Both the position numbers and the translations under genes were made by a program. The notes beneath the pieces are model-generated. The model saw only the letters and a list, made by a program, of their open reading frames with translations, was not told where the DNA came from and did no database searches. This document shows, piece by piece, positions 1 to 64,000 of a DNA stretch of 64,000 nt. Position 1 is the first letter of the stretch. Each line of letters starts with the position of its first letter. Location: contig OZ076414.1 in NCBI GenBank assembly GCA_964187785.1, positions 30,628,001 to 30,692,000 on the forward strand, in the 5' to 3' direction. This stretch comes from Amphiscolops sp. MND2022. Lineage: Eukaryota.

Positions 1-449
1 GTTTCCGCATAATGGTGCATAATTATTAATCACAAACAGCATGATGAAGTGTATTCATTTTCACATTTTCGTACTGTGACGCATACTCATTGATTTAATA
101 GGTCTACGTTTAGATTAATCATTGCTTCCATTCAGAAATATTGGCCTAAATTCAACTAAACAATTCAATATCTCAATCAATAATTAAGGTGAAAAGTTAA
201 GAAAACCTGGTCAACATGTCTTAATTCGCATCTGGCTTCCACAATTCAATCAAAGAAACTATAAAATAAATATTTACATGACTTAACTCGTTGGTTAGGG
301 TAACCAACGAGACAATAAAAGCGAAGAAATAAAAAGGGGGAAAGGCAGTTTATCGAGTTTCATCAAATTGAGTTTGTCTTCCAGGCTGCTTCTTCGTTTT
401 CCTTTTTACTCTTGCAGAACATGCCCAGAGCACCCATGAGGCTGTGACA
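1..449 (-). repeat. 3' LTR (partial; remainder lies outside the window)
   Basis: 2-449 aligns to 14619-15067 with about 12 substitutions and 1 indel (~97%, counted by eye). The element strand starts TGTCACAGCC and is preceded by purine-rich AAAGGTGCGGGAC (putative polypurine tract, ~450-462). Confidence 0.9.
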
Positions 450-1428
450 GTCCCGCACCTTTAAAGGAGAACAGTGCAGCCTCGAATCCATCTATAAAGG
501 CACGGGATCTGACACCTCTGTCCCTGACCGTCTCCCCGTCATAAACGGTTGCAATTAGGTACTCTCCCAGCGTCTCGAGTGCTATCAAATCGTAGCATTT
601 ACCACACCAATCGCAAAATCCAGCGACGTTTGGCATTACTGGGGGCAGAAGTCGATATTGCAGTCTTTCTTGGAAGGGCAAGAGCAGTAGATTCGTGCTA
701 TGTCCCGCTTGGAACGGGAAGTGAGGAGAGGGTCCAGCATTAGGTCCAGTAATCAATTGTGAAACATGGGCGCTTCCTTCATGGGGAGGTATCTGGATCA
801 TTATTGGTGCATTACTATATATAGGCAAAACATTAGGGTTAGCGGAGAAGGCTCCACTGTTGCCCAATGTCCTTGGTTGGGTACCGTTGACAGGGTGATC
901 TGCTTGGTGGTATCTAGGGTCAGTGATTTGTTGGGGTTGATAAATTGGGTAAGTATTTGCAAAATTAGGCGGGTAAGTAGGAATGGGTCTATTGATCACT
1001 GTCGTCTCGTGGTTGTTGCTTCTTGGTGTGGGAAGGATTGCCGCGGCTGGCCTCCCGTAGCTGTTTACAGGTCGTGTCGAAGGTTCAGCCGACTCCCAGG
1101 GCGACATGGGTGAGTCTTCCAGCTCCGTATCAATAAATGAAGTTGATGAAGACCCTCTACTGAATTGATGCTCCTCTATGATTTCCATCATCTGCCGCTC
1201 AATTTGTGTCCCAGCAGTGTCAATTGTCTCAGCAATTGAGGGGTCTTCTGGTCCAGATGTGAAAAGGGTTGCCGAAGTTGCACCCACGAATGCCGTCAAC
1301 ATATCCGATCTTGGTCCACCAACCCTGAATCTTTCCTCCACGTCGGACAGATCATTCGGATGAACGACAAATTCTTCTCCTGAATCGCTTGATATATCTA
1401 CAATCCCAGGAGATTGAATCGAGAGCAA
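406..1428 (-). CDS. Second accessory ORF (340 codons, sense to gag-pol), P/S/T-rich with a C-terminal CxxCxxC-containing domain, ending inside the 3' LTR; true start uncertain
   Basis: Uninterrupted 1,023-nt frame with C-terminal FCDWCGKCYDLIALETLGEYL...RAFIDGFEAALFSF. The stop at 406-408 lies 44 nt into the LTR. The track start is TTG; possible frameshifted upstream pieces extend to an ATG at 1803. Confidence 0.55.
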   Translation of the reverse strand: MLSIQSPGIVDISSDSGEEFVVHPNDLSDVEERFRVGGPRSDMLTAFVGATSATLFTSGPEDPSIAETIDTAGTQIERQMMEIIEEHQFSRGSSSTSFIDTELEDSPMSPWESAEPSTRPVNSYGRPAAAILPTPRSNNHETTVINRPIPTYPPNFANTYPIYQPQQITDPRYHQADHPVNGTQPRTLGNSGAFSANPNVLPIYSNAPIMIQIPPHEGSAHVSQLITGPNAGPSPHFPFQAGHSTNLLLLPFQERLQYRLLPPVMPNVAGFCDWCGKCYDLIALETLGEYLIATVYDGETVRDRGVRSRAFIDGFEAALFSFKGAGLSQPHGCSGHVLQE

Positions 1429-2294
1429 AGGGCTATCTTCAAGGGTAAATTGCAGGTTATTCGTGTTCTCTTCTTATGTTGCAGGATGATTTCCTCAAGT
1501 AAGGTTTAAAGGTAGTTTTCGTTTTAGTTGGAGTTACTGCTTTTGGGCGAGTTAAAAGACCATATGGTGATTGTCTTTTTCGTTTCTTTCGCTTATAACA
1601 AAACCCCGCGGAAAAACTGAGTGTCATGATTTCGGGGTTCTTCGTTTTCCTTATAGGGTCTTTTCTGTGATAGAACTTGATGAATCCGCAAAAATTATCA
1701 AGTTTCCTTTTAATTCGATATAAACATCTTCCATTTTAGGTGTTTCTCCATCTTTCAGGATGAATCTCGTCTTCACCCAAGACGCTTGACGGTGTTGAAC
1801 CATTTTAATGAGATATAAAAAAATCATAACTAAACTAACTTCAAAGGATTTCATGACTAATAACTTCCATTGATGGAGAAATGAAGTGAAAATTGATATA
1901 CATATCTAGATTTACATGACTGAGGTTTACATTTATGAATGGAGTTTTTCAGGACTGAGAGTTTAAATTTTGTGAAATATCACATTTATCCATAGTTCAT
2001 CAAAGTTTTGTTTCGAGTCCCGCACTTGAAGAGTGCGTTATTTCTCAAAAGGTAAAAGCGCATCAAGTCTAGTTTATCTTTCATTTTCTTTCGGTTTGCC
2101 CGAGCTGGCATGCATAAAAACGTATTCTGTTAATAGATCATCATTCTCGCATATTCTATAGCTAGTGTTAACTACTGAACATCACAGCATCGTAAAAAAT
2201 TGGGGTTAGATCGTGTATGTCCTTTAAAACATGCAGACATAGCTTTCAGCGCGGGATTGGTTATCTGTACAATGCCACACATGCTGTTGCAATT

Positions 2295-2505
2295 ATCCGC
2301 ATGCTGCCGTATGTGTAGTGGTGATTTTCCGTATACTACCGCATATGCAGTTGTGGATTTCCGCATACTGCCGCATGTGTAGTGGCTGCTTTCAGTATTC
2401 TGACGCATATGCAGTTGCAAATTTCCGCATACTGTCGCTTTATTGATAAAGTCGTTTTCGCATACTGCCGCACAGGCAGTGGTGAAATTCCTCTCCAAGC
2501 CGCAT
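2295..2505 (+). repeat. Degenerate tandem array A, ~33-nt unit (TTCCGCATACTGCCGCATRTGYAGTK...)
   Basis: About 6 units, e.g. TTCCGCATACTGCCGCATGTGTAGTGG, TTCCGTATACTACCGCATATGCAGTTG, TTCGCATACTGCCGCACAGGCAGTGG. Confidence 0.85.
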
Positions 2506-4172
2506 GAGGGCCATTCATGAGATTCGCATCATTGACCGGTCGCTAGTTTTGATAATTACGTAATCGTCCATTCTGGCAGTAATGGACGGTAAATAATTGA
2601 CCAATCAGATTAGAGTTTTTTCTATATTAGTGCGCAAATTTCAGCATTCATTTGCTCTTTGCCTTTCGTTTTACGCCACGCCTTTATTGTTGTGTTCTAT
2701 CTTATCGTTTCATTGAACATATTTTCATTCAGTTTTTAGAAACTTGCACAAGTCTGGGTTATAGTCATTTCAATTTTGAGTAGTTTTTCATCCTTTTCGT
2801 CGTCACTTCCCTGCAGTTCCTTTTCATTCCGCCATCAAATTTAACCATTCTTGTATTATTTGTCTTCTGGGTTTTCACAATATTGCCATGGATTCTCCCG
2901 GACAAAAGAAATCACGAGAACAATTAATTCCGAGGAAACAAACGGCCAGCTGGGGATACAAATCACCTTCTGGTACTACACCTGGTAAGTCCAACTCAAT
3001 GTTTAGTTCAAATAAAGGTTTTTTAAGGTTTCTTCTTGATCAGAGAAGTTTTATTTCCAGTTAGCTGGCCAGGCTAACTGTAAACGTGATCTATCTTCTC
3101 AGTTTCGATCACAATCAAAATTTTTGAAGCAGAGGCTTCCGGTTTATTTTCAATCACTTCCGCATTTCTTTTATTTCCCGTCACCGCGTCCGGTGTTGGT
3201 CAATTTTCAACGGAAGTTATTGAACTGAATTCATATTCGAGGTTTATTTTAACTATAAACCAGTTTGTTTCAGTCGAACTCGGTTCTTCACAGATATCTC
3301 CTGCTCGGTCCCCAACTAGGACTTACATTCCTCTCCAAGCCTCGTCACCCCAAGTCGGAACCTCCACTGCATTTACTCCACCTACCGCCAGTTCCCCTGT
3401 TAAGTTCGATGAAGGGATTGAACGGGTGATAATTGACCAGCATAACGTTTCTTCGTCACCTGGACAACTGGTGATACTTGATTCTGATGAACTTTCCAAG
3501 GAGAAAGAACTTGATGATGAAGATGATCCATCGGTGTGTGAGGTCACCCCCCTCATTCCTAACTTGTCTTTAGAAGGGATTCGAGACGCTACCATCAACA
3601 ATCTCTCGACTGATTCTCTTGTACCTGCAGTCGCAGCGACTACTTCCCCAAGATTTAGTTCGTTTCTATTACGACCTGAAGAGATATCTTCCCGGGCTGA
3701 AACTCTCGAGATGGTTACACCCGGTGTTCCCATGGAAGTCACCGAGACTTCCGATCCGCCCATGACTGCAGCGACTCAAGAAGATCCTCCCGGAGGCCCT
3801 TCTTCCATAACTCAAAATTTGGTCATAACCCGTCAGGAAGTCTTCGCTCTTACCAGCGTCTTGGGACGTTTACCCCAGTCAATGATTGGTCAACCCGGGC
3901 CCAGTAGTTCTGGTGACATTACTCTTAACATTGTTGAAGATCCACCACAGTCCCCTACCAGGAATTTAATTCAGCAGCCTAGGGACCAAGAAATCATCCA
4001 AGAGTCGGAAAGACCCAAAGGATGTTCGAGTTGTGAAGAAACCCAAGTGACAAGGGGCAAACGCCAGAGGCCTAAATATTCTTTAAAACCACACATGTTA
4101 CGCAAACATCCGGTATTGAAGTTCTTTGCAACCGGGCCTATGGAACGATCCAAGACACCATACAAGTGGTGG

Positions 4173-4253
4173 TGCCGGGTATGCCGTGTGGAACTGTCTT
4201 TGATGAGCCGTGGAGTACTTGAGGTGCTTTCTCACTTCAAAACGGATGCACAT
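4173..4253 (+). other. C-x2-C-x16-H-x5-H zinc finger motif in the accessory protein
   Basis: WCRVCRVELSLMSRGVLEVLSHFKTDAH. The spacing matches the N-terminal (BED-related) fingers I know from hAT-type transposases; this assignment is from pattern recall, not a search. Confidence 0.7.
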
Positions 4254-5737
4254 TTAGTCAAAGAACATCGAATTTGACTCGAGACCCCTGGATTGCCACT
4301 CTTCGATCGATCTGAGAAAGAATTAGTCGGTAGTGCTCTCAAGGAATTGCAAAAGAGATGTACCCAATACCTCCGCAATTGGACGTATGCCGACTATTGG
4401 TGGGACAGGACAAGTTACCAGATTTCATTGATGCAGCCAACCCCAGTGAAGATGTCCTCTCCTAAATTCGGATTCTCGAACAAGGGTTGCGACATGGAGG
4501 CCATGTGGACAGTTTGGTCGGGATGTGGGACGAGATGGTACGCCTCTTTCCCGGCAATTCCCAAGCCTCAACTTACAGTTGGAGTAGACACCGGTTATTT
4601 GTAAGTAGTTTTATTTTTTGGGCCGTACTGAATTTGTTTTCATAAAGTTGTCCATTTTTTGTTCTTTGTAGGCTATTCTGGTTTTCATGTACCGAGAACT
4701 GTTGAGCTATAGCACTTCTTCCATCACTGCATCTGAGACATACTCTCTTTCATTCCAGTGCAGTCAGTTCAAAACGCACATCTTCCTCAATTTCTGGTCG
4801 GGAAATGTGTTTTATCAAATCTGTTTGGGAGCTGGGCCTCGAGGAACTTTAATCCCCAAACGAATGATGGGAACTATTGCAGCTTTCTTGGGGTTATTTG
4901 ATTCACCCCCATCTTGTGTCTGTTTGGTGGACTGCCCCGAGAAACTCTGTACTTGTCTCAAAACTTCATTGCCCGGGAAACTTAAGTCTGCTAGTGTTAA
5001 TGGGTTCAATCAAGCCCAGTTGGAGCGATGTCTATCCATTCCCACATCACGAATACTCGAGAGACACGATTATCGCACCATTCTCGACTTTCTTTTGATG
5101 AAGCTACGAACTGCTTTAGACCGAGATTGGTTACAATCGCTCCCAACCTTGCACAAGGTTCATAAAAGTTTATCTGCTGTTCAAAACTTGCAAGTTGCTT
5201 GGTGGTTTTTAATGTTTTATCTTGCTTTCAGTGTGTTCTTGACCTTGCCTATACCTCTCAGGAGGCTGCAATTCTAATTGAGATGCTGTCCGTCCATTGG
5301 GACAAAGTTCTGGACCACCTCAATCGAGTATCTCGACTGCCTTCGTACCGCTTCCACATGCGAGAAGTATTATACAACATATGGTATTTCTTGACTTTCT
5401 TTAATATAATAATGCCAAATTTGAAATTGTCTTTCAGCCCAGCACTTTGGATGAGTGCTTTCGCCTCGACACGGCTTACTTAGCACGTCTCTTCATCATT
5501 CGCTGTGTGTTGGATCACTGTTAGTGTAACTTTTTACCTTATCTTGCTAAAGAAGTTCTCTTTACTCCGAATTTTGTGGATATTTCCTTTACTGAAAAAG
5601 TAACGTTCTTTTTCAACTTTTCCACAATTCGCGTCTTCAGTATTGTGTTTTCAACTCCACGTGCGATTCTATGTCAATTCTTCTCTATACATTTGCTTCT
5701 TTTGTTAAATGAACCAGCACTCGACAAAACATTAATA

Positions 5738-6080
5738 TTTCCGCATTGTGGCGCATATTCATCAGCGTAATCTTCGCATGGTGTTGTATAATTGGAAATC
5801 GCAATCCGCAATGTGATGTAGGTTCGTTAATTGGAAACCGCATGTTCGATCACATCCATTAGTTAAAGCAGTGTAAGCTTGTACATTCACTGATTGTAAT
5901 CCGCACAGTGACGCGTAGTTATTGGCCGAAAACCGCATACTAACGCATAGTCACTTATTGTAATCCGCATAATAGTGCATAAGCGTTTGTTGAAAACCGC
6001 GTAGTGACGTATAGTCACCGGCTGAACTCCGCAGTATAACGTATAAACATTTGCTGAAAACTGTATAGTGACGCATAACT
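5738..6080 (+). repeat. Degenerate tandem array B, ~32-33-nt unit (CCGCATAnTGACGCATA...), inside intron 4 of the antisense gene
   Basis: About 9-10 units, e.g. AAACCGCATACTAACGCATAG, AATCCGCATAATAGTGCATAA, AAACCGCGTAGTGACGTATAG. Confidence 0.85.
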
Positions 6081-7480
6081 CCTTTAATGCTTGGTAATCA
6101 ATACCTGAAGGTGCTTTATAGTTATCGCAACTATTCTCTGGTCAAATTCGTGTTGATTTGTTTAATAATCCTCGTGTTTCAGACAATTCCGCATTCGCAG
6201 AAGTCCGTGATCAGTTCGGATCTGGGTTCAGGCTGTATAATCAATATGCAGTCTTTGTGTACAGCCAGCTTCAAAATATACTCCCTGACAGTTATTTGGG
6301 CGACATATCCAATTGGGAGAAGTATCTTTCCATCGACTTGAATCAACCGGACCTGCCTTACAAGACTGCTGATGAATTCGTTCTAAATTCAGATTTTCAT
6401 CGTTTGGTGACCACCAGCAAACTCCCGAGACCTAGTAAATTCGTGGAACAAACGATTTCATTTTGTAAATCGTTCTGCAGCATTTTACTCTCCCACGAAA
6501 TTATCAAGTCTGATCTGATTCGAGGGTTGGCCTGTTTTGATTCCGCGGTGATCCTCCATGGGAGCGAAGGGCAATACTTGACAGCGGTTGAATGCCTCAC
6601 TACCCATTTCGTCAGTCTTGGATGGGTGAGCTCGAGTGAGAAAACTAGAGCCATTAGCCAATATCGTTCCCTTGTTTCTAAGTTTCGCGAATCGAATGTT
6701 GGTCAAAAGGATGATTGGTTCCAATTTCTGGTGTCTCATTACGAGCTACAGTGTCGTCCCGAATTACATCAGTTGTTTAAACTTTCCAGTTTGTGCTTGC
6801 CTCCTCTGATCCAGATTCCACCCAGTTTTAAAAATCCAATTCCTGAGTTGGGGAATGATGAGGAAGCCTTTAGTTCATGTGTTGAAAGTATCCAGATTTC
6901 ATTTAGCACTGTTCCTAACGTCTCTAGTCTTTACCAGGATCCTCGTTCAGTTCCTAGAGTGTTCCGATTATTGGGAAGGGGGAAAGAGCTTCTTGCTGAT
7001 CGCAAGTTTTCCATCTGGAACATCTTGAAAGGAAGTGGACCCAAGAGAGCTTCACTATTCGCCAAGTTTGACAATGCTTATAAGAAGGCGGTTGTTGCGC
7101 CCGAAGTTCCAATTCTGGTCGATGATGGAGATGTTACTTGTGGAAGTGGCAATACTACCAGCACTAGTTCTCCTTCTCCTAATTCGAATTTGGGACGCGC
7201 TACAATTGCCTTGGCTCGGTGTGTCGGGGAAGGTGCCAGTACTTCTAAGGTGAAAGCTAAAGTCTCCAAGGGCAAAAAGGACTAGATCAAACTTTTCGGG
7301 TGTTCAATTTGAGTTTGTTTGTCTTTGTTTTTATAGTTTATATGTTATTTGTGTGTATTTATCCGTTCCACCAGTTGTTGGTGTACTTATTATTCAGATT
7401 TGAGAGTAGTATACTCCAAAAAAGGAAACTGCTAACGGGTTTATACCGTTGAAAAGAGATGATTTCCTGTCTGTGTTTTT

Positions 7481-10400
7481 CTAGTATCTGTATGAGTCGG
7501 AGTAGTTTGGGTTGGGATTAGGTCGTAAAATGTATTTTTCACCACGAGTATTTATGGGTTCTTCTTGCAATGGGGTATTTTCGGAGTTTTCTGGGGTTTT
7601 TTGGGTTTGCGTTTCTGGCGTATTTTTTTTGGGATTTTTTGGGAGATTTCTGATTCTTCATCTTGGATTTCTTGTAGGTTTTCATCACAATTTTCTTCTT
7701 CGCGTTCAGTGGTCTGTTCCACTGGGCTCCCCCACTATTTTTTGGAAATTTGGGGGAGGGAGGGTGGTTATTTTCAGGTACTTCAACAGGTACATATTCA
7801 ATATCATCAGTAATTTGTGTATAATCTGGAGGGCTTTCCTCAAATGGGTTAGGCCCAAAATTTGTGTTCCATGATTAGGCATATAGGTCATCATGTGTCA
7901 CTGGCATTTGATCATCTTTTTGCCAATCAGATTCTCGTACGAAAATATCGGCTAACGGTGCTTGCGGTGTGAATTTTCTCAATCTGATTCTATGTAAGAA
8001 TTGTGTTTTATTTGTTCCCAGTCTCCTAACTATATAATTGTTATTAGGAAGGACTTTTTCGACTTTGTAAGGACCCTGCCATCTGAATTGCCGAAATGGT
8101 ATTTTTGTTGCTTGTGTGTCAGCTTTCGGGTTTAAAATGTAGCAGTAGTCCGTTGTTTCTAACGGTGATGCTTTTGCTTTTCTGTCATAATAGGCTTTGT
8201 ATTTGAAATAGGATTGCATTATGTTCTTTTTGGTCTGGTCCAAAAGTATTCTCATTCGTCGTTGTATTTCTTCTGCAACGTCAGTTTGGGGTTGGTATTT
8301 CGGATTAGGATTGTATCCTAACTTGTAATCCAGTATGTTGTGCGGGATGCGGCCATGAAAAACTCGTGAAGGCTCGCAACCAAGCGATGCATGATAGGTT
8401 GTGTTGTGGTTTAGTACTGCTAACGGGAGGAATTTATGCCAGTTATGTCGGAATTCTCGAGTTGCTGCTTTGAGTTGGGTTTTGACTGAAGCATGTGTTC
8501 TTTCCAGAAGTCCTATTGTTTGAGCATGTTTTAGCTCAACACCAAGGACAGCTGTAACTTCATGGGTTACTTGAGCATTGAATTGTGTGCCAAGATCTGT
8601 GATGATTGTTGTTGGAAGGTATGTATGTTTGCATAATATGTCCATTATCACTCTGGCTACTGATGTTGCAGTGATGCGGGTCACTGGATATGCAAACAGG
8701 TATCGAGAGAAAACATCGATCGCTGTTATTATATGGTCATATCCACCGCTGGGTGGTAGATTTGGTAGAATGTCCATTTGAAGAATGTCTTCAGGGCCGA
8801 GATCCGATTCTGGGCAATTAAGTAGTTCGGTCCTGAGGAGGTCATTATTGATCCTTTTGGTTTGTATGCAGGTTTGACAATTACTCACCCATTTTTTAAT
8901 GTATTTTGCAATACAAGGGTAGTAGTATTTCTGCCTTACTTCTTGTATCATCTTTGTGATACCCGGATGGTTTGAGTTGTGACCGTGTAAGGCTTGAAGC
9001 AGTTCTTCTAGGAGTTGTGTTGGTAACAAAATCTGATAGTGCGAGGTGGTTCCTGTGTCTGTGTAGTACCTTCTCGTTAGAACCTTTTGCTTGATTTCGA
9101 TTCTGGTTATGTTTTGGAGGTAATGCTGATATCTGTAATCGGATGCCAAGTCGTTTTCAACAAAGGGGTTTCCTTTTATTTTAGCTCTGAGGTTCCTAAG
9201 GACAATGTCATTGTTTTGTTCGAGTCTGATTCTGGCATTGTCTCGGAAATGCCCTTCAGAGCATGTGTTTAAGCCTGATGTCGGTTTGTGAAATTGTTGA
9301 AGTTCAGTAACATTGTTTTCTGGGTCATTGTGAGTCTCAGTTTGAGCTTGATTTCTCACGTTTTGCTTTTCTTCCCAAAGTTTGTTTTCGTCAAATTCAT
9401 CGTCGGGAAGGATGAAGATTTGTTCTTCTTCCACAATACCAGAAGATTGTATATTGACTTCTATCGCTTTGGTTTGAATATCGTTTCTTATGCTCATTTC
9501 AAGTTTTTTAACTGGGTTGACTTCCGTTCTGGATAGGAAATCCGCTGCCGTATTCATTGAACCAGCAACATGGGCAATGACAAAATTGTTTTGTAGGACA
9601 TAATCGCATGCGTTCCAAAGTGCTGGAGGAATGAGTTTTGCTTGAAAAAAGCGGGTTACAGATCTGTTGTCGGTGAACACTATGACTGGGAAAGTGCTTC
9701 CCCACATGAGGTGACCGAATTCAACAAAAGCAAAGTATATGGAAAGGAATTCTTTCGCATAGATCGACAATTTGGTTTGTGTTGGGTTAAAGGTTTTCGA
9801 ACCAAATGCTATAGGTGCATATGTTGGCGTTTGGACTGGAGTTTTTGGCTGGGATCGTCTTCCATAATGATAGCATATCCTGCTGCTGTAAAGCTTGCAT
9901 CAGACATGACTATGAGTTGTTTGTCTTTGAGAGGTTGTCTCAAAGCTAATTGGCAAGAATTTTCGAGAAGTTTGTTTAGGTTGGTGAAGTCTTCCACCAA
10001 GTTCGTGGGTATATAGAATTTGGAGGTTTCTTTGAGGAGTTTGAAAAATGGGGAGATACGTTCAGAGAGTCTCGGGATTTAATTGCGGTAATAGTTTAGA
10101 AATCCTATGTACCTTTGGAGTGCTTTTTTGGATTTGGGGAATCTCAATTTCGACAAAAAATCTTTGACTTTGTCGGCTTGAGGGGCCACGCCATCAGGTG
10201 TGATTGTGCGGCCTAGAAAGTCTACTTGTTTGACTCCGAAATGACATTTGGACATTGTGAGTTTTAGACCAGCTTTTCGGATACATTCAAAGACCGTCCT
10301 GATGTTAGCGCATAACTGTTTTAAGTCATGTCATCGACGTACTGTGCACATTGGTCAGCCTTGATCGCTTTGTCGAGGTACTCCCTCATGAAGCTAGAAA

Positions 10401-12326
10401 AGGCCGAGAGGGATCTGCTAAGGCCTTGAGCGAGTCGGCGATAAGCGAAAATTCAACTTGCAAAGTTGAAGGCAAGCATCTGAATAGATTGGTAGTCTGC
10501 CATTTGAAGGCAGTGGTAAGCTTGGGAGCAGTCTAATTTGCAGAAAAGTTTTTTGCCTGCCATGTGTTGTGCTGCATCCGACAGCGTGCTTACCGGGTGG
10601 TTATTGTTGATGTAGTCTTCAGTGATTAAATTGTTGATTTTCCTGAGATCACAAGTAGTCTGAGGCGTCCGTTTGGTTTGGGTTGTGCAAAGATTGGACT
10701 AGCGTATTTTGAAAAAGGTAGGGTTGTTATGATTCCATATTTGTGTAGAAGAGCTAGTTCTACGATAATGTCATCTTTGAGGTTGATTGGTGTTGGCAAA
10801 CTTTGACTGTAGGCTGGTCGATCATCGTTTGGTGTGAGTTTAACCTTGAATTCACGATTGGTGCCAATGTCCAATCGGTGTCTGGCAAAATTATCGTGAA
10901 ATTCAATGAGGATTTCTTCAATTTGTTTCTGTTCTTCTTGGCTGAGCGTTGTGTTAGTCCAGTCGAAATTCGAGAGGAAAGCTTTTCTTGATTTTGCATT
11001 GTCTTGTGGGTTGAGTTGTTCAAGTTCTTTGAGCTCAAGGAGTTCATTGTATATTCGTTGTTGGATTGGGGTATACGTTGTAGGATCCCCTGGTTCTTCT
11101 GGTGTTGGGAACCAATAAGATTCTTGTTCGGGGTTTTGTGAAGGAACTTTCAGCAGTTCATTTATGTAGATCTCGGTTGTTTCCTCATGTTGTATCATGA
11201 ATGACAACATCGCTGGATCTACAGGTTGTATATGTTTGATTTGTTCTGGTGTGAGGATTTTAAAGTCTGCTAGATGGGTGTCACAAACTATTGTATATGG
11301 AAGTTCTGAAAAGTTGATTACTTGGTACCCGATAGCATTATTGTTGACCGTACTAAGTGACGATGTGATGAAAATGCTGTCGTGGCTTTCGAATTGTGGT
11401 GAAGGTGTGACTATTCCTGTTGCATCGTGGTCTAATAGGTGGGGCATTCTGCTTGCTATGGCGAGGGTTTCGGCTGGTTGAAGGGTGTATGTATTTTCAG
11501 CAAACAATGGTGTTGCTTGACGCATAGTTACTTGTGTGTCTGGTTTTAATTGCATTGAGAGGTATGGAAAAGTTAGGATGCCTTGTGTGACATCAAAAAC
11601 TGCATTGTTTCTGCGAAGGAAGCAGAGACCAATGAGTGGGTTTGGTAGGTTTTTCATGATGATGAAGTTTTCTCGTAACATGAAATCAGCCACTTCGAAT
11701 TCAAGTAGTACTGTGCCGATTGGTACTTCTAGTTGACCATTGGCCACCATAATTTGGAAATTTGGCGGTGGGCCAGTATCTTTTATTGCTTCATTTACAA
11801 TTAATTTGATTTTGTTAAGGTCTTGTTCAGAGATTGCACTAGTCAGGGCTCCTGTGTCAATGAGTCCGTCAAGTGTGAGTTTTTCGAAGTCCATTGGCAT
11901 GTAGTACATGTGACGTTTTCGTTTCAGTGTTAGCGAGGTTGACATAGGTAGGTATGACAGGTTGCGTTCCTGGTCAAACTGGATATGGTTTGTGATATCT
12001 TCATCTAAAAGGGGTTGTTTTTGTTCATTGCAAGAGAAAGTACTCGGGTGATGAATTGCTGGTGAATTGTCTGTAGGTACAGGGGAGGTTTGAGTATTGT
12101 CTGAAAAATACTTGTCAGGAGCATCTCTCATGAGTTCATAGTATGGTTCTTGTGGGGGTTCATCGTTGTCGGGTTGATTGTGTGTTTGATGTGTGTAGTC
12201 TGGTTCTGTAGTCAGTTGTTTAAGTTGTATGTTTATTGTATCCACTTGACGCTGCCAGTCGTCTTGTGGTTTTGTAGTTGTCATTTGGGCGTTTTGTTTG
12301 CTAAGGCGTGGCGTTTTTAGTTTAAA
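7481..12326 (-). pseudogene. pol: Gypsy pol polyprotein (aspartic protease, dUTPase-like region, reverse transcriptase, RNase H, integrase), multiply disrupted
   Basis: Protease LIDTGA (DTG at 11850-11858); RT YVDD at 10330-10341; RNase H MSDAS...KEF...TDN; integrase HHCC (HGHNSNHPG...CQTC), D-D-E core (QMDIL, ITDLG, LERTH) and GPY module. Lesions: frameshift ~10650, TGA 10453-10455, short deletion after YVDD, TAA 10079-10081, frameshift ~9830, TAA 7875-7877. The reading frame resumes after 7875 to TAG at 7481. Confidence 0.92.
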
Positions 12327-14008
12327 TCCTTGGAAGAGGATTGGTGAAGTCGTTCTATTTTTGGTTTTATAGGTTTTCTAGCTTGTTTGTAAGCTTCGAT
12401 AACCTTCTTTTGGGCTTCTGTGAGGTTCCACTTCGGTAGTCGGTTGTCCATGTTGGCGCCGAAGTAGCAGTTTTCTTCCTCATGACCTGGTGTATTGCAG
12501 TTTTGGCATTTTTCTGCGTCCGGGTCCTCTTCAAGTTTACGCCGTTTTGCTAGCTTGGGGCAGTCAGCCAACATATGACCCGTCTCCTTGCAGTACCGGC
12601 ATTGGTCATTTTAAAATGTCTTGTTAGGTACTGTTTTTGGAGTCTGAGCTTTAGACTTCTCATTTTGTTTTTTAGTTGGTTTTTCCGCATGTTGTTCTTC
12701 TTTGGTGACGGTCATTTGGGTCTTGACCGAGGTTACGTCTGCTTCCAAACCATTTAGCTCCATCTCCCTCTCGAGATGTTTAACGATCTGGTCGTATGTG
12801 CCGTTCTCGAGATAGGCTTGGTTGATGGATTTTTTAAGGTGGGGGGGCATCTTTGCATAGAGTAGGTTCTCTATCATCTGGTGTGCGTTATCTCCGAAAG
12901 CTTTTTCAGCACTTTCTTGGAGTTCTTCAAGGAAATCCGGTAGTTTTTGGTTTTCGGGATCAAAGAAAAGTCTATTGAATCGGTGCTTTGCTGAGGCATT
13001 GGATTCTGGTTTCACGTATTTTCTGCGAAAGACTTTTAGAATGTCTTCCAGTGTGGTAGATGGCGTTCTTTGTATCTTTTTGAATGTTTTTAATGCCAAA
13101 CCTCTGAGGTGTGCGTGAAAGTGGTTAATTTTCATTTCCTCTGTTAGATTCGGCTGCATGCGAAGTGTTGTATGAAACAGGTCTTCAAAGTATTCAAATT
13201 TCTCGTTTTTCTCGTTTTCTCCCTTGAATGTCAATGTGTTTTTCGGGTGAAAAAGTAATTGTTGGGGGTTTTTATTGGCCAGTTTCTCGATTGCTTGTGC
13301 AATTTGATTAACTGGGTCAAGGGGTTTGTTTGTCAATGTTGACGTTGTTTGATCTGCGTGGGATCCAACTGTATCATTTAAAGACTGAGGATTTTGGGAG
13401 CTTTGTAAATGGAGTTGTCTGTTGGCTCCTGTCACCATGTGATAATCCTCCTCCTCGGAGTCTTCTCCTGATATTATTGTTTCGTCTAGATTCGGTTCAT
13501 TTTGACAAGGTGGTCTAGCAGGATTCCTTAATTCTCTCATATTAGAGGCTCTGAGGGGATGATCATCCTCGTTTTCAATATCTGAGTTTTCTATATTTGA
13601 TGCGTGAACTCCATTAGACCTAATACTTTTGGATCCCGATGGTTGTAACTTGGGGATTCCATTTGGTTCAGATCTAGGGTTTGTTATTGTTGATGTTGTT
13701 TTATTTGTTCTTATTTCTTTCAAAATTGCATCAAACTTGTTCTCCATCTCTTCTCTCATTTTCATTATCCTGTCATTGTTCTTTTGTTCGAAGTTTTCTG
13801 TCCAAACTTGGGTTTCGTTACTGATCTGACAAGGTTCTATCAGACTAGATCTGTTTTCGTTTTCACCTAAAGGTTCCTGAATAGCAGTACTAACATTAGT
13901 TAAAGTTTCATTACCTTGCATTGGCGTTTCTACTTGTGTTTCACTCAATTCTCGCTCAGGTGAAGGTGTTTCATGTCTTCTAGATCTTCTGTTTCTCTTA
14001 TTTCCCAT
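12317..14008 (-). pseudogene. gag: Gypsy gag (capsid-like region plus two CCHC zinc knuckles), one premature stop
   Basis: First ATG at 14008 (MGNKRNRRSRR...). In-frame TAA at 12611-12613, then the same frame continues through CRYCKETGHMLADC and CQNCNTPGHEEENC to TAA at 12317. Confidence 0.88.
12320..12326 (-). other. -1 programmed ribosomal frameshift slippery heptamer (T TTA AAC) at the gag/pol junction
   Basis: Gag ends GAT TTA AAC TAA. The -1 frame from the heptamer reads LKLKTPRLSKQNAQMTTTKPQDD, in frame with the 10626..12284 pol ORF. Confidence 0.8.
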
Positions 14009-14400
14009 TGTTCTCAAGTGGAAAACGTGTTGGTTTGCTGGGGAAGAATTTGAATTCAGCTGAGAATTTCAACAAAGCAAATTGGAAAATGAGACAGCTG
14101 TTGATTATGAGAAACTGCTTTTACAGTGGTTTAGAGTGTAGGTTTTATCAACTGTTTCCAACGAGAGTTATTTCAAAGAATGATTGGGGTCTAAGGTCCT
14201 AAGCACAAGGAAAAAATGGTGGGGATTACACCCGTTTTTATGGGTGTCATGGTCGTCATATTCTATTAAAAGAATTACATCATGTGTCGTAATTCTATTT
14301 ATAACTCTAAATATACATTGCATGACAAGCAGAAACAAGTATTGTACAGCTACGACAAAAACCCTGGAAAACTGCACAATGACGTATATACGGTCTTAAA

Positions 14401-14640
14401 CATCCGCATATCAACGAATAATCACATTGCAATAATGGTATAGCACCGTATGATGAAAAACGCTGAAAACCGCATATTGACGCATAAGCGCCGGCGATTT
14501 TCCGCATAGTGACGTGCAAATATCACCGTGACAACGTATCAGGGAAATTACTGTTTTCCGCATGGTGCCGCATAAGCGGTGGTTAAAATCCGCATATTGC
14601 GGTATATGCGTCAGAAATTTTCCGCATAATGGTGCATAAT
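14401..14640 (+). repeat. Degenerate tandem array C, ~32-nt unit, overlapping the LTR
   Basis: Units such as AAACCGCATATTGACGCATAA, TTTCCGCATAGTGACGTGCAA, TTTCCGCATGGTGCCGCATAA, TTTCCGCATAATGGTGCATAA. The last unit is also present at window positions 2-22 in the other LTR. Confidence 0.85.
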
Positions 14641-15067
14641 TATTAATCACAAACAGCATGATGAAGTGTATTCATTTTCACATTTTCGTACTGTGACGCA
14701 TACTCATTGATTTAAAAGGTCCACGTTTAGATTAATCATTGCTTCCATTCAGAAATTATGGCCTAAAGTCAAATAAACAACTCAATATCTCAATCAATAA
14801 TTAAGGTGAAAAGTTAAGAAAACCTGGTCAACATGTCTTAATTCGCATCTGGCTTCCACAATTCAATCAAAGAAACTATAAAATAAATATTTACATGACT
14901 TAACTCGTTGGTTAGGGTAAACAACGAGACAATAAAAGCGAAGAAATAAAAAAGGGGGGAAGGCAGTTTATCGAGTTTCATCAAATTGAGTTTGTCTTCC
15001 AGGCTGCTTCTTCATTTTCCTTTTTACTCTTGCAGAACAGGCCCAGAGCACCCATGAGGCTGCGACA
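14619..15067 (-). repeat. 5' LTR (segment confirmed by alignment; the true inner boundary lies further left, probably at or below ~14400)
   Basis: Copy of 2-449; element strand starts TGTCGCAGCC. Homology to the left copy stops exactly after ...GACA at 15067. Confidence 0.9.
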
Positions 15068-16333
15068 ACAAAGGTTCGGCAGAAAAACTTCGGGTCAAGT
15101 TCAACAGCTTTAGCTTTACATTACAACTGTGTCAACAAAAAGTATTCGAATAGCTCTGCAAAAAATGCATCTTTTTTGCCTTTTCATCCATCAAACCTAA
15201 TTCGGGTCAAAGTTCTAACCATCTTATTGGTATCCTTAACCCTAAATGGATCATGGTATGATGTCGTACTAGTTAAATTCTGCAAGCTTCTATGCGCTGG
15301 CCGTATATTGAAAAAACTCTTAAATAAAACTTTCAGACAATTTTACATAGCATTGCATGCCTTTTCACGGAATATTGACATGATGTCTTCGAAATAAAAA
15401 AAATGGGACCAAAAAATCAGGAAAAATTGGGCGCAGATTTTCCGCTTTTCCAGTTTTTGTTTCTGGCCCTTGTATCCCACTGGTATCAAGATTGGGTCAA
15501 AGTGACTCTACCATTGTTGAAACGCAATCAGGGATACGAGGCGTGCAAAGTTTTTTTATTGGAAGACCTGATTGTCTTCTTTCGAACAAGCTATGAATCG
15601 TGTGTCGGACTTGAACAGTTCAGGTGATATTGCGGTTTAAAGTTTAAACACCAGGTTTTTGGATGGATCCGGAAATAACTTGGTCCATTTAGGGTTAAAA
15701 CCGAAGAACGGTTACATTTACAAAATCTGTTGAGAGGAAACCTTATTTTGAAAATTCATTCCATGTATTTCCATATCGTTTTGGCAGCATTGGCCTTTCT
15801 CTTTCAGCTAAAAAGATTTTTTTTCGGATGTTTTCCCTTTTCTGCATTGGGCCTCTTTGAATCAATGGGGCCAAGTAAATGAATTGGTACTCAGGTTGAT
15901 ATTCACAGCACGCCTATTGTAGTGAATAGTAGCAAGACCATATCAATCATGCAATTCATAAAACGATTTTTCTTTTTGAAAATTTCTCTCTCCTTTAAAC
16001 AAAAAATGTTCGAAGCGTGACTACCATGAACCCATTCAAAGTTTTTGTTTCATATTTGGTGCCTAAGACTACGTTATCGTCACTTGCAATGATTTATCAT
16101 GGTATACATACTTATCAAGGCGTTCGGTTCTAACATGTGGGTTCGATTTGAAATTTTTTCAGCGTTTTTCATACAAATCATTCTGCTTTTTGCAACTTTT
16201 TGCAAGGTGGTTGTCAAATTTAGTCTGGAAAATGATTCCCTCGAGATACTGTTTTCGAACTCTATCATACGTTTGGTAATACGATCTTGCTGCATGAAGA
16301 CACTCGTAGTACAAATTTTTCTTCACATATATA

Positions 16334-16560
16334 TTTTTAGTCGACGCTTTACGTAAGAAAAGATCCGACTAAAGCAGTGGCTCTTTTCAAGACCAGCGAA
16401 TTGACAGATTTCTATAATGGTTTCTATAAATTAGTAACTTCTAACTGCAACTTCACTTAAAGGTTATCCCGGATTTTTTGAGTTCTGAAAAGCAGGAGAG
16501 TATGGGTTCGAGTCTCGCACTATATCAAAAAATTACATGCTTGCAAAAGTACAACTAAAT
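16334..16560 (+). mobile_element. 5' fragment of a HINE-like element (subfamily carrying a tRNA B-box)
   Basis: TTTTTAGTCGACGCTTT...AAAGATCCGACTA 5' hairpin. Body similar to 36800-36960, the reverse complement of 30130-30335 and the reverse complement of 53600-53878. GGGTTCGAGTCTC at ~16505. Confidence 0.55.
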
Positions 16561-17158
16561 TAACGATAAAAAATGTCCGAAATATTGATGTTATATCCGA
16601 ATCATAAACCAAGGAAAAGGAGGGTTTGGGAATCTAATTAGCTTCAAAATTTTTCCCAGAAAGAACTATAATGTTATTGTTTCCTGATGTAAAGATTCTA
16701 CCGACAAAAAAACTCGCTATGTCCCAGTTATTGATAGTGTTTCCGAAGTACAATAAGTCTGGCCAGGAAGAAGACGAGGGTAATACTTTTTTAAATTGCT
16801 ATTCTGGATCCTTCCACTGACGAATATTTGAATAATTGAGTTGAAATTCGCATATATCACGAAGGCGATAACAGGTGACAGTTGATATCACAGGCGAAAA
16901 CTTTGGATTGCATTTTCCTTAGTTCATGCATTATACAAAAAGTTCTAGGAGCAGGAATCGGAATCACAATTTTTGTTTAGAATTCAAGTGAAAATTTGAA
17001 GAACCACTTGGTTTTTTGAATATTTTCGAAATTTCTAAACTTCATCAAGCAATTTCTCAAAATTCCTGACCGGTAGCGATAACTTCAAAGAGCTGTAGCT
17101 AGCGATAGCGTTTAACTCGAGTAGCGATCAAAAAAACACTGACTTGAAATAAGCAGAA

Positions 17159-17568
17159 TTTTAAACGGTGTCGGGTCACAAGTCCGAAAGAATAAAATAA
17201 AATTTTCTCGTCAATAAGATTTCCGAAATCACAGCGTCGTTCAAGATTTCCCACACATAATTCTTGCAATCTGATTGGCTGACGGGGTCGAACCGGAACC
17301 AAGTCCGTTCAAAGATGAAAAAAATGAATTTTTCAATTTCCCCTAGTCAGCTATGTTCACATAATCCTAGTGCCCTAAATGCAGGAGCGAAGCGGAGCGA
17401 CGTGCCATATGGCCATGCCTCAATGTTGCTACTTGGCGAAGGGAGCGAAGCGACCGAGCCATACAACAAATATGCTAAGTATTTTTCGGACTTGTGCAAC
17501 CCAAATTCATTTTCGGACTTATGCAACCCAAATTTATTTTCGGACTTGTGAATAGCCGCCGTTTTAAA
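17159..17568. mobile_element. Small element with ~30-bp imperfect terminal inverted repeats and an internal 30-nt tandem repeat
   Basis: TTTAAACGG...TCACAAGTCCGAAA (17159-17189) vs TTTCGGACTTGTGA...CCGTTTTAAA (17538-17568). TTTTCGGACTTRTGCAACCCAAATT x2.5 at 17482-17551. GAGCGAAGCG motifs inside. Confidence 0.45.
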
Positions 17569-18164
17569 CACACTGACTTAATCAGCAGCGGTCAGAAAAT
17601 TAGGTCCTTGAAAGAACTATTTCATATAGTATTCATCACTTTCAAAGTTTGTTCGTTCACGCCAACGTAACAATTTGCTTGGACATTGACAAAATTTACA
17701 TTTGATTTTTTGAATTCTTGGATGATGACCCTATTTATCAAATGAAACGCCAGTCGCGTTACATGTATTCATCCATTTCTTCACACTTCCGAATACATGT
17801 ATGATGTTTAAACGTGGCGGCTTAACGTGACGGCTTAAAACTTTTCACACTTCTCTTTTTCAATTCTGAGCGAACGGCTCGATCATATTACTTCATAGCA
17901 CAATTTGCAATTTCTTCACACTTGTTAACATTTGACATCGTCGTCGTTGTTGTGAAACTTGTCAGATTCAATGATTGAAACAGTGATGTGAATCCATGGT
18001 TCGAGGTTTCTTTATATCCCGACATCCGACTGCAGCCTTTTGTATTTCATTCTTTTTAAACAAGACTTCCAAGCCATGTGCAAAATTGATCCTGACAAAC
18101 TTTATCCTTGGCCTTGCAAATTGCCTCCGATTTTTCCGAGTAAGAAAGGATTACGTACCAAATA

Positions 18165-18445
18165 AAATAATAGCAAATAAAAAAACAAAATTGGTTTCAA
18201 ATAACATAAAAATGAAATTAGTTTCAAATAACAAAAATAAAACCGAATACCCGGTTAAACAATCGAACTCACGAAATTTTATCTGTAATTTTCATACTCA
18301 TTTTAGTGAATCTTTTGAATTGTGAATGCTTTTGGCTACTAAAACTTTCTCGTTAACAATTTTATTTTTGTTTAGTGACACTTTTCATTTTTGTTATTTG
18401 AAACTAATTTTGTGTTTTATGTCATTTGCTCTTGTGTTATTTGGG
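18165..18445. repeat. AT-rich imperfect inverted repeat (MITE-like)
   Basis: CAAAATTGGTTTCAAATAACATAAAAATGAAA (~18187-18218) vs TTTCATTTTTGTTATTTGAAACTAATTTTG (~18383-18411). Confidence 0.45.
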
Positions 18446-19039
18446 AATTCACCGTAAGAAAGATGGCCCGAGTGTTGTTTTTCCCTCAGTTGAGTAAAAA
18501 CATCAAAGTTCAACAAATTTGCTAAGCTATTTTGGATCTGATCAACAACTTTTCGGAACAAATGTACAGAAAACGCTTTGTCAAGTTTAAATCAGGGAGG
18601 TCTTGATTTGGATAGCCTGTGGTGATGCTTGCAGGGGATTCTTTCCCATTTCTACGGGGGACGTTATTTCACTAAAACCAGTCACTAACTTTTGACCTCG
18701 TTCGGTTTAGTTTAATAGCTGCGACCGAATTTTGTGGTTTCTAAATCCCGCCAAACCAGATTTAAACTAATTTGGCATGCAATTATTGGTAATTTGGCGA
18801 TTAGCATCAACAATCTAACAATTAAAACATAATAAGTCAAAAGGGTGATTGTCAAAAGTGGATGATTGTTATGGCTTATTGTGTTGCCCAAGTGTTGGGC
18901 TTATTGTGCGTTGAAATTCTTGCGTCCCTGGATAAGTTTTATTGGCAAGTCAGATTAAAGAGCAACTAGCCGGATAGGTCTGCTGTATGTTTGCTCAATC
19001 CAGCTTCACTAAAGAGCGATTGTTCTAAATTAGTAATCT

Positions 19040-19300
19040 ACGCTCCTATTGGCTAAAATTGTCCGACCAGTTGACAGCTCTCAACTCGTCAGATAGTCCG
19101 TGAAATCTTGTCCGTACGTGTGACGTAATCTTTCGGTGTTGTATCTTGTCTCAGTTGCTAATTACTTAATTGCTAATTAACACAAACGACCCTAATTGTC
19201 ACTAACCCCGATTAGTTATCTGTAGATAAAAACAAAACCTTATTTTATTATCACAATTTTATTTTCATCAATCAGTTTAGAATACACAAAACAATTCCTC
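19040..19300 (+). promoter_or_regulatory. Putative CELF core/proximal promoter
   Basis: Non-repetitive region upstream of the ATG with an inverted CCAAT (ATTGG 19048-19052), CRE-like TGACGTAA (19121-19128), clustered TAATTA/TAATTG homeodomain-type sites (19159-19197) and TCAGTT initiator-like motifs (~19151, ~19290). Motif-level evidence only. Confidence 0.35.
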
Positions 19301-19472
19301 TCTATTTTCATCGTCAATTCCTGCTAGAATTTAGACGTCTTGCCATTTTTCTGTCTGTCATTTTGGCCCCTTTCCCAGTTTTTGTCTCACTCTTCCGCTT
19401 TCTTTGTGTTCGATTCAATTCGACTTGTTATTCATTTTTCAATTTGACCTTTATTTGGCGGGGAACTGAACA

Positions 19473-19953
19473 ATGCTTCGTGGTAACAACGGCACCAGTT
19501 TGGGAACCAGTCAAATCGATCAGCCAATTCACGCCAACAACGACCAAATGGCGATCAATCAGAACTTAAACAACAACAACAACGTTGAAAAAATGCCCTT
19601 GAAAAGCATCACGTCTGCGGAAAATGTTCAAATCTGTCCTTCCAGCACTACCGGAGGTATGAAACCTTTTCCCCCTTTCGCCCAAAAAATGGGACCCGTT
19701 AATAACAATGCCATGTCTCAGCTGCCGATGAACAGTTATGGCTCGCCAAAAATGGGTCACGAGAAGGGATATGGGAGCATGTCAAGCTCCAGGAACAGCA
19801 CAAACTCCGAGAAAAGCTCGGATTCGATCAAACTTTTTGTTGGACAGATCCCCAGAGACTTACAAGAGCATAATTTACGCCCCATATTTGAGGAATTCGG
19901 GGAAATTTTGGAGTTTACCATTCTCAAAGATAAATATACTGGAATGCACAAAG
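19473..19953 (+). CDS. CELF3-6: CELF3-6 (Bruno-like/UNC-75-type) RNA-binding protein, coding exon 1: N-terminal extension and start of RRM1
   Basis: ...[43 protein letters not shown] matches RRM1 of CELF3-6 rather than CELF1/2. Donor AAG|GTAAAT, phase 1. Confidence 0.95.
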
Positions 19954-20770
19954 GTAAATATGTTTTGTTGAACTTGTTATTTTTGAATTTGCAGCAGTCT
20001 TTTAACGAGCTAATTTGACCCTTACTCGACTAATTCGCCGAACTACGTCTATTATTGTTTTCACAATCAGTTATTGTTACCTTGTTTCGAATGATGGTTT
20101 TACCAGCTTAAATTTTGAAACTTGAAGTCAATTTCTTGATTTGATTCACTATTAATCCACAACCAAATTTGGACGGAGATTCTTTTTAATTCTTCAGTTT
20201 TGATGAATGAACTTGATATTAATACGTTTAGATGATCCAATGTACAGCTCAAGTTCAATTCTCTTATGCCAAAAAACACAAAATTTTGATTTTTGAAATA
20301 TTATCCTGAAACGGAACCTTTTTCGAATTTGAACTAGATTCTATTGTTTTGTTTTCTAATGCGTAATTAAAAAATTTATGATGACTGGAAGTTCAACCAA
20401 TTTGGGGCATTTTCCATAACCAACGTCAAAAGTTTTAACCCTGATTTCGGATTTCGCCGATTCAAGGTCATTCTTCAGTAGCCCTGGGTATCTCCTAGAT
20501 GGTTTCTGACATTTTTGCCTGAAATAATTCCTGAAGAAAGTTTCAACAGAAAATGAACATTGGTATTTTGCCTCAGGTAAAAATAAAGAGCATAGCTCGG
20601 AGTTCTAGGCAATAAAATTTTTAAGGTGTTGATTTGTGCCAAACATCACTTGAAAAGCTTTGAGGAAACTCAGGGATACAACAATATATCATGAAAGTTA
20701 CGATAACTGATACGGGGACAAAATGTTTCACAAACCTGTCAAAAATGGTCAGAAAAGTTGTTCTCTTAAC

Positions 20771-21183
20771 CAGAGTTGGCATGTTTTAAACAGGGGGTGT
20801 TTAAAACAGTTTTAAACACTTGTTTTTTGCATGTTTTTGTATGTTTTTTTCTAATGGTTTGCTCAATGTTTGGAATATTTTTGCGCCTGAAAATTTTGTC
20901 AGTAGAGCAGTTGGGGGCGGAAAATACCTCGCTTGTCAGCTGGCGTCTTATTTTTTGTTTTCAACTGTTGAAAGATGCTGAACTCTTTCGATGCAAAAAT
21001 TTGCTGAATTTCAAGAACAAAAACATCCAAAAACTGTAGAAAAACTGCTCAAAATGGTAAATTGTAGGGATAAAAGCAGAGTTTTTGGGACCATTTTCCT
21101 AACACGAAAAAATGATGTTTTAAACATGTTTTAAACGTTTTAAACGTTTTTTTAAATGTAAAAACACATTTTGACCAACCGTG
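20771..21183. mobile_element. Non-autonomous hAT-type MITE (413 bp) in CELF intron 1
   Basis: Ends CAGAGTTGGCA / TGACCAACCGTG. 8-bp flanks CTCTTAAC / CTCTTAAA (7/8 TSD). Subterminal GTTTTAAAC repeats at both ends. Confidence 0.75.
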
Positions 21184-24100
21184 CTCTTAAATTCTCTTAA
21201 ATGCGAAAATTGGAAGCATCAATGAACTCTTTCTGAAACGTTTTGATATTCTATCCCCTATCAAGGAAAGGGGAGCCGAATCTTTATCGGAGAATAATCT
21301 TGAATCTAAGTTTTGAATTTCGAAATACGAGTTTTCATCAGATTTATCACAGAGAAATGAAAAAGCCACAAAAATCTCATTTCTTTCTAAAAATGTTCAA
21401 CTGATTTGTCAAGTTAGTTGAACTTTTCAAAAAAGGAGGGCGCCCGCCTAAGGACGCCACGTCTATGATGCATTTTGATAATTATTTGACATGATGTAGT
21501 TTTTTTTGTTTGAAAAACAAGCCCTTACTAGAATGGCATTTTGAATTCTGAGCTACTGAAAAGCTTGTTTATTTCTGGAATGGGATATAGATCCCATCAT
21601 ATACATTTCACAGGGTATAGACCTCGATTGCTTTTAAATGTCCTTCTGCACTTCCCTCTACCTAAGAGCTTGTAAATTGGATCTAATTAGTGCTGCAAAA
21701 AGCTTCCCAGGCCAATTAGGTTGCAAAATCATCTTTGGTTACAAACTTTATGGGTCAAATGAATTATCCGTAATTCACGAGACAAAGAAAGGGACAATTA
21801 GAAAATATCTTTTTGTATTTTGTTTACTCATTTATCCCACTTTACTCATGAGTAATAACTTGCATTATTTTACGTCATTCCTCCCTTGCTATCTAGTCCT
21901 ACTGGCTGACTCACTCCCCTATAGCATCATATGATCCCAATTTCCTCCCTCTTTTAATCCCATCCCTATACCCCTACTGTTCCTGTTTTTTTTCTATCTT
22001 CCTACGTTGCCTCCCCCCTTCCCTCTCTAAGTTGATAGCTCTAGCAAGTCATATGAACGAACAAGTAACTAGGAGCGAACATATGGATAAGACAAAAAGT
22101 GATTGAATGAGTGCTGAAATGTAGACACAGGATAAAAACGTGCCTTGATAATTCAGTCGTATTCATTTGATGATGTCACGCACGGAAAACTGTTCGAATA
22201 TACTCACTCATCGCTCGCCGACAAGCAATTGCTCTTTGTTGTGGTTATTTTTTGTATTTTTTCACGCTTCCTTTTCGCCCTTTGTTTTCTTTACTCACTC
22301 ACTCGGTGGATGAAATGTTTAAACAAAAGTGCAAAAATTTGCAATTGCTACAAGTATATATAAAATTTATACTACTATTTATGCTACAAGTATATATACA
22401 ATTTATTCATTTATCAGGAGACCTTGTAAATGTACTTTCCCAGCATGTGCGTGTTCCAGTAAAACACTTGTAGACCCCCTTGGAACTCTGCTTTTATGCT
22501 GATAAACAGTATTATCTTTCATATAATTGCACATTTTATTAATTCATGCTTTTAATATGAGAATTTGTAATACTAGATAAATGAAATGAATAGATTTATG
22601 CTATTTAATTACAAATTTTGCTGAAATCACACAAAATTCAGTGGTTATTTGTACATGTAGTGAGTTGTAATTTTACTGAAACGTGTTCAGAAACGAGACG
22701 TCGCCGTTCGTAGCACCTCTGAGTTGGCGCGCGAATGACATTTTGTGTGTGACAATTACGACATATCACGTGACCATTACGTAATACTACTCCTGTCACG
22801 TGACTACTTATCAGAGTGAGTAAGTAGTAATTGCGTAATGCACGCAGCGGGGTTGAATCCAGACATGCACGCTTGAAGCTGTTTGAGTTGACTTCTTGAA
22901 AGAACACGCAAACGCGAGCATCAGATGTTTCATGTTGTTTTTGCTCGTATTAGTATAAACATTTTGGTTTTTCAAGCTTTGGCGTGTTTGTAACAAGCTC
23001 AACGTGCCAATGCAACTTCTGAGAAGCCAAACGAGCAAAAACGAATGTTTGCGGCGTGTTTAAATGCCACATCTGGGTTTAATACTTGCAGTTGGTTATC
23101 TGAAACCAACTGCTCACTGAACTCAAAACCAAAGCCTCTTAATTTTACTCCCAATTTTGTAAAAACTGTACAATCAGATGTTTCGTGCGTGCATCTCAAT
23201 ACCAAGATGAAAGATCATGCCTGGTTAAGGTGATTAACTGATATGATTCATTCACGAATATAATTTATTTACAAATGTTTTTTGAGGCTTAACACGAATG
23301 AAGTGGGTTTTTGGAGCAATTCTCATGAAATTACCAAAGTAATTGAGCTTGAGATTTTTGACCATGGCATCGGAAATTTGCGGAGACTTATTTTGAGGTC
23401 ATTCGACTTGATTAGTGAAGCAGAGAGGAAATTCTGACTTGAAACTGCTTCCGTGCTATCGGGTTTCTGAACTCAACTTATCTATCGACTCCCTTCGAAA
23501 ATTCACACCTGTTGGCGCAGACGTACAACAAAGTAGACACGGAAAAGGTTATAAAAGTATTATCTAAGGCCGAAAGAAATAAGCATTTCCCATCACTGAT
23601 TCTGATCCCATGTCTCGAAATAGGGGAGCAACTTAATAACCTTTATGGTCTTGATTTTCTAGAATCTTCGATCATTTTTGAAAACCTACAAACTGAAAGC
23701 CCCGAATCTCGAATTCTGAAAATATCCAATGACGGTTAAACATATCCAATGTAATTTCCGTGTATCTGAGATTCGCAATTTAGTACAATATTCAGTTTAA
23801 GTTATAGCTCGTATGTAGTCTTACTTCTAATGCCTTAGTGATCTAGCATGAGTACTTCTATTGATTAATTCACTTCTGAGGACAATTGTGACTGAGGGTC
23901 GGCAATTTTTCCAAGTTTTCGTTTTTCGGATCTCGCGGGGCGCTGACTTGAGTTTCGCGTCTTATCAGTTGTCACAGTTGTGAAGAAAATGAACTTGAGA
24001 ATTTTTGATCGCAAATGGTGAAGACCATTTCTTTGTAAAAAAGATGTCATGAAAAACTGGGTGACAGAAAAATCCAATGACAGCTCTTTGGCTTCCAAAT

Positions 24101-25705
24101 ATTGTTGTCGAAAAATGGAATTCGACGAAACTACAGAGCTCCAAATTTTAATTGTCAAAAATTTTATCGAGAGTTCAGAACGGAAAGAATGTCAGTATTT
24201 TAAATTTAGGAAAACACAAGTTAGGGAAACTCGCCTGTCGTAATCGTTCTAAAAAACATCGAACACCTCGAGAAGTTCGACAAAGATTTCGACTGAAATT
24301 GTTCAGAAAAGTTTCGAACATAGCTGATGTTTTCAAAAGGGTCATTTTTATGTCTGTTCGTAAATTCTGAAATTTTATGTATGCATGAAACTCACGAACA
24401 GAATAATTTAAATGGCTCTGTTAAAAAATTAGGTCATGTTCCAAACGTTTCTGGATTTGAATGGAAAACTTTTAGGTTGAAGCTGGAGGAAACTTGATTT
24501 TCAGCAACTTTATTGAGACACGATTGGGTTTTCAAGGTACCTAACCTCTAGGGTACCTGACACTAGGGCACCTCTTAACAACATTATGCCAAGTGCAAAA
24601 AAAGTTTTCTTGCATCGCAGCAAATGTAAAACTGCAGTTTTCTCAAAGTGCCTGTTCGTTAAAAAGAAATAAGATTTTGGGTCTAAATGTCAAGTGTTCG
24701 AAGTACCCTTGCAGCTCTGTGGAGTGCACAGGTTCAAAGCTTCCCTGTTACTAATCAGCACCTTGTGTATGTGATTAATATTGTTTCACAATTTCTGTTC
24801 TTTCAAGATGCAACAACAAACAAAAGAGGAAAAGACGTTGTTTGCGAAACACTGCAACTCAGTCAGAGCGTAGGATAAACACGGACGCCAGTCCTGTGAA
24901 ATAACAGACAGAATTCGCGTTGGGGTAAAATCAACTGATACAAATGGAGAAGTTTGATTTGCCAGCGTGTTTTGACGTCTGTCATTCTAATAGGCAGTTG
25001 TTTTGCGGGTTTTAAAGAAAAATAAACGGAGCTCGGAAGTGCCCAAATTCAATCTGACTTCAACTTTCCTGCCATCGAGTTTAATTGCGCAAATTCGCTT
25101 ACAAGTTTAGCCTCTTCGCTAAATTCGAGAGCAGTTTAAGAGTTTCAACTTATCACTTGAGAGTTATTAATTTTCATAACTATTTGCTTTTTTGATGAGT
25201 TATTGAGTTATTGTTTGCACTGCATATATGAACTCATCGTTGGAATTTGGCCTCGGTAAGTTTACACAAGTCAGTTAACGCCAGTTTTGTTTATTCTTCC
25301 AAAATTGGCATGACCTGAAGTTTTCATTTTTGTGAGAGTCTGGATTTCGAACAGAACCCCGCACTTAATAACTCCCTTGTAGAGATTATAACATTCTTCA
25401 CGAAGTTATGGTCAGGGATTAATTTGTCAAATTATATGAACAGCTTTTTGGCTTGAATATTTAAAATAAAGGAAGACAATTCACGAACTTTGAAGATAAG
25501 TTGTCAGAAGATTGTCGGAAAATCGAGCCTGTTTTCGTTTTTTGAAGATATGATCAATTGATTCTAAATTCTTAAATTTCTTGTTCAAATAAAGATCCAC
25601 TTATTAAAAAGCATAAATGGTTAAATTTTTAGTTTTCAACAAGTCTGAACGTGCAAAATTTTTCTCAACGTGCCTGATCCCGTCTGATGTTTACATGTTT
25701 TACAG

Positions 25706-25788
25706 GTTGTGCCTTCCTGACTTACCACGACAACAGCAGTGCACTCAGGGCACAGGAACGACTGCACGAGAAGCGAATCCTACCTGGG
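25706..25788 (+). CDS. CELF3-6: CELF3-6 coding exon 2 (RRM1)
   Basis: TTTTACAG| (G)CAFLTYHDNSSALRAQERLHEKRILPG |GTAAGT; 83 nt, phase 1 to 0. Confidence 0.95.
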
Positions 25789-26381
25789 GTAAGTTCATTT
25801 AGTCACATGCTACTGGCAGGGACATGTAATAGGAAGCAGGGTTATATTCAACATTTTCGGGAATGTTAGCATTTAGTAATGGTGGCATTATACCACTGCT
25901 ATACTACGTGTACTGGTACTGTACTATCTATAAAGCATTTGCTGAGTTATGGACTCTTTGTTTAAATCTCGGAAACGAGGAATCTAGGAAATTTGTTGAA
26001 AACAACGGGTCGAGAATACTAGGCGGAAAGCTCGTCGGAAGAACAGAAAATCTCAAATAAATGCTGACTTTGGGATCGTACTGTTACGTTCTAAATTATT
26101 ACGAAGTATTACACTGTAAACTGTAAAAGTGAAATATTTCAAGCTATAACTAAAAAAAAGCTATATTATGCATAAAACTGAAAATTTCACGCATCAATCA
26201 AGAAAAATTAATCCATAATTAGCACTGGGTAGTCCCTGTGGGTAATCTAAATATTCGAGTGTAATTATTCGAGACTCAATTATTTTTCGACGAGTTGATT
26301 TCGACCAGTTTTCCGCCCTTCAATTTCGATGAGTTGTTTTCGACGAGTTTTCCGCATACCGGAGACATACATTCTTCCATA

Positions 26382-27764
26382 CAGAGTTGGCAGATTATAA
26401 TCATGTGATTATAATCAACGATTATAATCAACGATTATAATCACGATTACATCAACGTAATAAAATCAAGCTTTGCGATTTTAACATTACAGGCCAATGG
26501 GCTTCGAGAACGTTAACATTTGCAGGTCAATTTTATCGTGTTCGCGGTCAACAGCTTCCTTGGAGCGTTTATTCAGCACTTTTGGATGGGTCCATACGAA
26601 AGAGAGAAACCGTCTCGGCAAAGAAAAGGCTGCAAAACTTGTTTTTTTTTGTGTAAAAATTCTGAACTGATTTGCTCGAAATTTAAGTTTTTGACCATTT
26701 TTTTCTATGTTTCTCATTTAATCTGATTATATTCAACAAGACGCCCGCGGACCAGCGGGATATTTTCCGCCCCAAATCTCTTCGAAAAAGACTACTGGAC
26801 AACCAATTTGTTCCTTGTTGACTCTTTTCAACGTTCCAATCTACGAAGTCTGTCGAAAATTTGACAAAAATTGCATTAAAAAAATTGCATAAAATTGTAT
26901 GAAAATTGGAAAATTTTGGGTTTTTTGTCATTTTCGGTTTCAATTTGATATATTTTTCATTTAGAAAACAGTCATTATCTCTTCGGAAAAGCATACTGGA
27001 CAACGAATTCCTGCCATTCCTGTCACGTTAAGCGTTTTCAACATTCTAATCCACGAAGTCTATCGAAAATTTGACAAAAATTGCATAAAAACGTTAAAAA
27101 TCGAAAAAATTTGGAATTTTTAAATCATTTTTTTGGTAATTTTTCTTTTAAAAAACCGCACTTATCTCTTCAGAATACTATTGGACAACGAATTCGTGCC
27201 TTGTTGAACGTTTTCAACATTCTAATCCACGATGTTTATCGAAAAAATGACAAAAATTGCATTAAAACGTTAAAAGTCGAAAAATTTTGGAATTTTTGTC
27301 TTTTTTGGTAATTTTTCTTTTAAAAAACCGCATTTATCTCTTCAGAATACTATTGGACAACGAATTCGTGCCTTGTTGAACGTTTTCAACATTCTAATCG
27401 ACGATGATTATCGAAAAAATGGCAAAAAATGCATGAAAACGGTGAAAATTGGGAAAGTTTTGAATTTTTGTCATTTTCGGGGTCATTTTTGGGTCATTAT
27501 GGGGTCATTTCCGTCATTCCCAAAAAAGTGCAAAAATCTTTACAAATACATATCGCATGGAACTAAATTTATGTCAGTTGAATTCTGTGAATGTACTTCT
27601 TCATATTACGTAAACAATAATTCTTGGCAAATTTTGTAAAAAAAACCCGTTTGATTTAAATATTTTCCTTTCCCATATGAAATATGGGCGGAAAATAATA
27701 ATCCGTGATTATAATCATGATTATGAATTTGATCGCGATTTGATCCAAAAAATTGCCAACCCTG
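26382..27764. mobile_element. Non-autonomous hAT-type element (1,383 bp) in CELF intron 2
   Basis: TIR CAGAGTTGGCA / TGCCAACCCTG (10/11). 8-bp flanks CTTCCATA / CTTCCAAA (7/8 TSD). Subterminal palindromic GATTATAATC repeats at both ends. Confidence 0.85.
26770..27480. repeat. Internal tandem repeat, about 4 units of ~170-200 nt, inside the hAT-type element
   Basis: Recurring TATCTCTTC...TGGACAACGAATTC...TTTTCAACATTCTAATCCACGA...GACAAAAATTGCAT at ~26776, 26976, 27162 and 27332. Confidence 0.85.
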
Positions 27765-27775
27765 CTTCCAAAGTT

Positions 27776-28536
27776 AACAAGCCGGGACCGGCCCAAGTTT
27801 GCTGAAGATGCAAAGGACACTGTTTTTCAACTTTTATCAATTTCTCAGTGCCGAGAAATACCTCAAAGGATAAGCAATAAGACTCCGGAAACCACAGTTT
27901 CCCCAACTGGAAACACATATCCATTTTTCGAAAAGTATTAAAAATTTTTTTCCGTAAACGTCTCATAGTGCCGAAAAATGAACTTTCAGCTCACAAAGCT
28001 ACCTTTTCTCAAGCTGAAATCATCTATGAAACCGGAAGGGTACCCTTTGACCAAATGAAAGTTTCGGAAAAAGACGCACAAAGCCAAAAAGCCTGAACAA
28101 ATTATGACAAAGCATAGAGAATAAAACAGCTGTTCGGTTAAGTTTATTCTTTTTCGAAAGAATAGAGTCTCTCAACAACGGAGAAAATCCAAAGGGGGAC
28201 CCTTTGGCTACAAATGATTTTGTATCAACTCTAACTATCCTTAATATCAAATAGTTGGACCTTTTGTAACATTGAAAAATTCTCGAAGAAACGTTATATC
28301 CGATATACGTTATATCGGAATTCTTTATATCCGATTTGCGTTAAATCCGGTATGGATTGCGTTATTGTCGAAGGGGACTTCGTTACTGTTCAAAGGTAGT
28401 ATGTAGATGACCAAAAGAGACTTTGCCAAAGTTGAACAACTTTTGGTAGAACTATTTTGGACAGTTGGGTGTATCAAAAAAACTGACGAAAAGCCATGAC
28501 TATAGTCGCTCTTTTCTAAAAAGCGACGACTAAAAA
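27776..28536 (-). mobile_element. HINE/Helentron-like non-autonomous element
   Basis: 3' end AACAAGCCGGGACCGGCCCAAG at 27776; 5' hairpin end TAGTCGCTCTTTTCTAAAAAGCGACGACTAAAAA at ~28503-28536. Confidence 0.6.
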
Positions 28537-29799
28537 TTAGACATAACTTAGGGATTTCCCCCTTTTCGATTTAAAAGATGTCTGCTGTTTCATGAATGCA
28601 TTTAACTTAAAATTCAAAAATGTCTGTCCATGTCCAGCTTGAAAGAAACTTATCTTGCTAAGATTCCACCAACACCTAAGCAACCCCTTCCCCGACTTTC
28701 CAGTAACGGATATGCCCCCTTTTCCACTTTGGCCATGTAACTTACCCGTCTGACTTCCTTTGAAAAAACGCAATACTCAACTCTTTTAACAACCCCCCCT
28801 CCCCCAAAGATTGGCAAGGGGCGGTTTCTCAACTTTTTACTCGCGGGTTCCATTGGGAACTTCATTCAAATTGAAGGAACACTATTTATTCACCACTCAA
28901 TTTGTAAATCTTACAAAAGGCGACATTTTGAGCCATCTTAATCCTCCAATTTCCCGAACGCACTACAGTTGCTGGTTCCTTTGGCTGTTGCGTAATTGTG
29001 TTGTTAAGTAGGTCTTTGTCTCTTGAAACCGGAAGCCAGTGTCGCAGTTCATTTCCGCCACGTGTCATTCACACACAACGTGCCTTCCAAGTGACGCGTG
29101 TCACGGAAGTGTGATCAAAACGTGCCCGTGTCACTATTAGTGCCTAATTGGAACAAAGAGCATCGTGAACCGTTCCTCTTAGCTATGAATGATGTTTTGA
29201 AGCATGCTTTGGCAATCTATCATCTTGTTACTTTTGGCCCATATTTCCATTTGGGAAAGAAAAATTAAGTCAGCCGCGTTTTTTTAAATGTTCCAACTTT
29301 AACCGAAGTTATAGAGGTTGGTTGGTACACAGAATTCAATTGCGCCAAGTTTAGATTCTTAGCATAAGGGTACGTAAAAATTTTTGATTTTATTTTTGGA
29401 AAATGCTTTCAGAATGTGCCCCAAATACGAATCCAAAATACCTGGAAATTGATTTTTTTTAATTTTCCCTTTCCAGCCAATTTTTATTAGAACATTCTCA
29501 GACATTGTTCTAAGCTAATACAACTAGCTAACTATCCCGTGCATTATTTGAAGAGCAATAATAATTTTTGTTGAAATAGTGCCTAGAATTAAATGACCTC
29601 TAAAAATACAAAAATTCCTATTTTTGACCAATTAGTCACGTTTTACTACTGTTTTTAAATGTTTCCGCTTATTAGAATATCCACGAACTTCAAGTACAGA
29701 AAATTAGCTATCCAGTATCATTTTTGGAAAGTCGAAAGTTTTTTATTCGAAAATTTCAAATATACTAATATACGCTTTTTCAAGCCAAAATTCTCTTGA

Positions 29800-30335
29800 A
29801 AAGGGGGAGCCTTTTGATCAAATAATTTTGATCGGAAAAAATTCACTACTGCATAGTGTCGAAAAAACTTTTTCACAGGTATCTCGGAAAACAGTTTTCT
29901 TTGACAGAAAACTACAAAAAATCAAAGAATATATGAAATTTTTCTCGATTTTTTTTTCAATTTTTGGTTTCATAATTTTTTGGTTTCAATGTCCCATTGT
30001 GCCGAAAGAACCTACGGTGGCCCTCTATGCTCGCCAAGCGATTTGTTTTTACTAAAAATCAAGGGAGCTTTTCGGTTTTAAAAACTTTGGGTTGGGGGAA
30101 AAGTAGCATTTTGACGAAAAAACCCAGTGGTATCGTCTCTACTTTTGCAAGTGCCTCCCTACCCACGTACTCCTGCTGCTTCTCAGACCTTGTCTTCAGA
30201 AAATCCGAGTTAACCCCTTGCCCAAGTGGCAGTTAGAAGTCACTAAAATCTGTATTAATTATTAAGTCTGTCACTTCGCATCTCTTAGAAAAGCCACTGC
30301 TATAGTCGGCTTTTTCTTCGTGAGCCCTGACTGAA
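29800..30335 (-). mobile_element. Degenerate HINE-like element (same subfamily as 16334 and 53600)
   Basis: The reverse complement contains GCCGACTATAGCAGTGGCTTTT...ACTTCTAACTGCCACTT...CTTGCAAAAGTA shared with the other copies. Boundaries approximate. Confidence 0.45.
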
Positions 30336-31318
30336 AAAGCGACCACTGGCCACTTTCTTCAGAGTTTTCCAATCAGGTGTTAGCGGCACATCACCAAATG
30401 GTCTCTACCGAGGCTAATAGTTCCTTGCCACGATTTGTTAGCAGTTTTGACTGTCAAAGGTCTAAAATACATGCAATGGGCGTTCAATGGCGTTGAATGT
30501 TTCACTCTCGAAAACTAAAAATTGTCGGCGATCGAGGACGAAGTAACAAACGAGGTTAATAAATATATAAGATGGAACTGTGAAAAGGATCATCAGTAGA
30601 TCACCAAATTACAGTGCAGACGATTTCGGTGGATAGTTATTTCAAACGAGAATGTTTAATTGAATAGAAAATTTGACAAATTTCACAAGTAAAGCGTTTT
30701 GACCCGAATTACAAGGATGTTTGGAATTAAATTTTAAATAGACGAAAGCTCCGGAATTTGTGACAATTTTGGCTAGTCATTTTTGTCGGCGCCTTATGAT
30801 TAAAAACCGCGACTGTTATATAGACTTTCCGTCGTGTTTTTTTTCAATCTGTTCGAAGTGACCATTTTCATGCTAAAAATTGACAAATTGCTCCCCGAAT
30901 GGTTCCCCATTCCTATTTTCACATACCTAATATGATCGAATGAGTTTTTCCTCAAAACCTAATAGGTTATTTTGGAAATTATTACCTTTCGAAAAATCAT
31001 TTTTGAAAAGGGTCCCGCGCCCCTCTTTAGTTTTTGGACATTTTCGGATAGGAAATAGCGTTTTCAAGCCCAAAAGGTTCGTCGCTTGGTTATTTCGGGA
31101 CTGCAATTTATTGAAAAATTTCCATTTCACAAAATTTTTGCTTTGGTTTCATACTTGTGGGAAAAGAAGAAGAAGAGCTTTGGTTTTCGACGTTTCTGCC
31201 CAGAATGATAACAAAAACGCTTTGAAGCTCAAAGGGTCCCCCTTTGTTTTTTTTCGGTACTGTGAAATTGGGAATTTATTCAAAAGAGAATCCTCGACGT
31301 TTTGAAGTACTTTAGCTC

Positions 31319-31920
31319 TTTTTAGTCGGCGCTTTTCTAGTAAAAAGTGCCCGATTATTACAGTCGCTAGTTTTTTTTTTTCGTCAGACCAAATAGCTCA
31401 CCCTGTATGTACCACTTTTTGTGCATTATGCACTTTTCCCAAAAGTACTCAGTACTTGATTTTGAACGCATCCAAAAGCCTCTAACTTGAAATACAAAAC
31501 CCAGAAGGGTCCTCCCTTTCCAATTTTTTTTGGCACTATGACACTTTCCCCGCCCCTTTTCGGCTTTGTGAGACTTTTTTTCGAATTTTTTTGTCTCCAA
31601 AGGGTCCCCCTTCATTTTTTTGATAAACTGGGTGGATATTGAAAAAGCCCAAAGGCCCCTTTTACATTTTTTCGGCACTATCAGATTGTTCAAAATTCTC
31701 ATTTTTCGTTTTAAAAGTTTTTTAATGTCTTCAAAAAGTCCCTTCAATTTTTTTTGGCAATTTTGCAACAACTGGATTTTCAAAAAGCCCAAAGGGTCCA
31801 CCCTTTTACAATTTTAAAAACTTTGCGCTTTTTGTAGCCTTGGATATAGCGCCGACTTTAGACTTTCCCGTCTTGTTGAGCCCTAAACAGGGCGCTGATT
31901 TACGCCGTTCCCGGCTTGTT
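31319..31920 (+). mobile_element. HINE/Helentron-like element with two tandem 3' ends
   Basis: 5' TTTTTAGTCGGCGCTTTT...AAAAAGTGCCCGAT. AAAGGGTCCCC central repeats. First 3' end GCGCCGACTTTAGACTTTCCCGTCTTGTT (to 31877), second ...GCCGTTCCCGGCTTGTT (to 31920). Confidence 0.75.
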
Positions 31921-34900
31921 AATAATTTCATTACAGTAGCCAACTATAGCAAAAAATGGTAGAATTATGCTTTGTTTGCTCAATAAAAATCTTTGTGTAA
32001 TTTTGCATCCGGTTCAAACTTTGATAAGTAAAAGTTTGCAAGCTTTTGCAGCTCAATAATTTTTCAGAGTGACATACGGCAAGCTGAGAAATAAACTCGG
32101 CCATGAAAAAGCGGGACAACTTGCATTTTGCTACAATTGTTGCTTTATCTGTCAAAAATGTAATAAAAAAAGTGTAACTTTCTTCGACAAAAATTGAAGT
32201 TTTTTAAATAAATGGGTTTTCCCTAGGAAAAATAAAAAACATAAAAAACTGTTTGTTTGTTTTTTACGATAAAAAACTTCAAATCGACCAACCCTGACGC
32301 CAACAAAATGCTATGAATTAAAGTGTTTTAGGAAAGGTATAAAAGTACTTTAGTACAATAAATTATGTATAAATAGTTTTCAATGTGTGTGAATGGGAGA
32401 TGGAGGAAAAAGAGCCCAAAAAATCTTGTTCAAGGCTTCCTTGTGATTGCAGAAAACATAAATTAAGACATTACAGGAATGTCATACTGCAGTCAATTCT
32501 GTTTTTAATACCCCCAGACACCGGAATGTGGATGATTCATACCTGTGTGAAAAACGTCATCTTGTATACAATAATCTCATTCAGATTGGGGAATTTTTCC
32601 AATGACCTGATACACATGAAGACTTGCGTATAATTCCGCGACCGTTGACTTGTTTTTGGGCTGAGCCACTTTTATTGGGGTGAATGAAAACCGCGCAAGG
32701 TGTCATTTTTTTATTTATTGATCCTAGAACATGCCTACACATTCCTGCATGTTAGAAGTTCATCTGTCTTTTGAGGTTGGAAGCGTCCGAGCCATAAAGA
32801 TCATTTGGCGTGAAAAACCCAATTGTTAGCTGTACGTGCTTTATGATTTCCTCATCCGAAACCGCTTTAATCTTCGGTCAAGAAAATCGCTGACGTTCTC
32901 GAGTAGTAACTGTGTGTATGTAATAAAATCATAAGCATCGCCACCGTAAAAAATGTAGTTGCTTGCTAAGTATTAAGGATTGTCGACAGTATGATTGTGT
33001 TGCGTTGCGTGCCATGCATGAAAATGGGTGGTGCCCTTATATGGAAGAGGCATGATTCGGAAGGTTAGAATGGTGGTATTCTTTGTTAGAAGAGGACCTG
33101 TTATCCAGCTTTCAACATGTATGAATTTGATGCATGAACAAGAAGGTTAAGATATAAAATGGATGTGCTTAAATCCTGAGAGAGCTATTGGAGCCTCGGA
33201 CTCATGAAAATTTATATGAATCTTCATTATATAAAATAAAATGTATAAAATAAAATAGAAGTGTTAACACCTTAAATGGTCAATGCAAAATTACAATTAA
33301 ATGGAAACTCTAGCTACAATTTTGTATCCACTTATAGAATTTCATAAAACACTCGTGTCAATTTTTTTGTGGGTATTTAAAACCAAATTCCGGCATTATG
33401 GGCTCAAGTATCTTCACGAATTTTCATCCTTCCTTTGATTGAAATAACCGGTAGTCAGTTGAAATACACCGAGGAATCAGAGGTTTGAAAAATCTAGGGC
33501 AATTTTTGCAAAAAAATGCCTCCTTTGCAAATGCAAACGTCAGTCAGGGTTTTGATGGCTTTCACCGTCAATAATTGATATAGATGCTGCATTTTTTATC
33601 AAAATACACCCTGATAAGAATTTGTGTAGTTTTTCTGTAAACGATCTTTTTCCCGTAAAATACGCTGCAATGTGTAGCGTTATTCGATATACATTACTAT
33701 GATTCTATGTAAAATTGTACCTTGTTTGTACAAAAGAACCTTTAACGCTCGCGCATTGTTGAAATATTGGCAGAAAGAAATCTCAATCTAACACCAAACC
33801 GTTTGTTGAAAAAATCGGGAAGCGTTATTCTTTGCTCATGCTTACAGCTCATACTTGCAGCCTCGTTGTGAAAAACGGGAATAAAAGAAAAAAGGAAAAA
33901 ACCCACACTTTTTGAAATTGCTGTCGTTTGATAAAAACAGAAACGAAAATTCGCTTTCTTGTGGAAGAACGCGGTGCAATTGAGCGCGTGCCTGCAGCGT
34001 TTAAGAATGCGTTGAAAAATATAAAGTACACTTAATTTAAGTGGTCCTCGAGGGAAACTGTGATAAACATAAGCAGGTATAAATCCAAAATTTATATCAA
34101 TTCTCCATTACTCCCCTATTAGTGCATCATACTGACACTCCACGCTCGCTGCCCTGTTAGAATCTGCAACCTCTCGAAAAAATAAAGGACACAACATTCA
34201 GGCTTATCAGGTTGCGTGGTTTTTTATTCATTACAGCAAAATTCGATTCACCGCGTGGTTGTTGCATTGCTTACACCCAAATTTACAATAAGGGGGAATA
34301 CCTCCCGCTTATTTTAGAAATTCTCTTTATAACTTCATTATTACATTAATCCTTGTGAGGAAATTTTGGTTGAAAATCATCAACTTGATTTTGCGACTGA
34401 GATTTGGGTAGCAAATCTCAAAGATTTGGTCTGTCATCAATTAAATTGTGCTGGGGTTTTTTCACGCCATGTTGGCTTCAAAAATTGGCATCGAATCCCC
34501 TTAGCATTTGAGCTGGATCTTGTTTTGATTAAATCGCGCGGATAAGTACCGGAAACAAGTTTCCAATTTCCGATTTAATCAGAGTACTTTTTCAAGCAAT
34601 TTGCCAAAGCAGTAAAGGAGCCGGACGACGTGCTTATCACGTTTTGATCACGCGCGGCGTGAGAAAATTCAGCAATTGCTGTTGAATACAAATTGAGGAA
34701 AAATTGGGAATTGATGGATGAAACAGATCCACTTCGATGTATGCACGGACCGCGGGAATGATTCCATTGAGCCGTTGTTTTGATGCACGCTGAGAATAAG
34801 CATTATTTTAATTGAATTACTGGGATTTCGCCTTTAATGCGTCCTCCAAAAAATTGAATTTGGTCAACGTGAAGAGAATGTGGGGAAAAACGCCCTGGTA

Positions 34901-36979
34901 TAGGATGATATAAAAATGATGAAAAAAATCATGGCTACGGTGATAATGCAGTTGCGTGATAACTTGTATGCAGCTATATCCGGTTGTGTGCTCACGTATA
35001 GAGCGATATAAAAGAACATTGTTGTGAAAGTGCTGAAATGTAATTACAACAAAGACGTTGTCACGCGGGACTTTTTCATGTACAAATTTTCCATCTTGAG
35101 GATATTTGAAGGCCTTTTCAAGTGACAATTCCCCTTAACATAAAAATAAAATTCAGCAGCGCATCTCCACGAAAGTGCCGGAAAAACGCCGCTAAGGGAT
35201 GTGCTAAATTATTGTTTTATAAATTAGCAAAATTGATGTGCTAATCTGCACTAAGATTATTTAAAGCCTCCCAAATGAGATTTTGAATTATGGCAAATTA
35301 GTTTGCACTTGAATGTGAAAGCAAAACATCGAATTCCTCGCATTGTGCGCTGTTTACACAACTATACACAGTAATACAGTAGTCGTTCGCTCATGGTTTT
35401 TTCAATGGTCCACCGTTAACTCTGAGGAGGTGACCGCCAATTCCGAAGTCCCGAAGCGTCGTCCGTCCTCATAAAAGAACTACCACCAACATCTTAGCCT
35501 TGCTTTGACTAAAACGATGGCCACCGCCACCGCATCCTAGCTTTGGTGCTCCATCATCGTCCATCGCCGCTCCTTTTAGATTCACACCTTATACTAAGTA
35601 GTAGCATCTCCCGCTATCTCACAAACACGAAGCAGAGCAGCCGTTGTTCCCCATACGAGCCGAAAAATTATGATGACTTGATTTAATGACAGACCAATTC
35701 AAACTCTGTTGTTGAATCTTCAGGCTCGCCCATCGAAAACACAGTCTCTGCTTGTGGTTTTTGAATACCGTCACTTATCTGCAACACCTTTTTTCAATTT
35801 TTTTACACTATTTTTATTGAATTCATTGAGATTAGAATGGGCAAAACTTGCGTTACTTCCGCCGATTTGAAGATGGCTTATCTCGCCACTAAAGTTAGTA
35901 TAGAAACCATACCGAGGCCTCCAAAAAACTGTGATATATTTGAGAAATCGCAATTAAAAATTCCCTGATTTAAAAAAAATTGCGGTACATTCAAATATAC
36001 AGAGATTTCAAGTATTTTTCTGGCCTTCTGGACCAATTTTTCTTCAAGCGTGATTTTATTACTTCCAATTTTAAAGACAAGTGTTGATGTATTACCAAAT
36101 GTTTCGACCTGGTAGTTTTGGTCACCGTATTTTTTAAATTTCATTGAAAACTATCCAAATATTGGGAGAACAAAGGAAAAGGATTGGTCGATCAAACAAT
36201 GGCAATTTCCTCCCACGTTCCACCAAGTTAATATAGCAACTGAGATGTGGATTTTTATCCAATCATGGCCGTGTAGATGTCAACTTTTGACACTCAATGT
36301 CCATTTGTTGTCAATTGTAGAAAGTTCTGTTTAAAAATAAAATTGTAAGAGAAAATTACTACCGACGCTTGAACTCAGAAAGGGGATATGAACTCATCCG
36401 GAGCCATTATCTCTGTCATTGAATTAAGCATTTAACGTTTGGTATAAGATCACGTTGTTTAGAGGCCGCGTTTTTCTAGATTCATTGTCTTCAAAATTTT
36501 GATTCAGTTTGGTTTACTTTTTTTCTTTCGAAGGGATTTTTAACGCTTAAGGGCTTTTTTGGCTCGATTTGGTCATCTAAAACTTTCAAAGCCAAGTATC
36601 TTTTGATATATTGTTTTAAATGAATTCATTTAAAGTTACAAGTCTTTGGAATCGAATCGAAATTTCACAACTTTATTTCGCAATATCTCAAATTACTCGT
36701 CAGAAGAAACACTTTATTCGTTCATTTTTGTTGCCTTGGCACCGTTATTTAACTTTTCATTTTTTAAGCTTTTTGGTACCCTAGTGTATCAGCCAGTTTT
36801 TTAGTCCGCACTTTTCGAAGAAAATAACCGACTATAGCAGTGCTTTTTTAAGACCAGCAAACTGGCAGATTTTTATAAACTCTATGCCTATAGTAATTTA
36901 CTTCCCTTAATAACTTCTAACTGCCACTTGGCCTAGATGTTAACTAGGATTTCTCAGTACAGGGTCCCCTTCTGAGGTG

Positions 36980-37463
36980 TTTTTTAGTCGGCGCTTTATC
37001 CTTTTAAGGAAAAATGCCCGACTATAGCAGTGACCTTTTTTTCAGCCTCACACTGAAAGGTCCACTTTTCTTACAATTCTTACAATCTTGAAATCTTACA
37101 ATTCTTACTTAGCAAATTTAAAATACTGGCGCAAAAGCTTGCGAAGTAGTATTTTTACATCATCTAAGAAACTCAACGGGACCAAAGGGTACGCCCTCCT
37201 TACAGTATTTTCGGCTCTGTGAGACTTTTTTTTCGAAAAAATTTTTAATGTCTCAAAAGGGTCCCCCCTTCGAGTTTTCTCAAATTTTGCAACTGAATGT
37301 ATGTTAATCAATCCCAAAGGGTCCCCCCTTCTACATTTTTCGGTACTATGCGACTTTTTTTGAAAGAATTTTTTTCAAAAATTAACAAGTTTTTTTTTCC
37401 AAAAAATGTTTTGCGCTTTTTGAGCCTTAGATATGGCGCCGACTTTAGACGTTCTCGTCTTGT
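36980..37463 (+). mobile_element. HINE/Helentron-like element nested in an older related copy (~36790-38030)
   Basis: 5' TTTTAGTCGGCGCTTTA...AAAAATGCCCGACTA; 3' ATATGGCGCCGACTTTAGACGTTCTCGTCTTGTT. Inserted in a T-run with no TSD. Confidence 0.8.
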
Positions 37464-39416
37464 TTCGGATTTGTGTGACTTTTGGTTTTTTTCCACCGAA
37501 ACCCCTTCCCTTGATTTCCAGCAGAAACAAAGCGTTTTGTGAGCATAAAAGGTCACTTCAGTTTTTGTGGTACTATGCGACTTACGGACGAATTTTTAAA
37601 AAAGTTTTGAAAAATTTCCCAGAGTTTTTGATTTTTGAGGTTTTCTGTAAAGGAAAATTTCTTTGCGAGTCTTGTGGGTGACCTCTTTGCTTCTTTTTTA
37701 AAATCCTGTGGAACTGACGAGTTTTCTCAATGGTTGTGAAAAAGACCACCTACGGTTTTTTTCGGCACTGTGACTTTTTTCTCGATTAAATTTTCATTTG
37801 ATGAAACTGTACTTCAATTTCATAAATGTTTTCGGTCTGGAAAAAACGTTTGGCGAGCTCAAAGCTCCTTTTTCGGCGCTATGAGACTTTTTTCTGAAGA
37901 AAATAAATTTCAGAAAAAAATTCAAAAAAATTGTTTTTTTTCTCAACTTTCCAGTTGAAGAAAAAGCTGTTTTCGAGTCTTCTCCGTATCTCTTCGTTTT
38001 TTGGTACTGTAAATTTGATAAAATTTTGCCAATAGTCATTTTATAAACATTTCTATAGCTTTTTTCATTTCGTTTTGCAAATTATCTTGCATTCCTGAGA
38101 AAGTGTTGGCTTTCTAAAAGAAATTTTGAGGAATACCAAGTTTTCTGAAAAGCATCCTTCTGCGACAACAAACCTTTCGGCTAGCAATGACTTGTCTAGA
38201 AATTAGTTACTTCAGTCGTGTGCAAAAGCATTTCGCCTCAGTTTTTAATACAGAAAGTAATACCACCATGAAAGTTTATTTACAGAAAATTGTTCTTGTG
38301 ATTCAATTGTCTGTGGTCAACCAAAGTTTTTTGACCTAAAAATCTCACAAAGTCAAACTTACTCAAATTGCCAATTTCTCCGAATTCGTTCTGAACTATA
38401 CAAATTTGAAACAACGCCATAAAACGTATTTCAGCTTCTTTCAATTCCCGAAGCGAGAGTGTAACTTCTTGTGATACGAAAATATAATTTTGTGATATAT
38501 ATTTTTGTGATACTTTTTGTCTGACAAGTTTTGAAATATCCCAATTTCTTGATTACTCTCGCACAGAATCATTAGACTTATTTCGCGAAAATTAGTGCCC
38601 ATTTTCACTTTCAAAACCTTCGATTCAAGATCCCAAACAACACTGAAATTTATACTTGAGGTTTCTTCGGACTGCCTTCAGTAAAGATTGAGTTCTTAGG
38701 CTTCATATGACTGAATATTTCCGCTAAACTTCATACAGCATTTTGTAAGAAGTTCTCTGCAGGCTTGAGCCTAACTGATGGTGTTAAATACCATACCAGG
38801 CACTTGGGAGCATCACGTGACATGATCAGCTAGAATGATTGAAAGCCGCAAGGATCTTTCCTCTCAAATTTGAACATGTGTCGGCCTTGTTGTGCTTCTT
38901 GCTCCATGTAATGATTCCTGTGTCAATTGAAGCTTAGTTTAGTTTATAAATACATTTACATTTATGTACTTTGGTGAATCAATTTTTCGATAGTCTTGTT
39001 TTGTTAAATTTCCGTTGTTTACTATCGCTGGAAATAACGAAGAAAAGCAACCGTCAAAAAAGACTGATAAATGTTGCAATATCTTAGCTAATTATTTTTA
39101 AATATCTTTTGTCTGCCACCGTGACTGACTGAGGTTGCTAGAATACGGTTGCGGTATTATAAACCAAAAAGGTGAGAAGTTTGATTCATTTAGAAACGAA
39201 AGCCTTTTTGGTAATTCAAGTTTTTTAATTCACTGAACGTTTTCGGGCTATAGATCGATAGCCGTCTTTGCATAACCATTAAAAACATACGATCATGCGA
39301 GATCTTGAACTTCAAGTCTCGAACTGATTTAGAGCAGTTGTGATAAATTGAACCTTTTGAGGTCTCGTCTGAGAATGTTTCGAAATGCATTTTGATGACG
39401 TCATTGTGTGTTTTAG

Positions 39417-39465
39417 ATGACCCGTGCTATCCAAGTGAAACCAGCGGACCCCGAAAACAAAGGAG
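39417..39465 (+). CDS. CELF3-6: CELF3-6 coding exon 3 (end of RRM1/linker); missed by the ORF track
   Basis: GTTTTAG| MTRAIQVKPADPENKG +G |GTAAGT; 49 nt, phase 0 to 1. Homologous to MNRPIQVKPADSESRG of vertebrate CELF3-6. Confidence 0.95.
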
Positions 39466-40089
39466 GTAAGTGCCGAATTTTTGACCCCATTTCATTATAT
39501 AAATCCTAATCCGATCTTATTAATTTCAAAACTATTCTAGACTCAATTTACCAATATCAGGGTGCTCACTTTTGTAGGTTAATAGAATTTATCATATGGC
39601 GAGGACTGATACAAAATTATAGCGCAATACTTTCTTTGTGACAGGAAGATATCGGATTAGAAAAACTTGGAGACCTCTTTACGATGGGAATCGTAAGTAT
39701 AGGCTTTTCGAATATCGAAAATTTTATTTTTGTGCAGTAAGTACATGATATGTCGAAACTCGAGGAGCTTTTATTGAATTATTCTTGGCCCCTCTTCCAT
39801 GTTGAAAAGCGATGCTGTTCAGTAACATTGTTTGTGTGAAAACCTTACAAAGTGTTTGTGTGGAGTTGAGAATATGTCTCGTAAAAACAATGAGTTTTAG
39901 CAATTTGCAGAATGTTCGCCTGTTTTTTACTAGAGATTATAATTTCGTCATTCATTGCGTCAGCGCCTACTGAAAATTATGAACATTTAGTGGCGCTCAA
40001 AAATGAAGCGTCATGGGTTCTCTGATTTGATCATTTGGTTATTTTCCGCGTGTCAACTTTCATTTTTACATGAAAAGTTAAACTTTTAT

Positions 40090-40567
40090 TATAACGTCTA
40101 AAGTCGGCGCTATATCTAGGGCTCAAAAAGTGAAAATATTTTTTCTTGAAAAAAAATTGAAATTTTTGAAATTTTTTTCTTTCGGAAAATATCGCATAGT
40201 GCCGAAAAATGTAAAAGGGGGGACACTTTGCGATTTATTAACAAACATTCTGTTGCAAAATATCAGAAAATTCGAAGGGGGGACCCTTTGGTGACATTAA
40301 AAAAATTTCGGAAAGTCGCACAGTGCCGAAAAAAAATCGAAAGGGGACCCTTTAGTCTCGTCCGGTTCTGTAGGTTACCTTAATAAAGTAAAAAAATGAA
40401 AGGGGGAAAGTTTTGCACTAAGTTTGCATTGGCCGGACTTGGCCTTATTGGTTTCAGGAGTTTCCCTAAAAGTGGAACAATCAGTGTGAGGTCTGAGGTC
40501 TAAAGAGAAAAAAGGTCACTGTAAGAGTCGGGCATTTTTCCTTAAAAGGAAAAAGCGCCGACTAAAA
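40090..40567 (-). mobile_element. HINE/Helentron-like element
   Basis: AACGTCTAAAGTCGGCGCTATATC (3' end, slightly truncated) to AAAAGCGCCGACTAAAAA (5' end). Same subfamily as 36980-37463, opposite strand. Confidence 0.8.
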
Positions 40568-40872
40568 ATGCTACTGGTAAAAACAGAAACACTCAAGTTT
40601 GAAATAGTCAATTGATTACAGGTTTGGAAAAGTCATAAATGTCTATTGTCAGCATGGCAAGTCCGAAACGGCCCATGTCGACGAGTCTGCTCGATGCTCA
40701 AAAATAGTAAAGTCTTTCCAATTCTAGAGTTGTTCAAAACAATTGCGTAGTGCTGGTTAAATCTGATACGTCATATCCGAATTTCATGCGTTATATCCGA
40801 AATATTGTAAGTTTTATCAGAAAGTGCTATTAGTATGCTACATTTTGAGAAAAATCGGCGATGGCTAGATTT

Positions 40873-41338
40873 AACAAGACGAGAACGTCTAAAGTCGGCG
40901 CTATATCTAAGGCTCAAAAAGCGCAAAACATTTTTTTTATTTGAAAAAAGAAATTTTTTCTTTCGAAAAATGTCGCATAGTGCCGAAAAATGTAAAAAGG
41001 GCGACCTTTTTGAATTTATTCATACATTCTGTTGCAAAATATCAGAAAACTCGAAGGGGGGACCCTTTGGGGACAAAATTTTGGAAAGTCGCACAGTGCC
41101 AAAAATTGAAACGGGGACCCTTTAGTCTCGTCCAGTTTTGTAGGTTACCTTAAAAAAGTGAAAAATGAAGGGGGGGAGACCCTTTGCACTAAGTTTGCTT
41201 TGGCCGAAGTCGGCCTTAGGTGGTTTCAGGAATGTTTTTCAGGAAAAGTGGACCGATCAGTGGGAGGTATGTGGTCTGAAGAAAAGGTTACTGTTAGTCG
41301 GGCATTTTTCCTTAAACGTAAAACGCACCGACTAAAAA
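40873..41338 (-). mobile_element. HINE/Helentron-like element
   Basis: AACAAGACGAGAACGTCTAAAGTCGGCGC (3' end) to AAACGCACCGACTAAAAA (5' end). Close paralog of 40090-40567. Confidence 0.8.
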
Positions 41339-41356
41339 GTGCGTCTCATTTAATTT

Positions 41357-42105
41357 TCTAGTCGGCGCTTTTCTAGAAAAGAGCCGACTATAGTCATGGC
41401 TTTTCGTCAGTGTTTTTTTAAGACCACCTGAACTGACCAAAATAGTTCTACCAAAAGTTCTACAAAATTTTCAGAAAACGCCAAAATGTACCTGTTGGCC
41501 AAAGGAACTGAACCAAAAAGGTTTCCCGCGTAACATACAATACCGGACTATACCAAAGGGTCCCCCTTTAGATTTTTTCGGCACTGTGCGACTTTTTTTC
41601 AAAAAAAAATCCCCCCTTCAATTTTTTTTTGAGTTTTGCAACAAAATGGATGTTGAAAAATCCCAAAGGGTCCTCCCTTTCAGTTTTTTTCCGGCATTGT
41701 GAGACTTTTCAAAAAAAATCCCCACGAAAGGGTCTCCCCTCAATTTTTTTGGAGTTTTGCAACAAAATGGATGTTGAAAAATCCCAAAGGGTCCTCCCTT
41801 TCAGTTTTTTTCAGCATTGTGAGACTTTTCAAAAAAAATCCCCACGAAAGGGTCTCCCCTCAATTTTTTTCTATTTTGCAAATGAATGGATGTTCAAAGA
41901 CTCCCAAAGGGTCCACTTTTACATTTTCGGCACTATGCGACTTACCGGAGACCAAAAAAAAACAAAAAAATGAAAAAAAATTAGGATTTTTTTTCAATTT
42001 TTCCCTCACGCGGGTACTGTAGAAGAGAAAACTTGACACTTTGAAGTTCTTTTGCTATTTTTGAGCTTTGGATATGGCGCCGACTTGGGCCGTTCCCGGC
42101 TTGTT
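41357..42105 (+). mobile_element. HINE/Helentron-like element with expanded ~120-nt central repeat
   Basis: 5' palindrome TAGTCGGCGCTTTTCTAGAAAAGAGCCGACTA (41359-41390). Near-identical 121-nt tandem units at 41631 and 41752. 3' GGCGCCGACTTGGGCCGTTCCCGGCTTGTT. Confidence 0.85.
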
Positions 42106-42438
42106 GACGTTACATTTGGATTCAATCATTCTATATCGCATATAAACGAAAAGGTTTTTTTGTATATTTGTATAGTTCGCTTGAAAAACCTTTAAAAATT
42201 GTTTCTTTGCGGGATTTGAATTCACACCCTCTAGCTTCTTCAGTTAACGCTCTCCTTACTAGATCAGGCTTTGCATCAGAGACTTTGCAGTATTTTTTGT
42301 CTTTCTAAACAAGCCGTGGATTGGCGCCCGCTCAAAGCTTAAAAAGAGCAAAGTCTTGAATTTGACCAAGGCAAACATTAAGAAGCGCTCATCGTCACAC
42401 TACCGAAAATTATTCATTTCGTTTTCACTGCAAGCTTA

Positions 42439-42962
42439 AAACAAGCCGGGAACGGCCCAAGTCGGCGCCATATCTAATGCTCAAAAGTAGCAAAAGAACT
42501 TCAAAGTGTCAAGTTTTCTCTTCTACAGTACCCGCGTGAGGGAAAAATTGAAAAAAAAATCCTAATTTTTTTCATTTTTTTTGTTTTTTTTTGGTCTCCG
42601 GTAAGTCGTATAGTGCTGAAAATGTAAAAGGTGACCCTTTGGGAGTCTTTGAACATCCATTCATTTGCAAAATAGAAAAAAAAATTGAGGGGGGACCCTT
42701 TGGAGACATTAAAAAAATTTCCGAAAAAAGTCTCATAGTGCCGAGAAAACTAAGTTAAAAACACCAAGATAGCCAAAGAGGGGATCCTTAGTATGTTTTC
42801 GAGGTTCTGGACGTCGGTGTTTTGGACGAAGTTCTGACGTAGCCAGTATGTTTTGGACATGCGTAGTTCAGTTGAACAAATGGAAAGAAAGTGGACCTTA
42901 CGCGTATGAAAAACTACCCACTGTGAGAATCGGCACTTTTTCAGAAAAGCGCCGACAAAAAA
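42439..42962 (-). mobile_element. HINE/Helentron-like element, tail-to-tail with 41357-42105
   Basis: AACAAGCCGGGAACGGCCCAAGTCGGCGCC (3' end) to AATCGGCACTTTTTCAGAAAAGCGCCGACAAAA (5' end). Confidence 0.8.
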
Positions 42963-45900
42963 TTGTGAAGTTTTCCTCGAAACCATTGGGACTCGAAAAG
43001 CGCTTTTTAATACCATCAAAAAACAACCAATTTCTAGAGCAAAAAAATTCCAGACTTTTTTCGAAAAACAAAGACTTTGATCTAGTCTTGCTTTGGAAAC
43101 GTAAATACTTCGAACCCCCAAATACTGCTTCCCTGCTAGAGTCTCCACGCAGACGCACCCGCGATAATCACTAGGCCAAGCTGCAAGTGACTGTGTGAGG
43201 CAACGAAGGAGAAAGTTGATTTATTATAGAACCTGTATGTTCGCAGCTATTCAAAAAACTACTACTACAGACTGAGTTTTGTAACGGAAACGCCGATCAA
43301 AACAACTTTCAGTGTAGCTTTGAAAATCATAATTTGGACCCAAGTGGCTACCGTAAGTGATGTTTTACATTTTTTTCGCAATTTCCACAGGTCGTGAAAT
43401 GAAGGTTTTTTCTGTGATCCGATTAGTAGTTCAGCAGTACCAAGATCACATGATGGAACAGGATTAACGCTTTGTTTCCAGAAGTTGTTACCTGAAAAAT
43501 GTTGATGTAATTTTTCACTGAAATTTTTGTTCCAGAAATTTTTGAAATCCAAATGTATTTTACTCTGCTTGATGGAATTAAATTTAACATATCAGCTTTT
43601 CTAAGCCGGCGCTCTTTTGGATATTATCTCCCCGTAGCAGAAAGTTTGGTACCAACTTTGCAAGCAAGTAGACATAATAGTCGATTTCAAGCTGTAGTTT
43701 CAAAATGACTTGCTCAAGGTCACGAAAGTCTGACTGCTCACCGTTGCTCTTTTGATTTTCTCCGCCAAGTGCGTTTTTGTTATGATCATACCACTAAGCT
43801 TGAGATGAAGTTTTTGGTTGAGTCCCTGCAATTGTGAGGGGTAAGAAATTTGAATGTTGTACCGCCTCAATACAGACTTGAGTACTCGACTCCTCCGGGA
43901 AAATTTTTTTAGAAAACAATGTGTAACATGATTATAAGAATCCGAATTAAATTTCGATTGAAATTTTTAAAAGAAAAACTCATCCATCAATTCTTGAATA
44001 TAAATTTGCAAATATATCCAAATTTCGGATATCAGGTTTAGGTTTTTGGGTCAAAAATTTTAGGGAAATCTTATCAGCGAAATCGATTGCATGTAATTAT
44101 GGTATGATTACCGCATGCATGTCGCATAATGCATGTGAAGCTATTATTTCATGAAAGAAATGTGATACCAGTGTAGTGATGGTTTAATAAAAGCTGATAA
44201 AATTTGAAAAAAATCGATCGAATTACAAGAGTATGAGTGATAGTCGAATGTAATACAGGTAATAATACGTAGCCCGTGTATCTTCCTGACTTCAAAGCCA
44301 ACCTAGTTAGTGATTTGTCAGAGTTTTAATTGAAAAGTAACTTGACGCAAAGAGCTACCTGTGCCAGCTCTAAAAGGTGATTGCTCAAAGTATTGGAGTC
44401 TACTGCGCACCTTTAGCTGGTAACTGCACTGCAACCTTATTATCTTCCGGTTTTTAATTTATTCTTTCACGCTCGCAAGAATTCGAGAATCGAATTATCT
44501 TTTTTTCTGTAGGACTTTAGCGCACGTCTTTTTACCATCAAGTGCTAACGACAACACAACATAGACTAATTTACATTTCCAGTCTATATGAAAAGCCCGG
44601 CTCTATTAACTGTAGCTTTGAATATTTAAAAGGTGCTACTATAGTGTGCTCTGTAGACTGTTATATTATTTTCCTCCACCATTACTCGCTTTTTCTCCGC
44701 AATTTACAATTTCTAAGTAGAATATTATTGAGTACTCACTGCAGAAAGACCTCTTAAGAACGCATTAAGACTCAATTTGTCAAAATATGAAAGACCAGTA
44801 AAAAGTGCTACCTTTTTTTGAATGAAAAATTTTCCGTATGCATAATTAATTTTCCTTCGAAGGATCTGAAATAAAAAACAGTTACTTTGTTAGTCGTTTG
44901 TCTATGAAAAACAACGTTCGTTAATTTTTCATTATAAGTTGGCGTATCATTCGCTCCTCCATTTTTGCGGGGTAGAAAGACTTTGTCACTTGATGACGTG
45001 GCACTGAATGATAGTGCGAGAACGGATATTCAAGTTGAACTAGACTTCCTGCTAGGGAGAAAAATTTCGGAGCCTGGCACATCTTTTTGTGGGTATTGTT
45101 GCATAATTTGTTCTTGTCAACTTATTGTACTGATATTTTATCTTTTGAGCCCACGGCTTTTGCGTCGTCGATTCATTTTTTGTGTATAAATTTCATCACT
45201 TTTGCAACACATTTTTAGTTGTTCAGCTCTCGCTGCTATTGACAAAAGTTGCAGGGGTTAGTGTGATGTAACGGCTTGTGCGCGAACAACAAACCAATTA
45301 TGTTGATTGTTATTTGAAAGATGTTCTCAACAATTCGATAATTTCGATCTAATTTCACAAGCCAACCGTTGAATTTTTCCATTTTTTCACAAATCATTCT
45401 ATTTGTTCACACATATTCAGTCTCACTTGTATGCTATTCAAATGCATTAAGTATTAACAAGTCAAATCAAGAATGTCCCTCTCCCCCCTCCTGCGCTCTC
45501 GCCCAAAAAGTGAAGTGCTAGTTCTAACAGTGCTTCCCCTACTTTCAAGGTGAAATAGCTGGGCACTATGGCAAAGTGATGGCTTGTCCATAGGGAATGC
45601 AATTGCTAGGGACTATAGGCCACTGAATTTGGAAAAGTGGGAATTATCCGGTATACGCCAGTGAGAAAGACAAGATTTGCTTTATTATTAAGTCGGGTTT
45701 CAATTTTCACGCCAAAGGTGATTCTATTTATTTTGATTAAGTGTCTTCTTTTTTCTTTCTCGCGTGCTGAACGAAACGTGATCAAAGTGCGGAATGAAAG
45801 AATTGATGAAAAAGAAGGCATTTGAATGTGTGACAAGCCTAGCCAGGGTAGAAACTTAATTTAAATTCAATTTATTTTTTCGATTAAAATTTCATCGTAG

Positions 45901-48900
45901 TTTGCATTGAGTTACACTTGTGCCTTAAAGCAGCGCAGTTATTCCTTGTTTGATTCGCAACGAAACGGAATTGAACACAGATTTTAATATCCGTTAATAT
46001 CGTTGATGTTATTAATAGCTTTATAACTTACCCAATCTCCAGAGGTTTATATCCCAGCTTCACTCTCAGCTCTAATGCACCATCACGTTACACAAGAGTT
46101 ATAACTTATCTTATAACCAAATACATCTAGTTATAATAACTCCTCGCAGCAAGAAGAAGAGCAACGGCGAGAGGGATAGCCGAAGTCAATATTGGGAAAA
46201 GTGCGGGAAAAAGGCGCGGAGGAGCCAGAAAGAAGGTACAGAAGGTCGGACGTGTGCAGTAGACCTACAACCAGCGGACAAGAACGACATACTGCGAACA
46301 GAACAAGACTGATTTAACAAGACGTTATAGAGAGAAGAACAAGAAGTTACTAGTAGAAGTTGAAGCATACGGAACAGAAGGACTTTTCTGGCAACTGCCG
46401 TCTGGTCAATCCCAGTTTTTTACCCCCTATGCTGTAATCTAAAGACGAAGATGAGCTCTGACTTGATTTTCGCGTTCCGTTACCTTCTGTTCTAACCCCA
46501 CTGTGTTTGTACCCAGAGTTCTTGGCATTAGCACTTCTTTTGCTCATACTTACGCAGATTAACTCCTAGTTCTCAAAATCGAGGTGCTTGAATTATCATA
46601 ATAGCAGAACAAGCAACGCCTGGGTTGAGCCTCGGATTTGCGCATAGCGCTGGATGCTTACTAAAAAGTTGCTTTTAAAGAAGGTTGCTACTGTTATTAC
46701 TGCCTCTTCAAGAACCGCCGGAGTATTAGGGGTGGTTGTGGAAAAGAAGTTATACTATCGGATGGGGGTATTCGCACTTTGTTGAGGATTTAAATCATCC
46801 GCAAGTCTTCTCTATTCCATACTTGTCTAGTCTTGGCTTATTACTTCCTTGTTTTGCATATATTACTTTTACTAATCAACTCATAGCCCGTACTTGAAAC
46901 AAGACATACACGCACGGTATTAACTAGTGAAAGAAGGAGAAAGCACGAGCTTCTTAAGCAGAAAGACACCACGCTATACCCTTTACCACCTTTGCGTCAC
47001 ATCTATAACAGCCCCACTTCCCTTGAACTATTCCCACTTCGCCTTACTTTGTACACCCCTATTGTACTACCCATTACCTGTTCTTTTACTTGTGCTTGTA
47101 ACCCCCTGACACCCAAAAACCACCCTGCTGATCAAATCTTGAGGAGAAATGCGTGAACAACTGTTCGACCACGCCTTTAACACTTTCCAACGTGTTCATT
47201 TTTAGAAACCTTCGCCATTTGTTTCTCATCTGGACAGTTTTACAGCAGAGTTCATGTATTATGCAAACCAAAGCTTGAGGTGAATCAGAAAACTGGCATT
47301 TGCGGTTGATGCCATTTTTGAAGTTCACAATTTTGTTTGCGACCAAAGAGAATCAATTACTATAATCTCATCCGTTGCCTTTTCTGCTACCACTGCTACC
47401 CGTGTATTAAACAGGAGACCTCTGAAGCAAATCCTGACTGCCAAGTACTTGATTAATATTTGATGACAAAATTGACTTTTTGCTGACTTGTACGTTCGCT
47501 TCGCGTGCAGTTAGTCCCTATTAACTATATACTTGCTCATTTTTCTTTATTTATATCATAATCGACTCCTTGCTTGTCACTTAGTTTCCTGTCGTCACTT
47601 TCTGTTCTGGGGAGGAATGATGGGAATCTGAGTCTAGTAGCCCTGACATTATTACCATCAACATCTTTGTTTCATTCAGTACCAGTCAAAGTAGTAGTAG
47701 TTTGCACTCACAGCTTCATGCTAGAAGGGGATTTTGTGGGGAAAAAAGAGGAGAGTACAGCTCAGAGACATCATTTGTGTTGTTCACGTTTTAATCACGT
47801 TGCTATCAACTCGACAAACAAAAAGAGGAAAAGCTCAACATTTTATGGTGTCGGCGGAGGTTTTTCTGTTTACTTGGCATCACTTGATGTGTTTACTTGT
47901 TGTTTACTTTTCCCATCTTCCTTGCCATGTGTCTCGACTCCGTAAATTGCGCTCACCTTTTGTTTGTTTGCTCTAATCATTCATGAAAATTGGCTTTGAA
48001 TTTTCAATCAATGTCGAACATATTGAAGTAAGCGATGAAAAAACAGCGTTCGCTCTCACTTCCATATTCGTTCTACTTAAATTGTCAAGTTTGAGAGCTG
48101 CTCTTGCTGCGTTACCAGTCCGCTGAAACTGCCCACTCGTTCATTATTTTTTACCTCTGCAACATTACAAAAAAATTACAATATTACAGCGACCGATCGA
48201 CCGACCACCGGTGCAAACATACAAACATTTTCGCATATACCCCCCAACAAACGCTGCCGCATTTTGTAAATAAATATATGTGTATATTTTTCTCCCGTCT
48301 GTCCACAAAGTTTACCATAGTGGGCTAAATACCCATGAAGTAGTAACACACTTGGTAAGAAGTAATTGCGTCACTAATGTTGATTGCATGGGGCAGGATG
48401 CTAATGAGACGATTGCGACCGCATTAAATATTCACCCGTTAGGACTCCTCAAATGAGAGAAGCACTTTTTACACTTTTCGCTACCCTCTCTTGTTGTTCA
48501 TCTTCTTTGGCTCTGTCGCTTCTTCGTCCTCTCTGCATTTGGTGCTACTGAATCTTTTCACACTTCTGTCATCACTCTTTGTGGGGCTGTTTCTAACACT
48601 ACCGCCAATGAAAAGTTCCATAGATGGCGATAGCAGCCGCGCTTGTGTCCTAGCTTGTTGAGAGCCAAAGATGGAAAGATAGGGAACGATGGAGGTTTTT
48701 TGTTTCGCTAACCAGATTTGCATATCAAACACTTGAGTACGAGATGCTCGAGTTTTCGTGCAGATTAACGCTTTTAAAAACGAGTCTGGAATTACCACTT
48801 GAAAATCAGCCGCCTTTGGGAATGGAAAGGGTTGCTGCCCTGTTATGTTATTACAACTACTACTACTATTACTACTAACCAACTCGTTATAACCATTTAT

Positions 48901-51900
48901 AGCTAAGAAAATACCGCCACCACTGTAAATCTCATCACTGGCTATGTTGATGTTGAGTTTACACTTGTTTTTCAAAAATGGTGAATTACAAATGCTGATT
49001 TGAGGTGCCTTAAAAACCCCGCTGTAATACGGACACTTTTTTATCTATTCAAATTAGATATATTACCATAAGTTTCAATTACAAATACTCCGATCGCCGC
49101 TCTGAAATCATATTTTACTCCTTGTTACCGTACTTCCGTTTCTTTATTCTTGTTTTGTTAGTTTATTCTTCTTCCCATCATGAGCTTGGCTAACATTTTT
49201 ATCGACGACCCAAAACAAAGTTTCATCAGTCCCACTGCGCGTATAGCTGGCTGTAAGTTGAACTTGGACGCAAAAATTGAGTTATGGTCCAAAAAAGTTG
49301 CATCTTTTGGCTTTTCGGAGAAATTAACTCCAACTCCAAAACCTAGATCCTAAAGCAGTTCTAAACTATACCCAAGATAGCTAACCCTTTTGAAAATGTT
49401 CCTAGCAAGTTTCAGGCGTTTTAGTAGTTCAGTTACATCACTTTGCCAATTGATCCAAAAAAGTTGCTCATGTTGTATGATGAAAAAAAAACGAAACTTT
49501 TTTTTCGTTTCTGAAATTGTTGGAGACTCATTGCAGCAAAGTTTGAACCATTTTTTGTTAGTCTATGCTTTTTATCGTAGTTCAATTCGTATGTCCCGGT
49601 GATTATGTTCAATATGAGAAATTTTGGTAACAGGACAAAATACCAGAGGATAAAATATCAGGGGACAAAATAGCAGACCCGATTAATGATGCGTGGAACT
49701 TACTCATCTACACGACTGAATTACACAATTGAGCAGAGTTAACCATAAAATATTTCAGAGTACTTCAGAGTAATATTGGTTGTATGACTCAGTACTCAGT
49801 CTTACTCCTTTCTAAGGTCGGCCTTCGTTAAAATGCCACCTCGCTCCAAATCGCTTCTGCATTTTGGGTACTGAAGAAGTTCACTACGCTGGTATCTTGT
49901 CCCTGTGGTATTTTGACTGTACGGTATTTTGTCCTCTATCATTGTTTTCTGTTGTTTTTCCTGACACCCAAAGTTTTGTAATTCAGTTTCAAGTTTGCGA
50001 CCAAAGTTTCTGAGAAACGCATACAGAAAGAACATTAATGGAAACAAGTAACGTTTTTTTTTGCTTTTTCGTAACATGATTTTGGCCTGGAACGTTTCGT
50101 ATCAGTCCCCGGCTTCTTCATTTTTAGCTGACAGATGAAATTTTAATTTTGTCGTTATTTTCATTTTTGGCCGTGAATTAATCATACCAGGTCGAAGCCA
50201 TTTGTTATTGATAGAACAGGTGAATGGTACAGGCTGTGAAATGGAATTTGTCTCCGCTCAGTCATTTTGGCAGTCTAGATATGGTACAATGGCGCTCAGT
50301 AAATTGCGCTTCCCTTCACGTATACCGTATTTTTTTTTCGAAAAACGCCTCTCGAATGAAAACCTGTGTCAGCTTATTTCGAGAAAATAGAAGCCGCTTT
50401 CGTATAAGAGCGGCTTCAATTTTCGGATTGAACTTTCACTCAGCAAGTTCTGCACTCAATTTTGCACTGAAATGTTAACGTTCCAGATGTTCGACAATTG
50501 AAGCTGTAGCAGTTGATTTTGTAACATTTTTATTTCCAATTCGATCCTGCTTTGAGTGCAGTGATGACTAATATAATGGATTCATTTAATACCCATATAA
50601 TGGATCCGTTACATAGCATATTAATTGAATAATTTGACCCATGAAAGGACTTTTTTTCCATAAAAATCCTCGTTTGCAAAAACTTGAGTGATTTTCTAAT
50701 AGTGCCCTTTTATAACTTTTTGGCAAGTACAGAAAGCGCTTAAAATGTCATGGGAAAAAGCGAAATTACTTTTATCGGCAAATTATTTGCGTTTAACAGC
50801 GACGTCTTGATTATGAGAATGAGTATTATTTTTTAAAACCATTGATGCAAAAACCATCTCTCCATCAATCTGGTTTTTAAAAGTTCACCAGAATTGTTTT
50901 GCCCACTGAGGATAGTTTTTGATCTAAATTTTTTCTTTCTGATAGATGCTTTACTACAATACTTGAAATTAAAAAGCCGGGAACGACAAATTTTGGCGCG
51001 CACCGCTGAAGGCTCAAAAATGTGTACAGAAGGAAGCTAAAAAACTATTCAAACCAGAGCATGAGTTTTCTGTGAAATTTCACTTAAGTTTGCGCTCCAT
51101 GAAATTAAACGAGACTGTTCTAGTGACTTTTCGTGTTTTTTTTTCAAATTGGCCGAAGTGACCATAAGAATTCCTAATACAAAAATTCTAAATTTTTACA
51201 AAATTAAATGATAGAAATGGGATAAACAATCATATCTTGACATATATTTTCAGATTGCAAAGGAATTCGAGTCTTACTTTCGGAATTGTGCGACTGTTTC
51301 AAAAGCGTCCCTAAAGGAGTTTTTGATACTGAAAAGTTTTCCTCAAAAATCATTGAGGCGTTGAAATTCCTTTCTTTTTGAGCCTTGAGGGGGCCGCCAT
51401 CTACTAATGCTTTTCCTTCTCAGCTTTTCTTTTCAATGCTATTACACGGTGATTGCCTGAAATCTGCTACAGTTACAAAGCATTTCAAAATTCAATAAAC
51501 AATATTTCGAAGTATTTTACGGACTCAAATTGTAAACACTTTTTGAAAAGCTTCGATTTGAGCCAACAACGTTTTTCAAAGAAAGTTCAAAGAGGGCGGC
51601 CATTCCTGCTTTTATGGGCTGAAGCTTAACTAGTGCTAGAGGTGCAATGGTACTGCGATTTTTTTCGTATGCTGTTACATAAAAATCTCCAAGGGGGAAT
51701 TTTTAGTGTAATGGAAAGACTTTCTCGACTGTTAGTATCACAAAACCAGATAGTGCTTTTTTCCGAATTTTTTTTTGTTCAGAAAATATCGCTTACCGCC
51801 GAAATTCCCAAAGGCGTGGCCATTTAGGCTAGAAAAACGCGATTATTCAAACTCATTTCAACTAAAATGATATAGCAAACCTCCAGTGACGTGTATTGAT

Positions 51901-53599
51901 AAACATTAGCATAGCTTGATAGCTACAGTATATAGAGAAACTAGACTACAAAACTATACGTCCGGGACTATACCGTTTCGTAAACCAGCTCATTTTCCTC
52001 CAAGGAAAGCCTATCCGGGAGGGGAACCGTCCGAAAGGATGCTCTTCGGCCTGTGTACAGTCCTTTGTACATAACGGGCATTATGCTTTTCTCCTCACAG
52101 CCACCGTTTAGACGGCCTTTAACAACATTGCCACGAATAAACAGTGTAAATTTCCAGTTCCAGGGTGACATGAATAGTATCTAAAATGGCAAAATTAGCT
52201 CTCGGGCTAGCAAATACAGCTAAAAACGGTTAAAATACATCAAACCAAGCATAAATCTGGCAGACCACACAGCTACGAGTTAGACTCATTTTTACGGTTT
52301 CCGCTACATAGGGTAGCATAATGCTGAAAATCGATAAAAAACCGGGTGTTAGCACCTTAAAAAGTCTTTCTAGGAGTTTTTACAGTCTTTGAGCTCTCAG
52401 ACTATCTCGCTCTCCGTGTTCCCGCTCGGTGCTCGTTTTGCATTGAAAATGACGAAAACAGCAAAAAGAGCAATCACATGCTCAGTGCCACGTCACCCAT
52501 CGAATTAAAATTTGACAAAATTTCTGAACATGTCAAAGTTTAAAATCGGCTGATTTTGCTGTACCAGAAGGTGCCGTTACAACAATTTTAAAAAATTTGC
52601 GGAGGATGCAGAGAGCCGAAAAAAGGCCTTTTACAATGAGGAAAACTCATCAGTCACACTGACTTCCTCAAGACTCTGAAAACGGTTTTTTGTTTCACAA
52701 AGCCTCCAAAAATTAAAAATTGTGTGGAACTATCAGAAACTTCCACTTTTTTCCAGTTTTTTTTGCATTCTATCGCAGATGCCGAAAATACTTGAAACGG
52801 GATCCTCTCCACTCGCAAAGTGCTCTGTTTCTGCAAAAACAAAGGTTTAAAAATTCCACCGTTCAAAGTTCAAACAGAGTAAAGTGTTATAACTATGCTA
52901 AAAGACTATTGCTAAAATCAGTAGTCGATATGCTAAAATCAAATTAAACTGCTCGAAAACCGCTTTTTCCCTAACTAGAAATGTCAGGAAACCTAATTAA
53001 GAAACGCTTTCGAATTTTTTACTTTCGGAAAAAGTCTCAGTGCCGAAAAATTCAAAGCAGACCCTTCAAGTTCCCAGAACCTTTTTTTCAAGTCGAAAAT
53101 TTCTTAAAAAGTGAGAGTACCCTTTGACGAAATTTTTCTTGAAAACGTCACACAGTGCCAAAAAACCATGTGTCTTTTCACTATCATTGAGAAAGGCTGC
53201 CAGGACAAATTCAAACTATTGAATTTTCGACCTTCCACATTTTCGACCTAAACCAATTTTGAATTTTGGCTAATGGATCATAATTAGTTATATAATTGTT
53301 TTAGGTGGTTTTCATTTTTATACATTTCTAAATTCAAATGTGCTAGTTTTTACGCTAGTTTTGATACGCTTTTCTTTTTCATGAATAATTACCAATAATT
53401 AAAGCACTTTGATATATTACTGATACTGAAATAACTTATCCGAATTAGGTGTAATTAGCCAAAATTAATATAGGTCAAAATTCCGGAAGGTTGAAATTGC
53501 ACAGGACGAAATGTAATCTTGAGAAAGCATAACCAAAGAGGTCAGCCTTAAGACTCGGAAAGCGACTTTCCTGAACGAAAAAAAAACGAAAAATGTATG

Positions 53600-53878
53600 A
53601 ATTTTTTTCGGAAGTCGCATAGTGCCAAAAAACACTTCAAACGATCTCTTTACTTTTGCAAGCATGAAAACTTTCGGTGTTCAGTAAGGGACTCGAACCC
53701 TCGTGGTCATGCTTCTCAGGCTCCGTCGCCAGGTCTGAAAATATGCGTTAGCCGCTAGACCAAAGGTGGGATCTCTTCGATGTAAAATTAACAGAAGTTT
53801 ATAAAATTGGACATTTCAAAGACGCTGGCGAAAAAATGCAACTGGTACTTTTTACTAGTGAAAAGCGCCGACTAAAAA
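53600..53878 (-). mobile_element. 5' part of a HINE-like element containing a tRNA-like segment
   Basis: 5' end AAAAGCGCCGACTAAAAA at ~53861-53878; internal A-box and B-box (see next feature). Confidence 0.6.
53682..53768 (-). other. tRNA-derived (SINE-head-like) segment, not a canonical tRNA
   Basis: Minus strand reads TGGTCTAGCGGCTAACGC (A-box-like) ... GGGTTCGAGTCCC (B-box). The spacing is longer than in a standard tRNA and no clean cloverleaf is evident. Confidence 0.5.
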
Positions 53879-55346
53879 TGGATTGACGTCGGTTTCTATT
53901 TCAGCCAATCGGTTAAAGAGATTCATTTGCAGACTGACAATTTTCCGTATCCTAATTATGATACCTAGAAAAAATGTTGTAATACTAAAAATTAAAACTT
54001 TCAGCGAGAAAGGGTGAACAACGAATGGTTCATCCAGCTTTTGGTATTTAACGCATTTAACAGCCAAAGGGTGATAAGTCAAACTGAACTTGTAAATTTT
54101 GCATAGTAGTCCAAGATAAGGATGCTTCGGTGAAACTTTCCAAGTTGTCATTTTTTGCGAACTTCAAAAATTAACATTGATTCCAGAAATCTGTTTCGAA
54201 TTGGAAAATTTATCATGAACAATTTATAAAATTTATATACAAATTATTTTCAACCAAAAATTCGTGAAATTTATAGATGAACTATTTGAAATATATTTGG
54301 AAACTCATTTGTTATCTCAGTAGAAATATTACTGAGCCCCGAAAGAGTTTACTTTTAATTGTATGTCCTCTATTCAACAATTTCGATTTTACTGTTACAA
54401 ACAAACCTACAACTGCCGAGACCTAGAAGTTTTTCGATTGATCGTTTTGCTGAAGTTTAACAAATCTGGATTTTTCAAGAAATTGGTATTCGGTTGGCAT
54501 ATGCCTGAAAATGTATAAATTGTAGTTGCAATAATTTGCTTCAATTGTCAGATAGTGACAGGAAGCCCATTCAAACACGAGTTCTGTCAAACAAGCAAGA
54601 GATCAAAGAGCATTCACCGTAGCTATTTTTACCCTATTTGCAACTGCGCAGTCAATAATTGCGGAATTTATTGGAAAAAATGAAAGGAATGTATGTACTC
54701 AAATGTGTAAGGGTAGAAGTCGGCACTTTTTTGCTGTCTACTCTTTGATGCATACTAGGAAAGTGAGTAATAATTCATCGCCATCTTTAATCCTTAGCAA
54801 GCTTTCGCTTAATATTATTTTGATTTCTCCCCGTTGCTAATGAACGTCTCAAATTGAAGTGGAGTTGGTCTATTTTAAGCTGCAGTTCAATTTTCTCAAG
54901 CGCGGAATGGTTTTGATGCAAAATTTGACAGGGGAACCGTTTGCTATGATATGGTTTTAAATTTTTTGGCTGTTACACTATTTTCCCCTTCAGTCTGTAT
55001 TTGTTTCGAACATTTTAGTTGCATAAGAAGTATTCATTTAAGAATTAATATTGTATGCTATAGAGCCTGGACCAAGTTAAGCGAATAACCGGTTATTTGA
55101 TTCTTAATCGATTAAAGCAAAAAATAGTTCAGTTAAACCCGAGCCCAATTGATGAACGGATGCTCTCTACAGTGGTCTAAAAATCAAACAAGAACAAATA
55201 TAAGCTACCACAGCTGGTTCAGACAGAATTTTTGAAACTTGGTTATACTTGTGGTGAAGTTAAAAGTTTGATATTGTTTGATAAAAATTTGATAAAAATT
55301 AAAAGTTATTCGATTGAATTTCAGCTTAACGATTCTTTGCAGCAAT

Positions 55347-55759
55347 TTTTAGTCGGCACTTTTCTCAAGAAAAGAGTCGACTTAGTCATGGCTTTTCGCC
55401 AGTGTTTTTTTTCGATGCACCTGAAGTGACCAAAATAGTTCTACCAAAAGTTCTACAAAATTTTAAGGCGCCAAAATGTACCTTTTGGCCCAGGGAACTG
55501 GACTATGAGTTGTTCTTTTTTTTAGCATAACATACAAAACTGGACGTTTTTTCATACATTTTCTCAAAAAATTTCTCCAAAGGGTCCCTCTTCTTTTTTT
55601 TTATTATTTGCGACAGAATCTCAAAGCCCCCCCCTGGCGCGCCAATTTGGTTCAACTTTGGGTTTTTCAGGTACTGTAAAGAATACTTGACACTTTGAAG
55701 TCCTTTTGCTATTTTTGAGCCTTAGACATGGCGCCGACTTGGGCCGTTCCCGGCTTGTT
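55347..55759 (+). mobile_element. HINE/Helentron-like element ~200 nt upstream of CELF exon 4
   Basis: 5' TTTTTAGTCGGCACTTTTCTCAAGAAAAGAGTCGACTT; 3' ATGGCGCCGACTTGGGCCGTTCCCGGCTTGTT. Same subfamily as 41357-42105. Confidence 0.8.
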
Positions 55760-55954
55760 TTGTTCAAAATCACCTTTCGTTGGTGAACGAATGTGATGAC
55801 GATTAACTGATTAATCGGTTTTTGTAAACGATTAATTGATTAAACTAAATTTTAACTGGTCCAGGCTCCAGCATTCCATTAATGACGTTCTTAGTTTTTC
55901 AAAAATTGTTAGTAATAGCAATTAATTACGTGAATGACTTTATTGTTGTTACAG

Positions 55955-56080
55955 ACAGGAAAGTGTTTGTGGGCATGTTGGGCAAAACACAGAGTGAAGA
56001 GGACTTGAAATTGATGTTTGACGACTTCGGCACCATTGAGGAGTGCACCATTCTCAGAGACACCAATGGACAGAGCAAAG
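55955..56080 (+). CDS. CELF3-6: CELF3-6 coding exon 4 (RRM2)
   Basis: GTTACAG| (D)[41 protein letters not shown] +G |GTAACC; 126 nt, phase 1 to 1. Confidence 0.95.
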
Positions 56081-59000
56081 GTAACCACCATCTATCTCAC
56101 CATAACTCAGTTCATACTCATATCACCCAATCCCCACACCCCTCCCCATCCTACGAATGTACTCGCGAGAGACATGTGTATAGAAGCCTCAAAGCATTTT
56201 GGAAATAGTTTTACGCTCAAGTCTAAGCAAAACTTTTAAACAGTTTGCGAACCGGTCTATGGACGAATTTGAAGACTGAGAAAAACCGAACTTTTTTTAT
56301 AACTGCTGAGTTAGTCTTCTGAAACAAGATCAAATGGAAAATTCTCGTGAAAAATCTAATGACCTGTTTCTCTAAGGCGCAAATGAGAACAATTCGGAGA
56401 AGTTGGTATTTTTACACAAGTATTGGGGTTAAGTACTTGAAATTTTTTCGAAAAATATCCAACAATGATTTGTGAGAAGTTTGATCATTGATTTCAAAAA
56501 AATCTGAACTTGCTTTCCTCGAATATGAGAAGAACATGTTTTGTATACAATCAGTCATAAAATTTTGACCGAAACATGAGATTGTTTTGTGTAAAAATTG
56601 AGCTTCAGTACATTTTGAAAAGCTAGAAAAGTCTTATATCCCATTATTTTGTTACTTTTCTCATTTGAAAAAATCTGAGTGAAAATGGATAAAACAAAGA
56701 GCTTTCTCGTCAATTTTCGAAGTCCCATTGGAGCCTTTATTTATACAAACAAGGGTATGAAAATATGAAGAAAATCTATGATTAGTTTTTTTTCATTCCG
56801 AAAACACCGTTTCAATTGATTGCGCATTGCAAAGCTTCCTCGCTTTTTGCATTTGGAGGTATTAACTCCAATAGTGCATAGTCATAATCTTATGTCCGTT
56901 AGAAATAATGAAGGAGAAAATTTGACGATGCATAAAAACACGAACGTGTAAATGGATTTTTGTGCTGTTTTTTGTCTGAAAAAAGGGAGTAATTGTGATT
57001 AAGTCAAAAAACTGACTCCAAATTATTGAGCAAGTGTTGGGAAATTTATTTGCTTTATTGTGAGAATGATATTGTGAGTTTACGAAGCCATCAAAATTTC
57101 ATTTCCGCTCTTTTAGTCTAATGGATGACATTGTTTTTTGTTTCGTTGCTAAACGCAACTAGGTGTGATTTTTTGATGGAATGCGTGAAATATTTGGATG
57201 TTCACGGTACAGTAGGCAACTCTACTTAAGTCAATTCCGAAATAACATCCATCCTGGCCTGTCAAATCTTTCCTGAGTCGGGATTAGGCCATTAAAATGA
57301 ATAATGAACATGAAAAAAGTGTATTGGGAATTGGTTTGAATAAAAGTCAAATCCATTATCATTAGTCGAGTCGTATTTACAGTCACAGCAAAAACAGCCA
57401 AGCTCTTGCCTTTTCTTCAGTCATATACAAAAAACACAACGTACTGTACAAGAATATAAATATACTTTGGTATATACGTGGCACATTTCATCATACATTG
57501 TGCTTGTTATTCATTTCCCATTGTGGGACCGTTAGCACCACATATTCACAGTCCCATTCCTTTTGGCCTATCCTTGGTCCTTTTCTGTCGTCTCATTCTC
57601 CATTCGTTGAAAGAGCTGAGCGGAGCTAAACGTTGTCAAGCTAAGGAGCATTTCTAAGAGTCTACGCAAAAACGGAGGCACCTCCGAAGATACATAAACA
57701 AAAGCGGTTCCTCGAATCAAGAGCTGGGGACGTCAACTATTGTTTGTGGGGCATCATCTAATTGTTTTATTTGGCCATTTTGCTTCAAAACACTTTCACT
57801 GTTCTTGAAAATTGCTGCACAGTCCCCTTTATTTCCATGGTTTCTGTTATCCCCTTAGCAAGTCAAACACCTGCTGACAAGGACTACTGAGTGAATCATA
57901 AACGAGCGAGACCATCATCGCTACTTGCCTTTGCTCCTAGTTGACATTGAAGGGTGTGACACGGTGACGTAATATTCACATCACGAATCTTTGAATCACT
58001 TATAATAAAGGGTTTGGGTTTTTTCGAGATACCGATCACAATTTCCTTCGTTTTGGGTTAGACTGACTCCGCCTCAACGCAATTTAAGTTGTAGTTTTTT
58101 GTGGTTCTCGTCTAAGCTTCTGAACAACCCTTAAGTTATTCCTAATTTCTAAGTGGTTAAAGGTTAAACAAGGTTAAAGCGTTTTGGGGTACACTGTGAG
58201 TCATCCAGTAGTGCTTTTAATTGTATCAGTTTTAAGTTGTGGGTGTCCTATAATTGCAATAGTGGCCTATATTTTACAAGATAGAAGCGGACCCTATAAT
58301 TATCGCATTGTTGGGATATTGTGTCAGGCAGAAAGGGGTAGACTTGCGCTGTTGTAGACACCAAGACGACATTCTGAGCACATTAGGAGGGAGGTTGCTA
58401 CAACTAAACAGCTCCTAGGAGGCGGCTGGAAACAGGACAGGACTAAGAAGTACTGCTATGGCTACTTGTGGTGTGCTGCTAGTACTACAGCAGTAGTTAT
58501 AGAGTCTAGAGTTGAGGCTGCCTGCTAATAGGAGTAGAGCTACTACCGTTGTTTCTTGGTGGTAGTAACTGCTAAGGAGATGAGAGGGATAAGGAAGTAA
58601 CAGCACGCAAGCGTATATTGTTGTACCAACGGCTTCTTTTCTTTTTCCTTTTATTAGCTATTTACTCGATCTATTTACTTCTATTTTCTCCTTCTCCTCT
58701 TTCCTTCAAGTCCTGCTACGACCAAAAAAGTAGTCTGCCTGTTTTCTATCTCAACTCAAGTGCGTTCTATTGCTTCAGTCAGTCGACGTCGACAACATTA
58801 CATCATCGCATAGTCTATTTCGCACGGGGCGCAAAGTACACAAGGACTCATCTATCTAATTTATCCCTACTTGAATTTATTTCGTCAATAATTGCTATCC
58901 CAAAGTACGCCTTACCAGAATTTTGCCACAGAATGGCGATAATAGTTTAGCTGCGGTACAAGTTAAAATATTTGTAAGAGCAATTTACAACAAATTGGCG

Positions 59001-59620
59001 AATAGTCTTGCAGTCATTTTTGCTTATATGAATTTCTTTCTCGTTACATCCTATCCTATTCCCGTTTTCTGTACTTGACCTAGTTATAGTTAATATTTTT
59101 ATATCCCATTTTACTAGCTCAAGCTAACCAGTACAGTAATTGAGCTATACTTCCCTGCAGAAGTATAAACTGAAAACTGAATCGAAAAAAAAACAAGCAA
59201 TTCCATAGCAATATTTGAATTCTCCGCAGTTTTCAATAATTCATTTCTCAATTATAAAGAAACAGTAGCTGATTTTCTCGCAGCCGTTTTCAGCCTCAGA
59301 AAAGAGCAGAAAAGAAAAGAAACTTAATTAACTTCCTACACGCAAAATATACAGAACCATTCAAATATTGGCAACGCGTTTTAGTTCTCAGCCGAATTAA
59401 TTTCCACATTGAAACTTCTCCGCGTTCGCTTCCCTCATTTGGTCCTGTTAATTCTACAGCTCCTTGACTTTTGGAACTTGGCAGAATTTCAATTGCTTCT
59501 CATTCCCTTGTTCACGATTTGATTTTGTTCGAATTGACTGTGACCTTTACTGAACTTACTGATTTGACCTGCAGGCGTGATCCAATATGAATTCGGTCGC
59601 AACTAGTGCTGATGTTTCAG

Positions 59621-59700
59621 GCTGTGCCTTCATCAAGTTCAAAGAACATTCAGAAGCAGTGAAGGCCATCGAAAAGATCCATGGAACCAAAACTATGCCC
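59621..59700 (+). CDS. CELF3-6: CELF3-6 coding exon 5 (RRM2); later exons lie beyond the window
   Basis: GTTTCAG| (G)CAFIKFKEHSEAVKAIEKIHGTKTMP |GTGAGT; 80 nt, phase 1 to 0. No exon resembling GASSSLVVKFAD was found in 59701-64000. Confidence 0.95.
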
Positions 59701-59747
59701 GTGAGTACATTCATCTTTTTGCATGTATTTTAGTCATTTCCCATGTA

Positions 59748-60241
59748 TTTTTAGTCGGCGCATTTTATCAAAAAGAGCCCAACTATTACAGTGACTAGTT
59801 TTTTTTCGTCAGACCACAGAATGTATGCGTAGTGGACACTTTTTCTACAGAACTACTAAACTACTGGACCGGCAAGCGGAAACGCATCTAAGTTAGTGCA
59901 AGCCCCCCCCCTTTCGTGTGCGTGCTCAATTTTTAAACGTTAGATACAAAACCGGACGGGACTACAGGGTCCCCCTTTGAATTTTTTCGGCACTGTGCGA
60001 CTTTTTTCGAATTTGTTTTGTCGCCAAAGGTTCCCCTTCAAGTTTAAACTGAAGTTTCAAAAAGCCCAAAAGGTCTCCCCTTTCTAGTTTTTCGGCACTA
60101 TGAGACTGTTTCAAAATTTGATGTTTTGCAACTAACTGGATTTGAAAAAGTCTAAAGGGTCCCCTTTTACAATTTTAAAAACTTTAAAAGCGCCTTTTGA
60201 GCCTTAGATATAGCGCCGACTTTAGACGTTCCCGTCTTGTT
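59748..60241 (+). mobile_element. HINE/Helentron-like element 47 nt downstream of CELF exon 5
   Basis: 5' TTTTTAGTCGGCGCATTTT...AAAAAGAGCCCAACTA; 3' ATAGCGCCGACTTTAGACGTTCCCGTCTTGTT. Confidence 0.8.
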
Positions 60242-60697
60242 CATGATGCGTTACTTATGTCGCTTTGATACTCTCGCAAATTTTTCGCGACTTGGTGGGT
60301 TTTTGGAAATATTTACTCTTGAAAATTAATTGACTGGAGTTAGGTATTTCGAATCTTGTTTGTTATGGTTCAAAACTGGTATAATCAATCTAGTTGAAAA
60401 CGCTGATCGAGCTACGACTTAAACTTGGTGTTGGAGTTTACTACATAATACCATCAACTAAACCAAAATTTTAAAAGTACATGAATTGCTTCGTCAGCCT
60501 GTTTTTTGTTTGACACCCATTTTTGAATAGCAATGAAGGTTGATCAAGGTGAAAAAATTGGAAAAAAATATGGAGCAAGATTTCAATTAGTATGTGTGAA
60601 ATAAAATTCCGTAAGAACCCTACTTTCAAGTTTCTTCGTTCCAGCATGGTTATGTATCATAGTTGTAGATCTTTTTTACTGGATTATTCTACGTATG

Positions 60698-61015
60698 AAC
60701 AAGACGGGAACGTAACTTAAGTGGTTAAAAATACCCGAAAGGGGACCTGCCACTTCGATAACAGTTCTTAAACACTGAAAAACCCTAAGATGAGCCCCTT
60801 TAGGTTTGAAAAACTTTTTGAAGTAGAAACGCTGGAAAATCGAACGGGGGACTCTTCGGTGAAAACCTTTTTGACTCGTCAGCAACGATTCATAGGCACA
60901 GTGTGCATACTAACTATTGGCGGCGTGAACAAAAAGTGGACTCGCATGCATTCTACTGTCTAACCAAAAAAACTAGTCACTGTAATAGTCGGACACATTT
61001 TCTTACAAAATACGC
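60698..61015 (-). mobile_element. Degenerate HINE-like element, tail-to-tail with 59748-60241
   Basis: AACAAGACGGGAACG (3' hairpin) at 60698; AAAAACTAGTCACTGTAATAGTCGGAC (reverse complement of the 5' region) at ~60967-60993. Confidence 0.55.
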
Positions 61016-64000
61016 AAAAGTAGCATAAATGTGAGTATTTAAAACGCCTGTCAATGAATCTCTTCCAAGTGGTAATTTTTTCGCATGATTCATGATGACC
61101 TTAAAATTGACAAGACAGCGAAGATTAAAAAGCTCTTGGGCGTCCATTTATTGTTCGATTCCCCTTTGAAAATCATTTTTAGTCGCATGCTCTCTCCCTA
61201 CATTTTTATCAGCCTACATTTTTTATCGGCCACTATGGTGAAAGTTAAGTACTCTACACTACAAGGAAATGAAAATTTTATGCAGTGTTCATAGAAATAT
61301 CAAGTTATGAGTGAAGGTTAAAGAATGCTAAACCGAATGCACTTGATGAGTCGAAAGATTACGATGAACTCAAGTAGTATCTTCAAGTCCTCAATCTTCC
61401 AATACACGGCTTTTGGAGGCACCTTGAACGAGTCTATTTAGAGGTCGATGAAATAAGCAGATCTAAACCTTCAAAATTATAGAAAAAAACGCTCGACGGT
61501 ATAAATTATTTTTCATTCGTATAGTGCTTTTCGTATAGTGTCAAATCTAACAACTTCATCTGAAACTAGTTATTGTGAAACCGGGTTGTATTGTCCTTGG
61601 AAGTTTTTCTGAATATTGAAACTGGATCTACTTTTGAAATATTAATAAACTTGTAAATTGTCTTGTAGATTGTTCACGTGCGCTTCGTAAAACCTAAACT
61701 TTATAGCTCCAAAATTTTCTAAGAAATCGACTCCCGTGAGTCTCCCTAAACGTAGTGTCGTTCTTCCACCACGGCGAATGCATATTTGAGTTCTAAAATA
61801 GAGAATTCCAAGTAAGTCGAAAGTATATTCACAGTGTGTCAAAAAAGAACTGCCAAAAATAGCAAAATCGGCAAGTTATCATCGTTGGTCATCAGTTTCT
61901 TGATTTTTTGATTCTGAGGAATCTCTTACTATAGCTGCCTTTACTTTTCTCCCTGACAAAAAAATTATTTCATAGTAAATTAGCTGGGTCTGTAAAACAT
62001 TGCATCTGTTACGTGAATTAGTTGTAACTGCTGTCAAAAATTACATTGGAGGGGTAGCGAAATAGACTTCTTGGAATTCATTTCAGTCGCTTGTTCTATT
62101 CTTATCGCCTCCGGTCTCACTTGCATTGACATGAAGAAAATGCTGATACGCTCTGGTACTTTTAACATCTGACCGCTTATCATGGCGATGTCAAAATGTC
62201 GAGTATTCAGTTGCTTTTCTCATTCACTGTTTTGTCTTCATGATATTTTGCCATTTCATTTTGATGCATTTTTTCACAAAGATGAATATTTGAAACGCGA
62301 AAGAATGAATCTTGAATTGCAAAAAGTTAACATAAAAGGTTCCTTAACTTGTATCCATAAATAAAGGTGAAAGTGATTGTTTTTCATTCTGATCGAAATT
62401 GTGTTTTTTCCTCCTGATAATGATGCTTGTAACATTTTTAGCTAGCGCTAACCTTTTTTGTTTACGCTTTCACAACGGCCAATAAAAAGGCAATCTTTTC
62501 CCCGGTATTATAAACCAATGAAAATTATCCTTTGGGGTTGAATGGCTGAAACCCATTAACTAATTTAAAAATTTATTTGGTCATATTCGTCAAATTTAGT
62601 TGGTCATAATATCCGATCAAATAAATAGAAGTCACAGTACCTTGTGAATTCATTCTCGAAGGTTAGATTTTTGAGTTTTGGAAAGAAAGTAAATACTAAA
62701 ATTTTTTATTCATTTACAATTATATTAACTTCGAAATTCCCCTAACCATCATTTTTTTACACCATAAGCAGTTTTTCTAAGTCGTTTTCTGAAGGTTTTG
62801 TTTCCCGATGAGCTGAATTATCCCTTATAAAGTCTATGTCGGACAAGAGAAATGCATACAAAACAGTAATTGGTTGGGGGTTTTGAATACTAAATAAGTG
62901 CGAACTACTAAATGGTAAGTTGGTGATAGCTTGTGGATCGTCATGGAAACAAAATGGAACTATACTGATAACATTTTTTTATTGATTGCGCAATTTTATC
63001 TATTACTAATTGGTCCCTAAAATATCTCGATATTTAGTGATTTTTCTATGCATAAAATGGCAAATGAATGCCTTTTAAAGCAAATAAAGATTGTGAAATA
63101 AATGTCAATATCAACCTATGGCTAGTCTCGGTTGTGATTCTCGGCTAACTTTTCCGAATAAAATCGGGCCGACTTGACAAACTAAGGTGCAAATTTTAGA
63201 TGGTACAAGTTGGTCACCTTTACTTCTATGATTTTTATGTAGGCGTTTGGAGTTGTCTAGTAAACATGGCATTTTCCTACGTAAGAATCACCACGATACT
63301 TAGAACACACGCTCTTTCTTGAACTAAAAACAGTTTATTTTTGAATGTATGTAATCGGAACTTCCTTTATTCCAGTTTTAAAGATAATCGGTCTTAAAGA
63401 TAATTCTCCTTCGTTAATTAAAAAATTTTGTGAGACTTGAAAAGTTCATTGCAAAGCGTCCATTAGTGTGTTTTGCAATCAATTGCATTCGCCCACTTTA
63501 TTCTTTTTATTCTGTCCCGAAATGTTTTCTCAATTTTCATTCGATCAAACTTAGAGCTTTCTAAGAACAAAATCCGGAAAACCTCAGAATTTTTACACAG
63601 AAAGAGCAAAAATTTCCAACATATTAACGCCTGCGAAGACTCAACACAAAAAAGTTGTTCTCGTCCATGTTTTTTAAAATGTTTTATTGAAATTCCAATT
63701 TCCAAGGATATGTTTCGCATACATGTGATGTTTTTAAATGGCATGCATGCGTAGAAGTTCATCTTTCAAGTAGTATATTCCAATTTATTATACTTCAATT
63801 TGGTCAATGAATTATCAATGTTTATGAATGTACATTGATAATGTAGTCTCAGGTCAATGTCAATGAAGAACGATTGGCTTGCACTCTACTCTAAATGGTA
63901 GCGTTGTCTCTTTCCAAGATTGGATATTGTGATGGACAAAAGGCTATCGGTGCAGACTAAGATGTATGTATGCATACATGCATAACATGTATGCAGTCTA

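Follow-up and report, generated by a model that had tools for sequence, protein, structure and literature searches.

Same-strand 32-nt repeat arrays at three non-coding sites of an acoel Ty3/gypsy element and a candidate element-encoded reader

Background

Plant DNA transposons are already known to encode sequence-specific regulators that co-evolve with repeat arrays. In the VANC/VANDAL system of Arabidopsis MULEs, an accessory protein gene resides on the element together with dense non-coding arrays. According to the accessible part of the source, VANC motifs form same-orientation tandem arrays in intergenic and terminal regions and in introns, including that of the accessory gene itself, and the arrays differ between subfamilies (PMC5735166). 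VANC has been traced to a MAIN-related protein (PMC13547354, available text). Plant gypsy elements of the Retand/Tat type carry a long region between pol and the 3' LTR, an antisense ORF predicted to be DNA-binding (TRP28, in flowering plants) and family-specific arrays, and the source states that what antisense ORFs and tandem arrays do in LTR elements is unknown (PMC11963269). Transposases offer further parallels: the available portion of PMC10368747 describes BED binding as phased and multivalent with an AT-rich flank, and the hAT transposase Hermes as reading its short sites as a multimer. Catalytically dead transposases are also described as regulators, among them Spm TnpA, which activates cognate copies via repeated motifs. 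Regulators of this type act on DNA transposons or are host-domesticated, and the accessible text of the source contains neither 'LTR' nor 'Gypsy' (bioRxiv 10.64898/2026.08.24.746577).

Here, we analyse three repeat arrays in a window of 64 kb (the whole stretch of 64,000 nucleotides) from a convolutid acoel, where the carrier of the arrays is, as judged from its sequence, a broken Ty3/gypsy LTR retrotransposon. Like VANC/VANDAL, the element combines an accessory protein gene with dense same-orientation non-coding arrays, one of them in an intron of that gene. Unlike VANC/VANDAL, the carrier is an animal gypsy LTR element and not a MULE DNA transposon, the host lacks CpG depletion, and the protein, whose binding is predicted, resembles a transposase with a C2H2 finger and gave no match to a VANC-family domain in Pfam. 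The long pol-to-3' LTR region, the antisense ORF and the arrays resemble Retand, from which the locus differs in its acoel host and in giving no PF04195 match. As in Hermes, a C2H2 finger precedes a helical region, which aligns weakly to Hermes, and the sites are short, exactly phased and AT-flanked; unlike in Hermes, there is no catalytic Glu motif, the sites form direct repeats within a retroelement and their sequence differs from AAGT. With Spm TnpA, the accessory protein would share a transposase origin and the lack of catalytic residues.

In the genome of Symsagittifera roscoffensis, LTR elements account for about half of the sequence (PMC9911081), and in that of Praesagittifera naikaiensis gypsy elements account for 28% (PMC6451197). 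If real, a circuit of self-activation could help explain such loads. A literature search, with subscription papers mostly outside its coverage, found no self-regulating array circuit in an animal LTR element. As the locus provides both a named candidate protein and a candidate site, the question of array function becomes directly testable.

Results

The features of the element and its surroundings are listed in Table 1. Pfam matches on the minus strand run from gag to protease, RT, RNase H and integrase, in this order. The LTR duplication comprises 450 nt at ~97% identity, with TGTC at the outer end. Purines occupy 10 of the 13 positions directly before the 3' LTR on the element strand, a stretch that may be the polypurine tract given its expected position next to the LTR. 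A scan of 14000-14620 for a primer-binding site gave two TGG candidates, neither adjoining a candidate LTR end. The second accessory gene, ORF X, has a Ser/Pro-rich, Cys-containing C-terminus that ends within the LTR, and its upstream ORF (1457-1735) includes a basic NLS-like stretch; Pfam and PDB sequence searches returned no family or fold match for it. No further copies of the element were found within the 64-kb window.

Table 1. Positions of the element's features and of host repeats, counted from the first nucleotide of the window
Feature	Position	Strand	Basis
3' LTR, left part outside window	1..449	-	14 differences/450 columns vs 14618-15067
Second accessory gene (ORF X)	406..1735	-	ORF list
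Polypurine-tract-like stretch	450..462	-	sequence reading
Array A, 8 units of 32 nt, spacer between divergent accessory genes	2259..2515	+	motif and matrix scan
Antisense accessory gene, spliced; start codon predicted from sequence	2889..7285	+	ORF list, relatives
NLS-like basic stretch and C-x2-C-x16-H-x5-H zinc finger (4173-4253), intact in window copy	4059..4253	+	sequence, fold
GT-AG intron of antisense gene, holding array B	5520..6182	+	relatives with both flanking exon peptides
Array B, 11 units of 32 nt, antisense-gene intron	5735..6086	+	motif and matrix scan
Last exon of antisense gene: helical domain, weakly like hAT transposase insertion and C-terminal part	6183..7285	+	relatives, structure comparison
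gag-pol (CCHC knuckle, protease, RT, RNase H, integrase), split over several frames	7875..14005	-	Pfam, ORF list
TATA-like box, ~60 nt downstream of array C in element direction	14297..14303	-	regex scan; function inferred
Array C, 10 units of 32 nt including a shortened one	14366..14711	+	motif and matrix scan
5' LTR, part proven by duplication; inner-end candidates 14245 or 14285	14618..15067	-	self-comparison, sequence reading
HINE/DINE-1-like dispersed repeat cluster, ~120-nt units with 12-nt core like array first half	40093..42751	.	repeat comparison
Further HINE/DINE-1-like host repeat copies	31557-31877, 36981-37464, 59890-60241		

An earlier note on this DNA had described one repeat motif at three sites in a common orientation, and both observations were confirmed. 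The arrays total 29-30 units, all on the + strand and at non-coding sites only, and extend beyond the limits proposed at first. Their period, put earlier at about 32-33 nt, is 32: the spacing is exact in 21 of 26 intervals, despite a unit-to-unit identity of ~51%, compared with an LTR difference of ~3%. A weak 64-nt dimer pattern is superimposed (lag-2 identity 0.71, 0.64 and 0.59 vs lag-1 identity 0.64, 0.56 and 0.51). The proposed core, CCGCAT-N5-CGCAT, has 25 matches in the window at up to two mismatches, compared with a mean of 6.4 and a maximum of 13 in shuffles. The arrays hold 19 of the 25, all on the + strand and including all 12 with 0-1 mismatch, and the six outside equal the chance expectation. 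Half-site gaps of 3, 4 or 6 instead of 5 showed no excess in the window. The core pattern thus stands, but its five middle positions are not free, as T9 (25/30) and G10 (22/30) match core C2 (22/30) and C14 (18/30) in conservation. Spacer divergence was likewise borne out in part, the exceptions being this TG, an A/T tract before the core, and C20 and A21 after it (19/30 each). The array site thus comprises an A/T tract followed by a pair of YGYAY-type half-sites at a distance of 10 nt, and recurs every 32 nt. With a matrix built from two arrays, 18 of 30 held-out units (5/8, 5/11 and 8/11) scored above the best host site. Array C may have one more, doubtful unit at 14334. One unit (14340) was left out after matrix scoring because of its score of -25.8; later tests include 29 units, and the alignment fold 24. 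The region of array A has CCAAT boxes at 2203 and 2260 (-) and at 2601 (+).

The last three units of array C are common to both LTRs, and what had been taken for a single recurring unit in the left LTR is three, with anchors 5, 37 and 69. The placement of array C in the LTR is proven by duplication for 14618-14711, and since the window begins within the left LTR, we infer that the remainder also belongs to it. A nested DNA transposon as the only source of the arrays was ruled out by the presence of units in both LTRs. The suggested resemblance to a GCM site failed: RCCCGCAT, the GCM consensus as given in the earlier note, occurs 0 times in the arrays and once in pol (1.25 expected), and none of the 30 units has a C immediately before its core.

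Columns conserved in two arrays were also conserved in the third in strict-phase runs (p = 0.014, 0.013 and 0.0015); with all units the held-out test gave p = 0.25, 0.004 and 0.0001, array A with all of its 8 units not passing (p = 0.25). Neutral tree simulations, strand-biased models included, reached the observed held-out value in 6 of 2010 cases (4/1041 + 2/969), with the caveat that unit anchoring on the motif was done by eye and that neither this step nor context-dependent mutation is part of the simulations. Identity between arrays is 0.50 and within arrays 0.54, and the between-array value is 0.65-0.68 in the core and 0.36-0.40 outside it. As the earlier note proposed, these patterns point to selected protein-binding sites and not to slippage.

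Relatives with both flanking exon peptides, in some cases with no intron between them, support the placement of array B in an intron of the antisense gene. In the window copy the gene is disrupted, as it has a stop codon in frame at 4275-4277 and changes frame near 4350. It belongs to a large family, with 209 relatives of the last exon, and the Cys/His residues of the finger are conserved at >=90% in 45 relatives (45 of 81 aligned). The finger's neighbours in the Atlas include a zf-BED cluster (12% of members) and a zf-C2H2_12 cluster (47%), and Pfam gave no zf-BED match for it. In fold comparisons the top hits are RNA-binding matrin/U1 fingers (TUT4, Z 5.3), compared with Z 3.4 for ZBED2, and the hits include TUT1, SF3A2-type and JAZ/ZFa fingers as well as ZBED1/2/3. 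BED and matrin/U1 are tied in the modelled fold.

For the last exon, the longest structural alignment is a weak match to Hermes (8edg; 176 aligned, Z 5.0, rmsd 6.7), ranked below an unrelated hit at Z 5.2. Foldseek with the finger and last-exon models returned nothing at E up to 0.001, with re-examined hits at Z of at most 4.0, and no part of the product, middle exons included, had a significant Pfam or PDB sequence match. An Atlas search with the last exon gave no usable match, proteins of 679-2000 aa included no full-length last-exon relatives (weak evidence), and a prokaryotic genome collection held no related locus. In hAT transposases, the catalytic Glu lies in an ERxF-like motif after a C-terminal helix. 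Among 150 relatives scanned, this motif occurred in 0 of the 40 with the helix pattern. One of 150 relatives, P0093, fuses the last exon to pol-derived sequence in another copy. Of the hAT-type zinc-finger protein proposed earlier, the conserved finger is retained, whereas the C-terminus is only weakly hAT-like; the structural models are consistent with a possible hAT origin of the antisense product.

In three relatives (P0004, P0043 and P0005), the read-through peptides are compatible with a unit located 34-41 codons ahead of the acceptor, the place of the last array B unit. Scored with a matrix derived from arrays A and C alone, the fit has P = 0.006 in P0004 and 0.008 in P0043, values that fail strict correction (about 0.1) because 16 relatives were tested. 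The peptides suggest that the intron array is present in 3 of the 7 relatives with long read-through, the other four having no unit, and in three further relatives the introns are too short for array B (~21-41 codons). In a tree of 28 last-exon fragments, the four motif-positive rows belong to a single clade of 12 rows, which leaves out the three short-intron rows and whose support of 93/88 is below the starred level; the motif label clusters on this tree no more strongly than in shuffles (186/500).

Outside the element, the ~120-nt units of the HINE-like host repeat carry CGCAYAGTGCCG, and of the 19 window matches to CGCAYAGTGMCG, 12 fall outside the element. The host match has P = 0.015 with a 13-column sub-matrix that was picked afterwards and P = 0.115 with the full 32-column matrix. 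The host core allows G to T where 28 of 30 array units have G, and is without the second half-site. Within the 64-kb window, the full two-half-site unit was found in the element only; the 12-nt core recurs in the host repeat. HINE/DINE-1 elements are described in the accessible text of PMC4067079 as non-coding, with subterminal inverted repeats, a 3' stem-loop and central tandem repeats, and all four traits were seen by eye in 3 full host copies.

Discussion

Our preferred reading, which we hold tentatively and at somewhat less than an even chance, is that the element regulates itself through a VANC-like circuit derived from a dead transposase, in which the element's own antisense product would read the arrays. 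The arrays would serve as cis-regulatory modules, each a cluster of short DNA sites on one strand and in helical phase, located at the promoter of the LTR, at the divergent accessory promoter and in the intron. The candidate reader is the antisense product, putatively a catalytically dead hAT-transposase derivative with a BED-like finger, which probably oligomerises, such that several weak finger-DNA contacts would sum only where units are densely arrayed. By marking copies of the family, the product would maintain their transcription or protect them from silencing, and, the window copy being broken, would be supplied in trans from intact copies. The arrays, their phasing, the column-specific conservation, the conserved finger and the absent catalytic motif are observed; the hAT origin, DNA binding with the antisense protein as binder, and an activating effect are predicted. 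The 12-nt core in the host repeat and the three relatives whose introns are too short for array B argue against an exclusive pairing of protein and arrays, and the weak Hermes match and the RNA-binding fingers at the top of the fold hits also count against this reading. A wider scenario strikes us as rather doubtful: a large animal LTR family may have captured a hAT transposase that lost catalysis and now acts as the family's own transcription or anti-silencing factor, with arrays spread subfamily-specifically. The phased arrays would then have spread by tandem duplication into the LTR, the accessory promoter and the intron, a VANC-like arms race would have arisen anew in a class I element whose animal host lacks marked CpG methylation, and the factor would possibly also read the host HINE-like repeats.

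The array conservation fits equally well with a host factor (not GCM, by consensus) that would read the arrays as selected enhancer or insulator modules, the antisense protein acting otherwise, e.g. in integration targeting or in countering silencing elsewhere. In gypsy elements, the Su(Hw) insulator is such a host-read array, and many units contain TGACGYA at positions 10-17, which to us looks like a bZIP half-site. A host factor also stays in play because the unrelated HINE-like repeat holds the same 12-nt core, as reflected in the sub-matrix match. We nevertheless consider a host reader somewhat unlikely: the full-matrix match is not significant, the host core tolerates G to T and has no second half-site, and the presence of an array within an intron of the accessory gene itself is explained less neatly. 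Selection would be illusory altogether if the arrays were relics of an ancestral 32-nt minisatellite, template-switched to three places and amplified by slippage, with apparent conservation arising from mutation bias and unit picking. The dimer pattern, which shows local duplication, is in line with this, as are the absence of array B from some relatives, the transitions among core deviations (46/61) and the spread of column conservation, which, taken alone, a neutral model of three arrays could reproduce (P 0.03-0.16). Retand tandem arrays, too, are common, with function not established in the available part of PMC11963269. Such a neutral history is improbable in our judgement, given how rarely simulations reached the held-out statistic, how closely between-array identity approaches that within arrays, with the core well above its surroundings, and the retention of the 32-nt period despite deep divergence.

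The single orientation of all units would also suit arrays that act in RNA, where a matrin-like finger or Gag would bind single-stranded repeats of the genomic or the antisense transcript, with a role in export, packaging or the control of splicing. In structure, the finger comes closest to RNA-binding fingers, and the + strand of array A folds more stably than shuffles (z = -3.6), but RNAalifold found 0 consensus pairs (24 units, + strand) and folds of single arrays on both strands had z between -1.5 and +1.6 in 7 of 8 array-strand combinations. The 10- and 32-nt periods moreover fit B-DNA turns, and array C, upstream of the TATA-like box, would be absent from the 5' end of the transcript, making action in RNA very unlikely. 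Least probable, and by our estimate hardly credible, is that another element product (ORF X or integrase) reads the arrays instead of the finger protein; ORF X offers an NLS-like stretch, a Cys-rich C-terminus and a shared promoter region around array A, and its Pfam and PDB sequence searches gave no DNA-binding match.

For the self-regulating circuit, VANC-style demethylation is unlikely as an output because the CpG o/e of the host is 0.97. A methylation-driven account was rejected on this value, together with a CpG o/e of 1.2 in the LTR and CpG transitions in 2 of 13 LTR substitutions.

The repeat arrays

One Ty3/gypsy LTR retrotransposon, lying on the minus strand, fills the window's first 15 kb. 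Its three arrays (A in a spacer, B in the intron preceding the last exon of the antisense accessory gene, and C partly in the verified LTR and otherwise probably so) are built from a shared 32-nt unit. Allowing up to two mismatches, the pattern CCGCAT-N5-CGCAT has 25 matches in the window against 6.4 expected by chance, and 19 of these, including all 12 best matches, fall in the arrays, every one on the + strand, which bears out the earlier note's description of one-strand arrays of two direct half-sites. A fixed 32-nt register yields arrays of 8, 11 and 10-11 units, longer than had been proposed, and the suggested period of about 32-33 nt becomes 32 (21 of 26 unit intervals), while the phasing stands, with half-site starts 10 nt apart and 32 nt making about three helical turns. 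With matrices trained on the other two arrays, 18 of 30 held-out units outscore all of the ~98,000 host positions.

Each unit comprises an A/T tract, CCGCAT, xxTGx, CGCAT and then a weaker AxxCA. The core is conserved as claimed (near-invariant G3 in 28/30 units and G13 in 27/30), but the spacer is only partly free to diverge (xxTGx, the A/T tract, AxxCA). Since G3 and G13 hardly vary and C4 and C14 are often T, the half-site is best given as YGYAY. The proposed resemblance to the GCM site was dropped, as RCCCGCAT occurs in no array.

The verified part of both LTRs holds three units, and the rest of array C is probably U3, because a TATA-like box comes after it on the element strand. No tRNA-type primer site adjoins either candidate LTR end (14230-14300), and two short hairpins lie where one was expected, which may mean an unusual kind of priming or an LTR end at another place. 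The + strand signals within the LTR have no element-strand counterpart beyond that TATA-like box, AATAAA being absent from the element strand in 14000-15067, so that antisense transcripts, too, may be driven from the LTR or finish there. CCAAT boxes occur around array A and within array B.

Features in and around the element
Feature	Position	Strand	Remark
ORF X, second accessory gene	about 1735-406	-	divergent from antisense gene; terminates inside 3' LTR
CCAAT boxes	2203, 2260 (-), 2601 (+)		both sides of array A
Array A	2259-2515	+	spacer
Antisense gene	2889-7285	+	spliced; last exon 6183-7285
Zinc finger	4173-4253	+	C-x2-C-x16-H-x5-H, after NLS-like stretch
In-frame stop; frame change	4275-4277; near 4350		window copy of antisense gene
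Array B	5735-6086	+	intron 5520-6182
CCAAT boxes	5795, 5834, 5925 (-)		three array B linkers
Short hairpins	~14230-14247; ~14272-14295		expected place of primer site
TATA-like box	14303-14297	element strand	after array C
Array C	14366-14711	+	LTR, in part probable
TATA-like box, several AATAAA signals	14877-14950	+	same stretch in left LTR
CELF/Bruno-like RRM exon	19470-20018	+	host
172-190-nt tandem repeat	26776-27490
HINE/DINE-1-like repeat	31557-31877, 36981-37464, 40093-42751, 59890-60241; scattered 27962, 29850, 53616		host, abundant

Candidate reader protein

The element encodes gag with a CCHC knuckle, followed by protease, RT, RNase H and integrase (Pfam matches), in a reading split over several frames, and two divergent accessory genes lie between pol and the 3' LTR. 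With 14 differing columns out of 450 between its LTR copies (1-449 and 14618-15067), the insertion is young, though defective; the antisense gene itself is interrupted in this copy. In ORF X, whose product is Ser/Pro-rich, carries an NLS-like stretch and has Cys in its C-terminus, we noted no env features and found no family match.

The four ligands of the antisense finger are at least 90% conserved among 45 aligned relatives. Pfam gives the finger no name, and its Atlas neighbours are unnamed eukaryotic, zf-C2H2_12 and zf-BED clusters (0.93-0.97). A model of the finger from a natural relative resembles RNA-binding fingers of the matrin/U1 type (TUT4, Z 5.3) as well as BED fingers (ZBED2, Z 3.4), with no clear winner; its Foldseek matches include ZBED1 and ZBED3 at E above 1. 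For the last-exon model (pLDDT 74), Foldseek returned nothing, and the longest alignment, covering 176 residues at Z 5.0 and rmsd 6.7, is a weak one to Hermes transposase (chain 239-586), which fits the prior hAT idea without proving it. The hAT catalytic motif is absent after the equivalent helix in 40/40 relatives in which the helix pattern was found. The earlier note's hint at a hAT-type zinc finger is kept in part, and we read the antisense product as a putative, catalytically dead hAT derivative.

Proposed reading and its alternatives

The most likely reading, held tentatively and partly by analogy, is that this dead transposase would multimerise and contact the phased half-sites through its finger, array density supplying the specificity. 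The LTR and the protein's own promoter would be activated or shielded from silencing, forming a positive loop that would work in trans for copies such as the broken one here. With no depletion of CpG in the host (o/e 0.97), the silencing would more likely be chromatin-based or piRNA-guided than DNA methylation.

That the arrays are functional binding sites of some kind we consider probable, and a neutral relic unlikely. Local duplication contributed to them, units two apart being more similar than adjacent ones in all three arrays, and the extent to which conservation varies from column to column, a cruder measure, is equalled by a three-array neutral model (P 0.03-0.16). However, where two arrays conserve a column, it is conserved within the third as well (strict-phase runs, p = 0.014, 0.013 and 0.0015; all units, p = 0.25, 0.004 and 0.0001 for arrays A, B and C, array A failing here), and neutral arrays, simulated along random duplication trees so as to reproduce the identity seen within and between arrays, equalled this statistic in just 4 of 1041 and 2 of 969 accepted runs, the six all coming from a strand-biased, high-transition model. 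This agrees with the earlier proposal of selected sites rather than slippage alone; because by-eye anchoring of units and context-dependent mutation lie outside the simulations, the evidence is good, not final. A signal read in RNA would accord with the matrin/U1 likeness and with array A folding better than shuffles on the + strand (z -3.6), but this is the sole case in eight folds and RNAalifold found zero consensus pairs in 24 units, making this improbable.

A host factor reading the arrays is a possibility, though a doubtful one. The host sequences that match the unit best all come from a single dispersed, non-coding repeat, which has subterminal inverted repeats, a hairpin at its 3' end and central units of ~120 nt, the layout outlined for HINE/DINE-1 elements (PMC4067079). 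Its units contain CGCAYAGTGCCG, a conserved 12-nt core resembling array unit positions 2-13 (the array's first half), alongside a GGGACCCTTT box, and of the 19 matches to CGCAYAGTGMCG in the window, 12 fall in this repeat or related host sites. The likeness may be chance, or one host factor may read both, and it counts against exclusivity of the element's own reader. Yet the host core has no second half-site and admits a change at G3, and its resemblance is not significant over the full matrix (P = 0.115), reaching P = 0.015 with 13 columns picked afterwards. That another element product reads the arrays is very improbable.

Binding by density, as proposed for the antisense product, is likened to Hermes BED domains, described as binding short, phased sites flanked by AT-rich sequence (PMC10368747), and to VANC21, described as binding motifs packed densely in one orientation within introns, intergenic and terminal regions (PMC5735166). 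VANC/VANDAL and TnpA/Spm are alike in working, and Retand elements, as outlined in PMC11963269, in build (antisense ORF plus arrays); the acoel element belongs to none of them, since its carrier is an animal gypsy element and no VANC or TRP28 match turned up. Accessory proteins and anti-silencing are treated for plants only in the portions available of PMC13547354 and PMC12859917, and a 2026 preprint (10.64898/2026.08.24.746577) argues that loss of catalysis turns transposases into regulators, with LTR and Gypsy elements unmentioned in its main text. Our literature search returned no such case for animal LTR elements; it is conceivable, if rather doubtful, that an animal LTR family captured a hAT transposase which lost catalysis and was kept as its own transcription or anti-silencing factor on phased arrays.

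Relatives and genomic surroundings

Protein collections hold 209 relatives of the last exon at the 50% cluster level and 81 of the finger region, hence the family is large and old. In P0093, last-exon sequence is fused to pol-derived sequence (E 3e-12), tying the gene to gypsy pol beyond the window copy. Relatives' ORFs were called without splicing, so some start within the intron; seven extend at least 34 codons upstream of the acceptor, four of them showing no unit. In P0004 (46% identical) the intron-read peptide fits a whole unit 40 codons upstream (P = 0.006), and in P0043 (63%, over a short stretch) it fits one 34 codons upstream (P = 0.008), the matrix being built from arrays A and C alone and sixteen extensions having been tested. 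The last array B unit in the window copy begins at 40.3 codons, and P0005 (82%) starts with the second half-site at the corresponding place. Three others have read-through introns of ~21-41 codons, too short for array B, and four (P0118, P0141, P0150, P0137) have no intron, three of them forming a deep, well-supported branch, so the intron was gained or lost within the family. Given these differences, array B appears to be a feature of a subfamily; when 28 fragments are placed in a tree, the motif-positive rows fall in one 12-row clade (93/88) with short-intron rows outside, the clustering of the motif label being not significant.

Flanking GC is 33-42% per kb, compatible with the 36.7% given for Symsagittifera roscoffensis in PMC9911081. 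The host is an acoel, the nearest named protein to the flanking CELF/Bruno-like exon being from Convolutriloba macropyga (54% over 91% of the query), and the long tandem repeat is separate from and unrelated to the 32-nt arrays.
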